Origin: Candidatus Eiseniibacteriota bacterium
GTDB lineage: Bacteria > Arandabacterota > Arandabacteria > Arandabacterales > Arandabacteraceae
NCBI GenBank assembly: GCA_043810925.1
Contig: JBDRNT010000161.1
Location: forward strand, 1-64,000
Length of the DNA stretch: 64,000 bases
Reading direction: 5' to 3'
Shown: positions 1 through 64,000 of the stretch, piece after piece
Layout: each line of letters starts with the position of its first letter
Position numbering within the stretch: the stretch's first letter is position 1
The notes under the pieces: generated by a model
What the model was told of the DNA's origin: nothing
Databases searched by the model: none
What the model saw: the letters and a program-made list of their open reading frames with translations, nothing else
Translations under genes and position numbers: made by a program

Positions 1-1032
1 CCTGGTGCCACCTTCCTCGGACTGCTTCCTCTTGCTGACCATGTGCTGTAGGAAGAGGAACGAGCCGTCGTTGATGCGCGGCAACCCAGCGCCGAACCGG
101 CCCCCGAAGCCTTGCTCGGAGTGTTCGCGGCGGATCTTGGCCTCTTGCGGTTTCCACTCGACGCCAAACGGTGGATTGGCCAGCATGTAGTCAAACTTCT
201 GGTGCGGGAACTTGTCCTCGGTGAAGCTGTCGCCAAAGGCAATGTTGGCGATCTCCTGGCCCTTGATCAGCATGTCGGAGCCGCAGATGGCATAGGCCTG
301 GGCGTTGTAGTCCTGGCCGAAGACCTCGAGCTGCGCGTCGGGATTCAGTTCTCGAAGGTAGCCCTCGGCAACTGATAGCATCCCCCCCGTACCGCATGCA
401 GGATCGTAAAGGGTCTTAACGATACCCTTCGTAGTCAAGACATCATTGTCCGGGAGAAACAGGAGGTTCACCATCAGGCGGATTACCTCACGCGGTGTGA
501 AGTGATCGCCGGCCTCTTCGTTGCTTGCCTCGTTGAATCGCCTGATCAACTCCTCGAAGATATAGCCCATCTCGATATTGGACACCACGTCCGGATGAAG
601 ATCGATCTCACAGAACTTCGAGACCACCAGGTAGAGCCTATCAGCCTTGTCGAGTTTGGCGATATGTTCCTCAAAGCCGAAGTGATCGACGATCTCCCGT
701 GCGAGGCTTGAGAAGCCCTTGATGAAGTGGGTCAGGTTGGCAGCTATGTTGTTGGGATCACCCTTAAGCTTCTCAAACGTGAAGCGGCTTGTGTTGTGGA
801 AGCTCTGGCCGGCCGCTCTGCTGAGGATCCGATCGAGGTTCTTGACCTTACTCCCCGTCATAGCTTTCCGCCTCGCCAACACCTTATCCTTGGTCGGTTC
901 CAGAACACAGTCCAGACGCCGAAGCACCGTCATGGGTAGCATCACGTCCTTATACTGGTTGGGCCGGTACGGGCCGCGGAGGAGATCGGCCACCGACCAG
1001 ATGAAGATTACCTTCTCACCGAAGTTTTTCAC
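1..1032 (-). CDS. hsdM: Type I restriction-modification system M subunit (N6-adenine methyltransferase), 3' truncated by the window edge
   Basis: My own minus-strand translation from GTG at 1032 (absent from the ORF track because it has no stop in the window): ..FIWSVADLLRGPY..LPMTVLRRLDC..EEAGDHFTPREVIRLM..LYDPACGTGGML..DYMLANPPFG. Contains motif I (DPACGTGG), motif IV (NPPF) and the HsdM N-terminal signature. Confidence 0.93.
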   Translation of the reverse strand, partial: MKNFGEKVIFIWSVADLLRGPYRPNQYKDVMLPMTVLRRLDCVLEPTKDKVLARRKAMTGSKVKNLDRILSRAAGQSFHNTSRFTFEKLKGDPNNIAANLTHFIKGFSSLAREIVDHFGFEEHIAKLDKADRLYLVVSKFCEIDLHPDVVSNIEMGYIFEELIRRFNEASNEEAGDHFTPREVIRLMVNLLFLPDNDVLTTKGIVKTLYDPACGTGGMLSVAEGYLRELNPDAQLEVFGQDYNAQAYAICGSDMLIKGQEIANIAFGDSFTEDKFPHQKFDYMLANPPFGVEWKPQEAKIRREHSEQGFGGRFGAGLPRINDGSFLFLQHMVSKRKQSEEGGTR

Positions 1033-1286
1033 TTGCGTTTCCTCTTTGATCCGCCGAGCCTTGGGGGCAGTCTGAGGGCTCCCTGTTCGGTCATTCTCCC
1101 GCAGAATGCGTCGAGCTGCGCTATGGCAAGTCGTGACGGGCGCGTGCGGCCAGTTTCCCAGCGGTTCACGGTGGCAAAGCTCACACCCAACTCCCGTGCG
1201 AGATCTTCCTGGCTGAGGTCCAGTTGCTTTCGGACCTCCTTCACCAATTCACGGTAATCTCTCTTCCTTGGTATCATCAAGCCCAC
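1029..1286 (-). CDS. XRE-family helix-turn-helix regulator (controller-protein-like)
   Basis: VRKQLDLSQEDLARELGVSFATVNRWETGRTRPS is a typical HTH_3. Its TGA overlaps the hsdM GTG (GTGA). The true start may be the ATG near 1277. Confidence 0.88.
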   Translation of the reverse strand: MGLMIPRKRDYRELVKEVRKQLDLSQEDLARELGVSFATVNRWETGRTRPSRLAIAQLDAFCGRMTEQGALRLPPRLGGSKRKRK

Positions 1287-1333
1287 TCTGCCTCTTGGTA
1301 ATCGTGCTCCTGAATCAGCTGCTCACGGAACAC

Positions 1334-1362
1334 AGGTTATAACACTTGTGACGGTGAGTCAA
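1334..1362 (-). promoter_or_regulatory. Sigma70-like promoter of the XRE-hsdM operon, with a TGAC-N5-GTCA inverted repeat over the -35 box
   Basis: Minus strand TTGACT-17 bp-TAACCT (TATAAC also present). The TGACTCACCGTCA palindrome overlaps -35. Confidence 0.55.
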
Positions 1363-1402
1363 ACCAAATCGGCCCGGTGGGTTGCATGCCGGACCATCGG
1401 TC

Positions 1403-1476
1403 CGTCGGGCACAGAAACCCGAGGCTACACGGAAATATGCAACGTGGCGATATGTCGGCACAGGGACCCGCGCTAC
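1403..1476 (-). repeat. Two GTAG-type REP-like palindromes
   Basis: Minus strand GTAGCCTCGGGTTTCTGTGCCCGACG (1428-1403) and GTAGCGCGGGTCCCTGTGCCGAC (1476-1454). Both resemble the copy at 4625-4650. Confidence 0.6.
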
Positions 1477-3455
1477 CGGCGCTGCAGCCTGCGGATCCGA
1501 GTTTTCTGGATGACGTAGGCCAGACCATAGATCACTATCCCCACAAGGTACATGTAGTATCTGATGCTATAGTCGAGATTGAAGATCCTGGTCACGATCG
1601 CAGGATAGAAGAGGATCACCGATGCCGCCAGGTAGAAAGGAATCTCGTACCACTTGTTCTTAACGATGAACCAGCCCTGGACCGCGTTCGTGAAGGCAAA
1701 CGCTCCAAGTGCCGCCATCGCGAAGATCAAGAGCGCCTGGGTGAAGCTCTTTACGCCATGAAGCACAAGCTCTGCATTAAAAACGAACATGAAGGGAATC
1801 ACGGCTGTTCTGAGGTCATACATGAAACCCTTTATCCCCGTCTTAATAGGATCCGACTTGGCAATCGCAGCGGCGGCATAGGCCGCAAGCCCTACCGGCG
1901 GGGTGTCATCGGCAAGAATACCGAAGTAGAAGCAGAAAAGATGGGCGGCTATCGCGGGGATGAGAGCTATCCCACTCACCGTGCTCAGCTTTACTATCAC
2001 GGGCACGGTAATCGATGCCATCACGATATATGTTGCGGTCGTGGGTAGCCCCATTCCTATGACGAGGCTTGCAACAGCTGTGATGGAAAGCAGAACGAAG
2101 ATGTTGCCGCCCGAGACGACCTCCACTACCTGAACGATCAGACTGCCTATACCGAGATTGACTATGCCTACGACGATGCCCGCAGTGGCCGTCGCGATCG
2201 CCACGGGAAGCATGTTTCTCGATCCCGCCACAAGACCCGAGCTGATTGTTCCAATGCCCTGTGCCAGAGCCCTCCCAATGCTCGTCTCCCCACGCAGGAC
2301 TCGGACCGCCTCCTTACCCATAATGATCATGACCAGGACCACTATGGCGTTAAATGCCGCAAGCTTCGGAGTGTGCCGCGTCACAATCAACTCGTATATG
2401 AGGACAATAAGCGGCACGAGATAGTAGAACCCCTGTCTCATCACCGTCAGAAAGGCCGGGATCTCAGCCCTGGGTAAGCCCTTCATGCCGAGCTTCGAAG
2501 CCTCGAGGTGGGTGATGTAAAAGAGAGCGAAGTAGGAGACAAAGGCCGGGATGGCTGCCGCCTTCACGACATCGAGATACGGTATGCCCAGGTATTCTGC
2601 GATGATAAATGCGGCCGCACCCATGATAGGCGGCATCAGCTGCCCGTTTGTGCTGGCCGCCACCTCGGTGGCCGCCGCGATCTCTGCGGGATAGCCGACC
2701 TTCTTCATCAGGGGGATCGTGAAGGTGCCCGTGGTCACGACGTTGGCAATGCTCGATCCTGAGACAAGCCCGGTGAGCCCGCTGGATACAACAGCGGCTT
2801 TGGCGGGTCCCCCCTTGTACCTGCCCAACAGTGAGATCGCAAGGTTGTTGTAGAAACGCCCCGCCCCGGCCTTGTCGAGCATCGATCCTAAGAGCACAAA
2901 GAGGAAGACCGTGTTGGCGGACACATCAAGCGGTATACCGTAGATGCCTTCGGTAGAGAGCGCGACCTGGCTTGCGTACTTCTCAAGCGAGACCCCACGG
3001 AACGCGAGGATCTGCGGCATGTAAGGACCCAGGAAAGCATAGACCGTGAATATTACCGCTATCGCTCCGAGGGCCGGTCCGATCACACGGCGTGACGCCT
3101 CGAGTATCAGGATCACCAGTACGACACTCAGCACAATATCCCTTCCGGTCGGGATACCCGCTCGCATGGAAATGTCAGTCCAGTCGAAGACGATGTAAAG
3201 AACAGTGAGGCATCCGATGCCGGCCAGAATATAATCAATGAAATGGATGCGATCGGCCGGGCCGGTGCGTTTGTGACGCCTGACGGACAGTGTGAAGAAG
3301 ATCAGGATCACCGCCAGGGCCAGGTGTATAGCCCTCACGGTTATGCTGTCCAGGATAATGAAGCGCGGCAGTGCAAGTTGAAAGAGGGCCCACACCAGAG
3401 ATACGACCCAGACCATCGCCCTCTCTATGTGGAACCTCTCAGGTGCGGGCACCAT
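1473..3455 (-). CDS. TRAP transporter fused 4TM/12TM permease (TAXI type)
   Basis: 660 aa polytopic protein with GGPAKAAVVSS, SGSSIANVVTTGTFTIPLM, GQLMPPIMGAAAF, GMGLPTTATY and DDTPPVGLAAYAAA motifs. Confidence 0.95.
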   Translation of the reverse strand: MVPAPERFHIERAMVWVVSLVWALFQLALPRFIILDSITVRAIHLALAVILIFFTLSVRRHKRTGPADRIHFIDYILAGIGCLTVLYIVFDWTDISMRAGIPTGRDIVLSVVLVILILEASRRVIGPALGAIAVIFTVYAFLGPYMPQILAFRGVSLEKYASQVALSTEGIYGIPLDVSANTVFLFVLLGSMLDKAGAGRFYNNLAISLLGRYKGGPAKAAVVSSGLTGLVSGSSIANVVTTGTFTIPLMKKVGYPAEIAAATEVAASTNGQLMPPIMGAAAFIIAEYLGIPYLDVVKAAAIPAFVSYFALFYITHLEASKLGMKGLPRAEIPAFLTVMRQGFYYLVPLIVLIYELIVTRHTPKLAAFNAIVVLVMIIMGKEAVRVLRGETSIGRALAQGIGTISSGLVAGSRNMLPVAIATATAGIVVGIVNLGIGSLIVQVVEVVSGGNIFVLLSITAVASLVIGMGLPTTATYIVMASITVPVIVKLSTVSGIALIPAIAAHLFCFYFGILADDTPPVGLAAYAAAAIAKSDPIKTGIKGFMYDLRTAVIPFMFVFNAELVLHGVKSFTQALLIFAMAALGAFAFTNAVQGWFIVKNKWYEIPFYLAASVILFYPAIVTRIFNLDYSIRYYMYLVGIVIYGLAYVIQKTRIRRLQRR

Positions 3456-3477
3456 CCGACCTCCGGATAGTCGACGC

Positions 3478-4470
3478 TTACTCGATGATCAGCGCCGGGT
3501 CTATGTTGCCGATCAGTCCGGCCTCCCTGTAGTATTTCAGAGCCCCCCTGTGAATCGGCGCAGAGAGTCCCTCAAGCATATTGGCGGGGGTAAGTACCTC
3601 ATAGGCCGGATGAAGCGTCCGGAAGTCCTCCAGGTTTTCAAAGACTTCTCTGGTTATCGCATAGACGATATCTTCGCTGACATTTCTCGATGTGACGAAG
3701 GTCGCCTTGACGCCTATGGTCCGGATGTCTTCCTTGTTCAAAGCATAGGGATAGAACGACTGAGGTATCACCGATACCGCGTAGTACGGAAACTCCCGCA
3801 AGAGATTTTCTATCCCTGCTCCCCTGATAGGCACAATGCGGACCTTGATCCTGCCCGATGTGGCCTCCTTTATGTTCCCGTTGGGGTGCCCGACGGTATA
3901 GAAAAAGGCGTCCAGTCGCTCATCTTGTAAAAGACCCGGGGCTTCCACCGCTTTAACATACTCTGCGGCTATTTCATCTTCGGTAATCCCCACGGCCGCC
4001 AGCACATCCTTCGAGTTCTGGAGCTGCCCTGAGCCGGGATTACCCAGGTTGACTCTCTTGCCTTTGAGATCGGTTATGTCAATGATACCGCTCTCACCCG
4101 CTGCGACCAGCGTGATCGACTCCGGATGGATGGCGAACACCGATCTCAGATCGGTCTGCCTGCCGGCGTCGGCCCATTCGGCCAGTCCATGATACGCCTG
4201 GTACTGCCTGTCCGACTGCGCCACGCCGAATTCGAGGTCGCCGCTTATCACCGAATTGACGTTGAATACCGAGCCGCTTGTCGATTCGACCGTGGCCTTG
4301 ATCTTATACGTATCGAATTTCTGGTTGATCATCCGGCTGATGGCGCCACCGGTCGGATAGTAGACCCCTGTCACCCCCCCGGTGCCTATGGTCACAAAGA
4401 TGGCTTTCCGGTCCGCACATCCGACCATGAGCAAACCGACGACCACCAGGATCGCTGTAATCCGTTTCAT
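3478..4470 (-). CDS. TAXI-family TRAP solute-binding lipoprotein
   Basis: Lipobox LMVGC; IGTGGVTGVYYPTG, STSGSVFN, GNPGSG and PIHRGALKYY motifs; RBS GAAGGAGG before the ATG at 4470. Confidence 0.95.
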   Translation of the reverse strand: MKRITAILVVVGLLMVGCADRKAIFVTIGTGGVTGVYYPTGGAISRMINQKFDTYKIKATVESTSGSVFNVNSVISGDLEFGVAQSDRQYQAYHGLAEWADAGRQTDLRSVFAIHPESITLVAAGESGIIDITDLKGKRVNLGNPGSGQLQNSKDVLAAVGITEDEIAAEYVKAVEAPGLLQDERLDAFFYTVGHPNGNIKEATSGRIKVRIVPIRGAGIENLLREFPYYAVSVIPQSFYPYALNKEDIRTIGVKATFVTSRNVSEDIVYAITREVFENLEDFRTLHPAYEVLTPANMLEGLSAPIHRGALKYYREAGLIGNIDPALIIE

Positions 4471-4578
4471 GCCGTGTCCTCCTTCACCCAACCATTCTGG
4501 AAGCTTGCAATCGGTGAGATTGTACTACAGATGGCCTGAAGCGCTCTATGGTTTTCGAAGCGGAGGATGCCGGCTATT

Positions 4579-4673
4579 GTCGGGGATGGAACCCCGACCC
4601 TGCGGCATGTTCTCATGTTTCCTCGTAGCGGCGGGTCTCCATGCCCGGCGAAATAGGGTGCCTGTCCCCCTTT
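4579..4673. repeat. Cluster of REP-like palindromes
   Basis: GCAGGGTCGGGGTTCCATCCCCGAC (minus, 4603-4579), GTAGCGGCGGGTCTCCATGCCCGGCG (plus, 4625-4650) and GGTGCCTGTCCCCCTTTAT (about 4657-4675). Confidence 0.55.
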
Positions 4674-6078
4674 ATTCGCCGGTTCGTTCGTTACGATCCG
4701 TGCGGCCGTCCTTGTAGATCCCCACCACGGCGGTTGGCCTGCCGGTATCGTCGGTCTCCACCTTCAGGCGGAAGTAGCCGATCCCATCAAACATGAATGT
4801 GTCTTCGGACATCGGGATCATCTTAAACCTCGGACGCCCCTCACGCTCATAATAGAGGTCGCCTCCCTCACAGATGATGCTGCGCGGGCCGTAGACCCCG
4901 GCGTACTTCTGCATGGTCGCAGGATCGAGCGATACCGGATTGTTCCCGGCCGTGACCGTCGCGATCGCCCACTTAAGATCCTGCTTGCGCTCCTCATCTG
5001 TCGCTCGCTCCGCCAGCTTCGCCATGGCATCGAGATGGGCGGTCGCAAGCGCTTCGCTCTCCGGGACCTCGATATGAGGTTCTATCCCGGTCCCTTCCCA
5101 GTTGGTACCGGTTATGGGATTGACGGCACGCCCGAACGGCAAGGACATACTGACCTTGAGATCTGCGAAGCGGACGAATCTCACGGGATGCGCGCCCCCT
5201 CCCGTCGTCTCACCAACAATGGTCGCACGCTCGAGGTTCTTCATGTTGTAGGTAAACTCCTCGGCGGCCGAGAATGTACGGCTGCTTGTAAGCACATAGA
5301 GGTCAACGTCCGTCATCCGGGGACCCTCGACATAAGCCTGGCTCCAGAACTGCTTGGTCTCATCTTTGTCACGGATGTAGAAGCTGTTGAGATGCACGGG
5401 TTCGTCGAAGAAGTAACTTGATATCAGCTGGATCATGCTCGGGCTACCACCACCGTTGTTTCTTAAGTCGATGATTATGGCATCGCAGTTCGCCAGAAAG
5501 TTCATGGCCGCTACCGCGGTCTCGCCTCCCCACCTGGCATCGTTGAAACCCTGGAGATCAAGATACCCGACGTTTCCCGGCATCCGCTCAAGTCTCATAA
5601 AGCCGAAGTTCATGTAGGCAAGGCGTTCCCTGATCTCGCGCTCCTCGTCCTCTGTCAGTGAATCACGGGCGGCCACCTCGAAGGGGCTCTCTTCGGGTGA
5701 GTACCGGACGGAAAGGTGTTTGTCCTTGGCAATCTCAAAGAGATCTGCACTCAGCTGGTTCGCGAAGTCATCGTAGGTCGTAAGATTCTGATAAGCCTTG
5801 GTCTTGAGATTGTGTCTTATCTGTTTTTCCATCTTCCTGGCGACGTCAGGGAATACATAGACGTCGTTGAGTGCCTTGGACACACTGTCGATGATGGCAG
5901 CCTTGGTATTCTGATCGATGCTTTCGCTTGTTCCCTGCCGGACCATGACCTGCTGGCAGACGGCAGAATCTGCGCCAAGGAAGACAAGCACGAGGCCGAG
6001 GACCACGCTCACCAGCAACAGTCGCGTTACGAGGAAACACCGTATTCCGACGGATTGACATTCAACGTATGCATGCAT
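4672..6078 (-). CDS. Secreted S41-family peptidase (IRBP-like)
   Basis: Signal peptide; IIIDLRNNGGGSP, TFSAAEEF and IVGETTGGGAHP; NWEGTGIEPHI. Confidence 0.92.
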   Translation of the reverse strand: MHAYVECQSVGIRCFLVTRLLLVSVVLGLVLVFLGADSAVCQQVMVRQGTSESIDQNTKAAIIDSVSKALNDVYVFPDVARKMEKQIRHNLKTKAYQNLTTYDDFANQLSADLFEIAKDKHLSVRYSPEESPFEVAARDSLTEDEEREIRERLAYMNFGFMRLERMPGNVGYLDLQGFNDARWGGETAVAAMNFLANCDAIIIDLRNNGGGSPSMIQLISSYFFDEPVHLNSFYIRDKDETKQFWSQAYVEGPRMTDVDLYVLTSSRTFSAAEEFTYNMKNLERATIVGETTGGGAHPVRFVRFADLKVSMSLPFGRAVNPITGTNWEGTGIEPHIEVPESEALATAHLDAMAKLAERATDEERKQDLKWAIATVTAGNNPVSLDPATMQKYAGVYGPRSIICEGGDLYYEREGRPRFKMIPMSEDTFMFDGIGYFRLKVETDDTGRPTAVVGIYKDGRTDRNERTGE

Positions 6079-6183
6079 TCAACCCTCTCCTTTCCGAAAT
6101 CGATCAGGGGCCAACAGGGGACAATCGGTACCCCTCGAACTTACGCTCAATCCAGTGGTTCCACCAGCAAAACCTGCCCCACC

Positions 6184-6308
6184 ATACAAATAGACAACCT
6201 GACCCTCGATAAAGTTGCAAGTACTTCGGGGTCAGAGCTAGAAAATTGCATGCTTGCCGGATCGTACTCGATCGACGGCAGGACCCGGACTTTTTTAGCT
6301 CTGACCCC
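6184..6308. repeat. GGGGTCAG-terminated inverted-repeat element plus an adjacent half copy
   Basis: GGGGTCAGAGCTAGAAAA (6228) ... TTTTTTAGCTCTGACCCC (6308). Half copy ATACAAATAGACAACCTGACCC at 6184-6205. Confidence 0.65.
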
Positions 6309-6363
6309 ATTAAATCCCCGCGGTGCGCCTTCGCTTTTCACCGGCCCGCCGGTCTCTTTTGCT

Positions 6364-6392
6364 TTGACACGGCGTGGTGACGTATGTACAGT
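6364..6392 (+). promoter_or_regulatory. Sigma70 promoter, probably leaderless transcript
   Basis: TTGACA-17 bp-TACAGT with a TG upstream of -10. The ATG lies 8 nt after -10 and there is no Shine-Dalgarno. Confidence 0.6.
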
Positions 6393-6400
6393 AGTCGGGT

Positions 6401-7513
6401 ATGAGAACTGGATGCCTGTTGATAGTATTGCTGATGGTTCTGGGGTTCAGTGCATTCGCGCAGAGTCCGCCCACCGGTCTCAGTGCCTTCGATACCCCGA
6501 GCGATGAGGGCCAGAGCATAACTCTCAAATGGGAGGGCGAGGAAGACCGCCTGATTAAAGTAATGCGGTCGACCTCGCAGGATGGCGACTACGCGGCCGC
6601 AGGCGAGGCCCTCGCCTCCGACGGTTCCTTCACGGACGGCGGGCTCACCGAGGGAACCGATTACTACTACAGGCTTGCTTATCCTTCCGGCACGGACACC
6701 ATCTACACGGCTGTGGCCGGGCCGGCGACCCCTAAGAGCAACTGGTTCCGAAAACACAGGACCAATACCCTGGTACTTACCGTTCTGATGTTCGTCGCAC
6801 TACTGTCCTATATACACATTGCGAAGAGCGGCAAGGAACTCTACATAAGGCGAATAGCGGGCTTAAGCGCACTCGACGAGTCGGTCGGGAGAGCAACTGA
6901 GATGGGGAAGAAGATCTTCTACATCCCCGGCATCCTGAGCATCAGCGAGATCCAGACCATCGCCAGTCTGTCCATTCTCGGTCATGTTGCAAAGCAGACG
7001 GCCATCTACGGGGCTCAGATAGAGGTCCCGAACATAGATCCCCTTACATTTTCCGCTGCAAGAGAGACCGTCAAACAGGCCTATGCCGAGGCAGGAAAGC
7101 CAGACCAGTACAGTGATGATATGGTTACCTACATAACTTACGATCAGTTCGCCTACGCGGCTGCAGTATCGGGAAAGATGGTGAGAGAGAAGCCCGCGGC
7201 GAATTTCCTGATCGGCTCATTTTTCGCGGAATCCCTGATATTGGCCGAGACCGGTAACAGCATTGGTGCGATTCAGATCGCAGGGACTGCTGATCTCGCC
7301 CAGCTCCCCTTCTTTGTCACCGCCTGTGACTACACGCTGCTCGGTGAAGAGTTGTATGCCGCGAGCGCTTATCTCTCGCGTGAGCCCGTGCTCCTCGGGA
7401 GCATCAAGGCCCAGGATATGGTCAAAGCCGTAATAATGGCGACGATCGCTATAGGTATAGTGCTCTCGGCCTTCGGATCGGACATAATAAGAACGCTGCT
7501 TCTCTCCCACTAA
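6401..7513 (+). CDS. Fibronectin type III + DUF6754 membrane protein
   Basis: Signal peptide, an FN3-like region (DTPSDEGQSITLKW..YYYRL), a TM helix, then IRRIAGLSALDESVGRATEMGK..QLPFFVTACDYTLLGEELYAASAYLS. Confidence 0.8.
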   Translation: MRTGCLLIVLLMVLGFSAFAQSPPTGLSAFDTPSDEGQSITLKWEGEEDRLIKVMRSTSQDGDYAAAGEALASDGSFTDGGLTEGTDYYYRLAYPSGTDTIYTAVAGPATPKSNWFRKHRTNTLVLTVLMFVALLSYIHIAKSGKELYIRRIAGLSALDESVGRATEMGKKIFYIPGILSISEIQTIASLSILGHVAKQTAIYGAQIEVPNIDPLTFSAARETVKQAYAEAGKPDQYSDDMVTYITYDQFAYAAAVSGKMVREKPAANFLIGSFFAESLILAETGNSIGAIQIAGTADLAQLPFFVTACDYTLLGEELYAASAYLSREPVLLGSIKAQDMVKAVIMATIAIGIVLSAFGSDIIRTLLLSH

Positions 7514-8214
7514 GACAGGCTTGAAACAAAGCGGTAGCCTACTCCGTGGACTGTTATGATGTGTCTGGGGTCGGAGGCGTCCTGCTCGATCTTCTGCCTG
7601 AGCTTCGCGACGTGCTGATCGAGTGTTCTCGTAGTACCCTCATACTTGATTCCCCAGACTTCATCAAGTATGAGCGAGCGGTCAACGACCTCGCCGTCGT
7701 GGTCCGCAAAGAACTGCATGAGGTAAACTTCCCGCAAGGTTACGCGGAATTCCTTCTTCCCTTTTCTCCCTGTCAATGTCTTGGGATCGATCCGCACGTT
7801 GCCGAATTCGATCGGGCTGTCGTCTCGCTTTCTCGCGCCGGCCCTGGCCTTTGCACGACGCAACACAGCGCGGACACGGGCCAGGAGCTCATTGACACCG
7901 AAGGGCTTGACGATATAGTCATCCGCACCGATTTCGAGCCCGACAACCTTGTCGACCTCCTGCCCCTTGGCCGTCAGCATGACAATCGGTGTCAATAGAT
8001 CCTTACGGCGTATCTGCTTGCAGACGTCATATCCGCTCTTCTCGGGAATCATGATGTCCAGGAGGATCAGATCCGGCCTCTTGTCCTCATACACACGCAG
8101 GGCCTCGCTGCCGTCCACCGCCGAGCACACGTCAAACCCTTCACCCGCAAGCAGATCGACAAGGCCTGAGAGGATCGCGGCATCGTCTTCTACAACCAGT
8201 ATCTTGTCCTTCAT
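7510..8214 (-). CDS. OmpR/PhoB-family response regulator
   Basis: REC domain (VVEDD, LLDIMIP, GADDYIVKPF) plus winged helix (TRTLDQHVAKLRQKIE, TVHGVGYRF). Confidence 0.96.
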   Translation of the reverse strand: MKDKILVVEDDAAILSGLVDLLAGEGFDVCSAVDGSEALRVYEDKRPDLILLDIMIPEKSGYDVCKQIRRKDLLTPIVMLTAKGQEVDKVVGLEIGADDYIVKPFGVNELLARVRAVLRRAKARAGARKRDDSPIEFGNVRIDPKTLTGRKGKKEFRVTLREVYLMQFFADHDGEVVDRSLILDEVWGIKYEGTTRTLDQHVAKLRQKIEQDASDPRHIITVHGVGYRFVSSLS

Positions 8215-10481
8215 AGCTGCTCCTCAACCAGAGGTAAGACTATCTCAAAGGTGCTGCCCCCGCCGTCCCGGGGCCTGTAGCGGATGTCCCCATTGTGATC
8301 TCTCAGGATCCGTCGTGCGATCGTCAGGCCAAGACCCGTGCCGCGTGCACGGGATGACAGCGCATCATCAACACGGTAGAACTCCGTGAATATCTTCTCC
8401 CCCTCCCCCGGCGGTATTCCGACACCTCTGTCACTTACCGCGATCAGCACAGAACCGGTCTCGCAGGTTATGTTAACATCGATCTGCTTGATCTCTGCCG
8501 AGTACTTCTCGGCGTTCGAGAGAAGATTGACCACGGCCTGCTTCACCGATTCATCATCGGCGCGAACGAACACCTGGTCTCTCGGCGCGGTGAATGTCAC
8601 ATCGAACCCATTGTTCTCCAGCCTGGCACGCTGGTTCTCCACGACATCTTCGCACAGGGCAACCGCATCACAGACCCTCACCGTGTAGTGTTTCTTGCCC
8701 TGCCCCATACGCGAGAAATCAAGGACATTGTTGATCAGACGCGTCAGTCGCTCGGTCTCCGAAGTCATGATATCAAGATAGCGTTTCCGTTTTGATTCGT
8801 CCGGCTGCCGACCGTCTCTCAACATTTCCGCAAACATCCGTATCGATGTGAGCGGGGTTTTAAGCTCGTGTGACACATTGGCGACAAACGACGTCTTCTG
8901 CTGCGCCAGTTTAACCTCGGCGTACGCCGATCTCAATACTATCGCGCCACCGCTCACCAGGGAGACGAACAGGATCAGGATCAGTATCCACATTACGGAG
9001 GACGCAACCTGTGCCCTGGATGAGATCACGTCGGGGTTGGTCAGGTACGCGACAACCTCCCAGTGGGGCAGCAATTCACTGATCTCCTGGGCAACAAAGG
9101 GCTTCCGCCAGTCACGCTGCCCATGCCCCTGCGGAACGATAAGCGGGTTGCTGTTCTCGTCAAGCACCGTGAGGATGCGGACCTGCGAATAGATGCCGGG
9201 AAGCACCCCGATGATGCGTTCTCTTAACTGCTCAGAATCGATAAGGCATCCGACTATGTTGCCTCCGGGGAGTTTCTGCCAGTAAAGCAGTCGCATCCGT
9301 TCATCAATCATCCGGGGTATGAAACCGCTTCGGTCCCGGGCGATGATCTCGCTGAAGTTGAGCGACTCGGATACGAACATGGACTTGAGTGCATCGACCT
9401 CCCCGGGCACGCGCTCCATGTCCTCCTGCTTTGCCGGTGGCGCTATGTTCCGGTAGGAGACCTGCTGACCCCTTTTTTCGGCCTCTTCATACACTTTCTT
9501 TCGGACCGGCTCACGCTGCTCGAACTCGCTTATCGCCTGCTTAGACCTCGAGTGCTCCGAATAGACGGGCCTCTCCTCGGCCTGAGCAATGGGCGGGACC
9601 TGATCCCTATCCGGCATCTCAGATTTGGCTTCCTCGGCTCCCTTTCCGGTCCGCTCGGACCCAACCGGCGCCACCGCATCCAGGCTTGCCGATTTCTTCG
9701 CCATTCCCGAAGCCCGGACCATCTCGGCAATCTCTTTGCTATCGGCCAGGTCCGGGTTTTCACCGGGGGAACCAGCGAAAGACCTTATGTCGGTCATCAC
9801 CTCGGACGGAGATTCCTCCGTCTCAGGCCGGGGCATGACCGATCTCCGCCCACCCTCCTCAGCGCTCGCCGTCATCTCGTTGGAAGCAACGATCACCGGT
9901 TCATCGGTAGCACCTCCGCTCCCGGCACGCAGGAGACCATCCTGCCCGTCCGAGAGGTCCTTGTCTAAAGAGGCGACCAACGGGGTATCTTCGGCGGTTG
10001 CCACCGGCTCGTCGACATCCCCCAGGATCTCGTCCTTGTAGGCAACCGCGATGTTCTCATATACCGGTACATCGACTTCACCGCTGAAGAACGCCTGCTG
10101 TTTCTCGGCAAATGTGGACTCTCTTGTGCCGGTCCTCTGCCGGGCGGCGGGCCACAGGATCTCGTGCTCCGGTGAGAGCAGGAACGGGATATCAACCAGG
10201 GCCGACCTCCTGGTCCACATATCAAGCGAATCGCCCGCATCGGTACCGGACGCAACCGGAACAGTCCCCGCAAGTTCACTCATGATTCGAGCCACTTCCG
10301 TGTTGATGAGCGCGGTTGCGTGTGCGACTTCGGCAAGCAGCGTTCCCTCCAGCTGCTTCTCGATATAGGCCTCTTCGTGGCTGATGGCTCTGATCGCCAG
10401 CAGGCTTAAGACCACCGCAGGTATGATCACCACTGCGATAAAGAGCATTGCCAGGTACCGGGTCAGCTTGTATTTGCGCAT
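8211..10481 (-). CDS. Sensor histidine kinase with a large extracytoplasmic domain
   Basis: Two TM segments; H box NVSHELKTPLTSI; NLLSNAEKY, DRGVGI and GTGLGL boxes. Confidence 0.95.
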   Translation of the reverse strand: MRKYKLTRYLAMLFIAVVIIPAVVLSLLAIRAISHEEAYIEKQLEGTLLAEVAHATALINTEVARIMSELAGTVPVASGTDAGDSLDMWTRRSALVDIPFLLSPEHEILWPAARQRTGTRESTFAEKQQAFFSGEVDVPVYENIAVAYKDEILGDVDEPVATAEDTPLVASLDKDLSDGQDGLLRAGSGGATDEPVIVASNEMTASAEEGGRRSVMPRPETEESPSEVMTDIRSFAGSPGENPDLADSKEIAEMVRASGMAKKSASLDAVAPVGSERTGKGAEEAKSEMPDRDQVPPIAQAEERPVYSEHSRSKQAISEFEQREPVRKKVYEEAEKRGQQVSYRNIAPPAKQEDMERVPGEVDALKSMFVSESLNFSEIIARDRSGFIPRMIDERMRLLYWQKLPGGNIVGCLIDSEQLRERIIGVLPGIYSQVRILTVLDENSNPLIVPQGHGQRDWRKPFVAQEISELLPHWEVVAYLTNPDVISSRAQVASSVMWILILILFVSLVSGGAIVLRSAYAEVKLAQQKTSFVANVSHELKTPLTSIRMFAEMLRDGRQPDESKRKRYLDIMTSETERLTRLINNVLDFSRMGQGKKHYTVRVCDAVALCEDVVENQRARLENNGFDVTFTAPRDQVFVRADDESVKQAVVNLLSNAEKYSAEIKQIDVNITCETGSVLIAVSDRGVGIPPGEGEKIFTEFYRVDDALSSRARGTGLGLTIARRILRDHNGDIRYRPRDGGGSTFEIVLPLVEEQL

Positions 10482-10495
10482 ATCGCACTTGCCTC

Positions 10496-10551
10496 AGTCA
10501 TGCCCGGCGGGTGCGAACCGGTAGTGCGCCTCGCACCCGCCGAGCATGACT
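10496..10551 (-). terminator. Strong intergenic stem-loop between the vWA and kinase genes (partial terminator or mRNA stabiliser)
   Basis: AGTCATGCCCGGCGGGTGCGA ... TCGCACCCGCCGAGCATGACT, a stem of about 21 bp with no U-tract. Confidence 0.55.
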
Positions 10552-10556
10552 TTACA

Positions 10557-11915
10557 CTACTTCTTCGGTTTATCCGAGACAAAACCCTGCTGGGTCGACT
10601 GGGTATATGCCTGATTCACAACGGCTTTGCGCCGGTACCGGGTCAGACCCTCGTTTGACGAAATGTCCTCGGATATCTCTTCGCACACTTCCGCCTCTTC
10701 AAGCAGCTCCTTATCGTTATCGCACTGTCCGGCCACCTTTTCAAGTTCAATTGCGTTCTTCTTGATCAGCATGGCGGCGCCGGCGTGGTCACCTTGATCG
10801 GCCAGCGCCACGGCCTCCCGCTTGCGGTCGGATGTCCTGGTAAGAGCAGCCTCCTTGATGATCTCCGGCTTCTGGCTCTCGTCGACCACCTTGCTGTCTC
10901 CGTGATACGTCACTTCAATATCATGTCTGCTGTTCACAGTCTTGCTGGTGTTCGGGTCGGCATATTCGACATCAACGCGGGCAACCTCAAGACGCATGCC
11001 GTCGGCATTGCGGGGAACCCGGACCTCGAACAGTGCGTATTTCTCATTCATACCGTAGAGCTTGCCCACCGTGACGGTCATCTCTTGACCGGCGATGGCA
11101 CCCGAGCGTCCCAGCACCGACAGCGGAACCACTCCATCAGCGCAATCTATGCGAATCCGTATGTCCCGGGCAACAAGCATCATGGCTTCTCCGATTTCTT
11201 CGGCAAATATCCTGGGGAGTTCCCGGCCCGAGCTCGCGAAGTACGCGTTGCCGTCACTTCTGGCCGCCAGCGCAGTCATCAGGTCCTCATTGTAGTCGAG
11301 ACCGACTCCGATCGTGGTCACCGTGATACCTTCCCTGCCTATAGCGCCGCCCAAGTCGGCAAGCTCGGACGTTGACTGCGGCCCTACGTTCGCCAACCCG
11401 TCCGAGAGAAGTATGATCCTGTTGATGTACTCACACGACGCGCTTTTTCTCACCTCGGATGCCCCGAAACAGACACCTCCGTATAGCGCGGTCGATCCCC
11501 CGGCATAAACTCTCGAGATCATTTTGATCAGCGCGTCCTTGTCCCTCACGTGCTGGGCCGGGATAATCACCCGCGGCGAGTTGTCATAAACCACAAGTGA
11601 AAGGATGTCGTCCCTGGTCAGACGCTCGACAATCTCGATGGCGCCGCGTTTGGCATTCTCCATCTTGTTGTCGCCTCTCATCGAACCTGACTTGTCAAGG
11701 ACTATGGATACATTAAGCGGCAGGCGTTTCCTCATCAGGAGTTCGTCTGTCCCACACAGACCGACCTTGATTACGATGGTCTCATCACTACCGGCCAGTA
11801 CGAACGGCCTGTCCACATCGGCGTGGACGCGGACACCGGCGTTCCCGGAAGAACTCATGCCGGTAACTGCAACCACCAAACCCAGCAGTACTGCACACGT
11901 TATGTGTCTCATCAC
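10557..11915 (-). CDS. Secreted von Willebrand factor A domain protein (YfbK-like)
   Basis: Signal peptide; MIDAS motif VLDKSGSM, GGSTAL and LLSDGLANVG. Confidence 0.92.
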   Translation of the reverse strand: MMRHITCAVLLGLVVAVTGMSSSGNAGVRVHADVDRPFVLAGSDETIVIKVGLCGTDELLMRKRLPLNVSIVLDKSGSMRGDNKMENAKRGAIEIVERLTRDDILSLVVYDNSPRVIIPAQHVRDKDALIKMISRVYAGGSTALYGGVCFGASEVRKSASCEYINRIILLSDGLANVGPQSTSELADLGGAIGREGITVTTIGVGLDYNEDLMTALAARSDGNAYFASSGRELPRIFAEEIGEAMMLVARDIRIRIDCADGVVPLSVLGRSGAIAGQEMTVTVGKLYGMNEKYALFEVRVPRNADGMRLEVARVDVEYADPNTSKTVNSRHDIEVTYHGDSKVVDESQKPEIIKEAALTRTSDRKREAVALADQGDHAGAAMLIKKNAIELEKVAGQCDNDKELLEEAEVCEEISEDISSNEGLTRYRRKAVVNQAYTQSTQQGFVSDKPKK

Positions 11916-11928
11916 GTATCTCCTTTCG

Positions 11929-12987
11929 TTACGGACGCCGAATCACGGGGATTCTGCGTTCATGGTCACCGTCGGTCTTGGATCCACAGGCGGTCTCCCC
12001 CTCAGGGAACCCGGCCAGATGGACCACCGCATTCCGGTAAACGAGTGCATTGACGTTCACCTCATCATCAATCACAGAAAGCTCGAATCCAAGATCGATA
12101 CCGGCCTTCTGCTTATACCTCCTGTCGTGGAGCATCCGCAGAAGTCTGACAGCATCACCCTGAGTGATGGATCCTGTCCGCTTGTGGCTGATCGCCGAAA
12201 GCGCCGCCGACTTGAGCAGCTTGGGCCACAGGCGTTGGAACAGAACCGGATTGGCGAAGACATCCACACTCGTGATTTCATCACCTACTCCCACGACCGC
12301 ACCGATCACGTCGGGATACAGATGTGGGATGTCTTCCATTCTGTCCTCGAATCCCGAGAGTTCCCTGCGCGTACCCTCCGACTCGTAGACCGCCTGAAGC
12401 CTGCTTGTGGGAGAAGACACTCCGGCCTCGCCACTCATGCTTTTGATCTCGTCCCATATGTCGCTCTGTGCGCTCTTTCCGGCTTTCTGGCTTTTCGCCC
12501 GCAGTATGCCCGTTGCGAGGTTCCGCTTGCTGTAGAAGCTGTCGGACTCATAGGTCCAGCGGCTTGCCTCAACGCAGTAGACGGGCACGATCACCCGCCG
12601 GCTCTTCGGTTTGATCAACACGTCTCTGCCCACGAGCCTGTCCTGCTTGCACCCTGTAAGCACCTCTCCTCCCATCAGAAAGATGTACTCGTCGGACCGG
12701 TTCGTGAGCTCGACTTGAGGTACCCGACCACCCTCCAGTTCCTTTATCTCAAGCAGTCCATTGTCAAGCGCCTCATCCAGCGTGGTGTAACGCGACTGAT
12801 CCTTGATTCGCGTCGTGTAGATGGGGACTATCGTCAGGTTCTTGTAGTAGACCGGATCACCGACCTCAAGTGTCTCGATAAGCTCCGTGACTTCGTTACC
12901 GCTCACGGCGTGAGCCTGACCGATTGCGAGCACACACACGACTGCGATAGTTGCACCAAGCATCAGACGCGTCATGTTCTTCATCAT
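11929..12987 (-). CDS. Secreted ARPP-1 (DUF6569)-like domain protein
   Basis: Signal peptide ending QAHA; NLTIVPI, YTTLDEAL, GEVLTGCKQDR, VYCVEASRW and QSDIWDEI motifs. Confidence 0.75.
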   Translation of the reverse strand: MMKNMTRLMLGATIAVVCVLAIGQAHAVSGNEVTELIETLEVGDPVYYKNLTIVPIYTTRIKDQSRYTTLDEALDNGLLEIKELEGGRVPQVELTNRSDEYIFLMGGEVLTGCKQDRLVGRDVLIKPKSRRVIVPVYCVEASRWTYESDSFYSKRNLATGILRAKSQKAGKSAQSDIWDEIKSMSGEAGVSSPTSRLQAVYESEGTRRELSGFEDRMEDIPHLYPDVIGAVVGVGDEITSVDVFANPVLFQRLWPKLLKSAALSAISHKRTGSITQGDAVRLLRMLHDRRYKQKAGIDLGFELSVIDDEVNVNALVYRNAVVHLAGFPEGETACGSKTDGDHERRIPVIRRP

Positions 12988-13074
12988 CGTAACCACCTCC
13001 TCTCTTCTCTGTTGGTCCTGTGTGGTTCCTTCGTTTCACCACTTGCTCCTTTCACTAGGACTATACACGCAAGG

Positions 13075-13123
13075 TGAAAAAGAGTTGTCATAGGGGTGTA
13101 AAACGATTGTAAAAGGATGTAAA
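13075..13123 (-). promoter_or_regulatory. Phased direct repeats, likely OmpR-family operator of the ARPP-1/vWA/kinase/regulator operon
   Basis: Plus-strand hexamers TGAAAA (13075), TGTCAT (13086), TGTAAA (13097), TGTAAA (13108) and TGTAAA (13118), spaced 11, 11, 11 and 10 bp. A minus-strand -10 (TATAGT) lies at about 13060-13065. Confidence 0.7.
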
Positions 13124-13134
13124 GTGCATGAGAC

Positions 13135-13321
13135 CCGCGCTGCTACTGGGCTTGCGGCCAGGCGGTCGGGTCAGACTTCGGATCCTGGAAGGCAGCATCG
13201 GGATTCCCTGCCCGACGAATAGACGATCGCTGGGGGTGGAACACCGACGCTACTCCAAGGCGGACCGAAGGCAAGTCAGCACGTTACGCGCAGAGATCCG
13301 ACGCTCCAGCCCGCAGCGCGG
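13135..13321 (-). other. About 187-nt long imperfect hairpin (structured RNA or MITE candidate)
   Basis: Nested complementary blocks: CCGCGCTGC..GGGCT / AGCCCGCAGCGCGG; GTCGGGTC / GATCCGAC; CTTCGG / CCGAAG; GCAGCATCGG / CCGACGCTAC (the last pairs fully via G-U only on the minus strand). Confidence 0.5.
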
Positions 13322-13346
13322 ATGGTGCAGGAAGGTCGGACCGGTT

Positions 13347-13973
13347 CTACTTCCGTTCGTAGTGGGCGTAGAAGTTTCGCGCGATTGCCTCGGCAAGGTC
13401 CGAGACAACCTCCTGGGTCATCTGATGATCGGTCATCCACCTGTCAGGGTCGCCTTCGCTCCACTCCGTCACGGAGTAATGGCTGTCCTCACGGCCCACC
13501 CAGATCACCCTGCCGGTTCGCGTGTCAATCAGCCGGACGGTGGCCACGCCCATGGCCACGCGGTCACGGTGCCAGTCCGCCGGATGAATTACATCGAGAG
13601 AAAGGTACGCACTCCCTGTGAGGATGACGTCGACATCAAGCAGCTGGCCCATGGTGGTTGCTGATTCCGGAGTCGAATAGCCCTGGTATTCGAGATCCTG
13701 TTCCTCGATCAGGTCGCCGATGCGCGTGCGTTCGATCACCTCAAGATCCGGGGCGTTCCTGAGCAGATGTATTACTATCTCATCGGCGATCTGTTGGCCT
13801 GTCGTGTAGGCGAAACCGCGAGTTTCGAAGCTGAGTACAGCCATGCGCGTGTATTCCGACGGATCGATCACGGGCTGGACCAACACCTTCTTGGCACAGC
13901 CGGACATGGCCGCCAGGATAAGGCAGATCGTAACCGCTTTAATCAGCTTACTGTTCACACGCCGCTCGTTCAT
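13347..13973 (-). CDS. CsgG/HfaB-like lipoprotein
   Basis: Lipobox AMSGC; VIERTRIGDLIEEQ, GQLLDVDVILTGS and VRLIDTRTGRVIW. Confidence 0.8.
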   Translation of the reverse strand: MNERRVNSKLIKAVTICLILAAMSGCAKKVLVQPVIDPSEYTRMAVLSFETRGFAYTTGQQIADEIVIHLLRNAPDLEVIERTRIGDLIEEQDLEYQGYSTPESATTMGQLLDVDVILTGSAYLSLDVIHPADWHRDRVAMGVATVRLIDTRTGRVIWVGREDSHYSVTEWSEGDPDRWMTDHQMTQEVVSDLAEAIARNFYAHYERK

Positions 13974-13999
13974 GACTTAGTCATCACTAAGAGACCACC

Positions 14000-14028
14000 A
14001 TTATAGGCAATAAGTCCCCGCCTGTCAA
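14000..14028 (-). promoter_or_regulatory. Consensus sigma70 promoter of the CsgG-like gene
   Basis: Minus strand TTGACA-17 bp-TATAAT. Confidence 0.8.
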
Positions 14029-14045
14029 CCAAATGCCTAAGGCCT

Positions 14046-14151
14046 GGGGTCAGGCTTGCATTCTTGTATAACTGCGGGGTACACGGGCGGGTTTCCGGGC
14101 CGTATGAATGGAGGTCGCTCCGCAGTTATACAAGAATGCAAGCCTGACCCC
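14046..14151. repeat. Perfect 32-bp inverted repeat element (GGGGTCAG family)
   Basis: GGGGTCAGGCTTGCATTCTTGTATAACTGCGG (14046-14077) and its exact reverse complement (14120-14151). Confidence 0.85.
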
Positions 14152-14156
14152 GGGTG

Positions 14157-15161
14157 TTACACGATTATATTGAGGATCTCGCCACAGTTGGCACAGGCGT
14201 TACCGGAAAGACCGGGGCTACGTGAGCTGAAACCGGATCTCTCTATTGCGATCGCGTTGCACCGGGGGCAGTAAGTGTGTTCGTACTTGCCCGCGGGGAG
14301 ATTCCCCGCATAGACATGCTTAAGCCCGCTCTTCTTTCCCGTCTCGAGCGCTTCGAAGATCTTATCGGATGAAGTCCAGGCCTTTTCACCCTGCTTGTAC
14401 TGGGGATGAAACCGTGACACATGCCAGGGTATCTCAGGTGAGATGGATACGATGAAATCCGCGATCTGCCTGATCTCATCCATGCCATCGTTCTCACCCG
14501 GGACAACGAGTGTGGTGACCTCTATGAATATGCCCCTCTCGTGCATGAGCTCTATGGCCTTGAGTACCGGGGCAAGCCGTGCACCGCATCGTTCCCTGTA
14601 GAACTTGTCACTGAAGGCCTTGAGATCCACATTGGCCGCATCGATAACTTCCGCCATCTTCTCAATGGTCTCGGGTGTCTCGTAACCATTGGTGACAAAG
14701 ATGTTCTTAAGTCCCGTCTTCTTTGCGATCCGAGCGGTGTCATATGCGAACTCAAAAAAAACCGTGGGCTCGGTGTAGGTATATGATATGCTCTCGCACC
14801 CGTGGGACTTCGCATCTGCCGCGACCTCCTCGGGCGTGCATTCTTCCCCGTATATCGATCCGTCGTCATGGGTCATCTGAGAGATCTGCCAGTTCTGGCA
14901 GAAATCACAGAAGAAATTGCAGCCCGCCGTGGCGATCGAGTAGGTCCGTGTACCGGGAAGAAAATGGTAAAGGGGCTTCTTCTCAATCGGATCGATCGCC
15001 CTGCTGATGAGTTTTCCGTATACGAGTGTGTAGAGTGTACCTTTGGAGTTAAGCCGCACTCCGCAGAGTCCCCTCTCCCCTTCCTTGATGTTACAGCGAT
15101 GAGCACAGAGGTGGCACAGCGCGTTTCCATCCTTGTTCTTCCAGAGTATCGCTTCCCTCAC
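14157..15161 (-). CDS. amrS: AmmeMemoRadiSam system radical SAM enzyme
   Basis: CHLCAHRC..GLCGVR, DPIEKKPLYHFLPG, CNFFCDFCQNW (CxxxCxxC) and SYTYTEP. Confidence 0.93.
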   Translation of the reverse strand: MREAILWKNKDGNALCHLCAHRCNIKEGERGLCGVRLNSKGTLYTLVYGKLISRAIDPIEKKPLYHFLPGTRTYSIATAGCNFFCDFCQNWQISQMTHDDGSIYGEECTPEEVAADAKSHGCESISYTYTEPTVFFEFAYDTARIAKKTGLKNIFVTNGYETPETIEKMAEVIDAANVDLKAFSDKFYRERCGARLAPVLKAIELMHERGIFIEVTTLVVPGENDGMDEIRQIADFIVSISPEIPWHVSRFHPQYKQGEKAWTSSDKIFEALETGKKSGLKHVYAGNLPAGKYEHTYCPRCNAIAIERSGFSSRSPGLSGNACANCGEILNIIV

Positions 15162-15216
15162 GCTGCCTCCCGTGCGCTCATACTACTCCCGCCGGCTAAG
15201 CCCGGTCAAACACCAA

Positions 15217-15244
15217 TTGACATGGGTCGAAAACGTAGTATCAT
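15217..15244 (+). promoter_or_regulatory. Sigma70 promoter
   Basis: TTGACA-16 bp-TATCAT upstream of the AGGAGG RBS. Confidence 0.6.
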
Positions 15245-15269
15245 ACACAATAGACAAAGGAGGAACCGA

Positions 15270-15722
15270 ATGGCGGCGTCCACCATTGAAGAGATATTCA
15301 ACTTCGCGATCGATAAAGAGAGAGAAGCAATCGCTTTCTATGAAGGTCTTGCAGGCAAAGCAGAAAACCCTGTCGTAAAGGATGCCATTCTCAGGATGGC
15401 TGATGAGGAGCGGAAACACGAGAAGATGCTCATGAATATCAATCTTAAGAAGATCCAGTTCGTGAAACCCCCCTCCCAGGAAGACATGAAGCTGAGCAAC
15501 TATGTTGTGGAGCCGCCGGCAACCAAGGACATGGGCTATCCGGACCTGCTGGTGATCGCCATGAAACGAGAAGAGAAGGCTTACGAGCTCTATTCCGAGC
15601 TCGAGACCAGAGCCGGTGACGATGCCACACGCAAGGTCTTCACTCTGCTTAAGGGAGAAGAGCTCAAGCACAAGACAAAGCTTGAGAAAGAATACGAAGA
15701 CGGTGTTCTGCGCGAAGGTTGA
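15270..15722 (+). CDS. Ferritin-like / rubrerythrin-family protein
   Basis: AIDKEREAIAFY..EERKH..AMKREEKAYELY..EELKH di-iron motifs; RBS AAGGAGG. Confidence 0.9.
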   Translation: MAASTIEEIFNFAIDKEREAIAFYEGLAGKAENPVVKDAILRMADEERKHEKMLMNINLKKIQFVKPPSQEDMKLSNYVVEPPATKDMGYPDLLVIAMKREEKAYELYSELETRAGDDATRKVFTLLKGEELKHKTKLEKEYEDGVLREG

Positions 15723-15805
15723 TGCTGCCTCCGCGGATTCCCGGGCGGCGAAGATGGCATGTTAGCCGCCCGTTTTCTGTTGCTTCCTGACAGGATTGAC
15801 TGCTG

Positions 15806-16429
15806 ATGTCCGCCAAATGCCGAATCTTGCTGTTAGCGCTTCTACCCGTCATGGTCTTCCCGCACACGGGCCTGGCTGCGCGGCTGATCTCGATCGACCT
15901 CGGGTACGTTGGGACATCGAGTGAGAACTACGGTTCCGGGTTAACCTATGGGCTGGCGATAACCGAGGGCAAGGGGAAAATCGGTTTTGGGATCGTCGCC
16001 CAGAGATTCTCCAATTCGGTGTTCTACGATAGGCCCATAGAATCGGGAACCGGTACGAGGATATTCAAGTACGAAGAAGCACTCTCGGACTTCTACCTTA
16101 CAATAATGGCGACCTACAATCGCAGGTTCGGCGTGAACACAACAACACTGCTTGCGGGTCTGGGACCGCAGGTTCACTTCATCACGGGCACCAAGTACTA
16201 CATAACAGACGGGTATTCGCTCACAGCGCGTGATTTCAGGCTCGGTGTGGGTCTTCTTCTCCGCTATGAGCAGAGGTTCTATGCATTCGGGAATCTTACA
16301 TTCGTGCTGACGGGACAGTATTCCTGGGCTGAGGCCGGCAGAGACGTTGACCCACTGCAGGGATACGGTCCGGCCCCGGAATCACTGAGTCTGCCGGCAG
16401 TGACCGCTGGACTCGCGTTTCCGTTCTAG
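15806..16429 (+). CDS. Putative outer-membrane beta-barrel protein
   Basis: Signal peptide, alternating aromatic/hydrophobic strands and a C-terminal Phe (AGLAFPF). Confidence 0.65.
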   Translation: MSAKCRILLLALLPVMVFPHTGLAARLISIDLGYVGTSSENYGSGLTYGLAITEGKGKIGFGIVAQRFSNSVFYDRPIESGTGTRIFKYEEALSDFYLTIMATYNRRFGVNTTTLLAGLGPQVHFITGTKYYITDGYSLTARDFRLGVGLLLRYEQRFYAFGNLTFVLTGQYSWAEAGRDVDPLQGYGPAPESLSLPAVTAGLAFPF

Positions 16430-16439
16430 GAGAGCTCAA

Positions 16440-17141
16440 ATGGCCTTGCTTGAAGACTTGATTGAGAGCGTAAGACAGAAGGATATGGAGGTCCGGGAGA
16501 TCGTCGCCGGTAGTTCCTGGACAATGGTGGCCACAGCCGGATGGGGGATTGCGGCCGGGCCGGGTGGCGCAGATGCGCTGGATGGTCTATGCGGAAAACC
16601 TGCCGGGGAGTTGCTCGAGTTAGCGTCCCGGCCACGCCCTGTTCGGGCATCCGTCGGCATCGCCACGCTCAACTCCCTGATCATAGGCCAGGTCGACTCC
16701 CGCCATTTCAAGCCATACAAGATACCGACGGCTAAGGACAAGAAGATCGTGGTCGTCGGTGACTTCCATTTCACCGACCATCTGAAGACCATAGCCCTGG
16801 ACGTATGTGTCGTCGAGAAGAACCGGGAAACGGGTGACTATGCAGGAAACGAGCAAGCCTTTCGCGACGCCGATGTGGCGCTTATCAGCGGTGCCACGAT
16901 GGTTGACGGCACACTCGAGTCGCTGCTCAAACTTGCAGGTCCATGCTACACGATAGTCTATGGGCCATCCACTCCGCTTTCTCCGGTCCTCTTTGAGTAC
17001 GGAGCGGATCAGCTCGTGGGGGTCAGGGTCAAAGACGAGATCGCTGCGAAGAGGTGCATCACCGAAGGAATGGGAGATCTGTCGGGGTGCCCCGGACTGG
17101 CCCCCGTGGTCATGGAGGCGGGGCAGAAGGCCACGGACTAG
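16440..17141 (+). CDS. DUF364 (Rossmann-like, putative metal-chelation) protein
   Basis: ASVGIATLNS, VVGDF, ADVALISGATMVDGTLESLL and GPSTPLSPVLF. Confidence 0.82.
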   Translation: MALLEDLIESVRQKDMEVREIVAGSSWTMVATAGWGIAAGPGGADALDGLCGKPAGELLELASRPRPVRASVGIATLNSLIIGQVDSRHFKPYKIPTAKDKKIVVVGDFHFTDHLKTIALDVCVVEKNRETGDYAGNEQAFRDADVALISGATMVDGTLESLLKLAGPCYTIVYGPSTPLSPVLFEYGADQLVGVRVKDEIAAKRCITEGMGDLSGCPGLAPVVMEAGQKATD

Positions 17142-17198
17142 CATGAACGGTGTCCAGGCCCACCCGGCCTGGCAAGATACGGACCGGCGGAGGCAAGA

Positions 17199-17939
17199 GT
17201 GGCCAAGAATTATATGCTCCTGTACGGTAAGAATTCCGTCCTCGAGCGACTGCGGGCGGATCCTGAGAGCATAAAGAAGGTACTGCTATCCGACAAGTTC
17301 CATGAGACTGAGATAGAGGATCTGATAGAGAAGCACGCAGTCCCGGCAGAGAGGCTTACTGCCTCAGACCTGGCTAAGAAAAGACCCGCGAAAGATCTCC
17401 AGGGGATAGTCGCAAAAGTAAGCAAGTTTAAGTATGCCGAGTTCGATGACCTGCTCGGCGTGCCCGAGAGTCAACGACGGACTCTCGTCTTTCTGGACAG
17501 AGTGAACGATCCGCACAACCTTGGGGTGATCCTGCGTACATCGGCTTGTTTCGGTGGATTCGCACTTATCATACCGGAGTTCGAGGCCTGTGACGTCAAT
17601 GAGACGGTTTTACACGTTGCTTCGGGGGCAGAAAACTATACCCCGGTCTCAATGGTGACCAACATCTCACACTCCCTAGCTATAGCGAAGCAGGCCGGCT
17701 ACTGGATTGTGGGCGCCGTGGTGGACGAAGATGCCATCAGCCTGGAAAAGGGCGACTTGCCTTTTCCTCTCGGCCTTGTTTTAGGGTCTGAAGGCTCCGG
17801 GATAAGACACGGCCTGAAGAAACATCTTGATATGAAGGTAAGAATCCCGATGGAAGGTGCCCTGCTGTCCTTCAATGTCAATATCGCTTGCGCCATTTTC
17901 TGTTATGAAATATGCCGGCAGAGAGTACGAGAGCAATAG
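17199..17939 (+). CDS. rlmB: 23S rRNA (guanosine-2251-2'-O)-methyltransferase, SPOUT family
   Basis: YGKNSVLERL, DRVNDPHNLGVILRT, LVLGSEGSGI and IPMEG..SFNV. Confidence 0.88.
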   Translation: MAKNYMLLYGKNSVLERLRADPESIKKVLLSDKFHETEIEDLIEKHAVPAERLTASDLAKKRPAKDLQGIVAKVSKFKYAEFDDLLGVPESQRRTLVFLDRVNDPHNLGVILRTSACFGGFALIIPEFEACDVNETVLHVASGAENYTPVSMVTNISHSLAIAKQAGYWIVGAVVDEDAISLEKGDLPFPLGLVLGSEGSGIRHGLKKHLDMKVRIPMEGALLSFNVNIACAIFCYEICRQRVREQ

Positions 17940-17950
17940 TGGGGATTGGC

Positions 17951-17979
17951 TTGACATTTGCGAGATACGCTCTTATCTT
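17951..17979 (+). promoter_or_regulatory. Sigma70 promoter of the gdh operon
   Basis: TTGACA-17 bp-TATCTT. Confidence 0.6.
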
Positions 17980-18030
17980 CCGCATTGGTATTCGGTGATA
18001 AATCCGTCTATGGGAAAGGATGCGACGACG

Positions 18031-19314
18031 ATGACCGAGGGGTACAATCCGTTCAAGATGGCACAGGCGCAGTTTGATCGAATTGCGGACCTGCTCAACC
18101 TGGATCAGGCAACCAGAGATCTTCTCCGCTATCCACTGAGGGAATATCACATCAGCATCCCGATCCGAATGGATGATGGCACCTTCAGCGTCTTCCGCGG
18201 CTTCAGGGTCCAGCACAATGATGCTCTTGGCCCGGGCAAGGGTGGTATCCGCTTTCACCCTCAGGAGACTATTGATACCGTTCGTGCCCTCGCCACCTGG
18301 ATGACATGGAAGTGCGCGGTTGTCGATATCCCGTTGGGTGGGAGCAAGGGGGGCGTGGTATGCGATCCTCACAACCTCAGCATGAGAGAGCAGGAACAGA
18401 TATGCCGTGGCTGGGTGCGCCAGATGGCTAAGGATGTGGGACCGCTATCCGATGTTCCGGCACCGGACGTGATGACCACTGCACAACATATGCTCTGGAT
18501 GCTTGACGAATACGAGACTATCCACGGGAAGAAGCAACCCGGTTTCATTACCGGCAAGCCGGTCGGTATGGGTGGATCCCTGGGTCGTAAGGAAGCGACC
18601 GGCTACGGAGTAATTATCACCGTAAGGGAGGCCCTCAAGGAGCTCGGGATACCCCCCAGAGAGACAACTGCGAGTTTGCAGGGTTTCGGGAATGTCTCAC
18701 AATTTGCCATTGAGCTCTACCAGGAGATTAGGGGCAGGGTCATCTGCGTTTCGTGCTGGGATCAGAAGGATGGCTGTTCATACAGCTTCCGGAAGGCCGA
18801 CGGCATCGATTTCAAGGAACTCCTGGCGATAACCGACCGCTTTGGTGGGATCGAAAAGACCAAGGCGATGGAGGCAGGTTACGATGTGCTCCCGGGTGAC
18901 GCCTGGATAGAGCAGGACGTCGACATACTCATCCCGGCGGCCCTTGAAAACCAGATAACCGCCGAGAGCGTAGCAAAGATGAGCCCCAGAGTTAAGATCA
19001 TCGCGGAGGGAGCAAATGGTCCTACGACACCCGAGGCAGACAATCTTATTGCCGAGCGAGGAATATTCATGATACCGGACTCGCTTGCAAACGCAGGGGG
19101 TGTGACCTGCAGTTACTACGAACAGGTCCAGAGCAACACAAATCACTATTGGGAGAAGGACGAGGTCCTGGGCAGGCTGGACACCAAGATGACATCCGCG
19201 TTTATTGCGGTGAGCGAATTGGCCAAGAGGCGGAATCTATATATGCGTGATGCAGCTTACGTTATAGCGGTAAGCAAAGTGGCACAGGCCTGCAAAGACC
19301 GCGGCTGGGTTTAG
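18031..19314 (+). CDS. gdhA: Glutamate dehydrogenase (Glu/Leu/Phe/Val dehydrogenase family)
   Basis: FRVQHN..GPGKGGIRFHP, MTWKCA..PLGGSKGG, DVPAPD, TGKP..GGSLGR, QGFGNV, EGANGP and NAGGVTCSYYE. Confidence 0.95.
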   Translation: MTEGYNPFKMAQAQFDRIADLLNLDQATRDLLRYPLREYHISIPIRMDDGTFSVFRGFRVQHNDALGPGKGGIRFHPQETIDTVRALATWMTWKCAVVDIPLGGSKGGVVCDPHNLSMREQEQICRGWVRQMAKDVGPLSDVPAPDVMTTAQHMLWMLDEYETIHGKKQPGFITGKPVGMGGSLGRKEATGYGVIITVREALKELGIPPRETTASLQGFGNVSQFAIELYQEIRGRVICVSCWDQKDGCSYSFRKADGIDFKELLAITDRFGGIEKTKAMEAGYDVLPGDAWIEQDVDILIPAALENQITAESVAKMSPRVKIIAEGANGPTTPEADNLIAERGIFMIPDSLANAGGVTCSYYEQVQSNTNHYWEKDEVLGRLDTKMTSAFIAVSELAKRRNLYMRDAAYVIAVSKVAQACKDRGWV

Positions 19315-19368
19315 TCAGTTTCATAAGCACACCGCGACCATGCAGACGAAAAGAAGACGGTTGGCAGG

Positions 19369-21132
19369 ATGTCGCAGAGAGGTTACGGACCTCATAACGG
19401 TTCCCTAGCACCCTTCGATCGGCAGTTCTTCACCGGTGAACATAGGTTCACCTCAATAGGCTCAGGCTCCATCGGCGGCAAAGCTCATGGACTTGCCCGC
19501 ATGAAGTCGATCATTGAGTCGAAGTTGAAGGACCGGTTTACACCTGCTGTGACAATAGACATCCCTACCCTTACGGTAATCTCGACGGATCACTTCGACT
19601 TGTTTATGAAACAGAACCGCCTCGAAGACATAGTACTCTCTGACACCCGGGATGATCTGATTGCCCACGCATTCCAGAACGCAGAACTTCCCGCTCAGGT
19701 GGTCGGAGACCTGAGAGCACTGGCTCACGAAGTTCACACCCCGCTTGCAGTCCGCTCCTCGAGCATGCTTGAAGATGCGATGTTCGAACCGTTTGCCAGC
19801 ATCTACGGTACCAAGATGACGCCCTGCAACCAGCCGGATCCTGACGCTCGGTTTCGAAGACTCATTGAGGCCATCAAGCTGATTTATGCGTCTACCTTCT
19901 TCTCCGACGCCCGGAGCTATATGAAGTCCACCAATCACACCACCATGGATGAGAAGATGGCGGTAATCATTCAGGAAGTGGTCGGCACCAGGTTCGGCAA
20001 TAGGTATTACCCGCACATTTCAGGGGTAGCCCGCTCACACAACTTCTATCCGTTCGGACATGCCAGGCCTGAAGAGGGAGTAGTGGATCTTGCGCTGGGC
20101 CTGGGGAAGACCATCGTCGATGAAGGATGTGCTTGGTCGTATTCACCGGAGCACCCACAGGTCGCCCCCCCTTATAACTCGGTTGGCGATCTCCTCAAAC
20201 AGACTCAGACCGACTTCTGGGCGATCAATATGGGGAAACCTCCTGCTTACGATCCGATCAATGAAGTGGAGTATATGGTGAAGTGCAACATCGTTGATGG
20301 AGAATATGACGGCAGCCTTGACCATCTGGTTTCCACATTCCGGCCCGAAAACGAGAGGATTGTCATGGGGATCCAAGGCCGGGGACCGAGAATAGTCGAT
20401 TTCGCCCCGATTCTCAAGGCCGGTGTCGTGCCGATCAACGATCTTGTCCGATTGCTTCTAAAGACCTGTGAGGATGCTCTCGGCACACCTGTAGAAATCG
20501 AGTTTGCAGTGACGCTCGGGCTTGAACAGCCCGCACCCGCCCGATTCGGATTCCTGCAGTTGCGGCCTATGGTAGTCTCCGCAGAATCTGTAGATGTCAG
20601 GCCTGAGGATATGGTCGGAGAGGACGTCATTTTGGCATCGGAAACGGTTACGGGCAATGGCTGCATCGATACGATACGTGATGTTGTATACGTCAAACGG
20701 GAGACTTTCGAGGTTAATCATACGGCCCGCATTGCCGAAGAACTTGACGAAATCAATTGCGGGTTGGCAGACGCCAAGCAACCATACTTGCTTATCGGTT
20801 TCGGCCGCTGGGGCACATCAGACCCGCAGGGAGGCATTCCCGTAAAGTTCGGTCAGATTGCCGGGGCAAAGGTCATCGTTGAGGTGACCCTTCCGGATCT
20901 CGACTTCGGCATGAGCCAGGGTTCGCATTTTTTCCACAACTTAACCAGCTTTCGGATCATCTATTTCTCCGTCCGGCATTCTGCGGACTACAAAATCGAT
21001 TGGGATCGCCTGAACCGGCAGCCTGCAGTACAAGAGACAGAATTTGTGAGACACGTGCGTTTTGATTCTCCTTTACTTGTCAAAGCCGACGGCCGAACCG
21101 GCATGGGAGTGATACAAAGTGAAAGAGCATGA
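19369..21132 (+). CDS. PEP/pyruvate-binding (PPDK_N ATP-grasp) domain protein lacking the C-terminal substrate-binding barrel
   Basis: GSIGGKAHGL, PLAVRSSSMLED, EKMAVIIQEVVG, PVEIEFA..LQLRP, GRWGTSD and SQGSHFFHN. Confidence 0.88.
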   Translation: MSQRGYGPHNGSLAPFDRQFFTGEHRFTSIGSGSIGGKAHGLARMKSIIESKLKDRFTPAVTIDIPTLTVISTDHFDLFMKQNRLEDIVLSDTRDDLIAHAFQNAELPAQVVGDLRALAHEVHTPLAVRSSSMLEDAMFEPFASIYGTKMTPCNQPDPDARFRRLIEAIKLIYASTFFSDARSYMKSTNHTTMDEKMAVIIQEVVGTRFGNRYYPHISGVARSHNFYPFGHARPEEGVVDLALGLGKTIVDEGCAWSYSPEHPQVAPPYNSVGDLLKQTQTDFWAINMGKPPAYDPINEVEYMVKCNIVDGEYDGSLDHLVSTFRPENERIVMGIQGRGPRIVDFAPILKAGVVPINDLVRLLLKTCEDALGTPVEIEFAVTLGLEQPAPARFGFLQLRPMVVSAESVDVRPEDMVGEDVILASETVTGNGCIDTIRDVVYVKRETFEVNHTARIAEELDEINCGLADAKQPYLLIGFGRWGTSDPQGGIPVKFGQIAGAKVIVEVTLPDLDFGMSQGSHFFHNLTSFRIIYFSVRHSADYKIDWDRLNRQPAVQETEFVRHVRFDSPLLVKADGRTGMGVIQSERA

Positions 21133-24100
21133 CCAAAGATCCAGAGAGATCATCCGGTTTCTCCAGGAGCGGGAGAAGGAGCTCGCCTGCCTCTACAAGA
21201 TCGAAGAGGTGACCAACAGGCCCGATGCCGGCCTCGAGAGTGTCTGCAAGACAGCCATAAAGGTGATCCCGCCGGGATGGCAATACCCGGACATCTGCGT
21301 GGTAAGGATCACCGTTGACGGCACGGTGTACAAATCCAAGGGATTCAAGGAGACGCGTTGGGTCCAGTGTGCCGATATGGTTGCTCAGAATCGGCCCCTC
21401 GGGCAGATATGCGTTTACTACACCGAGGAGAGGCCGGAGGCTGACGATGGCCCGTTCCTCAAGGAGGAAACCAGGCTTCTCAAGACCATAGCCCAAAGGA
21501 TCGGGCAGTTTGTCACCTTAAAGCAGGTTGACGATGTCGCCCGTCAACATGAGACTGCGGGTGAGTATCTCGACAACGGTGTGAGCGCCGCCTGGCGTGT
21601 GCTCATGAATCTGGTGAGAGCCACAGATAAGAACCTCTTTCTGACAATATGCCAGAAGATGTTGAACCAGCTTGCATGGGCCGGGGTCGAGGAGATTGAG
21701 GAAATCCTTAAGACCCGCGGCATGGGCCGGGTGGATCTTGAGGAAGAGGCACTCCTCGACGAGAATCGGCCCCATCCGACAATGATTGCGCCTCTCGCGG
21801 AGGACATAGGAGATCGAGTGCTGGAAATCGCCGGGAGGAATCTTCCGGAGAACCAGATTCTGGCAATGATTCAGAAGTGGATGCAGGAAGACAAACTGGC
21901 CTTCCTGTTCCACGTCATAAACCGCGACTCATCACTTGGTGACCTCGATGATACCCTAGAACGATACAAGCGAGTGGCATCGGGAGCTCGCGATCTTGGG
22001 ACATCGACAAGAATCGGTATCAGGGTGGAGCTCATCCGTCGCCTGCTCTCGGAGCAGCTTCAGTACATCAATATAGCAAAGAAGTACTTCAGCATCGACG
22101 ACTTCACCGAGATCCTCAAACGCCTCGTTCACTCTCGTGCGAGTCACGGGAAGCTGGGTGGCAAGAGTGCCGGCCTCCTTCTCGCTGCCCAGATAATATC
22201 TGAATCCGCGGAGGATCATCCCGATCTGCGGAACATAAAGATACCCAGGACTTGGTATATCGCATCCGACGCGGTGTTGGAGTTCTTGAGTTACAACAAT
22301 CTAGGAGAGGTTGTCGAGCAGAAGTACAAAGACATTGGCCGGGTGCGCTTGGAGTACCCGCACGTGATCCAGTCTTTCAAGAACTGTCGGTTTCCTCCGG
22401 AGCTCGTGCGGGGTCTCTCCATGGTGCTTGACGAGTTTCAGGACCGTCCTCTCATAGTCAGAAGTTCGAGTCTGCTTGAAGATAGGGTTGGTGCATCTTT
22501 TTCCAGCAAGTATCGAAGCATCTTCATATCCAACCAGGGAACCAAAAAACAAAGGCTTGAGGCACTGACCGGAGCCATCGCGGAGGTGTATGCCTCGACA
22601 TTCGGACCGGACCCTATAGAGTACCGTGCCGAGAGGGGCCTGATCGATTTCGCAGAAGAGATGGGGATCTTGATACAAGAGGTCGTCGGGACCAAGGTTG
22701 GTGATTACTTCCTGCCTTCCTTTGCAGGAGTCGCTTTCAGCAGGAATGACTTCAGATGGTCACCGCGTATAGAGCGTAAGGATGGAATCGTGAGACTGGT
22801 ACCGGGGCTGGGTACACGGGCGGTCGACCGGGTTGCAAACGATTATCCAATCCTGATAGCCCCGGGGCAGCCGAATCTGAGAGTTAACATGTCTACCGAT
22901 GAGATCGTCCGCTACTCTCCCGTCAAGGCCGATGTCATAAACCTCAAGACCAATGCCTTCGAGACCGTGGATGTCAGGGAACTTCTTAGGAAGGCCGGCA
23001 ATGAGATACCGGGAATAGAGCAGATGATATCCATGTACGATGGTGAGCAGACAAGACAGATCATGGGAATCGGTGTGGATTACGAGAGAGACGATCTGGT
23101 TGTAACGTTTGACGGGCTTGTCGGCAACACCAAATTTGTTTCTCAGATGAGAAGCGCATTGTCGGTTTTGGAGCGTGAGCTACAAACACCTGTTGATATT
23201 GAGTTCGCTCATGACGGGAAGTATCTCTATCTCCTCCAGTGCCGTGCACAGAGCTACTCCGAGGACAGCGCCCCATCGCCCATACCTAAGGATGTCCCCG
23301 AACGCGATATCCTCTTCACGGCCAACAAGTACATCTCAAACGGACGGATTCCCGATATCACACACATCGTATTCGTCGACCCGGATGGATACAGCAACCT
23401 GACAGACAGGTCCGATCTGGTCGAAGTAGGACGCGCGGTAAGCAAACTCAACAATCTCTTGCCTAAGCGTCAGTTCATCCTGATGGGGCCCGGACGGTGG
23501 GGAAGCCGCGGCGACATAAAACTGGGCGTCAACGTAACGTATTCAGACATAAACAACACCGCAGTACTCGTAGAGATTGCACGCAGGAAGGGTGAGTATA
23601 CACCTGAGCTGTCCTTCGGCACCCACTTCTTCCAGGACTTGGTCGAAGCCGGCATCCGCTACCTGCCACTGTATCCCGATGATGAGGGTATGGTTTTCAA
23701 TGATCGTTTTCTCAGGAGCTCCGCGAACATACTTGAGGATCTGGCTCCTGAATTCGAAGGTATCTCCGAGACCGTCAGGTTGATAGATGTCGCAAAGGCA
23801 TCGGACGGCAGGGTCCTTCGCATTCTTATGAATGCAGACTTGAACGAAGCGATCGGGATCTTTGCGGATCCAAGCGAAAGGCTGAGCACCACCCCAGAAG
23901 TGGGAGTGGCAAGTCAGCGGCCGGTGGATACCTACTGGGCCTGGAGATTCCAGATGGCTGAGCACATCGCCCGACAGATTGACCCGGACCGCTTCGGAGT
24001 CAAGGCGATCTATGTCTTCGGCAGTACGAAGAATGCCACCGCAGGTCCTCAGAGCGACATAGACCTCCTGGTTCACTTCCAGGGGACGGATAATCAGCGC

Positions 24101-24301
24101 AGGAACCTCGAGATATGGCTTGAAGGATGGAGCTTGAGCCTCGCGCAGGTGAACTACTTGCGAACCGGATATCTCACCGACGGGCTACTGGATGTCCATA
24201 TCATAACCGATGAGGATATTGTCAATAAGACAAGCTACGCCTCAAAGATAGGAGCAGTGACTGATCCGGCGAGGCGGCTGTCTTTGGGTGAGCGGAAGTA
24301 A
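21119..24301 (+). CDS. Multidomain protein: GAF-like sensor + PPDK_N ATP-grasp + C-terminal nucleotidyltransferase
   Basis: N-terminal LQEREKELACLY..IPPGWQYP..GPFLKEE; core LGGKSAGL, LIVRSSSLLED, DIEFAHD..LLQCR and SFGTHFF; C-terminal YVFGSTKNATAGPQSDIDL (pol-beta NTase GS..DxD). Confidence 0.88.
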   Translation: MKEHDQRSREIIRFLQEREKELACLYKIEEVTNRPDAGLESVCKTAIKVIPPGWQYPDICVVRITVDGTVYKSKGFKETRWVQCADMVAQNRPLGQICVYYTEERPEADDGPFLKEETRLLKTIAQRIGQFVTLKQVDDVARQHETAGEYLDNGVSAAWRVLMNLVRATDKNLFLTICQKMLNQLAWAGVEEIEEILKTRGMGRVDLEEEALLDENRPHPTMIAPLAEDIGDRVLEIAGRNLPENQILAMIQKWMQEDKLAFLFHVINRDSSLGDLDDTLERYKRVASGARDLGTSTRIGIRVELIRRLLSEQLQYINIAKKYFSIDDFTEILKRLVHSRASHGKLGGKSAGLLLAAQIISESAEDHPDLRNIKIPRTWYIASDAVLEFLSYNNLGEVVEQKYKDIGRVRLEYPHVIQSFKNCRFPPELVRGLSMVLDEFQDRPLIVRSSSLLEDRVGASFSSKYRSIFISNQGTKKQRLEALTGAIAEVYASTFGPDPIEYRAERGLIDFAEEMGILIQEVVGTKVGDYFLPSFAGVAFSRNDFRWSPRIERKDGIVRLVPGLGTRAVDRVANDYPILIAPGQPNLRVNMSTDEIVRYSPVKADVINLKTNAFETVDVRELLRKAGNEIPGIEQMISMYDGEQTRQIMGIGVDYERDDLVVTFDGLVGNTKFVSQMRSALSVLERELQTPVDIEFAHDGKYLYLLQCRAQSYSEDSAPSPIPKDVPERDILFTANKYISNGRIPDITHIVFVDPDGYSNLTDRSDLVEVGRAVSKLNNLLPKRQFILMGPGRWGSRGDIKLGVNVTYSDINNTAVLVEIARRKGEYTPELSFGTHFFQDLVEAGIRYLPLYPDDEGMVFNDRFLRSSANILEDLAPEFEGISETVRLIDVAKASDGRVLRILMNADLNEAIGIFADPSERLSTTPEVGVASQRPVDTYWAWRFQMAEHIARQIDPDRFGVKAIYVFGSTKNATAGPQSDIDLLVHFQGTDNQRRNLEIWLEGWSLSLAQVNYLRTGYLTDGLLDVHIITDEDIVNKTSYASKIGAVTDPARRLSLGERK

Positions 24302-24314
24302 GGGTCCCCCCGGC

Positions 24315-25178
24315 CTAAATCAGTTCACGCGAAGCACTACCAGGATCATCAGCACTGAATCTTACAATTGCCAGCTCAGGACCATCATGGGCGGCGGAGA
24401 ACATCCATGTCCGCCCGATCTTATCCCTCCACGAGCCGGTGAGCCTGGCGGATTCATGCACATGTCCATGGAGAGTCAATAGGGGTTGTTTCTCCTCTAT
24501 GAACCGTCTGACCGCGATGCTCCCCACATAAAGGTCCAGGGGAACACCTTCGACCAACTTGCCGTCAAGATCTGCCCGGTCGAGCTTGGTCTGATACGGG
24601 GGCACATGGAACAGGAAAACCGCGTTTGTAAGGTCATCTCCACTAACAAGGTTATCAAGATCCTCCTTAATCGTGGAATATCTCTTCTCACTGCGCGACA
24701 CCTCCAGTGAGCGTCGACCCTCTTCAGGGGACACACATCCCGGGTCGACATATCGTGACACATCGTAGCGTTCCCAGTCTTTCAGGTGAAACGGTGTGGG
24801 ATTCACAAACGAGTAGCCGTAAACCGTATGTCTACCCAGAGAGGATTTGCGGCCTTGGACATATTCCAGCACTCCCCTTTCCTCACCGGCACGCATCCCC
24901 TCCTCTTCCGCTCGCAGGTCGTCATTGCCAAGGATCGCAAGAACGCGTGGATAATCGGTCCCCAAAGCAGTCTTTATATCCGACAGGGCCGGGATCATGA
25001 AGTCCTTTATGAAGTCGTCCGGCAGGGATCCGTCGGTCTGTAAAGCCGTCAGACTGGAAGGCAGCAGGTCACCGCCGAGAAACACCGCTTCCGGTCTTTC
25101 CTGCTCAATTACCCGGAAGAGATTAGCATACCTATCTAGCCTGCCATGGAGATCAGATACAAACATCGACTTTCTCAA
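24315..25178 (-). CDS. Calcineurin-like metallophosphoesterase (Icc-related)
   Basis: VSDLHG, LGGDLL, ILGNDD, FHVPP and LHGHVHES. Likely TTG start at 25178 after a GAGG RBS. Confidence 0.88.
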   Translation of the reverse strand: MRKSMFVSDLHGRLDRYANLFRVIEQERPEAVFLGGDLLPSSLTALQTDGSLPDDFIKDFMIPALSDIKTALGTDYPRVLAILGNDDLRAEEEGMRAGEERGVLEYVQGRKSSLGRHTVYGYSFVNPTPFHLKDWERYDVSRYVDPGCVSPEEGRRSLEVSRSEKRYSTIKEDLDNLVSGDDLTNAVFLFHVPPYQTKLDRADLDGKLVEGVPLDLYVGSIAVRRFIEEKQPLLTLHGHVHESARLTGSWRDKIGRTWMFSAAHDGPELAIVRFSADDPGSASRELI

Positions 25179-25509
25179 CCGTCTAGTACCTCGGGCATAT
25201 AGACCTGAATGCATGCACCCTATAGATGCCTCTACGTGACCAAACACACCACATTCGATTTGTATCTTAGTCTTCAGATCAAGAATTCGCAAGTCGGTTC
25301 CATACGTGGTGCGGACTCCGGAGCAGGTGATATGACCAAGGGGGCAGCACATTCAATGTGCGTCAACGCACTCAGGAGAGCGACCCTCCAGGTAAAGGAG
25401 GATCTTAACAGAATAAGCGACTTCATGGACCAGGACGGGGATTGCGACGGCAAGGTGGTCGTGACACACTCCCTCTTTCCTCTTACCCTTCAGATATATC
25501 ACGAATCTA

Positions 25510-25624
25510 TTGACAAATGAAAATGCTCATGATATAATGTCTACTAAGTCGATAGGCAACATAGAATAGCGTTGTCGTTTTTTTGACCACATAAGTCTAT
25601 GTAGTCGATGGGCAACATAGACTT
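25510..25624 (+). promoter_or_regulatory. Consensus sigma70 promoter with two Rrf2-type operator boxes
   Basis: TTGACA(25510)-17-TATAAT(25533). Boxes GTCTACTAAGTCGATAGGC (25539) and GTCTATGTAGTCGATGGGC (25595), both followed by AACATAGA. Confidence 0.8.
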
Positions 25625-25649
25625 CCAAACAACGAGGAGGTGATGTGGC

Positions 25650-26294
25650 ATGAGGAAGGCAGCAGCACTCGCCGGGATCTGGATAGCGGCATTGGTTGTA
25701 GGTACCGCCGTAGGAGCCGGTGATTGGGAGCACTGGGCCGGGGTTGACATCGCGGGGGCGCTGGCTGATGGTCTTACTATCAGAATCGCCCCGGAAGTCA
25801 GAAGCAGAGAGGACTTCACCACTCACTATGAGGGCCACTTCGATACCGGGATTGAGTGGAAGGTGCGTAAGTGGCTGGCGGTGGGTCCGTATTACCGCCA
25901 CGCGACACAGATGAAGGGTGAGTCATGGCAGGTCGAGCACCGACCGCACATGGATATCACTCTGAGCTGGAAATTTCTCGGGCTGCGGCTTGGTGACAGA
26001 AGCCGGCTCGCATACAGGATCATCGACAAGAATGAGTCTCTCAGATACAGAAACAGATTGATGGCGAGGTTTCCGGAGCGAACCCCGGGAGGACTCAGAC
26101 CGTATGTCGGCGAAGAGATCTTCTATGATTTCGACCTTGGCGAGATCAACAAGAACCGGCTGGCCGTGGGATTCGACTTCGCCGTGTCGACCACCACAAG
26201 GCTGGACATCAGCTATCTCCTCGAGAGCGCGAAGAAGTCGGATCACTGGAGTAGCGCCAACGTGTTAAAGACGACACTCATAATCAGACCTTAG
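25650..26294 (+). CDS. DUF2490-like outer-membrane beta-barrel (putative porin)
   Basis: Signal peptide; EHRPH, RSRLAYR, RYRNRL, PYVGEEIFY and KNRLAVG motifs. Confidence 0.8.
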   Translation: MRKAAALAGIWIAALVVGTAVGAGDWEHWAGVDIAGALADGLTIRIAPEVRSREDFTTHYEGHFDTGIEWKVRKWLAVGPYYRHATQMKGESWQVEHRPHMDITLSWKFLGLRLGDRSRLAYRIIDKNESLRYRNRLMARFPERTPGGLRPYVGEEIFYDFDLGEINKNRLAVGFDFAVSTTTRLDISYLLESAKKSDHWSSANVLKTTLIIRP

Positions 26295-26317
26295 AGGACG
26301 GACTGGAGGCAAGTGAA

Positions 26318-27280
26318 ATGAAGAAGATAGGTATCACGCTGTTGGCGGCATGCTTGATTGCCGGTATGGCGGCCCAAGCGGTCGGCGCCGATTCGAAGCC
26401 GTACGAGCTTAAGGGGAGGATTACTTTCTCGGGAGCCTGGGCGCTCTACCCCATGGCCGTAAGATGGGCGGAGGAATTCCAGAAGATCCATCCCGATGTG
26501 AAGATGGACATTGGCGCAGGCGGGGCCGGCAAAGGTATGGCTGACTGCCTGGCCGGCGTCGTGGATATCGGCATGGTCTCGCGACAGATATACCCCGAGG
26601 AGGTCAAGAAGGGGGCCTGGTGGGTCTCGGTGACCAAGGACGCCGTTGTACCGACGGTCAATGATGCCAACCCCGTTCTTAAGGATCTGCTCGCTAGAGG
26701 AGTCACGCGGGAGGCCTGCATCGGCATCTGGACAACCGGTGAGATCAAGACCTGGGGCGACCTGACAGGCCGCCCACTCTCCTCCCCGATTCAGGTCTAC
26801 ACCCGCTCCGATGCCTGCGGTGCGGCGGGGACGTGGGCTCAGTATATGGACAGGGGACAGGAGGACCTTCTCGGAATCGGCGTGTATGGCGACCCCGGAC
26901 TGGCCCAGGCGGTAAGGCAGGATCAGCTGGGGATCGGCTACAACAACATCAACTACGCCTACGATGCCAAGACCAAGGCCCAGATCCAGGGTATACGAGT
27001 CCTGCCTATCGACACTGACGGCAACGGTAAGATCGACGAGGAAGAGGATTTCTACCTGACACGGGACGGGATCGTTAAGGCGATAGCCACGGGTAAGTAT
27101 CCGTCACCGCCGGCCAGAGACCTTCATTTTGTGTGCAAAGGCAACCCGGAGAACGAGGTAGTGAGGGAATTCATCAGATGGGTGCTGACCGACGGCCAGA
27201 AGTACGTGCACGAGTCCGGCTACATCAACTTGACCGAGGAGAAGCTCCTTGAAGAGATAAAGCACCTTCAAGGTGAATGA
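26318..27280 (+). CDS. pstS: PstS-family ABC substrate-binding protein (atypical)
   Basis: Signal peptide; SGAWALYP, GAGGAGKGM, DIGMVSR, YTRSDACGAA and YPSPPAR. Confidence 0.8.
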   Translation: MKKIGITLLAACLIAGMAAQAVGADSKPYELKGRITFSGAWALYPMAVRWAEEFQKIHPDVKMDIGAGGAGKGMADCLAGVVDIGMVSRQIYPEEVKKGAWWVSVTKDAVVPTVNDANPVLKDLLARGVTREACIGIWTTGEIKTWGDLTGRPLSSPIQVYTRSDACGAAGTWAQYMDRGQEDLLGIGVYGDPGLAQAVRQDQLGIGYNNINYAYDAKTKAQIQGIRVLPIDTDGNGKIDEEEDFYLTRDGIVKAIATGKYPSPPARDLHFVCKGNPENEVVREFIRWVLTDGQKYVHESGYINLTEEKLLEEIKHLQGE

Positions 27281-27326
27281 TGTTGACACCGACTGTTGAT
27301 TATCTTGTACCGGGGGAGGAATCATC

Positions 27327-28220
27327 ATGCAGAGCATGAGGTTGCTCGGAGACAGACTGGCAGGGAAGCTGATGCTGGTCCTGACGGTTTTCTCCGGCTT
27401 GCTCGTATTCATGATGGCCCTTGGTCTGTATCAGCGGTCCCGGCCGATTCTTGCCATGAAACCCCTGAGCGAGCTCCTATTCTCCCAGTCCTGGCATCCC
27501 CTGAGGGGCGAATTCGGCTTCTTCTCTTACATCATGGGAACGCTCTGGGTAACGGGGGTGGCCGTCGCTATCGCCGTCCCCTTGTGCATGCTGACCGCGA
27601 TATATCTCTCCGAGTATGCCCATCGAAAGGTCCGCGCCTGGACAAGCCCGTTGATTGACCTGCTCGCGGGTATCCCGTCGGTTGTATACGGGATGTGGGG
27701 TGTCCTTGTAGTCGTTCCCTTGATCAAGAACCATATAGGACCGTTCTTCGGAGTGATGTCCAGCGGGTACAGCGTCATGGCCGGAGGCATCGTTCTGGCA
27801 ATCATGGTTTTTCCGATAATCATTCACGTTTCGGTGGAAGTGCTCAAGTCCGTGCCGTATGAGGTCAGGGAAGCTTCCCTCGCACTCGGCGCGACGAAAT
27901 GGCAGACCGTCAAGCATGTGGTCATGCGCAAAGCCATGCCGGGTGTGATTGCCGCCATCGTCCTGGGGCTGTCACGGGCGTTCGGGGAGACTATGGCCGT
28001 TCTCATGGTGGCAGGGAACGTCGCGAAGGTTCCTTCGTCGGTCTTCGACCCGGCATATCCCCTCCCCGCACTGATCGCTAATAACTATGGGGAGATGTTG
28101 TCTGTGCCCCTTTACGATTCGGCACTGCTGCTGGCGTCTCTGGTATTGCTGTCGGTCGTCCTCGTTTTCAACGTGATATCTCGAATCATCCTTGTCAGAG
28201 TAGAAAGGAGCATACGCTGA
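27327..28220 (+). CDS. pstC: PstC-like ABC permease
   Basis: AIYLSEY, LAGIPSVVYG, EASLALGAT and SRAFGETMAV. Confidence 0.92.
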   Translation: MQSMRLLGDRLAGKLMLVLTVFSGLLVFMMALGLYQRSRPILAMKPLSELLFSQSWHPLRGEFGFFSYIMGTLWVTGVAVAIAVPLCMLTAIYLSEYAHRKVRAWTSPLIDLLAGIPSVVYGMWGVLVVVPLIKNHIGPFFGVMSSGYSVMAGGIVLAIMVFPIIIHVSVEVLKSVPYEVREASLALGATKWQTVKHVVMRKAMPGVIAAIVLGLSRAFGETMAVLMVAGNVAKVPSSVFDPAYPLPALIANNYGEMLSVPLYDSALLLASLVLLSVVLVFNVISRIILVRVERSIR

Positions 28221-29072
28221 ATGGGTATGCGAAGAGCAGAGGAAAAAGTGTTCAGGGCCCTTATGCTTGTATCCACGCTGCTGATCCTCTCAACACTTGT
28301 GCTCATCATGGTAACGGTAGTTGTGAGGGGCCTGCCTGCCATGGATCTGGCAATGGTCACGCAAACCCCGAAGGGTGGGTTCTACCTCGGGAAGGAAGGC
28401 GGCATACTGAATGCGATCGTCGGGTCGCTCTACCTGGCAGGAGGAGCAACCGTTCTGGCGATCCTGATCAGTCTCTCGGTTGTCCTGTACCTCAATGTGT
28501 ATGCGGCAAAAACGTCGCGCCTGGCGGCATTCACGCGATTCTCCTTCGATGTGTTGTGGGGCGTCCCATCCATTGTCTACGGAGCGTTTGGATTCACGAT
28601 CATGGTCTTTCTTGGACTCAGAACCTCCCTCCTGGCCGGGATCATAGCCGTAGCGCTCCTGATCCTGCCCATGATGAGCAGGGCCATGGACGAGGTAATC
28701 AGAATGGTTCCGCGAGAGCTCTATGAAGCGTCCTATTCACTCGGAGCAACACGATTGGAAACCGCCGTCAAAGTGATCACCAGACAAGCACTGCCGGGAA
28801 TCCTCACGGCGATACTCATCTCCTTCGGCAGGGGAATCGGCGATGCCGCCTCCGTCATATTCACAGCGGGATTCACGGACTCGATACCGTATTCGCTGTT
28901 GCGGCCGGCTGCGACGCTGCCTCTGGCAATCTTCTTCCAGCTCGGGACTCCGATACCCGAGGTTCAGGAGCGGGCATACGCCTCGGCACTCGTGCTGACA
29001 GTACTGATCCTAATAATAAGCCTCGCAGCGAGGACGCTTTCACGCAAGTTCACCAGGCACATAGTCAAATAG
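28221..29072 (+). CDS. pstA: PstA-like ABC permease
   Basis: GGILNAIVGS, GVPSIVYGAFG and EASYSLGAT. Confidence 0.9.
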   Translation: MGMRRAEEKVFRALMLVSTLLILSTLVLIMVTVVVRGLPAMDLAMVTQTPKGGFYLGKEGGILNAIVGSLYLAGGATVLAILISLSVVLYLNVYAAKTSRLAAFTRFSFDVLWGVPSIVYGAFGFTIMVFLGLRTSLLAGIIAVALLILPMMSRAMDEVIRMVPRELYEASYSLGATRLETAVKVITRQALPGILTAILISFGRGIGDAASVIFTAGFTDSIPYSLLRPAATLPLAIFFQLGTPIPEVQERAYASALVLTVLILIISLAARTLSRKFTRHIVK

Positions 29073-29081
29073 GAGATTGCC

Positions 29082-29843
29082 ATGAAGTTCAGATCACACA
29101 TCAGCGTTCGGAACCTCAATGTATTCTACGGGCGTGAGCAGGCACTGAAGGACATCAACGTCGACATCCCGGACAGGAAAATAACCGTGATAATCGGACC
29201 TTCCGGCTGCGGCAAGTCCACACTCCTCAGGTCCTTCAATCGCCTTGTGGACTCGGTCCATGGAGTGAAGGTCTCCGGTCAGGTTCTCCTGGACGGCGAG
29301 AACATATTCGATCCGGGAACCGAAGTCACACGCATAAGGAAGAAGATGGGACTGCTTTCACAGAAGCCCTACCCGCTGCCGATGTCGATCTATGATAACG
29401 TCGCCTACGGCCCGAGGATCCACGGGACCAGGAAGAGGAAAGAACTGGACCGCATCGTCGAGCATTACCTCAAGCAATCAAGCCTGTGGGGCGAGGTCAA
29501 AGACAGATTGCACTCTCCGGCATCAGATCTTTCGGTTGGCCAACAGCAGCGCCTGTGCCTGGCCCGAGGACTGGCTGTCGAACCTGAGATTGTCCTCGGT
29601 GATGAGCCTACCTCGGCCCTCGACCCGAGGTCGAGTCAGCGCATCGAACAGAGGTTCCTCGAGCTTAAGAAAGACTACACGATTGTTATCGTCACCCATA
29701 TCCTGCGACAGGCGATGAGGCTTGCCGACTACGTTCTATTCCTCTACCTCGGCACGTTGGTCGAGCACGGGCCTGCACGAGACATCTTTGAACATCCCCA
29801 GCAGGAGCTGACCAGGGAATACATTAAGGGAACCATAAGTTGA
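29082..29843 (+). CDS. pstB: PstB-like ABC ATPase
   Basis: GPSGCGKS, SIYDNVAYG, LSVGQQQRLCLAR, DEPTSALDP and TREYIKG. Confidence 0.93.
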   Translation: MKFRSHISVRNLNVFYGREQALKDINVDIPDRKITVIIGPSGCGKSTLLRSFNRLVDSVHGVKVSGQVLLDGENIFDPGTEVTRIRKKMGLLSQKPYPLPMSIYDNVAYGPRIHGTRKRKELDRIVEHYLKQSSLWGEVKDRLHSPASDLSVGQQQRLCLARGLAVEPEIVLGDEPTSALDPRSSQRIEQRFLELKKDYTIVIVTHILRQAMRLADYVLFLYLGTLVEHGPARDIFEHPQQELTREYIKGTIS

Positions 29844-29926
29844 CCGGGACACTGCCTCGGCGATGAGGCTTGCAGGTTTGATCTCAATTTCATAGATCCC
29901 AGCCGCCTGCTGTCGCTCGCACCTGG

Positions 29927-30394
29927 TCACTGACGCGGCGGAGCCTGCGTGAACCTGGCCTTGGCACTGGCCATGACATTTCCTTCATACACCAGCGTTG
30001 CCGCCACACGATAAAGCTGAGGCTTCACGGAAAGCAACCACGCTGTCACCTCAAGCAGAGCGTCGCACGGGACTGCTCTAAGAAAGCGGACATGCAGGTC
30101 CGCAGTGACTGCCCGTACGCCGTGATGAAACAGGCAGTGTGTCATGGCCGCATCCAGCAGCCCGCTGATAACACCACCATGCAGAATCCCGTCGTATCCC
30201 TGAAGCCCTGGGTGTGCCTCGAACCGGGACCACACCTTGCCTGTGTCTCGGACCTCGAAACGCAGACCCAGAGACCAGGGATTCCGACCACCACACATCA
30301 GGCAGTTGACATGCCCGTCCCCGGAGCCACCGGCAATGCGCTGTTCGCCGGCTGCAGACCGCTCCTGTGCGGTTACCTTCCTATTACTCTTCAG
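29927..30394 (-). CDS. PaaI-family hotdog-fold thioesterase (start codon uncertain)
   Basis: CLMCGGRNPWSLGL..QGYDGILHGGVISGLLDAAM..VTADLHVRF. Confidence 0.82.
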   Translation of the reverse strand: MKSNRKVTAQERSAAGEQRIAGGSGDGHVNCLMCGGRNPWSLGLRFEVRDTGKVWSRFEAHPGLQGYDGILHGGVISGLLDAAMTHCLFHHGVRAVTADLHVRFLRAVPCDALLEVTAWLLSVKPQLYRVAATLVYEGNVMASAKARFTQAPPRQ

Positions 30395-30752
30395 CCGATT
30401 CCGCTCCCATCTCCGCCAATCTGCTCTTAACGGCGGCGAGTTGCTGCTCGAGGTTAGTGATCTCACTCTCCAGGAACGCTTTCTCTCCAACGGGCGCTGC
30501 GGCAGAATATGGTACTCCACCTCCGTACGGGGCCACCGCATATGCGACCCCTACTCTCCGCCACCTGCCACGGCCACCACCAAATGCCCGTCCGCGGCCA
30601 CAACCCCAGGGGATTCCACCACGACCCACGCCATACACGACTCCGGGCACGTAGCCCCCCTGTGAGCGACCTGCGCCAGGACCGCAGAGGCCAAAGCCGC
30701 CGCCCGTTCTCGAACCCAGGCCCCTCGGGCCCGTTCGGTCAAACCCTGGCAT
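30384..30752 (-). CDS. DUF5320-family Gly/Arg-rich protein (orp-cluster associated)
   Basis: MPGFDRTGPRGLGSRTGGGFGLC N-terminus, a GRGG-rich middle and a C-terminal coiled coil. Confidence 0.88.
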   Translation of the reverse strand: MPGFDRTGPRGLGSRTGGGFGLCGPGAGRSQGGYVPGVVYGVGRGGIPWGCGRGRAFGGGRGRWRRVGVAYAVAPYGGGVPYSAAAPVGEKAFLESEITNLEQQLAAVKSRLAEMGAESAEE

Positions 30753-30835
30753 GACTTACCTCCTCTCACCAATGACAAGATTGCCGACCTCACAACCCTA
30801 CCCATCCCTACCCTCTCCACACTCCCAGGTAGGGG

Positions 30836-30850
30836 GCATCAATCATGCCA
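30836..30850 (-). promoter_or_regulatory. Sigma54 (-24/-12) promoter
   Basis: Minus strand TGGCATGATTGATGC (GG-N10-GC), with an AT-rich tract upstream. Confidence 0.75.
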
Positions 30851-30945
30851 GATTGCAATCCGGGGAATATTATGTTATTTGCTTATATAGTAAGGGAGTA
30901 TGATGGAAGTCGTGACTCTGACGGTATTACGGTTATGATGAGTGA

Positions 30946-30981
30946 TGTATCAAAATGAGACTGGCATTTCAATGTGGTACA
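30946..30981. promoter_or_regulatory. Enhancer (UAS) palindrome for the sigma54 activator, copy A
   Basis: TGTATCAAAATGAGACTGGCATTTCAATGTGGTACA; matches copy B at 32853. Confidence 0.75.
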
Positions 30982-31059
30982 GTAATTCCATGACAGTCTG
31001 CCGGTGCGACTGTCGGCGGTAATTACCAAACTGGCACCGAATTATGGGGAGATGATTCA

Positions 31060-32802
31060 ATGCGTGAAGACAGAAGCAAGGGACCTGGAGCGCTGGATCT
31101 TGTCCATCTGATCGACGGCGTCATGGTGCTGGATAGCGGAGGAACGGTAGTCGCCTTTAGCGAGGGTGCCGAACGCATAACCGGTTTCATGACCAGTGAG
31201 ATTGTCGGTAAGACCTGCCAGGAGGTGTTTCGATCGAGCACCTGTGAGATCGCATGCCCCGCCCGACGAACCTTCGAAACGGGAGTGGTCTTATCCAACT
31301 GCCGGTGTCATATATGCACGAGAGATGATTGTGAGATAGAAGTCGCGGTCAACACCTCACCGCTCCGGGGAAGTGACGGCACGATTGTTGGCGCAGTCGT
31401 CGTCTTTCGTAATCTCAATGAGATGATGGAGATGGCAATTGAGTTGACTGAGCTCAGCCATGAGATCATCAGAGAGAAAGAACGTTCGGAGGCAATCATA
31501 AACAGCATTGCCGATGGGGTCTTCACGCTGTCCACCGATATGACCCTGACATCCTTTAACAAGTCGGCCGAAGCGATAACCGGCTATAGTGCGGAGGAGG
31601 TTCTCGGTAAGCCCTGCAAGAACATATTCAGAAGCAAAGGCTGTGACCAGATCTGCCCGGTAAGACAGATGCTGGTGAGCGGCAGACCGGTGACCGGCGT
31701 TGAGATGGAAATGACAACAAAGAACGGGGTGAAGGTGCCTGTGAGTATGTCTACGGCAGTGCTCCGTGATGAGACCGGTGACGTGATCGGCGCCGTGGAG
31801 ACGTTCAGAGACCTCTCGACGGTCAAGACACTCACCGAGGAGCTCAGAGGGAAGTACTCGTTCAGGAACATCATAGGCAAGAGCCACAAGATGCGTGATG
31901 TGTACCAGCTGATAAAGTCTGTGGCCCCCACCAATGTGACCGTCCTGATCCAGGGCAATACAGGAACCGGCAAGGAGCTGGTCGCCAGAGCCATACACTA
32001 CGAAAGCCCGCGGGCTGATAAGCCTTTCGTTGTTGTGAATTGTGCCGCATTGCCTGAGACCTTGCTTGAAAGCGAGCTCTTCGGCCATGTGAGGGGGGCT
32101 TTCACGGGAGCAATCGCGGACCGGAAGGGCCGATTCGAAAGAGCCGATGGGGGAACAGTGTTCCTCGATGAGATCGCGGAGGTGAGCCCGGCAATTCAGG
32201 TCAAGCTCCTCAGAGTACTTGAGACCAAACAGTTTGAAAGAGTTGGAGACAGCCAGACAAAGGGAGTGGATGTCAGGCTCGTGTCTGCTACAAACAGGAA
32301 TCTCAAAGAGCTTATAGGTAGGGGCGAGTTCAGGGAGGATCTCTACTACAGAATCAACGTGGTTGCGATCAATCTTCCACCGCTGAGAGAGCGCGATGAA
32401 GACATTCCACTCCTCGTCGATCACTTCGTAGAGAAGTTGAATGCCGACACAGGAAAACACGTGAGACAGGTATCCCAGGGGGCGATGGATGTGCTGATAG
32501 ACCATGTCTGGCCGGGGAACGTCCGGGAACTGGAGAATGCGATCGGTCACGCGTTCGTCCATTGCCGCGGTGACACAATCCTGCCGGAGCACCTGCCACG
32601 GGAACTGGTCGAAGTCACGCCGCATGCCGCAAGCGGGATGGCCTCGGCAGGCTCAATTGAAGAAATGGAAAAAGCCGCGGTCACGGATATGCTCAAGAGG
32701 TGTAAAGGCAATCGAAGTCAGGCTGCCCGCCGCCTGGGCATAGGCCGGAGCTCACTCTGGCGCAAGATCAAGAAGTACGGTCTGACCCACTCCCCTGACT
32801 GA
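31060..32802 (+). CDS. PAS-PAS sigma54-dependent transcriptional activator (OrpR-like)
   Basis: Two Cys-rich PAS domains (CQEVF..CEIACP; CKNIF..CDQICP); [33 protein letters not shown] and a Fis-type HTH. Confidence 0.92.
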
Positions 32803-32852
32803 TTCGGATCTGATCTGCCACCGGCTTGACAAAGAAGTCGACCGCGCACACT

Positions 32853-32888
32853 TGTACCATATCGAAACGGCCGTTTCATCATGGTACG
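32853..32888. promoter_or_regulatory. Enhancer (UAS) palindrome, copy B
   Basis: TGTACCATATCGAAACGGCCGTTTCATCATGGTACG. Confidence 0.75.
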
Positions 32889-32983
32889 CCAATCTCAGAG
32901 CACGGACATACTCAACGGTATGTCGTCATTCTTAACATCTTATTATATAAGCAATTAGAAGCATAGCCGATTGTTATGGACTC

Positions 32984-32998
32984 CGGCACGGACAATGC
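32984..32998 (+). promoter_or_regulatory. Sigma54 (-24/-12) promoter of the orp-like operon
   Basis: CGGCACGGACAATGC (GG-N10-GC); an AT-rich, IHF-like tract at about 32930-32960. Confidence 0.75.
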
Positions 32999-33027
32999 CT
33001 ATTAGACCACATGAGGAGGTGGGAAAG

Positions 33028-33762
33028 ATGAAAATCGCTATTTCGTCAACCGGACAAGGACTTGATGCTGAGATGGATCCGCGATTTGGCAGATGTCAGT
33101 ACATCATTGTCGTTGATACTGACACGATGGAGTTTGAAACGATCGAGAACCCGAACATCATGGCTTCCGGCGGCGCCGGAATCCAGAGCGCCCAACTCAT
33201 TGCTGAAAAAGGCGTAGGTGTCGTGCTGACCGGAAACTGCGGCCCCAATGCCTTTCAGACGCTCCAGGCAGCCGGAATACCGGTTTGTGTGGGTGTTGGG
33301 GGGACGGTACGGGAAGCCGTTGAATTGTACAAGAAAGGTGAGATCTCCCCAAGCCAGGCACCCAGTGTGGCCGAGAAGTTCGGATCGAGGGGTGGACCCC
33401 AGGTCGACCCGGGAGGTGCACAGGGCACTCCCGACGGGCAGACTGAGCCCGGTGCGGATGATGGGATGGGACGTGGCATGGGTGGCGGGATGGGGCGAGG
33501 TGCGGGAAGAGGTATGGGCGGCGGGGGCATGGGACGCGGGACGGGGAGAGGTATGGGAAGAGGAACGGGCAGAGGCATGAGAAGAGGTATGGGAATGGGC
33601 TTCGGGGGCATTCTCAGCTCAAGAATAGATCCGGGGTATACAGGGGCAGCCGGTTCCGGTGATGAACTCAGTGACCTCCGGGGTCAGGCATCGGATTTGA
33701 GGACGGAGCTTGACCGGATTCACCAGAGAATCGATGAACTTGAGAGAAACCGGGGGAAATGA
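33028..33762 (+). CDS. NifB/NifX-family (orange protein-like) domain fused to GRGM repeats and a coiled coil
   Basis: MKIAISSTG..DPRFGRC..GGAGIQSAQ..LTGNCGPNAF; a GMGRG-repeat tail; RBS GAGGAGGT. Confidence 0.88.
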   Translation: MKIAISSTGQGLDAEMDPRFGRCQYIIVVDTDTMEFETIENPNIMASGGAGIQSAQLIAEKGVGVVLTGNCGPNAFQTLQAAGIPVCVGVGGTVREAVELYKKGEISPSQAPSVAEKFGSRGGPQVDPGGAQGTPDGQTEPGADDGMGRGMGGGMGRGAGRGMGGGGMGRGTGRGMGRGTGRGMRRGMGMGFGGILSSRIDPGYTGAAGSGDELSDLRGQASDLRTELDRIHQRIDELERNRGK

Positions 33763-34625
33763 GCATGAAGATCGTAGTCGCCAGCGGGAAGGGCGGTACG
33801 GGAAAGACCACGGTGGCCGTGGCCCTTGCTCTGGCGCTTAGGAAAGAGGTGGACCGGCTCCAGTTTCTGGACTGCGATGTTGAGGAGCCAAACGCAGAAC
33901 TGCTGCTCAAGCCGGTTCTGACCGAGAGCAAGCCGGTCACCGTATCTATCCCGGAAGTGGACTCAGGCAAGTGCACAGGGTGTGGCAGGTGCCGTGAGAT
34001 ATGTGAATACAACGCCGTCGCGGTGGTCAGTGAGAAGGCACTGATCTTTGAAAACCTTTGCCATGCGTGTGGTGGATGCAGGCTCGTGTGCCCGGATGAC
34101 GCCATAACCGAAAAAGCAAAGGTGATCGGCAGGATCGACGCCGGAAGCCGGGACAATGTGCACTTCCTCAGGGGAGTACTCAATGTAGGGGAGCCTATGG
34201 CGACACCGGTCATACGCGCGCTCAGGGGCGAAGCCACCGATGATGCTCTTACGATACTTGATGCGCCACCGGGAACCGCATGCCCTGTGATCGCCACAGT
34301 CAAAGACTGTGACTACTGCATCCTTGTAACCGAGCCCACGCCTTTCGGACTCTACGACCTCAACCTGATGGTCGAAGTGGTGAAAGCACTCGGCATTCCA
34401 ATGGGCGTGGTCATAAACAAAGATGACACCTGGAGCACGCACATCGAGGAGTATGCTTCAGAAAACGATATCCCGATTGTCATGAAAATCCCCCTAAGCA
34501 GAGATATCGCAGTGTTCTACTCCAACGGTGTACCGCTCAACGAGGCTGATGGGCACTGGGATGAGGACTTCCTTCATCTCTATGAGGGTATTGGGAGACA
34601 GATATGGCAAAACCAATCGAAATAG
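33759..34625 (+). CDS. MinD-superfamily P-loop ATPase with inserted ferredoxin domain (Orp3/4-like)
   Basis: SGKGGTGKTT, DCDVEEPN, two CxxCxxCxxxC motifs, DAPPGTACP and VTEPTPFG. Confidence 0.92.
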   Translation: MSMKIVVASGKGGTGKTTVAVALALALRKEVDRLQFLDCDVEEPNAELLLKPVLTESKPVTVSIPEVDSGKCTGCGRCREICEYNAVAVVSEKALIFENLCHACGGCRLVCPDDAITEKAKVIGRIDAGSRDNVHFLRGVLNVGEPMATPVIRALRGEATDDALTILDAPPGTACPVIATVKDCDYCILVTEPTPFGLYDLNLMVEVVKALGIPMGVVINKDDTWSTHIEEYASENDIPIVMKIPLSRDIAVFYSNGVPLNEADGHWDEDFLHLYEGIGRQIWQNQSK

Positions 34626-35518
34626 TCGTCGTAAGCGGCAAGGGGGGCACGGGAAAGACCGTTCTTGCATCTTCTCTGGCTGCTCTTATAGACGATCTGG
34701 TCGTGGCGGACTGCGATGTTGACGCCCCCGACATGCACCTGCTCCTCGAGCCGACGATAGTGAGGCATGAGGTTTTCTCAGGATCCAAAGTCGCTTCGAT
34801 CGACCCCGATACCTGCATTTCCTGCGCTACGTGTGCTGAGGTCTGCCGCTTTGGAGCGGTGAACGAGGAGATCAGCGGCAAGGCCCGGGCTTACTCGATT
34901 GACGGCCTTGCCTGTGAGGGATGTGGGGTTTGTGCATGGAACTGTCCTTCAGGTGCGATAGACCTCGGGGATGCGCCCACCGGTAACTGGTACGTATCCC
35001 GGACCCGCTTCGGCAAGATGATCCACGCCAGGTTGGGCGTCGCGCAGGAGACATCAGGAAAACTCGTGACGGTTGTACGAAGGGAGGCAAGGTGTACCGC
35101 CATTGCAGACAGGACCACATTCGTCCTGATCGACGGTCCTCCGGGCATAGGCTGTCCTGTCATAGCATCGATTGCCGGGGCGGATCTTGCTGTCATAGTC
35201 ACGGAGCCCACGCTGTCGGGGCTCCATGATCTCAAGCGGATCCTCGGACTCACCAAGCATTTTGAACTCAGGACCGCCGTAGTCATAAACAAGTATGACC
35301 TTAATAGTGAGATGTGCACACAGATACAGGGATTCCTGGAAGAACAGAAGATACCTCTTGCCGGCAAGATCAGGTTTGATGGGCAAGTCAACAAAGCGAT
35401 TGCCGCCGGGAAGACGATTGTCGAGTATTCTGACTCAGAGGCAGCCCGTGAGATAAAGCGTATCGCGGACTGGATAACCAGATCAATTCACACAGGGCAG
35501 GGAGCTAGGACCCGCTAA
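34604..35518 (+). CDS. MinD-superfamily P-loop ATPase with inserted ferredoxin domain (partner subunit)
   Basis: SGKGGTGKT, DCDVDAPD, two 4Fe-4S motifs, DGPPGIGCP and VTEPTLSG. Confidence 0.92.
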   Translation: MAKPIEIVVVSGKGGTGKTVLASSLAALIDDLVVADCDVDAPDMHLLLEPTIVRHEVFSGSKVASIDPDTCISCATCAEVCRFGAVNEEISGKARAYSIDGLACEGCGVCAWNCPSGAIDLGDAPTGNWYVSRTRFGKMIHARLGVAQETSGKLVTVVRREARCTAIADRTTFVLIDGPPGIGCPVIASIAGADLAVIVTEPTLSGLHDLKRILGLTKHFELRTAVVINKYDLNSEMCTQIQGFLEEQKIPLAGKIRFDGQVNKAIAAGKTIVEYSDSEAAREIKRIADWITRSIHTGQGARTR

Positions 35519-35528
35519 GGATGGGAGG

Positions 35529-36830
35529 TTGACCATGGTATCGGTGGCCGGCGACGCGGCAACAGGCCGCGACTTCAAGGAGAGAACACAATCGCACGAG
35601 GAGCGGAAGCTGAGAATCGAAGAGAGGATGGCACAGGTCAAGCACAAGTTCATTGTAATAAGTGGTAAGGGGGGCGTGGGTAAGAGTACTGTCGCTGCCT
35701 ACGTAGCAGCTTCACTTGCCGCCGATGGGAACTCCGTGGGACTGCTGGACACGGACATTCATGGACCGAGCATTCCCAAGATGCTTGGGCTTGAGGATAG
35801 TCGTGTGACTGCAGCGGGTGAAACCATAATGCCCATCCCGTTTTCCAAGAACCTGAGTGTCATGTCGATCGGTTTTCTCCTCAGGTCGAGTAAGGATGCA
35901 GTGATCTGGCGCGGCCCAATGAAGATGGGAATCATAGAGGAGTTTCTCGGGAATGTGGAGTGGGGCCCTCTGGACTACATGATAATCGACTCTCCCCCCG
36001 GTACGGGAGATGAACCCCTGTCGGTCTGCCAGCTGATACCCGGGCTTGACGGTGCTATCGTCATAGCAACTCCGCAGGAGATCGCCCTCGTTGATGTTGA
36101 GAAGTCGATATCGTTCTGTCGCCAGCTCAATATACCCGTGTTCGGTGTGATCGAGAACATGTCGGGTTTCATATGTCCACATTGCGGCGAGAAGGCCGAC
36201 ATCTTCAAGAGCGGCGGCGCCGAGGCTCTTGCAGCCGAGGCCGGGGTTCCATTTCTTGGACGGATACCTATCGTACCTGAGGTTGTGGATGCATGTGACG
36301 CGGGAGCATGCTCACTGGCAAGCATCGCATCCGACCCGTTCAAGCAATCCCTCAAGGCTATAACCGATAGCATTCTTAAAGCGGCGCCGGCCACATCCGG
36401 ACCTGAGGTCCCCGAACCGGCGGCGGAACCGGACAATGACGCCGGCAAGACCTTGCCCGCCGGACACGAAGCTTCCCATTTGGAGGGAGCTGCGGTTCAG
36501 CGCATCGCTCTGCCTCTAGACGGTGATCGCCTGAGTACACACTTCGGCCACAGCACACGATTCGCAATCTATTATGTCGAGGGGAGCAAGATAATCGGCC
36601 AGCGGGATCTTACACCGCCACCCCATGCCCCAGGGGTCATTCCTTCGTGGCTCAAGGAACAGGGGGTCGGTGTAGTTATCGCCGGCGGACTGGGAGGGCG
36701 GGCAATCGCAGCCTTTGAGAGCTCGGGCATTACCGTAGTCTGCGGGGCACCACCCGAAGACCCCAAAGATGTCGTTTCGGCTTATCTCAAGGGTACCCTG
36801 GCGGCAGGTGAGAACATCTGCGACCACTGA
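35529..36830 (+). CDS. Mrp/NBP35 (ApbC) Fe-S carrier ATPase fused to a C-terminal NifX-like domain
   Basis: SGKGGVGKST, VIWRGP, DSPPGTGDE and ENMSGFICPHCG; C-terminal HFGHS..PPPHAPG..GENICDH. Confidence 0.92.
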   Translation: MTMVSVAGDAATGRDFKERTQSHEERKLRIEERMAQVKHKFIVISGKGGVGKSTVAAYVAASLAADGNSVGLLDTDIHGPSIPKMLGLEDSRVTAAGETIMPIPFSKNLSVMSIGFLLRSSKDAVIWRGPMKMGIIEEFLGNVEWGPLDYMIIDSPPGTGDEPLSVCQLIPGLDGAIVIATPQEIALVDVEKSISFCRQLNIPVFGVIENMSGFICPHCGEKADIFKSGGAEALAAEAGVPFLGRIPIVPEVVDACDAGACSLASIASDPFKQSLKAITDSILKAAPATSGPEVPEPAAEPDNDAGKTLPAGHEASHLEGAAVQRIALPLDGDRLSTHFGHSTRFAIYYVEGSKIIGQRDLTPPPHAPGVIPSWLKEQGVGVVIAGGLGGRAIAAFESSGITVVCGAPPEDPKDVVSAYLKGTLAAGENICDH

Positions 36831-36875
36831 TGGTTTAGGGCTTAACGGTCGGAGTGCTCATTGTGGAAAAATAGC

Positions 36876-36923
36876 TTGACGCAGGCACAACTGTACTCTA
36901 TAATGTCTATGGACATAAGAGAC
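36876..36923 (+). promoter_or_regulatory. Sigma70 promoter of the Rrf2 gene with an autoregulatory box
   Basis: TTGACG-17-TATAAT immediately followed by GTCTATGGACATAAGAGAC. Confidence 0.78.
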
Positions 36924-36934
36924 TAGGGGGACAA

Positions 36935-37336
36935 GTGAGACTGACTACCAAGAGTGAGTATTCGCTGCTGGCACTGATCTACATAGCCCGGGCCGGAAAG
37001 AATACCTATGTCAAGATCGAGGATATCTGCCGGGAGCACGACATCTCGAAGAAGTATCTGGAGCACCTTCTTATGATTCTCAGGCAGAATCGATATCTGC
37101 GGACTCGAAGAGGAGCACGCGGAGGCTACGCTCTTGCCAAGCCGGCGTCAAAGATCAGCGTAGCCCAGGTCATAAGGCTGATGGATGGTGCTCTGGCTCC
37201 TACCGAGTCGGTCAGCATGTATTTCTACTCGGAGACTCCGCTGATGAATGAGAAGAAGATAATCGCTGTCTTTAAGGACATCCGCGATTACGCATCAAAG
37301 CGATTGGAGAGCCTTAAGCTGTCGCATCTGGTCTAG
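36935..37336 (+). CDS. Rrf2-family regulator lacking the C-terminal Fe-S cysteines (CymR-like)
   Basis: TKSEYSLLAL, ISKKYLEHLL, RGARGGYALAK and IRLMDGALAP. Confidence 0.92.
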   Translation: MRLTTKSEYSLLALIYIARAGKNTYVKIEDICREHDISKKYLEHLLMILRQNRYLRTRRGARGGYALAKPASKISVAQVIRLMDGALAPTESVSMYFYSETPLMNEKKIIAVFKDIRDYASKRLESLKLSHLV

Positions 37337-37602
37337 CGAACATCGTATGGGAATAGGTCGCCGCACGAACGCAAGAAGCAGGTGACTCAAGTGGATGAGA
37401 AGCTGATACTTCTAATGCCCCTGGCCTTTGCGTTTTTCCACCACGGTGTCCGCAACGTCGATTTCAACCCATGTTCCAAGGACACGAAGCCTGCCGCCGT
37501 CCTCTCATCACCCGGCGATAGTCCCGAATCTCGGCCGTCTCACTCCGGTGAGAGTCTCTCTACGCAGACAGGGCAACTGACGCTGGACAAGGCAGAAGCC
37601 AA

Positions 37603-38481
37603 ATGAGCACCTCCAGGATAGTCATTGCCAGTGGAAAGGGAGGCTCCGGGAAGACCACGGTGGCGACGGCGCTCGTGATGACACTTATGAGGGAGATGCC
37701 GGAAGTCCAGCTGGTCGACTGCGACGTCGAGGGACCCGACGCCGCCCTGTTTCTCAAGCCCGAGATCGAGAGTTCAACTCCACTGACCATAGACTTTCCT
37801 GAGATCGCTGCGTCTCAATGCTCCGGGTGTGGTGACTGTCAGTCTGTCTGCCAGTTCGGGGGAGTCAGCGTCGTATCGGGGGTAGCCGAGCATTACAGCG
37901 ACCTTTGCCATGCCTGTGGTGGTTGCAGCCTTGCGTGTCATGCCGGTGCCATCACCGAGAAGAAGAAGCGTATCGGTGTGATAGAAAGCGGGAGAAGAGA
38001 AAATGTGGTCTTCCACAGAGGTGTCCTTGACGTCGGGCGCCATATGGTCACTCCCATAATACGTGGACTGAAATCTATAGCGCGTGGCGACTTACCTACG
38101 ATACTGGATTCCGGTCCGGGGACTGTCTCACCAGTGATCGCGACTATCAAAGACTGTGACTACTGCATTTTGGTCACGGAGCCGTCACCGTTTGGGTTGT
38201 ACGACCTTAGAATCGCCGTAAGGCTCGCCGGTGAGATCGGCGTCCCCACCGGGATCGTCATAAACAAGGATGAGGCTTGGAGCTCCAACATTGAGCAATA
38301 TGCATCTGAGATGGACATTCCCATAATTCTGCGTATACCTTTCCGGCGGGAGATCGCCTCCTTATGCTCCAGGGGCATCCCTCTCACCGAGGTGGCCTCC
38401 TCGTGGGATGAGGCGTTTTGGGACATGTATGCAAGAGTTGAGAGGACGATATGGGAAAGCCGACCGAGATCGCCGTTATAA
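37603..38481 (+). CDS. MinD-like ATPase with ferredoxin insert (paralog of 33759-34625)
   Basis: SGKGGSGKTT, DCDVEGPD and two 4Fe-4S motifs; long identical stretches with the paralog (KDCDYCILVTEP). Confidence 0.9.
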   Translation: MSTSRIVIASGKGGSGKTTVATALVMTLMREMPEVQLVDCDVEGPDAALFLKPEIESSTPLTIDFPEIAASQCSGCGDCQSVCQFGGVSVVSGVAEHYSDLCHACGGCSLACHAGAITEKKKRIGVIESGRRENVVFHRGVLDVGRHMVTPIIRGLKSIARGDLPTILDSGPGTVSPVIATIKDCDYCILVTEPSPFGLYDLRIAVRLAGEIGVPTGIVINKDEAWSSNIEQYASEMDIPIILRIPFRREIASLCSRGIPLTEVASSWDEAFWDMYARVERTIWESRPRSPL

Positions 38482-39356
38482 GTGGTAAGGGGGGTGCCGG
38501 GAAGACGGTACTCGCGGCATCCCTTGCCAAGAGCACTCCGGGCAGTGTGGTGGCTGATTGTGATGTCGATACCCCGAACATGCATCTCTTGCTGAAACCC
38601 AATCTCATGAGCGAACACGCGTTCTTCGGCGAGAAGACAGCTGTTATGGACGGCGAGCTTTGCACACGTTGCGGAGATTGCTTCAGAACATGCCGCTTCG
38701 GTGCGATAAGAGAAATAGACATACCTGCCGGTTGGTCGTATTCCGTAGACGCTTTGTCCTGCGAGGGGTGCGGCGTATGCACTATGGTGTGCCCCGAAGA
38801 CGCCATCCTCATGAAAGACGCACGCGCAGGTGCTTGGTGTGTGTCGAGTTGGGACTTGGGGCCATTTGTTCATGCACACCTGACTTCTGCCCGGAAGAAC
38901 ACTGAAACACTCGTCAGAATCCTCCGGCGAGAGGCCAGCAAGATAGCGGGTCGCGAGGGACGGAGACACATAATAATCGATGGGCCTGCCGGTATAGGGG
39001 CCACCGTAGTTGCTGCGGTTGAAGGGGTCTCGCTCGCCGTGGTGGTAACTGAGCCCACTGTGTCCGGGATTAACGATCTGCGCAGGCTGATACGCCTTGT
39101 GCAGCAGATTGGCATAAGAACAGCCGCGGTGATAAACAAGTACGACCTGAATACAGAGGTCACCCTGGCAATCGAGGAATACCTGTCAATCAACGGTGTC
39201 CCGCTCCTGGGCAAGATCTGCTTCAGCACTGAACTCAATCGAGCAGTCGGAGCGGGCGAAGTCGTCGTTAATGCCGGGGACGATTCAGCAACACAGGCAC
39301 TCAGGGGAATATCCAACCGGATACTTGGACTCGCGGCCCGAGAAGTGCAGACATGA
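38451..39356 (+). CDS. MinD-like ATPase with ferredoxin insert (paralog of 34604-35518)
   Basis: SGKGGAGKT, DCDVDTPN, two 4Fe-4S motifs and VTEPTVSG. Confidence 0.9.
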   Translation: MGKPTEIAVISGKGGAGKTVLAASLAKSTPGSVVADCDVDTPNMHLLLKPNLMSEHAFFGEKTAVMDGELCTRCGDCFRTCRFGAIREIDIPAGWSYSVDALSCEGCGVCTMVCPEDAILMKDARAGAWCVSSWDLGPFVHAHLTSARKNTETLVRILRREASKIAGREGRRHIIIDGPAGIGATVVAAVEGVSLAVVVTEPTVSGINDLRRLIRLVQQIGIRTAAVINKYDLNTEVTLAIEEYLSINGVPLLGKICFSTELNRAVGAGEVVVNAGDDSATQALRGISNRILGLAAREVQT

Positions 39357-41326
39357 AGCACTCACTGAGAACCAAGTTGATAGTCAGTTTCGTGGCCGTC
39401 ATCGCCACCAGCGGCATCGTCACTGTATGGGTAGGGACCCAGATGATCGGTGACGAAATCATAGGACGTGCACAGGAGAAGGTCCGCACCGACCTCAATT
39501 CTGCAAGGGAGATATACACACATCGGGTGGATCGGATCAGCGAGGTTGTGCGCCTGACATCCATCAGATTCTTCCTTAGACAGGGTCTTACCGGCAACAA
39601 CCCGGAGATTATGGAGAACGAGCTGATGAAGATCCGGGAGACCGAGGGTCTGGACATTCTCACGATCACCGACAAGGATGGCGTAGTTGTCTTCAGAGCA
39701 CGAAACCCAGAAGTCCGCCATGATGCTCCGACCGGCGACGAGATTCTTACAGAGGCTCTGGTCAAGGAAGAATTGGTCGCCGGAACACAAATCGTTACCA
39801 GCCAAGAGCTGGAGAAAGAGGGAACCGACTTGATGGAGCGTGCCCATATCGGAATTATTCCGACACCGAGGGCAAGGCCCAGGCCGGAAGATGAAGAAAC
39901 CTCGGGGATAGCCTGCAAGGCCGCCGCTCCTGTATTTGACTATGATGGCACGTTAATAGGGGTTCTTTATGGCGCCACACTGCTGAATCGCAACTATGAG
40001 ATTGTCGACGCCGTGAAGGCCGTTGTTTACCAGGGTGAGACGTATAAGGGCAGAGACACAGGTACAGTAACGATCTTCCAGGGAGACCTCCGCATATCCA
40101 CGAACGTGCTCGATTCAAGTAACTCGCGTGCCATTGGGACCAGGGTCTCAGAAGAAGTGTATAACCAGGTCATCATCAAGGGGGCACCGTGGATGGCCAG
40201 GGCTTTTGTTGTTAACGATTGGTATATAACCGCATATGAGCCTCTCAAGAGCATCAGGGGAGAGATTATCGGTATGCTATACGTCGGGCTGCTCGAGGCC
40301 CCGTACACCGATCTCAGGAACCGCGTTGTACTCACGTTTTCAGGCATCGCGGTGGCAACCGTCGTTCTCCTGTCGATTGTCGTGTACTTCACTACGTCGA
40401 GTATTGTAAGCCCGCTGCGAAGGCTCCTGCATGCGACTGAGAGGATCGCGCGGGGATATCTTGCCTACAGGGTCAAGGTTACCTCCGATGACGAGCTCGG
40501 CCAGCTCGCCAGGTCTTTCAACACAATGACAGAAGAACTGGAGAAGACCACCGCCGACTATGTCGAGCTGAACCAAAAACTTGAGGAGCAGGTCCTCGAG
40601 CGGACCAAGAAACTCGAGGAGGCACAGGATCAGCTTGTTCAAACGGAGAAGCTGACCTCGCTAGGCAAGATGGCTGCCGGGATAGCACATGAGATAAACA
40701 ATCCCCTGACTTCTATTCTGATCAATAGCCATCTTGCAGTGGAAAATCTGAAGGACAAAGAGGATCTTGACGGGAATCTCAAGTTGATCATCGACGAAAC
40801 CACAAGGTGCAGCGAGATCGTAAGGGGATTACTAGAGTTCTCCAGACAGACCGCCCCCAGGTTGGGACCTGTCAATGTCAACCACCTGATCGATCAGACC
40901 CTTCTGCTCCTCAAAAGCCACGTTATGGCTAAGCGAGTCAACATCCGGCTGGATCCGGGCGACAATCTGCCCACGATGATCATAGACATGAACAAGATGA
41001 AGCAGGTTTTCACGAACATTATATTGAATGCGCTCGACGCAATGATTGAGGGTGGAACACTCACAATTCGGTCGCGGCTCTCGGGAGATAAGCAGTCCGT
41101 AAACATTGAATTCGAGGACACCGGTTGCGGCATACCCGATGACGTGCTGGTAAGGGTATTTGATCCGTTTTTCAGTACCAAGGAAACGGGTGGCACAGGG
41201 CTGGGTCTTGCCGTCAGCTATGGAATTGTGGAACTACATAAGGGAAAGATCGACATTCAAAGCAGGGTGGGGATAGGGACAATCGTCACGGTCACTCTCC
41301 CCATAAGCGCGATTGAACCCGCATGA
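39353..41326 (+). CDS. Cache-domain/HAMP sensor histidine kinase (NtrB-type)
   Basis: Two TMs; TIFQGDLRISTNV..RAIGTRVSEEV (Cache); a HAMP domain; AGIAHEINNPL, NALDAM and GTGLGL. Confidence 0.94.
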   Translation: MKHSLRTKLIVSFVAVIATSGIVTVWVGTQMIGDEIIGRAQEKVRTDLNSAREIYTHRVDRISEVVRLTSIRFFLRQGLTGNNPEIMENELMKIRETEGLDILTITDKDGVVVFRARNPEVRHDAPTGDEILTEALVKEELVAGTQIVTSQELEKEGTDLMERAHIGIIPTPRARPRPEDEETSGIACKAAAPVFDYDGTLIGVLYGATLLNRNYEIVDAVKAVVYQGETYKGRDTGTVTIFQGDLRISTNVLDSSNSRAIGTRVSEEVYNQVIIKGAPWMARAFVVNDWYITAYEPLKSIRGEIIGMLYVGLLEAPYTDLRNRVVLTFSGIAVATVVLLSIVVYFTTSSIVSPLRRLLHATERIARGYLAYRVKVTSDDELGQLARSFNTMTEELEKTTADYVELNQKLEEQVLERTKKLEEAQDQLVQTEKLTSLGKMAAGIAHEINNPLTSILINSHLAVENLKDKEDLDGNLKLIIDETTRCSEIVRGLLEFSRQTAPRLGPVNVNHLIDQTLLLLKSHVMAKRVNIRLDPGDNLPTMIIDMNKMKQVFTNIILNALDAMIEGGTLTIRSRLSGDKQSVNIEFEDTGCGIPDDVLVRVFDPFFSTKETGGTGLGLAVSYGIVELHKGKIDIQSRVGIGTIVTVTLPISAIEPA

Positions 41327-41427
41327 TCCTGCAACTGTGAAGCGGGAGAAAGGACACCTATCTGATCTCAGGCATCGGAGAATGATGCGGCTCGTGAGAC
41401 CCAAAGATTATAGGGAGGTGAGCAACA

Positions 41428-42186
41428 ATGGGAAAACCAATTAGGATTCTGGTCGTGGACGATGAGTTACCTGTCTGTCAGAGCGTTTCGAGTGCGCTGG
41501 CTATCGAAGATTACACGGTCGAAATGGCGCTCAGCGGTGAGGAGGCCCTTGAGAAACAGGCAAGGTCGCCATACGATGTCGTCATTACGGACCTGATGAT
41601 GCCGGGATTGAGCGGTATGGATCTTCTGAGAACAGTGACGAGGGATAGGCCCGAAACCAAGGTCATAATGATTACGGGGTACCCGTCCATTAAATCTGCG
41701 GTTGAGGCCACAAAGCTAGGCGCTTTTGACTATATTCCCAAGCCATTCACTCCGGATGAACTGCGTAGTCTGGTATCCCGGGCCATCAAGAGTAAACGCT
41801 ATCATGAGACTCAGAAGATTACCCCTCCTCCCGGTATCTACTGCATGCCTGAAAACTCTTGGGCCGCTGTTGAAGAAAATCACAGGGTGCGGATCGGGGT
41901 CCACCACCTCTTCCTCCGGACCATTGATAGAGTGATCTCCATTGAGCTTCCAGAAGTAGGCGCTACGCGATATCAGGGAGAGGTCTGCGCGAGATTGCAT
42001 GATTCCCGTGGTCATGTCCACAAACTATGGGCACCTGTCTGTGGAGTAGTCACTGCGATAAACGACCAATCCGGGGCTGACTACTCCTCTCTGATCAAAG
42101 ACCCTTATGCTGAGGGGTGGTTGTTCGTGGTCGCACCCACAGATCTCGAAACCGACCTGAAAAACCTTGTAAAGGTGACTCCGTAG
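41428..42186 (+). CDS. Response regulator receiver fused to a glycine-cleavage-H-like domain
   Basis: REC (VVDDE, ITDLMMPG, YIPKPF) plus a GcvH fold (SWA..VRIGV..ELPEVG..LWAPVCGVV..DPYAEGWL). Confidence 0.85.
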   Translation: MGKPIRILVVDDELPVCQSVSSALAIEDYTVEMALSGEEALEKQARSPYDVVITDLMMPGLSGMDLLRTVTRDRPETKVIMITGYPSIKSAVEATKLGAFDYIPKPFTPDELRSLVSRAIKSKRYHETQKITPPPGIYCMPENSWAAVEENHRVRIGVHHLFLRTIDRVISIELPEVGATRYQGEVCARLHDSRGHVHKLWAPVCGVVTAINDQSGADYSSLIKDPYAEGWLFVVAPTDLETDLKNLVKVTP

Positions 42187-42226
42187 GTGCCGCCAGGACG
42201 AAGACCGGTCGAGGATCGAAGGTTCT

Positions 42227-43588
42227 ATGCCTGAAAACTTGAGCATATTGGTCATTGACGACGACAAGATCATACGCGATTCCTGCCGTCAGGTACTGTC
42301 CCGGAGCAAGTATAGCACGGAAGTTGCGGGAGACGGGCCTGAAGGCCTTGAATTGATGAAACGCGAGGTGTTTGACATAGTCGTTCTTGACCTGAAACTG
42401 CCGAGTATGGACGGCTTGGATGTTCTGAAAAGGATAGAAAGTGACAGCCCCGATACAATCGTGATTGTGATTACCGGCTACGCCACCGTTGAGTCGGCCG
42501 TGCAAGCAATGAAACTGGGAGCATATGACTTCGTTCCCAAACCTTTTACACCCGATGAACTACGAGCAGTCGTTCGCAGGGCGGCTGAAAAACGACGCCT
42601 TACGGCAGAGAACATCTACCTTCGTGACCAGTTGGATGCATATGTAGGATTGGATGAGATAATCGGGGAAAGCAAGCCGATGGCCACGATAAAGGAATTG
42701 ATAAGAAGGGTGGGACCCACTGACAGCACTGTTCTGATTTCCGGCGAAAGCGGCACCGGCAAGGATGTGGTAGCCCGGGCAATCCACTATCATAGCGCGC
42801 AGAAGGATACGCCTTTTGTAGTTGTAGACTGTGGCGGCATTGTGCCAACTCTGTTCGAAAGCGAGCTATTCGGCCATGTTCGAGGCGCCTTCACCGGAGC
42901 GGTCTTCTCAAGGAAAGGAAAACTCGAGTTAGCAAACGAAGGGACTGTATTCTTCGATGAAATAGGCAATATCGATATGAACACCCAGGGAAAACTCCTG
43001 CGGGTAATTCAGGAGAGAGAAATCACCAGGGTCGGCAGCAATCAGACTGTCAAGATAGAGGTGAGAATCGTTTCTGCTACAAACAAGGATCTTGGGCTCG
43101 CCATAAAGGATGAGACGTTTCGTGAGGACTTGTTTTACCGATTGAGTGTCATACCCATTTATCTTCCGCCTTTGAGGCAGAGGAAGGATGACATCGCCTT
43201 GTTGGCAGCATATTTCCTCGACAAGTGCAGCCGGAAGAAGAGCAAGAAGATAAAGGGCATGTCACGTGAGGCCATGCAAGAACTCCGCAGATATGACTGG
43301 CCGGGGAATGTACGCGAATTGCAGAATACTATCGAGCGCGCCGTGGTACTGGCAAAGAGAGACATTATAGGTCCTTCCGACCTCTTTTACTACCCGATCG
43401 GGGAGACGCCGGGCACCAGGGATCCGTCCTTTGCCTCGCTGGAAAAGGAACATTTGACCAAGATCCTCGAGGAGTGCACTTATAATAAGACCAAAGCGGC
43501 CGCTCTGCTCGAAATCGACCGCAAGACCCTCCGAGCAAGAATCAAGAAGTACGGCATCCCGGACCGGGGAGAAACTCCCCACGACTGA
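42227..43588 (+). CDS. NtrC-family sigma54-dependent response regulator
   Basis: REC plus [33 protein letters not shown] and an HTH. Confidence 0.95.
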
Positions 43589-43730
43589 GGCGGAATTCCC
43601 CGGAAGCCGGCAGTCCCACCGCCGGTAAGCGCCTTCATTCGGACAGAATTTTGACGCTGTAACCCATTATGTCCCAAGTGGATACACGCACGTGCTGACC
43701 CGTACCCGCTGATTTGTCACGAAGTTTGCA
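43566..43730 (+). promoter_or_regulatory. Putative tandem UAS and degenerate sigma54 promoter
   Basis: GGGGAGAAACTCCCC (43566) and GAGGCGGAATTCCCC (43587); TGTCACGAAGTTTGCA (43715-43730) has GT in place of the invariant GG. Confidence 0.5.
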
Positions 43731-43746
43731 TATAGGCGAAAGTGCC

Positions 43747-44898
43747 ATGAAGACTCCAACGATACTTGTAATCGACGATGATAAGGGGATGCTTGAGTCC
43801 TGCTCCCGCATATTCGCTGGTAGCGAGTACCATGTCAGTACTGCAGGAGACGGGGCAAGCGGCCTCAGGCAGGTCCGGGAACTCAAACCCGACATAGCTT
43901 TGATCGACCTCAACATGCCCGGCCGCAACGGCATCGAGGTCCTTGAGGAGATAAGAGAGATCGATCCAACCATTGTACCCATAGTGATCACAGGATACCC
44001 GAGTACGGAGAACGCGGTAGCCGCTATGAAAAGGGGCGCATACGATTTCGTACCAAAGCCCTTCACGCCAAAGGAACTCCGGTCAATCACCCGACGAGGA
44101 CTGGAAACACGGCGCCAGGCCCTTGAATCCGCAGCAGTCCAGCACCAGAAGGAAAAAGCGAAAGAGCTTCTTGTCAGCATTGTATCCCATCAGCTTCGGA
44201 GCCCGCTGACCGCCGTCCAGGGTTACTTCGATCTGATTCTGGGCGATTTTGTCACTGATCCGCTTGAACAGAGACGCATCATGGAACAGGTACGCACACG
44301 AATCCGCGCACTCCTCGAAATGATCAACGACTGGCTGAAGATGGCCGAGGTGGATGGCGCAACGCTTCGGAAGAACTTCGAATCATTGGACCTCGCTGCG
44401 GTTCTTATCGAGACGGTGGACTTCATGCAACCTCTCGCGATGGCCAAGGGAGTCGGTCTCAGCCTGGAGATTCCCGACGATCAGCTCTTTATCCGGGGGG
44501 ACAAGGAACTTCTGCAGGAGGTATTCACCAATCTGATCGACAACGGAATAAAGTATAACAGGCACGGTGGCAAGGTGGCTGTGAGTGCAAGATACAGCGC
44601 GAAACATCTGTTCATCGACGTCTCCGACACCGGGATAGGTATAACGAAGACCGATATCCCTTTCGTCTTCGACGAATTCTTTCGTGCTAAGAGTGAGGCG
44701 ACCCGACAGATTGCGGGCACCGGCCTGGGGCTGGCGATCGTGAAGAGAATGGTGGAAGCACACTCCGGCTCGATCGACGTGACCAGCGAACCCGGCAAAG
44801 GAAGTGTATTCACAGTCACGTTGCCAAGGCTGCACACGGGTGTTGGCGGCCGTCTGAGGAAGGAAGGCGCGAAATGGAAGCGAAGAAGAGAATCCTGA
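43747..44898 (+). CDS. Hybrid receiver-histidine kinase (cytoplasmic)
   Basis: REC plus VSHQLRSPL, NLIDNGIKY, DTGIGI and GTGLGL. Confidence 0.92.
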   Translation: MKTPTILVIDDDKGMLESCSRIFAGSEYHVSTAGDGASGLRQVRELKPDIALIDLNMPGRNGIEVLEEIREIDPTIVPIVITGYPSTENAVAAMKRGAYDFVPKPFTPKELRSITRRGLETRRQALESAAVQHQKEKAKELLVSIVSHQLRSPLTAVQGYFDLILGDFVTDPLEQRRIMEQVRTRIRALLEMINDWLKMAEVDGATLRKNFESLDLAAVLIETVDFMQPLAMAKGVGLSLEIPDDQLFIRGDKELLQEVFTNLIDNGIKYNRHGGKVAVSARYSAKHLFIDVSDTGIGITKTDIPFVFDEFFRAKSEATRQIAGTGLGLAIVKRMVEAHSGSIDVTSEPGKGSVFTVTLPRLHTGVGGRLRKEGAKWKRRRES

Positions 44899-45308
44899 TT
44901 GTTGACGATGACTCGGATTTCGTGTTCGTGACCAAGGCGGTACTCCAAAGCAAAGGCTACGAGTGCTCGTGCGCATACTCCGCCAAGGAGGGACTCCGGA
45001 AAATAAAGGAGACGAACCCGGACCTGATTGTCCTCGACATAATGATGGAAAGCCTCACAGCCGGCTTTCGTCTCCTCACCCAACTCAGAATGGCAAGAGA
45101 AGGCTCCGAGTATTTCAAATACTCCAAGGTCCCGGTATTGATTGTGTCCAACATAGAACGGGCCACGGGCAACAAGTACAAGTTCAAGGAGGTGGCAGGT
45201 ACAAGCCTTCTGCCTGTAGAGGGTTTCATCCGAAAGCCGGCACCGCCACTTCTGTTGTTACAGAAGGTGGAGGAATTGGTATCCAAGAGGTCGAACAAGT
45301 GCGTCTGA
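44874..45308 (+). CDS. Single-domain response regulator
   Basis: ILIVDDD, PDLIVLDIMM and FIRKP. Confidence 0.88.
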   Translation: MEAKKRILIVDDDSDFVFVTKAVLQSKGYECSCAYSAKEGLRKIKETNPDLIVLDIMMESLTAGFRLLTQLRMAREGSEYFKYSKVPVLIVSNIERATGNKYKFKEVAGTSLLPVEGFIRKPAPPLLLLQKVEELVSKRSNKCV

Positions 45309-45374
45309 GCATTACCTTCATAAACGCTGATAACGATCGTGGGCCTGCTGCGCAAGCACACATGGGAGGACGCG

Positions 45375-45683
45375 ATGAAGATCTTTCCTGACGGACAGAC
45401 GGTATCTCGCGGAGAGGTACACATAGTGGAGAGGCTGTGTAAAGGATGCGGGTTTTGCATTACCTATTGTCCGATGGACGTGCTGGAGATCTCTGAGAAG
45501 TTCAATGTGAAAGGATACCACTTTCCGGAGGTCCGGAAGCCGGAGCGTTGTGTGAACTGTGGACTATGTGGCCTGATTTGCCCGGATTTCGCAATCTGGT
45601 CGACTCTGAAGGAAGAGATAGATGTAAGCACGATCTTGAACCGGGGTCTTGTTGTCCACGCCCAGGGCGGGTCCGAGGAGTGA
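45375..45683 (+). CDS. 2[4Fe-4S] ferredoxin (2-oxoacid oxidoreductase delta-like)
   Basis: CKGCGFCITYCP..FNVKGYHFP..CVNCGLCGLICPDFAI; RBS GGAGG. Confidence 0.88.
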   Translation: MKIFPDGQTVSRGEVHIVERLCKGCGFCITYCPMDVLEISEKFNVKGYHFPEVRKPERCVNCGLCGLICPDFAIWSTLKEEIDVSTILNRGLVVHAQGGSEE

Positions 45684-45702
45684 CGGAGGGAATCGTATAC
45701 AG

Positions 45703-47664
45703 ATGAAGCGGATCGGTGTGTTCGTCTGCTGGTGTGGGTCCAATATCGCAGAAACAGTCGATATCGAGCAACTTACCGAGGCTATGATGGATTACCCCGG
45801 AGTTGTGAGTGTAGTGGATTATTCATATATGTGCTCCGACCCCGGGCAGAACCTTATCCGGGAGACCATTATCGATAAGGATCTCGGTGGCGTGGTCATT
45901 GCCTGCTGTTCTCCAACCCTGCACGAAGCCACTTTTCGAGATCTCTCGCGATTGACAGGGCTTAATCCATATCAATGTGAGATCGCCAATATACGGGAGC
46001 AATGCAGCTGGGTTCACAGGGATGACAAACAGGCAGCGACGGCCAAGGCGATCAGAATAATAAGAACAGTCGTCGAGAAAGCACTTCAGAATGAGTCCCT
46101 TGAACCGATCAAGACACCGATCGTCAGAAGGGCCCTTGTTATAGGCGGGGGTATCGCCGGGATACAGGCGTCATTGGATATCGCAAATGCCGGATACGAC
46201 GTCGTTCTTGTTGAAAGAAATCCCTCGATAGGCGGACACATGATCCAGCTCTCTGAGACCTTTCCCACTCTTGACTGTTCACAGTGTATCCTCACGCCAA
46301 AGATGGTACAGGTGGCTCGTCATCCAAGAATAACCCTGCTGGCATACGCCGATATTCAGGATGTATCCGGCTATGTCGGCAACTTCAATGTCCGGATTCT
46401 CAAGAGACCGAGATATGTGATCGAAAGCAAGTGCAATCTCTGCGGCAAGTGCGCCGATGTGTGTCCTATAGCCGTGCCCGCGGAGTTTGAGAGAGGGCTC
46501 ACGGCCCGCAAGGCCATATACCTGCCCTTCCCCCAGGCGATTCCCGCCACCTATACAATAGATGCCCGGCAATGCCCCGGATTTCTCCCTATAGCATGTG
46601 GCAAGTGCGCACAGGTCTGTGAACCCGGGGCGATAGATTTCGACATGAAACCCGAGGTCATCGAGGAGACCTTTGGAGCGATAGTCGTGGCAACAGGATA
46701 TGATACCTATCCCAAAGAGCGAATACGGGAGTTCGGAAGATGCAAGTACGACGACGTAATGGACGGACTGCAATTCGAACGGCTTCTCTCTGCAACCGGG
46801 CCTACCCAGGGCGAGATTCGAAGGCTCTCCGACGGAAAAACCCCGAAGAGGGTGGTCTTCCTGAGCTGTGTTGGCTCCAGAAACCGCGAGCATCATCTGC
46901 CCTATTGTTCCAAGGTTTGCTGCATGTATACGGCGAAGCACGCAATGTTATACAAACACAAGGTCCCCGACGGCGAGGCAATAGTGTTCTACATCGACAT
47001 CAGGGCCGGCGGCAAAGGATACGAGGAATTCGTCGAACGCGCGCAACTCGAGGACAAGGTTCTCTATATCCGAGGGAAAGTATCCAGAGTTTTCAGCAAC
47101 GGCAACGGCAAGATGGTGGTCTGGGGTGCGGATACACTCGTTGGGAAGCAGATCGAGATCGAGTGCGACATGGTGGTCCTTTCAACCGCGATGGTTCCAA
47201 GTGCGGGCGCCCAGAGCTTGATCTCCAAATTGAACATCGCGTCGGATGAGTATGGATTCATCAGTGAGGCTCATCCGAAGTTGAGACCGGTAGAGAGCGT
47301 ATCGGCCGGCTTCTTCTTGGCCGGAGCCGCACAGGCCCCGAGGGACATCCCCGAAACGGTTGCCCATGCATCAGGTGCCGCATCCAAGGTCGCCGATTTG
47401 TTTGCTGAGGAAGAGCTGAAGCGCGAACCCATTGTGGCCGTGGTGAACGAAAGTCTGTGCAGCGGCTGTGGCGCCTGTCTGGCGCTCTGTCCTTATCAAG
47501 CCAGGGAATTCGAAATCCGTAACGATAGACGCATCGCCGCGGTAAACGAGAGTTTGTGCGAAGGATGCGGAAGTTGCATATCCGCCTGCCCATCGGGGGC
47601 GTGCCAGCAGAGGAACCTGACAGACGATCAGATATTGAAGATGGTAGAAGCCGCATTGAGTTAA
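45703..47664 (+). CDS. hdrA: Heterodisulfide reductase subunit A family flavoprotein
   Basis: RIGVFVCWCGSNI, ACCSPTLHE, NIREQCSWVH, GGGIAG, ETFPTLDCSQC, CVGSR..YCSKVCCMY, EAHPKLRP and a C-terminal ferredoxin. Confidence 0.95.
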   Translation: MKRIGVFVCWCGSNIAETVDIEQLTEAMMDYPGVVSVVDYSYMCSDPGQNLIRETIIDKDLGGVVIACCSPTLHEATFRDLSRLTGLNPYQCEIANIREQCSWVHRDDKQAATAKAIRIIRTVVEKALQNESLEPIKTPIVRRALVIGGGIAGIQASLDIANAGYDVVLVERNPSIGGHMIQLSETFPTLDCSQCILTPKMVQVARHPRITLLAYADIQDVSGYVGNFNVRILKRPRYVIESKCNLCGKCADVCPIAVPAEFERGLTARKAIYLPFPQAIPATYTIDARQCPGFLPIACGKCAQVCEPGAIDFDMKPEVIEETFGAIVVATGYDTYPKERIREFGRCKYDDVMDGLQFERLLSATGPTQGEIRRLSDGKTPKRVVFLSCVGSRNREHHLPYCSKVCCMYTAKHAMLYKHKVPDGEAIVFYIDIRAGGKGYEEFVERAQLEDKVLYIRGKVSRVFSNGNGKMVVWGADTLVGKQIEIECDMVVLSTAMVPSAGAQSLISKLNIASDEYGFISEAHPKLRPVESVSAGFFLAGAAQAPRDIPETVAHASGAASKVADLFAEEELKREPIVAVVNESLCSGCGACLALCPYQAREFEIRNDRRIAAVNESLCEGCGSCISACPSGACQQRNLTDDQILKMVEAALS

Positions 47665-47678
47665 AGGGGGGTCATGCC

Positions 47679-48029
47679 ATGTATAATGACAACTACACCT
47701 TTACGGCCGACCTTCTCGCCTTTGTGGAATGGCAGGACCTGCCGCCGGCGCTGTATCCTTTCGTCAGATCTGCGAGCTTGAGAGACCATGTGATGCTGGG
47801 TAGAAAGTCACGTGTCCTGGTTCTGAGAATCAGAGAGGCTCCGGAAGCCTGTCACGCAATCATTGTCGACAAAGGGATGACGATGAATAAGATCGAGGCA
47901 AGAATCCGGAGAGAGCTGGAGGTGGTTACCCTGTCGGAGGAAACACGGGACGCACTTGAAGACCTGTTGGAAAAGAACCAAAGAGGTGACCTCACATATT
48001 TCATCAGCAATGTGCCCAGCAGAGTATGA
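47679..48029 (+). CDS. Hypothetical protein
   Basis: Open frame with a GGGGG RBS directly after hdrA; protein-like composition; no motif recognised. Confidence 0.6.
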   Translation: MYNDNYTFTADLLAFVEWQDLPPALYPFVRSASLRDHVMLGRKSRVLVLRIREAPEACHAIIVDKGMTMNKIEARIRRELEVVTLSEETRDALEDLLEKNQRGDLTYFISNVPSRV

Positions 48030-48096
48030 CCTCGCTCCACACACCTGGCTCATCCCAGACTACTCGTGCGGTCACCACCGGACTCGCAGCAAAACA

Positions 48097-48134
48097 AAGG
48101 GTTCGGGGGGTGCGATACCCCCCGAACCTTATTT
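48097..48134. terminator. Bidirectional intrinsic terminator between convergent genes
   Basis: GGTTCGGGGGGT-GCGAT-ACCCCCCGAACC stem, flanked by an A-rich and a T-rich tract. Confidence 0.8.
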
Positions 48135-48160
48135 ACCTTAGCACAAATGTGAAATCGACG

Positions 48161-48703
48161 TTACGGAATTATGTGCACACCGACACTGAGGTAGGTAACA
48201 TCCGCCTCGATCAGCGTGAATTCGACCTCGCCGCCGAAGCGCTCATTGAAATTCATCCCCAGGCCGCCGCCGACGGACAGCCCGGTGTCCGTGCCGCTCG
48301 CATCATAAGTCATAGTCCCCACACCGGGAATATCGTAGGTGACCTCGGCAGTGACATTCTCATACAGTATGCCGGCTTTGCCCTTAAGATAGAGGGACTC
48401 GTTGAGAGGATAGCGGTACACGAAATATCCCCCCAGGGTCCAGATCTTCCACTCGAATGTATCCGTGATGCCAGGGATGCCATAATCCCAATCACCACCG
48501 GTAATCCTGTAGTTAAACTCACCCTCGATCGACGCATTCGGGAAAATCTCGTGACCGCCCATCACACCTATCGGTATGATGTTGTCAATGCCTTCGACAT
48601 CGATCATCATCATGCCGGTCTTGACTCCGAAATACAACTGAGCGGACACTGAGCCCGCAAGAACAAGCCCTATCGCTATACTTAACAGAACTGCGCGCTT
48701 CAT
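48161..48703 (-). CDS. Outer-membrane beta-barrel (OmpA-like, 8-stranded) protein
   Basis: Signal peptide MKRAVLL..SVSA; LYFGVKTG, YLKGKAG and GLSVGGGLG strands; RBS AAGGAGG; promoter TTGACA-16-TACAAT at 48844-48817. Confidence 0.85.
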   Translation of the reverse strand: MKRAVLLSIAIGLVLAGSVSAQLYFGVKTGMMMIDVEGIDNIIPIGVMGGHEIFPNASIEGEFNYRITGGDWDYGIPGITDTFEWKIWTLGGYFVYRYPLNESLYLKGKAGILYENVTAEVTYDIPGVGTMTYDASGTDTGLSVGGGLGMNFNERFGGEVEFTLIEADVTYLSVGVHIIP

Positions 48704-48868
48704 CTTTCTTTTCCTCCTTATGTTACACGGATTACCAACCCAGGGAACATCGTACGAGTAGTTGGTTTCTCCTCCTTTCCCTGCTTTTTCGTCCATATGA
48801 CACCAAGCTAGATATCATTGTAAGAATAGTGGGGAATCTGTCAACAAAAAACGCTCTGCTCACGCGGA

Positions 48869-50302
48869 TCAGCAACCGAGGTGACGCTCGATCTCATAGG
48901 GGTGTGGATGTCGCTTCGTGTCACACACTTCCGCCTGCTTGAGATCCATCCACATGTCAATCAGATCCTCGGTGAATACTCCCGATTCAAGCAGGAATCG
49001 ATTATCCTCCCGCAGGGCATCAAGGGCCTCTTGAAGTGCGAACGGTACGGGGGTGATTCCCTTTCCTTCAAGATCGGCAACGCCGAAGACATCGAGATCG
49101 TAGGGTCCGAATCCTTCCTTCTCGGGGTCGATCCTCCGTTTGATCCCGTCCAGACCTGCCATCAGCATGGCAGCAACCGACAGATATGGATTGCCGCTCG
49201 CATCGGACGGACGGAATTCGATTCGCGCCTCATCGGCCGTGTTTATGCCCTTGGGAATCCTTACAGCCGCGCTTCTGTTGCCGATCGCGAAGACGAAGCA
49301 GGTGGGAGCCTCAAAGCCGGGCACAAGTCTTCTGTAGGAGTTGGTAGTGGGACATGTCAGGGCAAGCAACGCCCTGCCGTGCTTGAGTATGCCGCCGATG
49401 TAGTACATGGCCACTTTGCTCAGATTTCCATAGCCCCCCCTCTTGAAGAACATGTTCTTGCCACCCTTGACAAGATTCTGGTGAAAATGCATCCCGTTTC
49501 CGGGCTGGCCGTAGAGAGGTTTTGGAAGGAAGGTGGCTACCATGTCGTGGGCGGCAGCCAGTGTTTTTATCAAGTGCTTACCCACCATAATCTGGTCCGC
49601 AGCACGCCTGAGGGTCGCGGGGCGCACCTCTATCTCACATTGCCCGGCTGAACCGGCTTCGTGATGGGAGTACTTAACCGGTATCCCCGCCTTTTCCATC
49701 TCAGCAACCATAAGTGTGCGCAGTGACAGGCACCGGTCAGTCGGAGGCAGGGCGTGATAGCCGCCCTTCTGGCTTATCCAGGGATACACCTTGGCATCAT
49801 CCTCCGGCTCGATCCCCGCCTCCTCGGATCTCACCGAGTAGCCTGTGACCTCCGGAAGGCCCATCACCATGACCTCATCAAACAGATTGAACTCAAGCTC
49901 CGGCATGAAGAAAGCCTTATCGGCAATCCGGGTCTTTGCGAGATGGCTTTCGGCCCTGTCGGCAACCAGTCTGGGGTCACGGGCAAACGGTTTCTTTGTG
50001 TCCGCCTCAACACAGTTGCATATGAAACTCACAGACCTGGCATCCACGGTCTCCTCGATGAAAGAAGCTGCGGCATCGGGGATCAGACGCAGATCCCCGC
50101 TCTCGAGTCTTGTGAATCCTGGAATACTCGACCCGTCGAAAGCGACACCTCTCTGGAAGGTGTGCGGTCCAAAATTGGATAAGGGCAGGGTCACCTGGTG
50201 CCAGCGCCCGATGAGATCCACGAACTTGAGGTTGACGAACTCTGCATCGGACTTTCTGACAAAGCCGACCGCCTTCTTGATACTATCCGCTCTCTGTGCC
50301 AC
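48869..50302 (-). CDS. glnA: Glutamine synthetase type I
   Basis: FDGSSIPGF, PELEF, HHEAG..GQCEI, PKPLYGQPGNGMHFH, NSYRRLVPGFEAP, NRSAAVRIP and IEFRPSD..NPYL. Confidence 0.95.
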   Translation of the reverse strand: MAQRADSIKKAVGFVRKSDAEFVNLKFVDLIGRWHQVTLPLSNFGPHTFQRGVAFDGSSIPGFTRLESGDLRLIPDAAASFIEETVDARSVSFICNCVEADTKKPFARDPRLVADRAESHLAKTRIADKAFFMPELEFNLFDEVMVMGLPEVTGYSVRSEEAGIEPEDDAKVYPWISQKGGYHALPPTDRCLSLRTLMVAEMEKAGIPVKYSHHEAGSAGQCEIEVRPATLRRAADQIMVGKHLIKTLAAAHDMVATFLPKPLYGQPGNGMHFHQNLVKGGKNMFFKRGGYGNLSKVAMYYIGGILKHGRALLALTCPTTNSYRRLVPGFEAPTCFVFAIGNRSAAVRIPKGINTADEARIEFRPSDASGNPYLSVAAMLMAGLDGIKRRIDPEKEGFGPYDLDVFGVADLEGKGITPVPFALQEALDALREDNRFLLESGVFTEDLIDMWMDLKQAEVCDTKRHPHPYEIERHLGC

Positions 50303-50331
50303 TGCAGTCCCTCCGTGTCACACGTAGACCA

Positions 50332-51525
50332 TCAGAGCCCGAGTGCCGTCAGGAGACCGTCAAACAGATCGGTGTTTTCGCGGACCCCTGAAAATCCCCC
50401 GGCACCCGGCCCTCTTGCGAAAACGGGTACCATTGTCCCGGTATGATCTCCAGAGACCCATCGTACAAGCTTACAGTCCTCTCCTGCAAGAGTTTCGAGA
50501 TCATCATAGGATGGATACCCGGACTCTGAAGCGGTAAGAGCGGGGCCACCACAGTCATGGTCTGCACTTACCACGATCGTCAGCATAGAATCCTGCTTCT
50601 GGTAATCCATCGCAAAGCCGATAGCCGCGTCAAATGCAAAGAAGTCTCCGATTGCATCACTTATGTTCTTCCCGTGCTCCGCGTGGTCTATCCGACCTCC
50701 CTCGACCACGAGCAAAAACCCATCGGGATCGGTTGCAAGGATCCCGAGCGCCTTACCGGTCATGTCCACCAGCGACGGAACCTCATCTTCGCGTCGAGCC
50801 CGCTCGTATGGCAGGTGGTCGGACGCGAAAAGACCGAGCAGTCTCTCGCCATTGGAACGTTTGAGATCCTCACTGTCGAAGGCGACATCGAAGCCGCGTC
50901 GCTTGGCCTCTGCGGTAAGGTCCCTGCCATCCGCCCGTTTCCCACGCTCAGGCGGCAGGAAATACCGGTATCCCCCTCCGAGGACCACGGCGGCATCACC
51001 CTCCACTATCTGCACCGCGATTTCGTACTGCATATCCCTCGACGGTACGTGAGCAAGGAAACAAGCGGGTGTAGCATGGGTAACGGCCGTTGTGGTTACG
51101 ACACCAACGGCTTTGCCATGCCCGACGGCCCGTTCAAGAAGGTTCTGAAACTCCCTTCCACCCGGCGACATCCCGACGACGCCGTTGTTGGTCTTCTCTC
51201 CCGTGGCCAGGGCCGTACCCGATGCAGCTGAATCCGTCACCGGCCTGTCGGCTGAATGCGTCGTTTGATACCCGGCGGTTCCCGTGTTTGCGAGGTTCAC
51301 CATATTGAGCTCGGCACCTAGTGAGCGCTCCGAGTAGATCTTCGCTATGCTCAAGATCTGAGGGCCCATGCCGTCACCGATGAAGAATATGACACTCCCG
51401 GCAGGAGACACAGGTGCGGCCGGCTCGAGGTCCGCCCGGTACTCACCAAGCCTCGAAGGAGCACATGTGAGAGAGCCAATACTGAGAATCAGGAAAACTG
51501 CACACAGTTGTCTTTTCATCACCAC
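50332..51525 (-). CDS. Alkaline phosphatase (PhoA family), exported
   Basis: IFFIGDGMG, VTDSAASGTA, THATPA, EGGRIDHAEH and SADH..HTG. Confidence 0.93.
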   Translation of the reverse strand: MVMKRQLCAVFLILSIGSLTCAPSRLGEYRADLEPAAPVSPAGSVIFFIGDGMGPQILSIAKIYSERSLGAELNMVNLANTGTAGYQTTHSADRPVTDSAASGTALATGEKTNNGVVGMSPGGREFQNLLERAVGHGKAVGVVTTTAVTHATPACFLAHVPSRDMQYEIAVQIVEGDAAVVLGGGYRYFLPPERGKRADGRDLTAEAKRRGFDVAFDSEDLKRSNGERLLGLFASDHLPYERARREDEVPSLVDMTGKALGILATDPDGFLLVVEGGRIDHAEHGKNISDAIGDFFAFDAAIGFAMDYQKQDSMLTIVVSADHDCGGPALTASESGYPSYDDLETLAGEDCKLVRWVSGDHTGTMVPVFARGPGAGGFSGVRENTDLFDGLLTALGL

Positions 51526-51588
51526 CTCCTCCAGGTCATATAAACATACACAAATCTCGGAAGGAGATAAAGGGAACAGCTACCTTTT

Positions 51589-52065
51589 TTAAGGGGTTTT
51601 GAGGATGTTGTTGATGGCGGTGGCGACCTCGCGGCCGGCCGCTTCTATAGTTGGACTGAGCCCCTCTCCGACCTCCCTCCTCGCGGGCTGGATGGCCAGA
51701 AAAAAAGTCTGAGCCCCGGTCTCATGTTCTATGAAGTCGGTGAAGAGAGTCAGGATAGCATCGTGGGTCGACGCACCGCCGCCTGTAATCTCGCTCTTCT
51801 TGACAAGCCGTATCTCGCCCGCCGCACCACCGAACTCCGCCACGTCGATCACCACGACCTTCTCGGGCTTAAAACCCACGATAACGCCGAGGTAGTTCTC
51901 AGGGGTCTCGCCACAGTCGACAACGTGCACCGATTCCGACTCCTTGATCAGCCGGGAAATGAACGGTCCGACCCCATCATCCCCACACAGTTCGTTTCCC
52001 ACGCAGGCGATCACGACGGTACCGGTCAGCATATCGTTAAGGATGCTTTTATCCATCTGTATCAT
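51589..52065 (-). CDS. hycI: Hydrogenase maturation endopeptidase (HycI-like)
   Basis: VGNELCGDDGVG, ETPEN, VIDVAEFG and STH. Confidence 0.9.
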   Translation of the reverse strand: MIQMDKSILNDMLTGTVVIACVGNELCGDDGVGPFISRLIKESESVHVVDCGETPENYLGVIVGFKPEKVVVIDVAEFGGAAGEIRLVKKSEITGGGASTHDAILTLFTDFIEHETGAQTFFLAIQPARREVGEGLSPTIEAAGREVATAINNILKTP

Positions 52066-52087
52066 ATCCGGTCACGGTTTGTCCCCC

Positions 52088-52234
52088 GCTTAGCCCGGAG
52101 TGTTCATAAACCTCGTCGCGAGGTGCCGGAGATGTATCCAAAGATACGTCGAGGATCGACGAGCGAGTCTGACGCCGCTGGCACTGGCATATACGACACC
52201 GCAGCAGAGGCTTGATGAACACTCCGGGCTAAGC
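52088..52234. mobile_element. MITE-like element with terminal inverted repeats, at a stop codon inside the hydrogenase operon
   Basis: GCTTAGCCCGGAGTGTTCAT (52088-52107) and ATGAACACTCCGGGCTAAGC (52215-52234), a perfect 20-bp IR. The interior is non-coding and self-complementary. Confidence 0.75.
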
Positions 52235-52837
52235 CTTGAGCTGAACCTCGCGCCTGCACTTGGAGCACAGCATCCGTACGACATCCTGCCTGCCGGTTTC
52301 GAGGTCTTTGTCACGGACAGGAACATCGCCCAGTACCTTCGCGTCCTTAAGGGCAGATAGGAAAAGCGTGGGATTTGAGTATGCCAGGGGTCCGAGTCGC
52401 TTCGAGACCCACTTTATATGGTCCGCGGTCGATATTATGGCGCCGCAGGCCTCGCACAACACAAGGTCCTTCTCGATGCTTGTCTTGGCCAGGCTTCTAT
52501 CAAAGTAGATGAGATCGAACTCGGGGGTCAGTTTGATCCCCTTCTCGGTTATACAGTTGGCCTCACACTGGCCGCACTGGATGCACTTATCATAGAAGAG
52601 CGTTATCGTACGCTTCTTGTTCTCGGCATCATCCGTAACCGTAATGTCGCCGGCGGGACAAACGAGGGAGCACCCACCGCATCCCACACACTCCTCCTCA
52701 TCGTACTTGGGCTTACCCCTGAACCTCTTCTGAGGCTCAAGTGCCTCCTTCGGAAACGGATGCGTATAGGGACCTGTAAAAAGCGCGGTAAGCGCTTCCT
52801 TCAAAAGCCGATATTGAAGTATGCCTGGTACCTTCAT
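52229..52837 (-). CDS. NuoI/MbhN-like 4Fe-4S subunit
   Basis: PYTHPFP..FRGKP..CVGCGGCSLVCP..CIQCGQCEANC, with extra CEACG and CSKCRR. Confidence 0.9.
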   Translation of the reverse strand: MKVPGILQYRLLKEALTALFTGPYTHPFPKEALEPQKRFRGKPKYDEEECVGCGGCSLVCPAGDITVTDDAENKKRTITLFYDKCIQCGQCEANCITEKGIKLTPEFDLIYFDRSLAKTSIEKDLVLCEACGAIISTADHIKWVSKRLGPLAYSNPTLFLSALKDAKVLGDVPVRDKDLETGRQDVVRMLCSKCRREVQLKA

Positions 52838-53196
52838 CTCGCCTCCCCACGCTGTGCTTTGATCTCCTCCGCCCGTTCCTTGAACTTGTTGGTTACGCTC
52901 TTGTCCCAGAGGTTGACACCCGACAGGAATGATCCGCGTGCAAGCGCATGCGCCCCGGTCGGTGATGTCAGCACGATGAAGACCGCGCAGAGTATCGCCT
53001 TTATGGCAATCGCAGGCGTCGCTGTCACGACGGCGGTGCCGACAAGTATGAGTATCGTTCCCAGTGTGACGCACTTCGTGGCGGCCTGAAGTCTGTTGTA
53101 AACATCGGGAAATCTGACAAGACCCATGCAGCCGAAGAAATCGAAAATCGCACCAATCGTAATGAGGATATAGCCTACTATCGCATTGCTACTCAT
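52834..53196 (-). CDS. MrpG/MnhG-like antiporter subunit
   Basis: GLVRFPDVYNRLQAATKCVTLG and TSPTGAHALAR. Confidence 0.92.
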   Translation of the reverse strand: MSSNAIVGYILITIGAIFDFFGCMGLVRFPDVYNRLQAATKCVTLGTILILVGTAVVTATPAIAIKAILCAVFIVLTSPTGAHALARGSFLSGVNLWDKSVTNKFKERAEEIKAQRGEAR

Positions 53197-53452
53197 CGAA
53201 TCTCCTCCCCTCAAGATGCTTTGAGAGGGCAAGTGTACCTATGAAACTGACCAGTGCCCACGCTATGGCAAGGTTTATGTAGAAATCTTTGCGCAAGGCA
53301 ATCGCCGAGAGACAGACAAAGCCCACCACCACAGTCCCGAGAATATCGATAGCGACGGTCCTGTCCGAAGCGGTGGGGCCGTGGCCTATCCTGTACAGGC
53401 ACATGAAGCAGGCAGCCGCCAGAACGCTGGCGATGAAGTACATGAACATCAT
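53189..53452 (-). CDS. MrpF/MnhF-like antiporter subunit
   Basis: YRIGHGPTASDRTVAID and SFIGTLALSK. Confidence 0.92.
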   Translation of the reverse strand: MMFMYFIASVLAAACFMCLYRIGHGPTASDRTVAIDILGTVVVGFVCLSAIALRKDFYINLAIAWALVSFIGTLALSKHLEGRRFDE

Positions 53453-53958
53453 TCGAATATCCTCCTCAGGACACCCTCGAACTTCGAGACTATGTGGCGC
53501 GTTGCCTCTTCAATGTCTTCGCTCTTGACATTGATCCAGTGGACGTAGAGGTATCCATCGTCGGTCATGTCAACGGTCATGGTACCCGGTGTCAGCGTGA
53601 TCGAGTTCGCGAGCATCGCGCGCCCTGCAGGATTCGTCAGTGTCGTTCTTACCTTGACGATGCCCGGGCGGATAGGCATATCCGGATGTATGACCCTGTA
53701 GAGAACATCCAGGTTGGCAATTATCACATACCAGGAGAACATCGGGACATAAACAGCCAGCCAGAACACACGCTTAAAGACGTCTGCGACGCCAAGCCTT
53801 CTCGGGATCTTGTCCCCCAGGAAGAGACCGACGAAGATGGCTACAATGATGCCCACCACTGTGCTCTGGATGTCCAGATCCCACGTCACGGGGTCAAAAG
53901 GCCACACCAGCAGGAACCATACTATGAATGAGAATACCGTCAGGGTTATCTTTCTCAA
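53449..53958 (-). CDS. MrpE/MnhE-like antiporter subunit
   Basis: IRPGIV..LANSITLTPGT..LYVHW. Confidence 0.93.
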   Translation of the reverse strand: MRKITLTVFSFIVWFLLVWPFDPVTWDLDIQSTVVGIIVAIFVGLFLGDKIPRRLGVADVFKRVFWLAVYVPMFSWYVIIANLDVLYRVIHPDMPIRPGIVKVRTTLTNPAGRAMLANSITLTPGTMTVDMTDDGYLYVHWINVKSEDIEEATRHIVSKFEGVLRRIFE

Positions 53959-53970
53959 GCCATCTCCCCC

Positions 53971-55452
53971 TTACATCCCTAAAACGCTCGATGCGTAGTT
54001 GAGTCCCTCCTGCAACACCTTTGCGGCCGGTATCAGGAGAGTATCCTTTGCCTGTGGCACCCAGAGGAAACCCATCACAACGCACAACACCGCAAGACAC
54101 ACCATCGAAATCTGCATGGAAACGGGCGCCTCTTTGGCATCGGCATAGGCTTCCTTCGGCTCTCCGAAGAACGCCCTCCGCTGGAGCCTCATGAATGCGG
54201 CAAGCGTGAGCACGCTGACACCCGCCGCCCAGGCGGCGAAACCGTACCTCTCTGCCTGTACTGCAGCCATGATTATTAGAAGCTTGCTCCAGAAACCGCT
54301 GAAAGGTGGTATGCCTGCAATCGACATGGAGCCGATGAGAGATGTCGTGCTTGTAACCGGCATCTTATCCCTCAGACCCCCCATCTTATTGAGATCCCTG
54401 GTCCCGGTCGAATACTCGATCGCACCGGAATTGAGGAACAGAAGTGACTTGAATACCGCGTGGTTTATCAGGTGGAAGAGTCCGGCCGCTATGGCAAAGC
54501 GCGTACCAATCCCTAATGCCAGCACTATGTAACCGACCTGGCTTATGCTTGAATAGGCAAGGAAGCGTTTGATATCGTCCTGTCCCATCGCAAGAAGCAC
54601 ACCGACCACCATCGATACCGTGCCCAGCACAAGAAGTATATATGACGTTAGCGGCGTCAAGCCGATCACGTTGAACATCACTCGGGCCAACGCATAAACA
54701 CCGATGGTCTTTATCAGCACCCCCGAAAGCATCGCCGATATCGGGGCCGGCGCGGACGGATGGGCATCAGGCAGCCAGGCATGGAAGGGAACGAGCGCAG
54801 CCTTGAGTCCGAAGCCGGAGATAAAGAGCGCGACTGCGAAAAGATGTATCGCCTTAAGATCGCCCCCTATGGTATTGGCAATCTGGGCCATGTTCAGGCT
54901 TCCGGTCATCGCGTACGTTATCGCTATTGCGAAGAGTATGGCCGTCGAGCCCACACTCCCGAGGATCAGGTACTTAAACGATGCCTCGAGCTCTTCATGC
55001 TGGCAGCCGAAGGCGACCAGTGCGTATGACGCTATGGAGGCTATTTCGAGAAAGACATAGAGATTAAACAGATCACCCGTCAAGGCGACGCCGTTCATCC
55101 CTGCCACCATCAGCAGGAAGAGACTGTAGAAGCGGGCTTTCGCCGTGAACTTGTCCATGTACTGGATCGAATACACGGTCACCAGGAAGGATATCAGGGT
55201 GATCGTTATGAGCATGAAGACCGAAACCGGATCCAGAACAAGGTTGATGCCCAGCGGCACACCGAGCCGTGGTACCCATCCACCCATCCAGTAGACTCCG
55301 GACTTCCCTAATACGGACAGCGCCATCAAGAGCAAGGCTAAGGTCGTTATGTTCGCAAGCGTATCAGAAAGCCGCGGGTTCTTCCTGCCTATCATCGGAA
55401 TAAAGAACGCCGCACCTAGCGGAATCGCAACAAACAGCGGAATGATCTGCAT
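53971..55452 (-). CDS. MrpD/MbhH-like proton-translocating subunit
   Basis: TGDLFNLYVFLEI, EASFKYL, KAALVPFHAWLPDAH, KRFLAYSSISQ and GIPPFSGFWSK. Confidence 0.94.
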   Translation of the reverse strand: MQIIPLFVAIPLGAAFFIPMIGRKNPRLSDTLANITTLALLLMALSVLGKSGVYWMGGWVPRLGVPLGINLVLDPVSVFMLITITLISFLVTVYSIQYMDKFTAKARFYSLFLLMVAGMNGVALTGDLFNLYVFLEIASIASYALVAFGCQHEELEASFKYLILGSVGSTAILFAIAITYAMTGSLNMAQIANTIGGDLKAIHLFAVALFISGFGLKAALVPFHAWLPDAHPSAPAPISAMLSGVLIKTIGVYALARVMFNVIGLTPLTSYILLVLGTVSMVVGVLLAMGQDDIKRFLAYSSISQVGYIVLALGIGTRFAIAAGLFHLINHAVFKSLLFLNSGAIEYSTGTRDLNKMGGLRDKMPVTSTTSLIGSMSIAGIPPFSGFWSKLLIIMAAVQAERYGFAAWAAGVSVLTLAAFMRLQRRAFFGEPKEAYADAKEAPVSMQISMVCLAVLCVVMGFLWVPQAKDTLLIPAAKVLQEGLNYASSVLGM

Positions 55453-55464
55453 TACTTTTCGCCC

Positions 55465-55812
55465 CTAACCTTTGAGCTTCCTCATTTCCTTTATGTCGTA
55501 AGTACCGTATCTCTCGTAGAGTCTCATCGCGATGGCTATGGTCATGGCAGTGACCCCAAGCCCAATGACAATCGCTGTCAGCACAAGCGCCTGAGGCACC
55601 GGATCGACGGATGTCCGGATGAAGGCCTCCGTCTCCATCCCCTTGCTCATAATGGGAGCGATTCCGTCCTTGCGATATCCGATCATCACCAGGAACAGGT
55701 TGACTGCACTTTCCATGATGATGAGACTGATTATGATCTTTATGAGATTTCTCTTCACCATCACTCCATAGAACCCGACCATGAAGAGCACAAGGCAGAG
55801 TGCGTAATGCAT
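55465..55812 (-). CDS. MrpC/MnhC-like antiporter subunit
   Basis: NLIKIII..VDPVPQALVLTAIVIG. Confidence 0.94.
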   Translation of the reverse strand: MHYALCLVLFMVGFYGVMVKRNLIKIIISLIIMESAVNLFLVMIGYRKDGIAPIMSKGMETEAFIRTSVDPVPQALVLTAIVIGLGVTAMTIAIAMRLYERYGTYDIKEMRKLKG

Positions 55813-55825
55813 CCCAATCTCCTTA

Positions 55826-56296
55826 CTAAGGCTTCTCCCCCGGTTCCCTGTGTATGATCTTCGTCATCACCAGAAGGATGAACACAAGGAACACCGAGCT
55901 GGCCACCTTAAGAGCTATCGCAATATTGCACAGCGGAATCGTCCCGGCACTCAGGAGCGAGAACGGTTTACCTGGATTCGACTTCGCTATGAAGTTCGTG
56001 AAAAATGTCCCACCCAATCCGCCGGCGATCCCTAAGAGTGCGATCACCAGGAACATCAGCGCCCCCACGCTGTCCAGCTCCGAGGCGACATCGATACGAA
56101 ATCTCTTGAGCGCTTCTTCCTTACCGTAGGCGAGTGTGAGAAGCACGAAAACCATGGCTATTATCACACCGCCCGCGAACCCGCCGCCGGGAGTCAAGTG
56201 TCCATAGAGGACGATGTAAATGCCGAAGACAAGAATGAATCCCTTTACCCATCCTGTTATGGTCTTGACTATAGGGGTCATCCCGTTAGACATCAT
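55826..56296 (-). CDS. MrpB/MnhB-like subunit
   Basis: YGHLTPGGGFAGG. Confidence 0.92.
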   Translation of the reverse strand: MMSNGMTPIVKTITGWVKGFILVFGIYIVLYGHLTPGGGFAGGVIIAMVFVLLTLAYGKEEALKRFRIDVASELDSVGALMFLVIALLGIAGGLGGTFFTNFIAKSNPGKPFSLLSAGTIPLCNIAIALKVASSVFLVFILLVMTKIIHREPGEKP

Positions 56297-56862
56297 TCCC
56301 CCCATTCTCCGGTTTCCGGATCGGAAGGTTTCTTGCGCGCCTTCCTGCGTATGACCGCGATCGCGCCGATTATCGCCGTGAAGAGCACCGTTGCCTCTCC
56401 AAGTGTGTCATAGGCCCTGTAATCCAGAAGTACCGCAGTTACGATATTGGCGGCCCCCGTTTCCTTGAGCCCGTTGGCGATGTAGAGTCTTGAAGGGGCA
56501 TCCATAATCCTCGTGATCACGGGTTCGCCGAATCGCGGCAGGTCGTCAAAAGCCCGTATCGCCGCGAGGAAGATCACTATCAACATCGCTATGCTAACCA
56601 TCATCCCGAAGAAATCGCGGTTGCCTACAAACGTCTTGAGACCCACCCTGAGCGTGGCCCGGATCAGTATCACAAGTACAAGCACCTCGACGACTATCGG
56701 CACTATCGCCACATCGGGCGCCCGCATGTAGAAGAACGCAATAATCAGTCCGAATCCGACTGCGGTCACAGATATGATCGCGGCCATGACATCCCGGGTT
56801 TCAATGGCAACTATTGCAGCGATTATCATGAACAGCAGCAATAGACCCATCATCTCAAGCAT
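56293..56862 (-). CDS. MbhD/MbhE-like fused subunit (MrpA C-terminal equivalent)
   Basis: MRAPDVAI and ANIVTAVLLDYRAYDTLGEATV. Confidence 0.9.
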   Translation of the reverse strand: MLEMMGLLLLFMIIAAIVAIETRDVMAAIISVTAVGFGLIIAFFYMRAPDVAIVPIVVEVLVLVILIRATLRVGLKTFVGNRDFFGMMVSIAMLIVIFLAAIRAFDDLPRFGEPVITRIMDAPSRLYIANGLKETGAANIVTAVLLDYRAYDTLGEATVLFTAIIGAIAVIRRKARKKPSDPETGEWGE

Positions 56863-56866
56863 GTTT

Positions 56867-58690
56867 TCACCTCAGTAGGATGACTACCAGAATAAACATT
56901 CCCGCAAGCATCCATGTCAGATACTCAGGTAGAATGCCTGTATGAACACCCCTAAGCCCCTTCACGAAGTAGAATGAGATGTTCCTGCCGATATTGTAGG
57001 TATCGAATGCGCACTTCTCAGCCCACTTGTACATGCTGCTGAAGAAGCCCATGTCGCTCACGGTTTTGTAGAAGTCCGATCCGGTAAGCCTCTCATCAGC
57101 CCGCAGGAGCTCGCCACCCACATACATCGAATCGGGCCTCACCGCCTTCAGCCTCCCCGCGGAGTAAATGATAAGCCCGATCACGACACCGGCGACTATC
57201 ATCACTGTGGCAAGTCCGGGGCTCCACCAACCGAGCCACTGGCTTACGTTCGGAACGGAAAGCGATGCCACCTCTTCAACCGCCGGCAGGATGAAGCCAC
57301 TCAAGGGAATCGCGTAAGCGAAGATACCGAACGCCATGCAGAGTATGGCGAGCACCAGCATTGGAATGGCCATTGCCGGACCGACCCTTCCGGGTACCTT
57401 ACCACCCTTGGCTCTTACACCAAGGAACACGGTATGCAGCACCTTCATGAAACTTGCAAGCGTGAGCGCTGATCCGAACATGGCAGCCACGAGCCAGATC
57501 ACCCACAAGTGGCCGCCGTTTTTCCCCATCTCTATGATTCCCTGATACACCATCCACTTGGACACGAAACCGTTAAGCGGCGGGATCCCGGATATCGCCA
57601 GTGCGGCGACGAGGCAACTGAAGAAGGTAACGGGCATGTACTTGGCCAGACCGCCGAGTTTGTCGAGATCGGTCGTGCCCTCCTGCTGTTCCACCGCACC
57701 GCCTACGAGGAAGAGACAACCTTTGTAAATCGCATTGTTTATCATGTGGAAGAGCCCACCGGCGACCCCGATGGGGTTCAAGGTGGCGATCCCGAGCACC
57801 ATGTAGCCTACCTGGGAGACCGCGTGATAGCCCAGAAGGCGTTTGAGATCATGTTGTACAAGCGCCATCATCACTGCGGCAATGATGGTAAACGCCCCCA
57901 CTATGAGCAGGAGCAGCATCATCCCCGGCGTGAGATTGAAAAGATAGAGCGATATACGCGCCAGGAGATAGATACCCAGCAGTTTATCAACGGATGCCGG
58001 GAGAAACGCGGTCACAGAGGTTGGAGCGTGTTCCGCCACGTTCGGTATCCAGCTGTGGAACGGCATCGCCCCGGCCTTTGCAAAAGCTCCGCAGGCAAAT
58101 AGAATGAAGGCGAACACGCCCAATCCGGTTATGGTGGGTATCGATGGCTGTGTCAGGCTTGTAGAACCGGTCATGGCCCACACAATGCCCACCGCAAGTA
58201 CCAGAAGCGCATCGGTGCCTCCGACGATTACCATCGTCTTCTTGGCGGCACCCGAGGCCTTTGGCCCACCGACGCTGATCAGCATGTAGAGCGTGAGCCC
58301 GAGGAAGCCCCAGAACGCAAGGAGCACGATCATATCATTGGCAAGTACGGCGCCGTATGCGGCTCCCAGCGTGAAGAGCATATAGGCATAGTACTGCTTG
58401 AGATACTTCTTGCCTCTCATAAAGCCCAGCGAGTAGAGGATCATTATTAGGCCGAAGAAGCCGACCCACAGGAGTATGAACGATGAGAGGGTATCGAGCC
58501 TGAAGATGGTCCGCCCGAACCACACGCTCTCCAGCCATCCCTGGCGGAAGAGTGTTATCGTGAAGTAGAAGGTCACCGCGGACACAATCAGGGCGATACC
58601 TTCCTTGAGGCCCTTAAAGGCATCGGGAACAATCCGTACAATCGCCCCAGCCACCAGAGGTACCAGAATGGTGTAGCCGATTAGATCCAT
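56867..58690 (-). CDS. NuoL/MrpA/HyfB-like antiporter subunit
   Basis: KAGAMPFHSWIP, KRLLGYHAVSQVGY, LFHMINNAIYK and GIPPLNGFVSKW. Confidence 0.92.
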   Translation of the reverse strand: MDLIGYTILVPLVAGAIVRIVPDAFKGLKEGIALIVSAVTFYFTITLFRQGWLESVWFGRTIFRLDTLSSFILLWVGFFGLIMILYSLGFMRGKKYLKQYYAYMLFTLGAAYGAVLANDMIVLLAFWGFLGLTLYMLISVGGPKASGAAKKTMVIVGGTDALLVLAVGIVWAMTGSTSLTQPSIPTITGLGVFAFILFACGAFAKAGAMPFHSWIPNVAEHAPTSVTAFLPASVDKLLGIYLLARISLYLFNLTPGMMLLLLIVGAFTIIAAVMMALVQHDLKRLLGYHAVSQVGYMVLGIATLNPIGVAGGLFHMINNAIYKGCLFLVGGAVEQQEGTTDLDKLGGLAKYMPVTFFSCLVAALAISGIPPLNGFVSKWMVYQGIIEMGKNGGHLWVIWLVAAMFGSALTLASFMKVLHTVFLGVRAKGGKVPGRVGPAMAIPMLVLAILCMAFGIFAYAIPLSGFILPAVEEVASLSVPNVSQWLGWWSPGLATVMIVAGVVIGLIIYSAGRLKAVRPDSMYVGGELLRADERLTGSDFYKTVSDMGFFSSMYKWAEKCAFDTYNIGRNISFYFVKGLRGVHTGILPEYLTWMLAGMFILVVILLR

Positions 58691-59904
58691 ATTCTATCCA
58701 TCCTCGAATTGTACTTCTCCATCAGCCTGTGGGTTTTCTCCTGCGACAACCTCAAGAGATCCTTCCATCCCATTACTTGCTTACCGCTGTTCGCGTCAAC
58801 GACCAGGGCCCTCTCGGTGCAGCAGTAACAGGGATCTATGGCAGCAAGTGTTATTGTGGCGTCTGAGACCGTGTAACCTATGACGGCGCGGTTATTGGTC
58901 GGCACGTTCATGAAGCTCGGAGCCCTTACTTTGTACCGTATGGGCCGGTTGGTGCCATCCGAGCGGGTATAATGGAAAACCTCGCCCCGGGGCGCCTCAT
59001 GGTGCCCAACACCCTCGCCTGGCGGGATCTCCTTAAGCTCGGCATCGATGCCGTCCCTGACCTCTCTCAGCTTCTCAAGACACTGCTTGCAGATCTTGAT
59101 GCACTCGACCATCTCAAGCACACGAACCACAACCTTATCGAACACATCCCCATTCTTGGTAACGACCACATCCCAGTCTACCAGGCCATAGGCTGCATAG
59201 GGGTGATCCCGCCTTACATCCCAGGGAACATCCGATGCTCTCGACGTTGGGCCAAGCGCACCGAGCTCAACACAGTCCTCTTTGGTGAGGACACCGACTC
59301 CCACTGTTCTCGCCTGGAGAACGGGATCGGAGAGAGCGATATCCCTGAACATGATCAAGGGCTTCATCAGACCATCAAGCAGCCTCATCGCCGTCGGGAT
59401 GTCCTCATCGGCAATGTCCCTTCGCACTCCGCCGGGTTTGAACATGGCGTAGTGGTTCCGGTTACCCGTTATCAACTCGAAGAGATCAAGCACAGGCTCC
59501 CTGTATTTCCACGCCCACATCCATACCGTGTTATAGCCCAGGAAGTGCCCGGCAAGCCCTAGCCAGAGCAGGTGCGAGTGTATCCGCTCGAGTTCACCGA
59601 TGAATGACCTTATGTACTTCACCCTTTCGGGGACATCGACATTAGCGACATCTTCGATGGCATTCACACAGGCAAATGGGTGTGATGAAGAGCAGATTCC
59701 GCAGATCCGTTCCACCAGGAACGGTATCTGATCGTAAGTAAGTCCCTCGGCGAGCTTCTCGATTCCCCTGTGGTTGTAGCCGATCTCGATTTCGAGCTTC
59801 ACAACCTTCTCGCCCTCCACGTGGAGCTTGAAAAACTCAGGCTCTTCCTGAAGAGGATGATATGGTCCTATGGGAATGATCTGGGTCTTATTCTTCGTTG
59901 CCAT
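58681..59904 (-). CDS. Group 4 [NiFe]-hydrogenase large subunit
   Basis: GYNHRGIEK; L1 motif ERICGICSSSH; EAPRGE; L2 motif DPCYCCTER followed by a cleavable C-terminal extension. Confidence 0.94.
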   Translation of the reverse strand: MATKNKTQIIPIGPYHPLQEEPEFFKLHVEGEKVVKLEIEIGYNHRGIEKLAEGLTYDQIPFLVERICGICSSSHPFACVNAIEDVANVDVPERVKYIRSFIGELERIHSHLLWLGLAGHFLGYNTVWMWAWKYREPVLDLFELITGNRNHYAMFKPGGVRRDIADEDIPTAMRLLDGLMKPLIMFRDIALSDPVLQARTVGVGVLTKEDCVELGALGPTSRASDVPWDVRRDHPYAAYGLVDWDVVVTKNGDVFDKVVVRVLEMVECIKICKQCLEKLREVRDGIDAELKEIPPGEGVGHHEAPRGEVFHYTRSDGTNRPIRYKVRAPSFMNVPTNNRAVIGYTVSDATITLAAIDPCYCCTERALVVDANSGKQVMGWKDLLRLSQEKTHRLMEKYNSRMDRIWI

Positions 59905-60355
59905 TTTCCCCACCCCTCGAGTCTTTCCAGTCCCGCCTTAAGGGATAATTGCCCTCCGGCCAATCATCCGTAAGCAAAAGATGTCTCATATCAGGATGAT
60001 TCCTGAACTCTATGCCAAGGAGCTCGTGCATCTCCCTTTCTATCCACTCAGTAGCCGGAATCCTCTCCGCGCAGGATTCTATCGAAGGCTTTTCGATATC
60101 GAGTATCACCCGCAGATTGAGAATACGGTCGGCAGCGTCAAGTGCGAAGTGATACAAAATCTCAAAGCTATGAACCATATGCATACCCGTCGCGATCTGG
60201 AACCGCGCACCCAGGTCCTTGTATACATACTCAGCAACATCCGGAAGTTTCGCCGGATCAACCGTTATGTAAGTCCGGCGCGGTGTTTTCTCAAAGACCT
60301 CGACGATTGCACCGCCGAACTTCGCTTTTATCTTCTCAAGGACCTCATCCGCCAT
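59888..60355 (-). CDS. NuoC/MbhK-like subunit
   Basis: EILYHF..WIEREMHELLGIEF..HPD..DWPEGNYPLR. Confidence 0.92.
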   Translation of the reverse strand: MADEVLEKIKAKFGGAIVEVFEKTPRRTYITVDPAKLPDVAEYVYKDLGARFQIATGMHMVHSFEILYHFALDAADRILNLRVILDIEKPSIESCAERIPATEWIEREMHELLGIEFRNHPDMRHLLLTDDWPEGNYPLRRDWKDSRGGENGNEE

Positions 60356-60371
60356 GTTCTAACCCATCCTC

Positions 60372-60803
60372 CTATTTCTTGAGCGCCGCAAGTTGAGCCT
60401 GAATAAGCGCGACAACACCCTGGATCATAGCCTCCGGCTTCGGAGGACATCCTGCTAAGTAAGCATGGACCTCCGTAACCTCATCGAGGGGCATCATCTG
60501 GTTATAGGACTTCCCGAACATCTCCATCGAACATGCGCAGTTGCCGACGGCGATAACGAAACACGGCTGGGCAGCCTGGGCCAGTACCCGCTTTAGCCTC
60601 TCACGGACCTTGCGGTTCATCGACCCTGTAACAAGCACGACATCAGCATGTCTTATGCTCCCTACAAGCTGAATCCCGAACCTCTCGACGTCGAATCGCG
60701 GGGTCAGGAGATCGAGTATCTCGATGTCACAGTTGTTGCATGGACTTGCCGCCATATGGAATACCCATAACGACTTGGTCAGAGCTTTAATCTTCAGACT
60801 CAT
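60372..60803 (-). CDS. Group 4 hydrogenase small subunit (NuoB/MbhJ-like)
   Basis: CNNCDIE, DVERFG..RHADVVLVTG, GNCAC and GCPPKPEA. Confidence 0.94.
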   Translation of the reverse strand: MSLKIKALTKSLWVFHMAASPCNNCDIEILDLLTPRFDVERFGIQLVGSIRHADVVLVTGSMNRKVRERLKRVLAQAAQPCFVIAVGNCACSMEMFGKSYNQMMPLDEVTEVHAYLAGCPPKPEAMIQGVVALIQAQLAALKK

Positions 60804-60813
60804 ACATCACTCC

Positions 60814-61749
60814 TCAAAGACCCAGAAACGCGAGTATCACGGCCAGTATCGCCAGTGGTGTCATTCTGGCCCAGAAGAACTTCATTATCTGGTCGATCCT
60901 GAGCCTCGGATTGGTGTTTCTCACAAGCGTTATGAAAAGCAGTATGCCTATATAGATCAAGACTGCGAACACGACATTGAGCCACGATTGCTGCCAGTTC
61001 ACGGCCCCGATGAAGAGCATCATGAGGAAGAAGGGAACCACAAACATCATCATCCACTGGGTTAGTTTAAAAAGACCCAGCGCGGCACCGGAATACTCGA
61101 TGTATGCGCCCGCCATAATCTCCGTCTCAGCCTCGGGCGCATCAAATGGGACTTTGGCAAGCTTGGCCTGCATGCATATGAGCCCGACCACAAAGGCAAT
61201 CACCCCCGACAACGAGCCGATCGCAGCGCCGCTCGTCGCCTGGTATTCAAGGATACCTCCCATCTTAATGGTGGCACCTGCCTTGATCACCGGAACGAGA
61301 ATCACAAGCAAAAACGGCAGCTCATAGGAAAGGATCATCTTCATCTCTCTCGACCCGCCCAGTGATGCAAGCGGGTTGGCCGATGCGAACGCACCCAGGA
61401 TCACCGCCTGCGACGGGATCGTGAGCAAATAGATCACGACTATGAGATCCCCGACGAATGTCTCTCCCGGAAATATCACCGTTCTCAGCATAATGGCGGA
61501 TACAACGGTCACTGCGGCGAGTCCGAAGAGGGGCGCGGCAAGAAACAGGAAGCGCGAACCTCCCTCGGGCACGACCACCTCCTTGGCAAGCAGCTTCACA
61601 AAATCATACAGCGGCTGGAAGAAAGGAGGTCCAACTCTCCATTGCACCCGTGCAGTGATCTTCCTGTCGAACCAGTGGGCAAACATACCGATCACCGCCG
61701 CCACGACAAAACCGCCAATCAGGAAACCAATGCCTTGAAGTAAGCTCAT
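60814..61749 (-). CDS. NuoH/MbhM-like membrane subunit
   Basis: DRKITARVQWRVGPP..QPLYDFVKLLAKE and PFDAPEAETE..EYSG. Confidence 0.94.
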   Translation of the reverse strand: MSLLQGIGFLIGGFVVAAVIGMFAHWFDRKITARVQWRVGPPFFQPLYDFVKLLAKEVVVPEGGSRFLFLAAPLFGLAAVTVVSAIMLRTVIFPGETFVGDLIVVIYLLTIPSQAVILGAFASANPLASLGGSREMKMILSYELPFLLVILVPVIKAGATIKMGGILEYQATSGAAIGSLSGVIAFVVGLICMQAKLAKVPFDAPEAETEIMAGAYIEYSGAALGLFKLTQWMMMFVVPFFLMMLFIGAVNWQQSWLNVVFAVLIYIGILLFITLVRNTNPRLRIDQIMKFFWARMTPLAILAVILAFLGL

Positions 61750-61758
61750 ATCACCCTA

Positions 61759-62274
61759 TTACCTTTTCCAGACTTCACACTTTACCACAAGATGGTCCCC
61801 AACCTTGTGGATGTTCTTTGACTCGTCGGGTTCCATCTCGGTGTATTTCACGGCCCCATCCGGGCCGGTCTTAACGCAAAGCGGTTCTTCGCCGGGCTTA
61901 AGCCTCTTGAGACAATAGTCACACCCGGATGCGAGGAAGGGTATGGCCTGCGGGTAGATCGTACCGAACGGGCACGCGACCGTACATGACCTGCAACCTA
62001 TACACCTCAGGGAATACCGCCTCAATATCCCGTCAGCGTCCTTCTCAAGCGCGTCTCTGGGACAGGAGATAACACAGTTCGCAGACTCGCATTGCCTGCA
62101 CACGACTGCATAGGTCGCAAGCTCCCTCAACGCGGCGATGCCGTCGTTACCGGGCCGCATTCCCCAGCGATCATAGGGATAGTAGCGATGAAACGGGTAG
62201 CTGCACTGGATATCAAGGTCGCCCTCGCGTTCCAGCCTGTCCAGAAGTTCAAGATCGATGAATACCTTCTTCAA
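61759..62274 (-). CDS. 4Fe-4S ferredoxin-like protein (DmsB/HycB-like, partial motif set)
   Basis: CRQCESANCVISCP, CIGCRSCTVACPFG and CDYC..PLCV. Confidence 0.88.
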   Translation of the reverse strand: MKKVFIDLELLDRLEREGDLDIQCSYPFHRYYPYDRWGMRPGNDGIAALRELATYAVVCRQCESANCVISCPRDALEKDADGILRRYSLRCIGCRSCTVACPFGTIYPQAIPFLASGCDYCLKRLKPGEEPLCVKTGPDGAVKYTEMEPDESKNIHKVGDHLVVKCEVWKR

Positions 62275-62292
62275 GTCTCTACCCTCGCGTCC

Positions 62293-63123
62293 TCAGTCCC
62301 AGATAGCGGGTTTGTCTTTTACCTGATCGTATGTGATAACCGGGCCGTCCTTGCAGACCATAAACTCACCGAGCATGCAATGACCGCACTTGCCGATCCC
62401 GCAGCTCATGTTCTTTTCCATGGAAAGATATATGGCATTGTCGGGAAATCCAAGTTCGACAAGTGTAAACGTCCCGAACTTCATCATCACAGGAGGGCCA
62501 CAGACCACACCTATGCTGTTGGCCAGATCCATACCCAGGTCTTTGACCACTGTCGTCACGACCCCGACGTTGCCCTTCCAGGAGGAATCACCCTCATCCA
62601 CGGTCAATCGTATCTCGATCTTCTTGTCAAGTTTGGGCCACTTCTCCTTGATAAGCTCCTTATACACAATGTCGTCAGGAGTTCTGGCGCCGTAGCAATA
62701 GATTATCTTCTTGAAATCGTCAAGCCTCTCGGTGAGTGCCAGGAAAAGTGCACGAAGCGGCGCACCGCCGACACCACCACCCACTATCAGGATCTCCTTG
62801 CCCTTCCAGGCATCAAGAGGATAGCCCTTGCCGAACGGGCCCCGCACACCGACGGTCGCACCCTTGTCCATGTGATGGATGGCATCGGTGACCTTACCCA
62901 CATTCATGATCGTGAAATCGATCTTGTCCTTGACACTGGGGGAAGATGACGGGGTGAAGGGTGCCTCACCCAAACCCGGCACCGTGAGTTCCATAAACTC
63001 CCCTGCCTTAAATCCGATGTCTTCCTTCGGGCCTACCGTGAAGGTTTTTATTGTGGGGGTCTCGGTGACCACATCAAGGATCTCAGCTGTAATTGGTCTG
63101 TAAACGTTCTTTACGACCGACAT
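62293..63123 (-). CDS. FAD/NAD(P)-binding 2Fe-2S protein (AsrB / sulfhydrogenase gamma-like)
   Basis: GEAPFT, VRGPFGKG, GGGVGGAPLR, CGPPVMM and MSCGIGKCGHC..VCKDGPV. Confidence 0.93.
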   Translation of the reverse strand: MSVVKNVYRPITAEILDVVTETPTIKTFTVGPKEDIGFKAGEFMELTVPGLGEAPFTPSSSPSVKDKIDFTIMNVGKVTDAIHHMDKGATVGVRGPFGKGYPLDAWKGKEILIVGGGVGGAPLRALFLALTERLDDFKKIIYCYGARTPDDIVYKELIKEKWPKLDKKIEIRLTVDEGDSSWKGNVGVVTTVVKDLGMDLANSIGVVCGPPVMMKFGTFTLVELGFPDNAIYLSMEKNMSCGIGKCGHCMLGEFMVCKDGPVITYDQVKDKPAIWD

Positions 63124-64000
63124 ATTTCCTTAAGCACCTTTCTCATGTCTATCTCGCCAGGGCAACCCACTATACACCTTCCACAACCTGTGCATGCTTC
63201 GAAACCATAGTTTTTGAAGAAGTAATCCAATTTGTGGTAGTACCTGTGTTTGAACCTTTCAACAAGATGGTCGCGCGGGTTCGCACCGCCTGCGACCCGG
63301 GCGAAGGACTTGTACGCACACGTATCCCACATCTTAAGACGCTTGTATTTGTCCTTGGTCTTCTGATCGTAAAGCAGGAAGCACTGGCATGTGGGACATA
63401 TGAAGAGGCATGCGCCGCACTCAACGCAGGTCTCGACATTCTTCGACCAGGCGTTGTCTTCATACGCTTTGGCCATGACAGCCTGCCAGGTATCGCTCGG
63501 TTTGAATTCTTTCGACTGTTTCTCGACTACGCCCGTTGTCTTCTTCCGAATGCCGTCGCGCTGGGACAGATGATTCTCCGTTGCGGCCTTGAACAGACCC
63601 TTGTTCTCCTCCACCACAGCTTTCCCCTTGTCACTCCCGACCTCTACGACGTAACCTCCCTCGATCCTGGCAAGACCAAGATCGAAACCCTTTTCCGCAT
63701 ACGGTTTGACACCGACGAGCACACAGAAACAGGTCTCGAGCGGGTCGGTGCAATCGATACCGACGATCAGGCTTTTGTTGCGTCTTTCCTCATAGAAGGG
63801 ATCCTTGAAATCTCCTTCGAGAAAAACCTTGTCCAGGGCCTCTATCGCTCTCAGGTCACAGCCCGCAGCACCGATAATCGTGAAAGGTCTTGATTCCTTG
63901 ATAGGGCTCTCGGTTGAAGGATACTCCGCCACTTCTTCAAGTGCGGAAAAGAAGAATGGTTTAAACGGTTGGAACGGCCTGACACCGGGGTAAGTGTAAT
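63111..64000 (-). CDS. 4Fe-4S dicluster protein (AsrA / sulfhydrogenase beta-like), 5' truncated by the window edge
   Basis: GCDL, DPFYEERR, CFC, CVECGACLFICPTCQC, WDTC and CTGCGRCIVGCP. The frame stays open upstream of 63932 to the window edge. Confidence 0.92.
   Translation of the reverse strand, partial: YTYPGVRPFQPFKPFFFSALEEVAEYPSTESPIKESRPFTIIGAAGCDLRAIEALDKVFLEGDFKDPFYEERRNKSLIVGIDCTDPLETCFCVLVGVKPYAEKGFDLGLARIEGGYVVEVGSDKGKAVVEENKGLFKAATENHLSQRDGIRKKTTGVVEKQSKEFKPSDTWQAVMAKAYEDNAWSKNVETCVECGACLFICPTCQCFLLYDQKTKDKYKRLKMWDTCAYKSFARVAGGANPRDHLVERFKHRYYHKLDYFFKNYGFEACTGCGRCIVGCPGEIDMRKVLKEICRS

Follow-up and report, generated by a model that had tools for sequence, protein, structure and literature searches.

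A dikinase-like protein pair without an acceptor domain accompanies a glutamate dehydrogenase-fold protein in a four-gene bacterial cassette

The nucleotidyltransferases GlnE and GlnD control nitrogen enzymes, and PtsP (EI-Ntr, the Enzyme I of the nitrogen PTS) combines a GAF sensor with a swivelling phospho-His domain at the junction of nitrogen and carbon metabolism. Glutamate dehydrogenase (GDH) folds can also serve outside catalysis: the GDH complex GdhA/GdhB of Thermus thermophilus contains a non-catalytic GDH-like subunit, and in Bacillus subtilis the GDH RocG acts as a trigger enzyme that controls GltC. The closest structural relatives of the proteins described here are dikinases. According to PMC12167813, the characterised members PEP synthase, PPDK, RPH, HpeHI, CreHI and PpsAB (phenylphosphate synthase) all phosphorylate small molecules, the canonical His motif is GGxT(S/C)H, and the domains of a dikinase may be distributed among several proteins, the two-component enzymes keeping the acceptor site on a protein of its own (HpeH). 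Here we describe a gene cassette with partial likeness to each of these systems; our literature search found no paper on it.

The window, a stretch of 64,000 nt (positions 1–64,000, forward strand, of contig JBDRNT010000161.1, assembly GCA_043810925.1), derives from a Candidatus Eiseniibacteriota bacterium (GTDB lineage Bacteria; Arandabacterota; Arandabacteria; Arandabacterales; Arandabacteraceae). It holds a complete copy of the cassette, which comprises gdh, two dikinase-like genes that we call short and long, and a convergent metallophosphoesterase gene (Table 1). The spacing between gdh and short is 54 nt, short and long overlap by 14 nt, and 13 nt separate the end of long from the convergent gene. 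The true start of the phosphoesterase is probably the Met at 25166, giving 283 aa, because all homologs begin there. Promoter-like sites such as the one upstream of gdh were not commoner than in shuffles (4 found, 5.9 expected).

Table 1. Coordinates of the cassette genes and their parts within the window
Feature	Position	Strand	Basis
Promoter-like site TTGACA-17-TATCTT, upstream of gdh	17951-17979	+	10/12 matches; weak
Glutamate dehydrogenase gene gdh, 427 aa	18031-19314	+	ORF; Pfam ELFV_dehydrog_N E 3e-52, ELFV_dehydrog E 7e-67
Short paralog, 587 aa: ATP-grasp and C-terminal His module, without acceptor domain	19369-21132	+	ORF, Pfam, paralog alignment
Short: PPDK_N ATP-grasp domain, residues 34-415	19468-20613	+	Pfam E 1e-35, invariant columns, structure matches
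Short: C-terminal GRWG / SQGSH(520)FF module, swivelling-type fold	20602-21129	+	Alignments, VIA structure matches
Long paralog, 1060 aa, GTG start	21119-24301	+	ORF, Pfam, homolog conservation
Long: GAF-like N-terminal domain, residues 1-135, invariant C24 and C60	21119-21523	+	Weak Pfam/Atlas matches, invariant columns
Long: region without Pfam or PDB-sequence match, residues 136-340	21524-22138	+	Least conserved, 33% mean identity
Long: PPDK_N ATP-grasp domain, residues 345-728	22151-23302	+	Pfam E 5e-56
Long: C-terminal GRWG / SFGTH(836)FF module	23321-23833	+	Model and VIA; most conserved part of long, 66%
Long: pol-beta-type minimal nucleotidyltransferase domain	23834-24301	+	Pfam NTP_transf_2/Polbeta, residues 957-1009, E 3e-8
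Calcineurin-like metallophosphoesterase, convergent	24315-25352	-	Pfam Metallophos E 2e-9

Short and long are paralogs, with 28% identity over 552 aa (E 3e-41), C-terminal module included, and belong as divergent members to the PEP-utilising dikinase superfamily. A preliminary description, made from the sequence alone, had reported gdhA followed by two overlapping, co-directional PPDK_N genes, whose products shared the motifs GGK, VRSSS, EFA and LQxR and a GRWG/HFF module with a conserved His while lacking the pyruvate-binding barrel. These observations are confirmed. Open reading frames and Pfam matches are as described, and the four motifs are invariant in 28 short homologs (including K38, R129, E376, E378, Q397 and R399 of short) and reach at least 98% conservation across 61 long homologs (K349, R448 and the EFA and LLQCR motifs of long). 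PPDK_N is the only Pfam family of short, and the families listed for the two proteins include neither PEP-utilizers (PF00391) nor the PEP-utilizers_C barrel. The likeness to PpsA and PPDK lies in a PPDK_N domain with GGK, RSS, E..E and Q.R, placed ahead of a carrier-like domain, whereas the PEP/pyruvate-binding TIM barrel and the canonical phospho-His domain are missing; all NCBIfam PEP-synthase scores fall far below their cut-offs (e.g. 43.5 against 598).

Structurally, the ATP-grasp domain is closest to those of the RPH, HpeHI, CreHI and PpsAB group. In the AlphaFold2 model of short (pLDDT 77.9), it matched RPH in Foldseek (E 1e-12) and in VIA (5hv1; Z 23.5, rmsd 3.2, 286 aa), as well as HpeI (9goj; Z 18.2). 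As in that group, a swivelling-type domain with a conserved His appears to follow. The cassette genes differ in being linked to gdh rather than to aromatic catabolism or resistance, long adds GAF-like and nucleotidyltransferase (NTase) parts, and the rifampin-binding-like acceptor domain of RPH has no counterpart in the pair. Natural short-long fusions of about 1630 aa, with both halves verified, account for 6 of the 120 long homologs listed, one of them occurring on 6 contigs. The gene overlap and these fusions indicate that short and long most likely act together.

When 65 short- and long-type C-terminal modules are aligned, G.GRWG, E, S.G.HFF and Y are among the columns that never vary; the invariant His is H520 in short and H836 in long. 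The motif of the module, S-x-G-(S/T)-H-F-F, departs from the canonical one of the RPH-type enzymes, profile-profile and Pfam searches detected no homology to PEP-utilizers, and Foldseek returned nothing for the module at E ≤1e-3. In VIA, the short module matched 2e28 475–582 (Z 6.8, rmsd 2.9, 107 aa) and 2fm4, labelled as the PPDK phosphoryl carrier domain (Z 6.7, rmsd 4.1, 119 aa), while the model of the long module (pLDDT 90.4) matched DRTGG 2ioj best (Z 6.5), followed by the RPH His domain 756–860 (Z 5.3, rmsd 3.6, 102 aa), 2e28 (Z 5.2), Enzyme I (Z 5.0), PPDK 386–504 (Z 4.5) and, among EI and EI-Ntr N-terminal regions, 2wqd (Z 5.0) and 5t12 (Z 4.2); no carrier-domain Z exceeds 6.8, and according to the tool's notes a match under Z 8 may mean only a common arrangement. 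The matches include phospho-His carriers of RPH, PPDK and Enzyme I as well as the C-terminal segment of pyruvate kinase. The His loop of the short model has a pLDDT below 50; in the long model, the His sits at the N-terminus of helix 115–122, between strands 95–99 and 126–130. Modeled in this way, the module resembles a swivelling-type, phospho-His-carrier-like domain at modest Z, the comparison that the preliminary description had proposed. Autophosphorylation on the invariant His is plausible because of this predicted fold, the carrier matches and the position of the His at a helix N-terminus between two strands. The earlier label "headless" therefore needs qualifying: the acceptor-substrate domain is indeed missing, the ATP-grasp domain (34–415) and C-module (412–587) using up the sequence of short, but a carrier-like domain seems to be retained.

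The N-terminus of long may provide an input domain. In the long family, 9 of 27 members match Pfam GAF at E ≤5, two match GAF_3 (4.4e-5), and Atlas feature matches point to GAF clusters (0.87–0.90); the GAF-like assignment of the preliminary description is weakly supported by these matches, the best Pfam GAF E value being 1.6e-4. Residues 136–340 gave no Pfam match and no PDB-sequence match. In outline, the combination of an N-terminal GAF-type sensor with a His carrier, from which phosphate would be handed on to a partner protein, recalls PtsP. However, an ATP-grasp takes the place of the PEP-binding barrel as phosphoryl donor domain, and we saw no HPr- or NPr-like protein among the cassette genes. 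The pol-beta NTase at the C-terminus of long is intact, with G968-S969, D980, D982 and D1025 at least 98% conserved in 61 sequences. It shares with GlnE, GlnD and MntA the G-S, the DxD and the third Asp, and is encoded beside an enzyme central to nitrogen metabolism; among NCBIfam models MntA comes nearest, its 25.5 bits lying under the cut-off of 60. In contrast to GlnE and GlnD, however, it is a minimal domain of about 155 aa fused to a dikinase-like protein, and the cassette lacks a HEPN partner. Sequence comparison of the phosphoesterase with solved structures gave no close relative (best E 0.042), and its motifs DxH, GD, GNDD, H and GHxH are conserved in 51 sequences. Together with its conserved position, these motifs suggest a putative eraser.

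The four genes form one cassette, and its linkage to gdh, which the preliminary description had proposed to survey, is conserved across many phyla; this decisively removes the objection considered there, that such linkage might be absent. A short-type relative is encoded in at least 589 of the 597 matched stretches listed from species genomes. We analyzed the 80 best related species loci, labelled as coming from at least 10 phyla; because they were chosen as top matches to two peptide patterns of the short type, the following figures describe close relatives only. Of the 67 loci with room, 61 have gdh directly upstream of short and in the same orientation; a long paralog lies downstream of short in 63 of 66, and the NTase is carried on long in 60 of 63. 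The phosphoesterase is found in 49 of 57 loci, in 41 of them convergent within 400 nt. Six of the 67 loci have the pair without an adjacent gdh, including one (L037) with a restriction-modification gene inserted between gdh and the pair. Within the window's phylum, co-occurrence is perfect: of the 18 genomes, the 8 that have short and long all encode a cassette-type GDH (at least 78% identity), and none of the 10 others does. GDH and the pair share a contig in 7 of these 8 genomes, and in G003 one fragment does so. The cassette's distribution within the phylum is patchy.

The GDH of the window retains the catalytic Lys106 of GGxKGG, along with K70 and K94. It scores 469 bits against NCBIfam GdhA_Arch, under the cut-off of 750, and shares 59–81% identity with its counterparts in 42 related cassettes. 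The catalytic Lys is needed for the normal GDH reaction, which Lys-less GDHs cannot perform. It is absent from 12 of 67 cassette GDHs, yet these keep K70 and K94, and in a 43-row alignment including 10 Lys-less members R186 is invariant and D146 nearly so. The Lys-less GDHs still precede intact short, long and phosphoesterase genes, and nine form a clade with ordinary end-branch lengths. This clade is maintained, and control of GDH catalysis therefore cannot be the whole function. The covalent control of GDH proposed in the preliminary description is partly supported, by the gdh linkage and the modeled fold of the C-terminal module, with GDH itself as a putative target; the partner would be the GDH-fold protein rather than GDH flux. 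A GDH-fold protein kept for a non-catalytic role has parallels in GdhA/GdhB and RocG, but those have no dikinase-like, NTase or phosphoesterase partners.

We tentatively favor a model in which the dikinase-like pair acts on or with the GDH-fold protein. Short and long, as a pair, would move a phosphoryl or pyrophosphoryl group from ATP onto the module His (H520/H836), from which it would pass to an acceptor that the GDH-fold protein provides in trans, either one of its residues or a ligand in its glutamate/2-oxoglutarate pocket. The GAF-like domain may act as a ligand sensor, the NTase could add a second, nucleotidyl mark, and the phosphoesterase would take the mark off. Together, these steps would make the cassette either a covalent switch that responds to a signal or a device for ATP coupling, placed at the 2-oxoglutarate/glutamate node.

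Alternatively, though we consider this rather unlikely, GDH could be the input, an active or dead trigger enzyme that tells short and long whether its glutamate, 2-oxoglutarate or NAD(P)H site is occupied; the phosphoryl or nucleotidyl output of the pair would go to another target elsewhere in the cell. RocG provides a precedent, and the residues preserved in the Lys-less GDHs, the maintenance of these GDHs as a clade, the second, intact GdhA-type GDH in 8 of the 12 dead-GDH loci and the two-component regulators in 16 of 80 loci are consistent with such a role. However, long already has a GAF-like sensor of its own, and the 80 loci revealed no conserved candidate target beyond the four cassette genes, the next family being mixed receiver/kinase proteins in only 16 loci.

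Paralogs elsewhere bear on a further alternative. Among 18 loci with room on both sides of the C106-type paralog, 11 place it next to a true NADP-GdhA, and other paralogs follow glutamate-synthase-like genes, so that the family also stands next to a second GDH class and to non-homologous enzymes with the same metabolites. A shared metabolite would explain such partner swapping no less well than a shared protein target, and we therefore keep a metabolite-level role open. The pair would then act as a dikinase on a small molecule, some metabolite of the glutamate/2-oxoglutarate node, possibly in the GDH active site, coupling ATP hydrolysis to the reaction or making a phosphorylated product, with no protein modified. 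This agrees with the substrates of all the characterised relatives and with the separate acceptor protein HpeH, but we regard it as improbable: short has no room for an acceptor-binding domain, the GAF-like, NTase and phosphoesterase parts look regulatory, and the Lys-less GDHs are incapable of the normal reaction. Moreover, glutamine synthetase is present in 18 of 18 phylum genomes, and hence no missing assimilation step needs filling. Finally, it is extremely improbable that the pair is simply a PEP synthase or PPDK of the ordinary kind, or belongs to an anti-phage defence island, and lies beside gdh by chance; domain content and synteny contradict this. Some homologs are database-named "pyruvate, water dikinase" or "pyruvate, phosphate dikinase", the distribution is patchy, and the NTase core has a match among candidate defence models (PDC-S09, E 3.5e-9 over 37 residues), but the PEP-binding barrel and canonical His domain are absent, a true 851-aa PEP synthase is encoded elsewhere in the genome, PADLOC found no match for short or GDH and matched long only at its generic minimal-NTase core, and the gdh linkage is far too regular for chance.

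The two ATP-using enzymes of this cassette are unstudied. Because they and the phosphoesterase travel with gdh as a unit across many phyla, the cassette is probably an undescribed switch or ATP-coupling device at a central step of nitrogen metabolism.

The ORF listing and Pfam bear out the gene layout and domains of the preliminary description: gdh is followed on the same strand by the genes for two PPDK_N paralogs, here called short and long, and a metallophosphoesterase gene converges on long.

Coordinates of the cassette genes and of the neighbouring and related features (window positions unless a locus is named)
Feature	Position	Strand	Remarks
DUF364/DUF4213 and SpoU-type genes	16440-17939		upstream of gdh
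gdh	18031-19314	+	both ELFV domains (Pfam)
short, 587 aa	19369-21132	+	54 nt past gdh; PPDK_N (residues 34-415) is the sole Pfam family
long, 1060 aa	21119-24301	+	starts 14 nt before the stop of short; PPDK_N 345-728, pol-beta NTase 957-1009
GAF-like domain of long	21119-21523		
Metallophosphoesterase	24315-25352	-	convergent on long, 13-nt gap (Pfam)
Glutamine synthetase	48884-49981	-	Gln-synt_C, E 2e-104
Region of the third paralog, contig C106 of the same genome	L111:2401-8149		paralog of 978 aa, PPDK_N 429-807
Region of the fourth paralog, contig C76 of the same genome	L112:18-4212	-	paralog of 568 aa
Further occurrences of the GAF-like domain	L113:2496-5639; contig C175 of the same genome		
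Type ISP restriction-modification gene	L037:5752-8961		1069 aa
Sigma-54 response regulator	L150:3932-5299		NtrC family
Truncated long-type protein	L165:8715-10841		708 aa

PPDK_N (PF01326) is matched at E 1e-35 by short and 5e-56 by long, and the two align as paralogs (28% identity, 552 aa, E 3e-41) over a span that includes their common C-terminal module (C-module). Neither has a Pfam match to PEP-utilizers or PEP-utilizers_C, and the barrel described as absent is indeed missing: Pfam finds none, short stops after its His module, and the C-terminal remainder of long is a nucleotidyltransferase (NTase). Scores of both proteins against the NCBIfam models for PEP synthase, PPDK, rifampin phosphotransferase (RPH) and PigC all lie far under the cut-offs, and a normal 851-aa PEP synthase is encoded elsewhere in the genome. 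The window GDH, besides its ELFV domains, has the GGxKGG catalytic lysine. The run of three co-directional genes is not interrupted by any terminator-like site. A promoter-like site precedes gdh, such sites being no commoner in this DNA than in shuffled sequence. The upstream genes, which encode a DUF364/DUF4213 protein (“putative heavy-metal chelation”) and a SpoU-type RNA methyltransferase, lie outside the cassette, since tblastn finds them in none of 80 related loci. A glutamine synthetase gene is located about 24 kb downstream, and two related genomes (G002 and G008) have the other GDH type at most about 3 kb away from such a gene. The idea that the pair replaces glutamine synthetase was rejected, as all 18 genomes examined in the phylum have Gln-synt_C.

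The family is large. Relatives of short form at least 7,988 clusters at E up to 1e-10, are still 62-65% identical to it in other phyla, and are named only “hypothetical” or “PEP/pyruvate-binding domain-containing protein”. The 6,064 relatives of long at E up to 1e-30 are labeled “predicted nucleotidyltransferase”, “pyruvate, water dikinase”, “pyruvate, phosphate dikinase” or similar; the name “pyruvate, water dikinase” is wrong for these proteins. For the C-module, we found 2,330 representative clusters (50% identity) at E up to 1e-3, and 712 at E up to 1e-30. Judged from the alignments, all catalytic signatures are strongly constrained. All 28 aligned homologs of short share the ATP-grasp Lys, Arg, Glu and Gln/Arg, and in 61 homologs of long these residues are at least 98% conserved. 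The proposed common GRWG/HFF module with a conserved histidine (H520 in short, H836 in long) is confirmed by the columns G.GRWG, E, S.G.HFF and Y, which are invariant over 65 short- and long-type modules. [quoted passage not shown]

In a model of short (pLDDT 77.9), the N-terminal 400 residues resemble the RPH ATP-grasp domain (Foldseek E 1e-12; VIA Z 23.5, rmsd 3.2, 286 aa) and also match HpeI (Z 18.2) and PPDK (Z 12.2). By Pfam, conservation and fold, a PpsA/PPDK-type N-terminal ATP-grasp domain with the catalytic Lys, Arg, Glu and Gln/Arg is present. Three VIA rows for this model cover mainly residues 413-587; the C-module of short resembles a C-terminal segment of Geobacillus pyruvate kinase (2e28, 475-582; Z 6.8, rmsd 2.9, 107 aa), the phosphoryl carrier domain of PPDK (2fm4; Z 6.7, rmsd 4.1, 119 aa) and a DRTGG domain (Z 6.2). 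The C-module of long, modeled alone (pLDDT 90.4), matches best a DRTGG domain (Z 6.5) and the RPH His domain (756-860; Z 5.3, rmsd 3.6, 102 aa), followed by 2e28 (Z 5.2), RraA (5.0), Enzyme I (5.0) and PPDK 386-504 (4.5), with 2fm4 and EI-Ntr (both Z 4.2) the weakest carrier domains listed. Its match list further includes LeuD, aconitase X, the N-terminal domain of the CPS small subunit, transferrin-receptor apical domains, putative cyclases, the fumarase beta subunit and LD-carboxypeptidase, and we take the folds matched to be members of the SCOP “swivelling beta/beta/alpha” fold. His836 is placed by the model at the N-terminus of a helix, between two strands, which is presumably where PEP-utilizer domains have their catalytic histidine.

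The models support assignment of the C-module to the swivelling-type fold class, and the order of the domains together with the invariant histidine makes a relationship to phospho-His domains plausible. The likeness to the swivelling His domain holds for the fold class, but homology is not seen in sequence profiles and all Z values are modest (4.2-6.8 for the phospho-His domain matches). PF00391 had no match at E up to 10 in 32 C-modules, Pfam returning only scattered single-member noise, and hhalign against 29 true PEP-utilizer domains of related genomes gave a probability of 0.2. Against PDB sequences, the C-module profile gave chance matches only (an FNIP-repeat protein, longin domains), and whole short and whole long reached E 0.057 or worse. 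Foldseek on the isolated C-module had no match at E up to 1e-3 (best RraA, 0.028), and an Atlas search with the C-module of short returned only unnamed clusters, possibly of the same family.

The proteins had been called “headless”. This is correct in that they have neither acceptor domain nor barrel, but they retain a C-terminal swivelling-type domain with an invariant histidine, and “dikinases without acceptor domain” therefore fits better. The ATP-grasp domain (34-415) and the C-module (412-587) together fill short, and an RPH-type (rifampin-binding-like) acceptor domain is absent. A report on HpeHI describes dikinase domains split between two proteins and gives GGxT(S/C)H as the canonical dikinase His motif (PMC12167813). 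The C-module differs from this PEP-utilizers motif in carrying SxG(S/T)HFF, and no HpeH-like partner gene occurs among the conserved neighbors.

Likeness of the N-terminus of long (residues 1 to ~135) to GAF domains, as first proposed, is weak: 9 of 27 relatives match PF01590 at E up to 5 (best 1.6e-4) and two match GAF_3 (4.4e-5), with Atlas feature scores to GAF of 0.87-0.90, but the window protein itself reaches only E 0.14 against Pfam GAF. C24 and C60 are invariant in this domain, which appears, from its sequence relatives, to be a reusable sensor module. It also starts a PAS/HisKA/HATPase histidine kinase on contig C119 (32% identity, 209 aa) and opens a protein on contig C175. Residues 136-340 have no match in Pfam or among PDB sequences, and the profile of the N-terminal region gave only chance matches to short peptide chains in the PDB. 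The NTase is a minimal MNT-like domain (PF01909, 34.6 bits; cut-off 21) whose pol-beta motif is intact as described, with the G-S pair (G968, S969), the DxD motif (D980, D982) and the third aspartate (D1025) at least 98% conserved in 61 sequences. The phosphoesterase (PF00149, 38.4 bits; cut-off 21.5) conserves the motifs SDLHG, GGD, GNDD, FH.PP and HGHVHE in 51 sequences, and its profile found no close solved relative in the PDB (best E 0.042, aq_1956). About 62 N-terminal residues of its longest ORF are common to no homolog, and the true start is probably the Met at 25166.

To assess linkage, one genome per species was scanned; at least 597 stretches matched, at least 589 of which encode a relative, and the best 80 loci were retained. 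Because the scan patterns were two short-type peptides, this sample comprises close relatives only. By tblastn, GDH was found in 72 of the 80 loci, the NTase in 67 and the phosphoesterase in 53. The gdh linkage anticipated for PPDK_N-only proteins proved conserved once contig ends were allowed for.

Conservation of the cassette in the best 80 of at least 597 matching stretches, allowing for contig ends
Arrangement	Loci	Exceptions
gdh directly upstream of short, same strand	61/67	L025, L028, L037, L054, L059, L068
long downstream of short	63/66	L038, L075, L077
NTase present on long	60/63	L045, L063, L066
Phosphoesterase within locus	49/57; convergent within 400 nt in 41	8 loci without

In one exception, L037, gdh and short are separated by an inserted Type ISP restriction-modification gene, and in L054 and L068 unrelated secreted-protein or transposase genes lie upstream. 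These best 80 loci are labeled Ignavibacteriota, Krumholzibacteriota, Aminicenantes, Acidobacteriota, Bacteroidota, Calditrichota, Zixiibacteriota, Eisenbacteria, Gemmatimonadota, Planctomycetota, Chloroflexota and others. Clustering all their flanking ORFs revealed no fifth conserved cassette gene, the largest groups being short/long (77 loci), GDH (61), phosphoesterase (49) and then a receiver/histidine-kinase mix (16). Among 18 genomes of the window's phylum, 11 encode the C-module and eight the short/long pair, and cassette-type GDH (78-100% identity) is found in exactly those eight. GDH and the pair share one contig in seven of them, and in G003 one fragment shares the contig; the remaining ten genomes have GDH-family genes of at most 43% identity, or none. 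This exact co-occurrence indicates that GDH and the short/long pair are gained and lost as one unit.

Proteins of about 1630 aa, which account for 6 of 120 listed homologs of long, represent fusions of short and long. The N-terminal half of P0338 is short-type (51% identity, 571 aa), and P0121 has a complete long-type C-terminal part (44%, 1057 aligned positions). P0121, P0122 and P0123 are singletons at 90% identity and, taken alone, could be frameshift artefacts; several fusions form multi-member clusters or are present on several contigs, and it is the multi-contig fusions that carry the argument. Together with the overlapping genes, these natural fusions argue that short and long work as one unit. 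A complex prediction for GDH (6-427) and short (12-587), both entered as alignments, yielded scores of 0.01 and 0.00, the mark being 0.32, and speaks neither for nor against binding.

Paralogs also stand beside other enzymes. The third paralog of the genome (43% identical to short), whose N-terminal ~430 aa are of no recognized type, lies directly after an 841-aa GltD-like iron-sulfur flavoprotein (Fer2_4, Fer4_20, Pyr_redox_2) and a BadF/BcrA-type ATPase. The fourth, which is very divergent (24% identical to short, no Pfam match), comes after a Glu_synthase-domain protein and a ferredoxin-like Fer2_4/Fer4 protein. The latter two genes recur at 75-80% identity ahead of a short/long pair in the metagenome locus L165, where short and a truncated long are preceded by a NuoE-like gene, a NuoF-GltD fusion, a ferredoxin-like gene and a Glu_synthase-domain gene. 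In 15 of 29 metagenome loci (11 of 18 with room on both sides), a GDH-family gene is no more than 400 nt away from the third type; this neighbor is a true NADP-GdhA (PRK09414, 763.6 bits; cut-off 536) that is only 30-33% identical to cassette GDH. The presence of paralogs beside GdhA and glutamate-synthase-like genes leads us to conclude that the superfamily follows enzymes of the 2-oxoglutarate/glutamate node. The truncated long-type protein of L165, a glutamate-synthase-linked variant of the cassette, ends after the ATP-grasp domain and has neither His module nor NTase. In locus L150, an NtrC-family response regulator is encoded directly upstream of a GdhA gene and a paralog of the third type.

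The GGxKGG catalytic lysine (K106) is replaced in 10 of 43 aligned cassette GDHs. Of the 67 in which the motif region is covered, 12 have S, N, Y, E, T or Q in its place, and all 67 retain K70 and K94. In the 43-row alignment, R186 is invariant and D146 is present in 42. An intact GdhA-type GDH is also found at 8 of the 12 Lys-less loci, compared with just one of the 55 in which the cassette GDH is intact. A quick ML tree was built from 65 rows (the window, 62 cassette GDHs and two outgroups); on it, the Lys-less label needs four changes, of which the starred branches force at least two. Nine Lys-less copies group together in one clade (99% SH-aLRT), their end branches measuring 0.05-0.33 versus a median of 0.16, while L066 and L075 are singletons on long branches. 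The short, long and phosphoesterase genes are intact in Lys-less loci, and the C-module histidine is still invariant. The maintenance of Lys-less GDHs argues that the cassette needs a GDH-fold protein, not necessarily GDH catalysis. Lys-less loci (seen in L006, L007, L008, L013, L030 and L066) often carry NuoF-like (Complex1_51K) and NuoE-like (2Fe-2S thioredoxin-like) genes, both in the vicinity of an additional GDH of GdhA type and of another PPDK_N paralog.

We tentatively favor a reading in which short and long would autophosphorylate on the C-module histidine using ATP, and the phosphorylated histidine would hand its group to an acceptor supplied by the GDH-fold protein. Sensing would fall to the GAF-like domain, the NTase would be a second writer, and the phosphoesterase would be the eraser. 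It is rather unlikely that GDH is instead the sensor, with the output elsewhere, and a little more doubtful that the pair has a small-molecule or ATP-coupling role. More improbable still is a reading in which the GDH-fold protein would supply the third domain that a split dikinase lacks, making an ATP-coupled glutamate dehydrogenase. Here the swivelling histidine of short or long would bring ATP phosphate into the glutamate/2-oxoglutarate pocket of GDH and the bound intermediate would be phosphorylated, so that ATP would drive reductive amination or a similar conversion. Gating would be the task of the GAF, NTase and phosphoesterase parts, and Lys-less variants would be specialized for binding or for another product. 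If true, this would add a third ammonium-assimilation route to those through GDH alone and through GS-GOGAT. Both an ordinary dikinase and a defence island are extremely unlikely, and the latter was rejected because PADLOC has no match for GDH or short and long matches its candidate family PDC-S09 only through a 37-residue NTase core; the phosphoesterase reaches E 0.0017 against PADLOC models.

GDH stands at the junction of carbon and nitrogen metabolism, and the bacterial GDH controls known to us are allosteric, transcriptional or exerted via small binding proteins. The cassette parts belong to known superfamilies, and we know of no described precedent for an acceptor-less dikinase with a divergent His module or for obligate pairing with GDH. 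In open-access PMC and bioRxiv full text (subscription journals and supplements lay outside the search), we found no paper linking the short/long family or the cassette to GDH; in the ProFaNA paper, PPDK_N is reportedly mentioned only beside SelO. A family of thousands of sequence clusters is tied to GDH as one inherited unit. If this family modifies GDH or couples it to ATP, it would represent a writer/eraser system of a novel kind acting on a central enzyme and the first member of the dikinase superfamily that takes its acceptor from another enzyme. Such a role would also correct a widespread misannotation and explain the retention of dead GDH copies.

Follow-up and report, generated by a model that had tools for sequence, protein, structure and literature searches.

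The 64,000-nt stretch of DNA analyzed here (the window) encodes a pstSCAB-like operon and, 7 kb downstream of it, a regulator of the Rrf2 family, which raises the question of what this transporter imports and whether the regulator controls it. A first-pass annotation, made from the letters alone, had proposed that the operon and rrf2 share an operator and that a Pst-derived transporter has been repurposed for a sulfur oxyanion or another oxyanion. With moderate confidence, we favor an explanation in which the operon encodes an Rrf2-repressed importer of Pst descent, most likely for sulfate, together with a DUF2490 channel.

The operon lies on the forward strand, as do all the features described below. 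Its first gene (25650–26294) encodes a DUF2490 protein (PF10677, 86.4 bits), a probable outer-membrane channel that the first-pass annotation had called a porin, and is followed by genes for a substrate-binding protein with a PstS fold and an altered anion site (26318–27280), a PstC-type permease (27327–28220), a PstA-type permease (28221–29072) and, last, a PstB-type ATPase (29082–29843). This is the four-part architecture of PstSCAB of the Escherichia coli type. The three partners of the binding protein all score above phosphate equivalog cut-offs, with 268.1 bits for PstC (TIGR02138, cut-off 196.45), 206.2 bits for PstA (TIGR00974, cut-off 193.45) and 343.9 bits for PstB (TIGR00972, cut-off 343.2), while sulfate permease models (CysT/CysW and related) give the window permeases only 34–51 bits against cut-offs of 240–415. 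Unlike in PstSCAB, no phoU or PhoBR genes adjoin the system, and an Rrf2 gene is found in their place. The absence of phoU from the operon had been noted before, and indeed none follows pstB, 3' of which lies a convergent thioesterase gene. The PhoU domains of the source genome occur only inside two Na/Pi cotransporters, as PhoU fusions, and no PhoB above cut-off was found there (best match, 204.6 bits versus 296.2), by a strict cut-off that only 2 of 14 control genomes pass. The operon promoter bears palindromes of the Rrf2 type instead, as described below.

As for the binding protein, it falls below the NCBIfam cut-offs for PstS (119.2 bits versus 206.6 for TIGR02136, and 66.6 versus 205 for TIGR00975), whereas canonical PstS proteins from other genomes reach 243.6–358.3 bits. 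Its structural model (mean pLDDT 88.9) nevertheless has two lobes and the PstS-type fold of periplasmic binding proteins, and Foldseek ranks phosphate-binding proteins at the top of its matches (best, 4jwo, E 1.9e-23). For the nearest solved binding protein, Clostridium perfringens PBP-1 (PDB 4GD5/4Q8R), the published account (PMC5381212) lists S11, T12, S13, S41, S59, R125, S129, G130 and T131 as phosphate contacts, proposes S13 as the proton acceptor and describes a site without an Asp-mediated short hydrogen bond. By alignment, these contacts correspond to A40, W41, A42, A70, S88, R163, C167, G168 and A169 in the window protein. Of the nine contacts so listed, six are replaced (A40, W/F41, A42, A70, C167 and A169), at the cost of five of the six hydroxyl donors and of the proton acceptor equivalent to S13, while S88, R163 and G168 are kept, as is D165. 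The motifs on which the first-pass annotation had remarked, SGAWALYP and GAGKG, are found at residues 38–45 and 69–73. These replacements recur in 77 related loci from other species, members of what we refer to as the SGA(W/F)ALYP clade: A40, A42, A70 and A169 are each present in 77/77, position 41 is W in 42 loci and F in 35, and C167 occurs in 74. The transporter thus derives from Pst and is unlikely to be a phosphate system, which upholds the earlier proposal.

The genomic context points to sulfate as the most likely substrate, because a canonical phoBR-pstS system coexists with the Pst-like one in relatives and because the Bacteroidota operon runs into cysH-cysD-cysN. The genome G007 also has phoB-phoR-pstS-pstC (its PstS scores 358.3 bits with TIGR00975), and, of five genomes from other phyla, three encode a PstS above cut-off alongside the SGA(W/F)ALYP type. 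In six Bacteroidota loci cysH lies 38–48 nt after pstB on the same strand, and is followed by cysD and cysN in five of them, the sixth locus ending there. Overall, cysH, cysD or cysN is near the operon in 11 of the 77 loci, and genes for cysteine synthase or O-acetylhomoserine sulfhydrylase are found in four, adjoining the operon in three; these neighborhoods all come from one phylum, the Bacteroidota, and are not independent. The neighborhood analysis that had been suggested for the clade thus favors a sulfur oxyanion as the best-supported substrate. The source genome itself encodes ATP sulfurylase, APS kinase and CysK-like genes, with no match to SulP, SBP_bac_11 or PHO4. The queries used detected neither cysH nor cysD there; therefore, imported sulfate may feed PAPS-dependent sulfation in this genome rather than cysteine synthesis. 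Among 41 genomes, ATP sulfurylase is present in 9/9 carriers of the transporter, but it is near-universal in the family regardless of the transporter (11/12). SulP is found in 0/7 carriers versus 3/9 non-carriers of families f1 and f2 (one of the three matches being strong), and one genome, G024, carries both SulP and the Pst-like system. The proposed job, high-affinity sulfate uptake feeding sulfate activation, would be that of CysPTWA/Sbp, but the window transporter belongs to a different family, without an SBP_bac_11 protein, and the likeness would be one of function, not of membership.

Could the substrate instead be molybdate, tungstate, thiosulfate, selenate or some other tetrahedral oxyanion? 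Molybdopterin oxidoreductases and an aldehyde:ferredoxin oxidoreductase are encoded in the source genome, yet no ModA, WtpA-type or TupA-type protein was found in it, and near the operon lies an ORP gene cluster with MrpORP (499.4 bits, cut-off 450). The ORP cluster is tied to a Mo-containing protein. In addition, the Ser/Thr-to-Ala changes would enlarge the anion pocket, and the site contains the almost invariant Cys167, which is unexplained. We nonetheless consider such a substrate unlikely, since ModA equivalogs coexist with the Pst-like system in two genomes (G041 and G044), the loci retrieved from relatives show no ORP neighborhood, and the conserved neighbors include sulfate-activation genes, with no molybdenum-cofactor or tungsten gene cluster among them. 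Thiosulfate is a special case in that it is indistinguishable from sulfate with these data. The related suggestion that the transporter feeds the neighboring Fe-S (ORP) cluster finds no support, for the same lack of conservation: in G013 and G007, the orthologues of the window Rrf2 are stand-alone genes beside peptidase and FlgD-like genes.

A phosphate importer, that is, a second kind of Pst with a re-modeled and perhaps lower-affinity site, in which Rrf2 has replaced PhoBR, appears quite improbable. It would account for the scores of PstC, PstA and PstB, for the PstS structures that top the fold search, and for the Porin_O_P-family genes that precede the operon in 33 of the 77 loci (DUF2490 is found beside it in 11). 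Solved PstS sites already vary, a second site type being described in the abstract of PMC13614923 besides that of PBP-1 (PMC5381212). Moreover, besides the binding protein, neither a second PBP_like_2 protein nor a PitA was found in the 92%-complete source genome, and a phosphate role there is therefore conceivable. Against this, the six replaced positions, among the contacts listed for PBP-1, are now non-hydroxyl uniformly in the 77 loci, and the binding protein is far under the PstS cut-offs. Canonical PstS occurs in the same genomes, with phoBR adjoining in G007, no neighbor cluster of at least three loci in the conserved-neighbor analysis is a PhoU protein, and in some loci the operon is joined, operon-like, to cysH-cysD-cysN.

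Turning to the control of this putative sulfate importer, the operon is preceded by a promoter (25510–25538; TTGACA-17-TATAAT with TG) that matches the consensus at 12/12 positions, as had been claimed, and rrf2 by one that matches at 11/12 (36876–36904; TTGACG-17-TATAAT). Operator block 1 (25539–25566) begins directly 3' of the operon −10 box with GTCTACTAAGTCGATAGGC at 25539, and consists of two overlapping palindrome-like sites of 19 bp (25539–25557 and 25548–25566), each with 10/12 palindrome positions. A T-run follows this block. Operator block 2 (25595–25622), which lies in the 5' leader 56 bp 3' of block 1, is a 28-bp unit with a terminal inverted repeat, GTCTATG...CATAGAC, and holds the second copy of the box, GTCTATGTAGTCGATGGGC, at 25595. 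The block at rrf2 (36896–36923) includes the site at 36905–36923, in which GTCTATGGACATAAGAGAC comes directly after the promoter at 36905. The operator unit is a 28-bp block, in which two 19-bp palindromes overlap with an offset of 9 bp, and both promoters have in common a box of the type GTCTAT-N7-ATAGAC, 3' of or overlapping each. All three boxes and both promoters are where the first-pass annotation had placed them. Its further statement that the boxes occupy the same repressor position does not hold exactly, because the best register at rrf2 starts at 36896, 9 bp upstream of the one it gave, and the block there contains the −10 box.

A 28-bp matrix, derived solely from 14 boxes that lie 5' of the homologous operon in other genomes, was scanned over both strands of the whole 3.85-Mb genome. 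Its best match is at 36896 (30.2 bits) and the next at 25539 (26.4 bits), and seven of the nine best matches fall in the operon and rrf2 promoters, which supports the prediction that the two share an operator. The degenerate pattern of the first-pass annotation also gives three matches in the window versus 0.14 expected, a statistic that is circular because the pattern was derived from those same sites; genome-wide it has three more matches, on other contigs, with no promoter-like sequence 5' of them in the flanks examined. Boxes at cys, suf or isc genes had been anticipated, but the genome scans found none there, no good box in the sat-cysC region and none beyond the operon and rrf2, so that the predicted regulon in the source genome comprises only the transporter and rrf2. 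In the related loci, CTAY-N7-RTAG occurs 14 times in the 18,847 nt upstream of the operons versus 48 times in all 978,179 nt. G013 and G007 also have two blocks 5' of the DUF2490 gene, and in four genomes of the same family, in which an Rrf2 gene heads the orthologous operon, the promoter bears the box directly after the −10. In loci of other phyla, rrf2 itself is preceded by GTCTATAAT...ATAGAC, a design that is the same as at the window rrf2.

The regulator encoded at 36935–37336, which is predicted to repress both the operon and its own gene, is a clear member of the Rrf2 family (98.9 bits with PF02082, cut-off 30; 108.5 bits with TIGR00738, cut-off 73.3). It was rightly described as devoid of Fe-S ligands, since it has a single Cys, and its three ligand positions are occupied by S, T and K but are all Cys in 34 of 54 aligned Rrf2 rows, among them the Rrf2 proteins encoded next to the operon in same-family genomes. 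In 45 of the 77 loci an Rrf2 gene lies no more than a few genes away from that of the binding protein, and no other regulator accompanies the operon in this way; 15 of these 45 are of the Cys-less type. In a tree computed without the two shortest Cys-less rows, the window Rrf2 falls inside a clade of 16 Cys-less rows (support 100/99), 13 of which head the operon in four other phyla, where orthologues are 61–72% identical to it. A sister group of three-Cys, IscR-like Rrf2 proteins occupies the same genomic position in other lineages. Within the window's own family, the operon-adjacent Rrf2 is of the three-Cys type and 33–37% identical to the window protein, while G013 and G007, which share the DUF2490-first layout, encode orthologues (82% and 78% identical) elsewhere in the genome. 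Neither transporter nor Rrf2 orthologue was seen in G001, a genome of the same genus that is 86% complete. Taken as comparative sequence evidence, the putative link between operon and Rrf2 is well supported.

CymR of Bacillus subtilis and Staphylococcus aureus, an Rrf2 protein without a cluster, represses the supply of cysteine and sulfur; for this it requires a complex with CysK, and its repression is sensitive to O-acetylserine. The window Rrf2 is CymR-like, as first described, in lacking the three Cys ligands and in having a sulfur-uptake operon as its predicted target, but it is not an orthologue of CymR (73.4 bits with NF047409, cut-off 195), and its predicted regulon is restricted to the transporter and rrf2. 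With regulators of the IscR/NsrR type it shares the winged-helix family and a palindromic operator of about 19–28 bp at a repressor position. However, in contrast to these, and to the operon-adjacent Rrf2 of relatives, which carry three aligned Cys, it has S, T and K instead and scores 66.7 bits with the IscR model (cut-off 207.55).

In the mechanism that we propose, the operon (25510–29843) would provide the probable outer-membrane channel and an ABC importer of Pst descent, whose binding protein would be re-fitted for a fully ionized tetrahedral oxyanion, most likely sulfate. The Rrf2 protein would bind the 28-bp blocks of GTCTAT-N7-ATAGAC palindromes after the operon −10 box, in the leader and over the rrf2 −10 box, repressing both operon and rrf2 when sulfur is sufficient, until a signal releases it from the box. 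That the boxes are instead an RNA leader element or the sites of another regulator, with the resemblance at rrf2 a by-product of shared promoter sequence, is very improbable. In its favor, boxes are found in the transcribed leader, whose RNA folds somewhat better than its shuffles (z of −2.93, 1/200 shuffles as good), a T-run follows block 1, and the operon boxes look alike although three-Cys and Cys-less Rrf2 are only ~35% identical. Against it, no Rfam family reaches its gathering score and no terminator passes the scan. Moreover, the box at rrf2 promoters overlaps the −10 and lies in part before any transcript, its palindromic form fits a dimeric DNA-binding protein, and Rrf2 alone among regulators accompanies the operon (45 of the 77 loci).

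Whether a large cross-phylum "PstS" clade is in fact the binding protein of an unrecognized importer of sulfate or a related sulfur oxyanion that arose from Pst, under an Rrf2 lineage of its own that switched between Fe-S-bound and cluster-less forms, is in our judgment evenly balanced. Our literature search found no paper describing an Rrf2-linked Pst-like importer. Were the substrate sulfate, this would be a Pst branch with a changed anion, in which hydroxyl donors and proton acceptor have been removed and the Arg-Asp pair kept, and a clean natural case of anion-site re-tuning. Lineages with sulfate-activating enzymes but without a recognized sulfate transporter would acquire an uptake route, and the missing uptake step of sulfate assimilation would be filled in Bacteroidota, Planctomycetota, Omnitrophota and others. 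For thousands of proteins of uncultivated anaerobes, the automatic label "phosphate ABC transporter" would then need correction; many metagenomic "pstS" calls may be mistaken, and pstS counts used as a marker of phosphorus stress would be inflated in metagenomes from anoxic habitats. An uncharacterized Rrf2 lineage would also gain a defined operator and a candidate regulon, and its occurrence in both three-Cys and Cys-less forms makes its sensing mechanism testable. In one collection, the SGA(W/F)ALYP clade is represented in at least 522 species genomes, and its proteins form at least 8,000 clusters.

Positions 25510-29843 hold a single operon on the + strand, in a genome of 3.85 Mb (185 contigs, 56% G+C, 91.7% complete). 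Its genes, all in the same orientation, encode a DUF2490 protein (25650-26294), a PBP_like_2 binding protein (26318-27280), two BPD_transp_1 permeases (27327-28220 and 28221-29072) and an ABC ATPase (29082-29843), after which comes a convergent thioesterase gene. NCBIfam models name the permeases PstC (268.1 bits against a cut-off of 196.45) and PstA (206.2 against 193.45) and the ATPase PstB (343.9 against 343.2). On the PstS models, the binding protein falls far under both cut-offs, scoring 119.2 bits where 206.6 is needed and 66.6 where 205 is. Its predicted structure (mean pLDDT 88.9) best matches solved PstS proteins; this leaves no doubt that it descends from PstS, and we refer to it as the PstS variant. 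Upstream, a metallophosphoesterase gene is divergent from the operon, and just upstream of that gene is an unusual fusion (21119-24301), a 1060-residue protein with a PPDK_N (PEP-utilising, ATP-binding) domain and a C-terminal nucleotidyltransferase domain.

The anion site of the variant has been extensively remodeled. Scanning a single genome for each species returned at least 597 stretches, at least 522 of which encode a relative of the binding protein; we analyzed the best 80 loci and assessed conservation over the 77 in which our own, rough gene calls include the binding-protein gene. Nine phosphate-contacting residues of Clostridium perfringens PBP-1, as given in PMC5381212, were mapped onto the window protein by HMMER alignment. 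Three are kept in all 77 loci, S59 as S88, R125 as R163 and G130 as G168. Four have become alanine in all 77, S11 (A40), S13 (A42), S41 (A70) and T131 (A169), while T12 is W41 (W in 42 loci, F in 35) and S129 is C167 (C in 74 of 77). By this mapping, five of the six hydroxyl donors are gone from the site, and so is the equivalent of S13, proposed in that paper to accept the phosphate proton. Lacking a proton acceptor, such a site would suit a proton-free anion, going by the classic phosphate/sulfate receptor comparison that the same paper cites.

The gene content of other genomes also bears on whether this is a phosphate system. One relative with the same DUF2490-first layout (G007) has phoB-phoR-pstS-pstC as well as the variant, its PstS scoring 358.3 bits (cut-off 205), and three of five genomes from other phyla likewise combine a PstS above cut-off (261.1, 243.6 and 341.3 bits) with the variant, which scores 109.9-139.2 bits in those genomes. 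In the window's family, at least one PBP_like_2 protein occurs in 9 of 13 genomes, with two or three in several; in the window's own genome, the variant is the only one found, PitA was not found, and no PhoB scores above the strict cut-off. PhoU was not among the proteins of any neighbor cluster of three or more of the best 80 loci, and the only PhoU domains found in the own genome belong to two Na/Pi cotransporters of 714 and 686 aa (C124:755-2899 and C37:47628-49688), each with two such domains at the C terminus and one of them also with a Big_1 domain. These two proteins are probably the phosphate uptake route of this genome. We consider it likely that the transporter is not a phosphate system, a point that concerns a very large clade labeled phosphate-binding throughout.

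The neighbors of the operon elsewhere point to sulfur. We clustered the unlabeled neighbors of the 80 loci and, for every cluster present in at least three loci, ran Pfam on a single representative. A Porin_O_P-family porin encoded just upstream makes up the largest cluster (33 loci). The next three comprise one GTP_EFTU protein (~422 residues) and two PAPS_reduct proteins (~231 and ~301 residues), which we read as CysN, CysH and CysD. Six Bacteroidota loci have cysH 38-48 nt after pstB on the same strand; it is followed by cysD and cysN in five, and in the sixth the locus stops at cysH. One locus has, in a row, genes for OAH sulfhydrylase and cysteine synthase, pstSCAB, cysH, cysD and cysN. 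Overall, cysH, cysD or cysN is near the operon in 11 of the 77 loci, these neighborhoods coming from a single phylum and not being independent.

DUF2490, which may be an outer-membrane anion channel, accompanies the operon in 11 of the 77 loci and a Porin_O_P-family porin does so in 33; the two were not seen together in the gene maps displayed (L038-L117). In four Chrysiogenia/Chrysiogenales and Aminicenantes records (L095, L100, L106 and L112), the variant pstS is followed by a gene for a 339-375-residue protein, not by pstC, with an integrase gene next; the representative of this protein cluster has no Pfam match. In a Fidelibacterota genome (L108/L164; G043:C1:1489892-1490644), a distant Sbp-like protein, below cut-off on TIGR00971 (79.5 against 155.5 bits), is encoded ~3.5 kb from the variant pstS.

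The own genome has ATP sulfurylase and APS kinase, and the queries used found no cysH or cysD, no SulP and no Sbp/ModA-type protein; the CysD model TIGR02039 found nothing in the window's family. The two sulfate-activation genes lie amid three type I phosphodiesterase/sulfatase-like genes and one glycosyltransferase gene (C157:1-14500), and the sulfate may serve PAPS-dependent sulfation no less than the making of cysteine. Across 41 genomes, ATP sulfurylase is present in 9/9 carriers of the variant transporter (and in 11 of 12 genomes of the window's family), but since 19/32 other genomes have it too, it counts only as a necessary condition, and we set the co-occurrence aside as not discriminating. 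SulP, in the two families f1 and f2 taken together, occurs in none of seven carriers versus three of nine non-carriers, only one of the three being strong, and another genome (G024) has both SulP and the variant system.

Based on the cys-gene neighborhoods, the sulfate-activation genes and the dedicated phosphate and molybdate receptors found beside the variant, sulfate is the best-supported substrate, with thiosulfate equally compatible with the data; we lean, with some reserve, toward one of these two anions. Molybdate or tungstate keeps some weight in the own genome, which has Mo/W enzymes but no recognized Mo/W transporter. SBP_bac_11 matches in relatives do not discriminate, as that family covers both ModA and Sbp. 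Two genomes (G041 and G044) encode ModA equivalogs (162.4 and 190.1 bits, cut-off 62.5) together with a canonical PstS and the variant; phosphate and molybdate each have a dedicated receptor there.

Two promoters suggest how the putative sulfate or thiosulfate transporter may be controlled: its own, TTGACA-17-TATAAT (25510-25538, 12/12 consensus), and that of the rrf2 gene, TTGACG-17-TATAAT (36876-36904, 11/12 consensus). The first-pass annotation proposed that the two share a 19-bp operator, and its three boxes are indeed present at 25539, 25595 and 36905. The statistic attached to its degenerate pattern was circular because the pattern had been fitted to those same sites. Genome-wide, the pattern gave three extra matches with no promoter-like context in the flanks displayed, and we dropped it as a probe for being too loose and circular, as we did a first 19-bp matrix that included the window's own sites. 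The operator takes the form of a 28-bp block in which two 19-bp palindrome-like sites (GTCTAT-N7-ATAGAC) are set 9 bp apart. A 28-bp matrix derived exclusively from 14 boxes that precede the operon in other species was scanned over both strands of the whole own genome. Its top match is the rrf2 promoter (36896-36923, 30.2 bits), its second the operon promoter (25539-25566, 26.4 bits), and seven of its nine best matches fall in these two promoters. At rrf2, the best register of the box begins 9 bp upstream of the one first proposed and takes in the -10 hexamer.

Relatives show the same arrangement. The orthologous operon occurs in the own genome and in 8 of the 40 others searched (E 1e-86 or better), and in six genomes from the same family or order a GTCTAY..AGTCGATA......GTAGAC-type sequence comes directly after its -10 box. 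The rrf2 genes of loci from other phyla have the same design, GTCTATAAT....ATAGAC (among the 13 rows listed, of 15), and the strict form CTAY-N7-RTAG is found 14 times in 18,847 nt upstream of these operons, compared with a total of 48 in the 978,179 nt that the loci comprise. Together with the external-matrix ranking, this comparison establishes the shared operator as real.

The sulfur-linked regulon that a genome scan had been expected to uncover did not appear, the box marking only the operon and rrf2 in the own genome. The third-best match (C22:16758-16785, 21.1 bits) lies across the start of an AcrB-type efflux gene and is a chance occurrence or else a minor member of the regulon. Having no sulfur link, it was not counted, and neither, on the same ground, were candidates before hrcA and a GntR-SpoIIE gene (C89:64341), a biotin carboxylase gene (C45:24486) and an unannotated ORF (C17:10529). 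An Rfam scan of the whole window gave no match at gathering score, so the boxes are not explained by a known riboswitch or leader, and an attenuator was set aside since the operon leader has no terminator in our scan and folds only mildly better than shuffled sequences. Three of four rrf2-headed relatives (L016:770-810, L018:4770-4810 and L019) have a conserved hairpin-like element (GGAAAC..CGACTA...TGATAG..GTTTCC) between rrf2 and pstS, possibly a further operator or a structured RNA.

The window's Rrf2 (36935-37336), which we class as Cys-less, has 133 residues and a single cysteine, and scores under the equivalog cut-offs of both CymR (73.4 versus 195) and IscR (66.7 versus 207.55). An Rrf2 gene lies within a few genes of the binding-protein gene in 45 of the 77 loci, 15 of these proteins being Cys-less and 30 having three cysteines. 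In a maximum-likelihood tree of 52 rows, each of at least 120 residues, the window's protein falls within a clade of 16 Cys-less rows (support 100/99), 13 of which keep its Cys32. Thirteen of the 16 are encoded first in the operon, in Planctomycetota, Omnitrophota, Kiritimatiellota or Verrucomicrobiota, and twelve of those that are full-length share 61-72% identity with the window's protein. Four genomes of the same family also have Rrf2 as the first gene of the operon, in this case a protein with three aligned cysteines and 33-37% identity to the window's. Judging from the orthologues that head the operon elsewhere, the clade grouping and the upstream motif enrichment, the window's rrf2 is the detached orthologue of the operon's own regulator. 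It would bind the boxes and repress both the operon and itself, as predicted from their position over or just after the -10 box and from the known behavior of the family, and we regard this link between Rrf2 and the operator as very likely.

The Fe-S connection put forward in the first-pass annotation did not survive comparison. In the window, the operon is followed by a sigma-54 activator, an ORP-type cluster and then rrf2. The cluster spans 31060-39356 with rrf2 inside, and consists of the PAS sigma-54 activator (31060-32802), a NifX-like/DUF5320 protein, MrpORP (35529-36830; NF041136, 499.4 bits against a cut-off of 450) and two MinD-ferredoxin pairs, one on each side of rrf2. This adjacency is not conserved: the orthologues of the window's Rrf2 in G013 and G007 (82% and 78%), two genomes with the same DUF2490-first layout, stand alone among unrelated neighbors. 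Neither the transporter nor an Rrf2 orthologue was found in a genome of the same genus (G001, 86% complete).

The resemblance to CysPTWA under CymR is one of how the system works; it belongs to neither family, being a Pst-family transporter paired with an unnamed Rrf2 lineage. The literature outside most subscription journals yielded no description of an Rrf2-controlled Pst-like sulfate importer, and PMC5193443 is unrelated to the system. The own genome has two further Rrf2 genes (C52:38785-39243 and C89:13663-14106): one is near a block of genes, on the opposite strand, among them one resembling cysteine synthase (64% identity to the Bacteroidota neighbor), and the other adjoins a class-V aminotransferase (IscS/NifS-like) gene.
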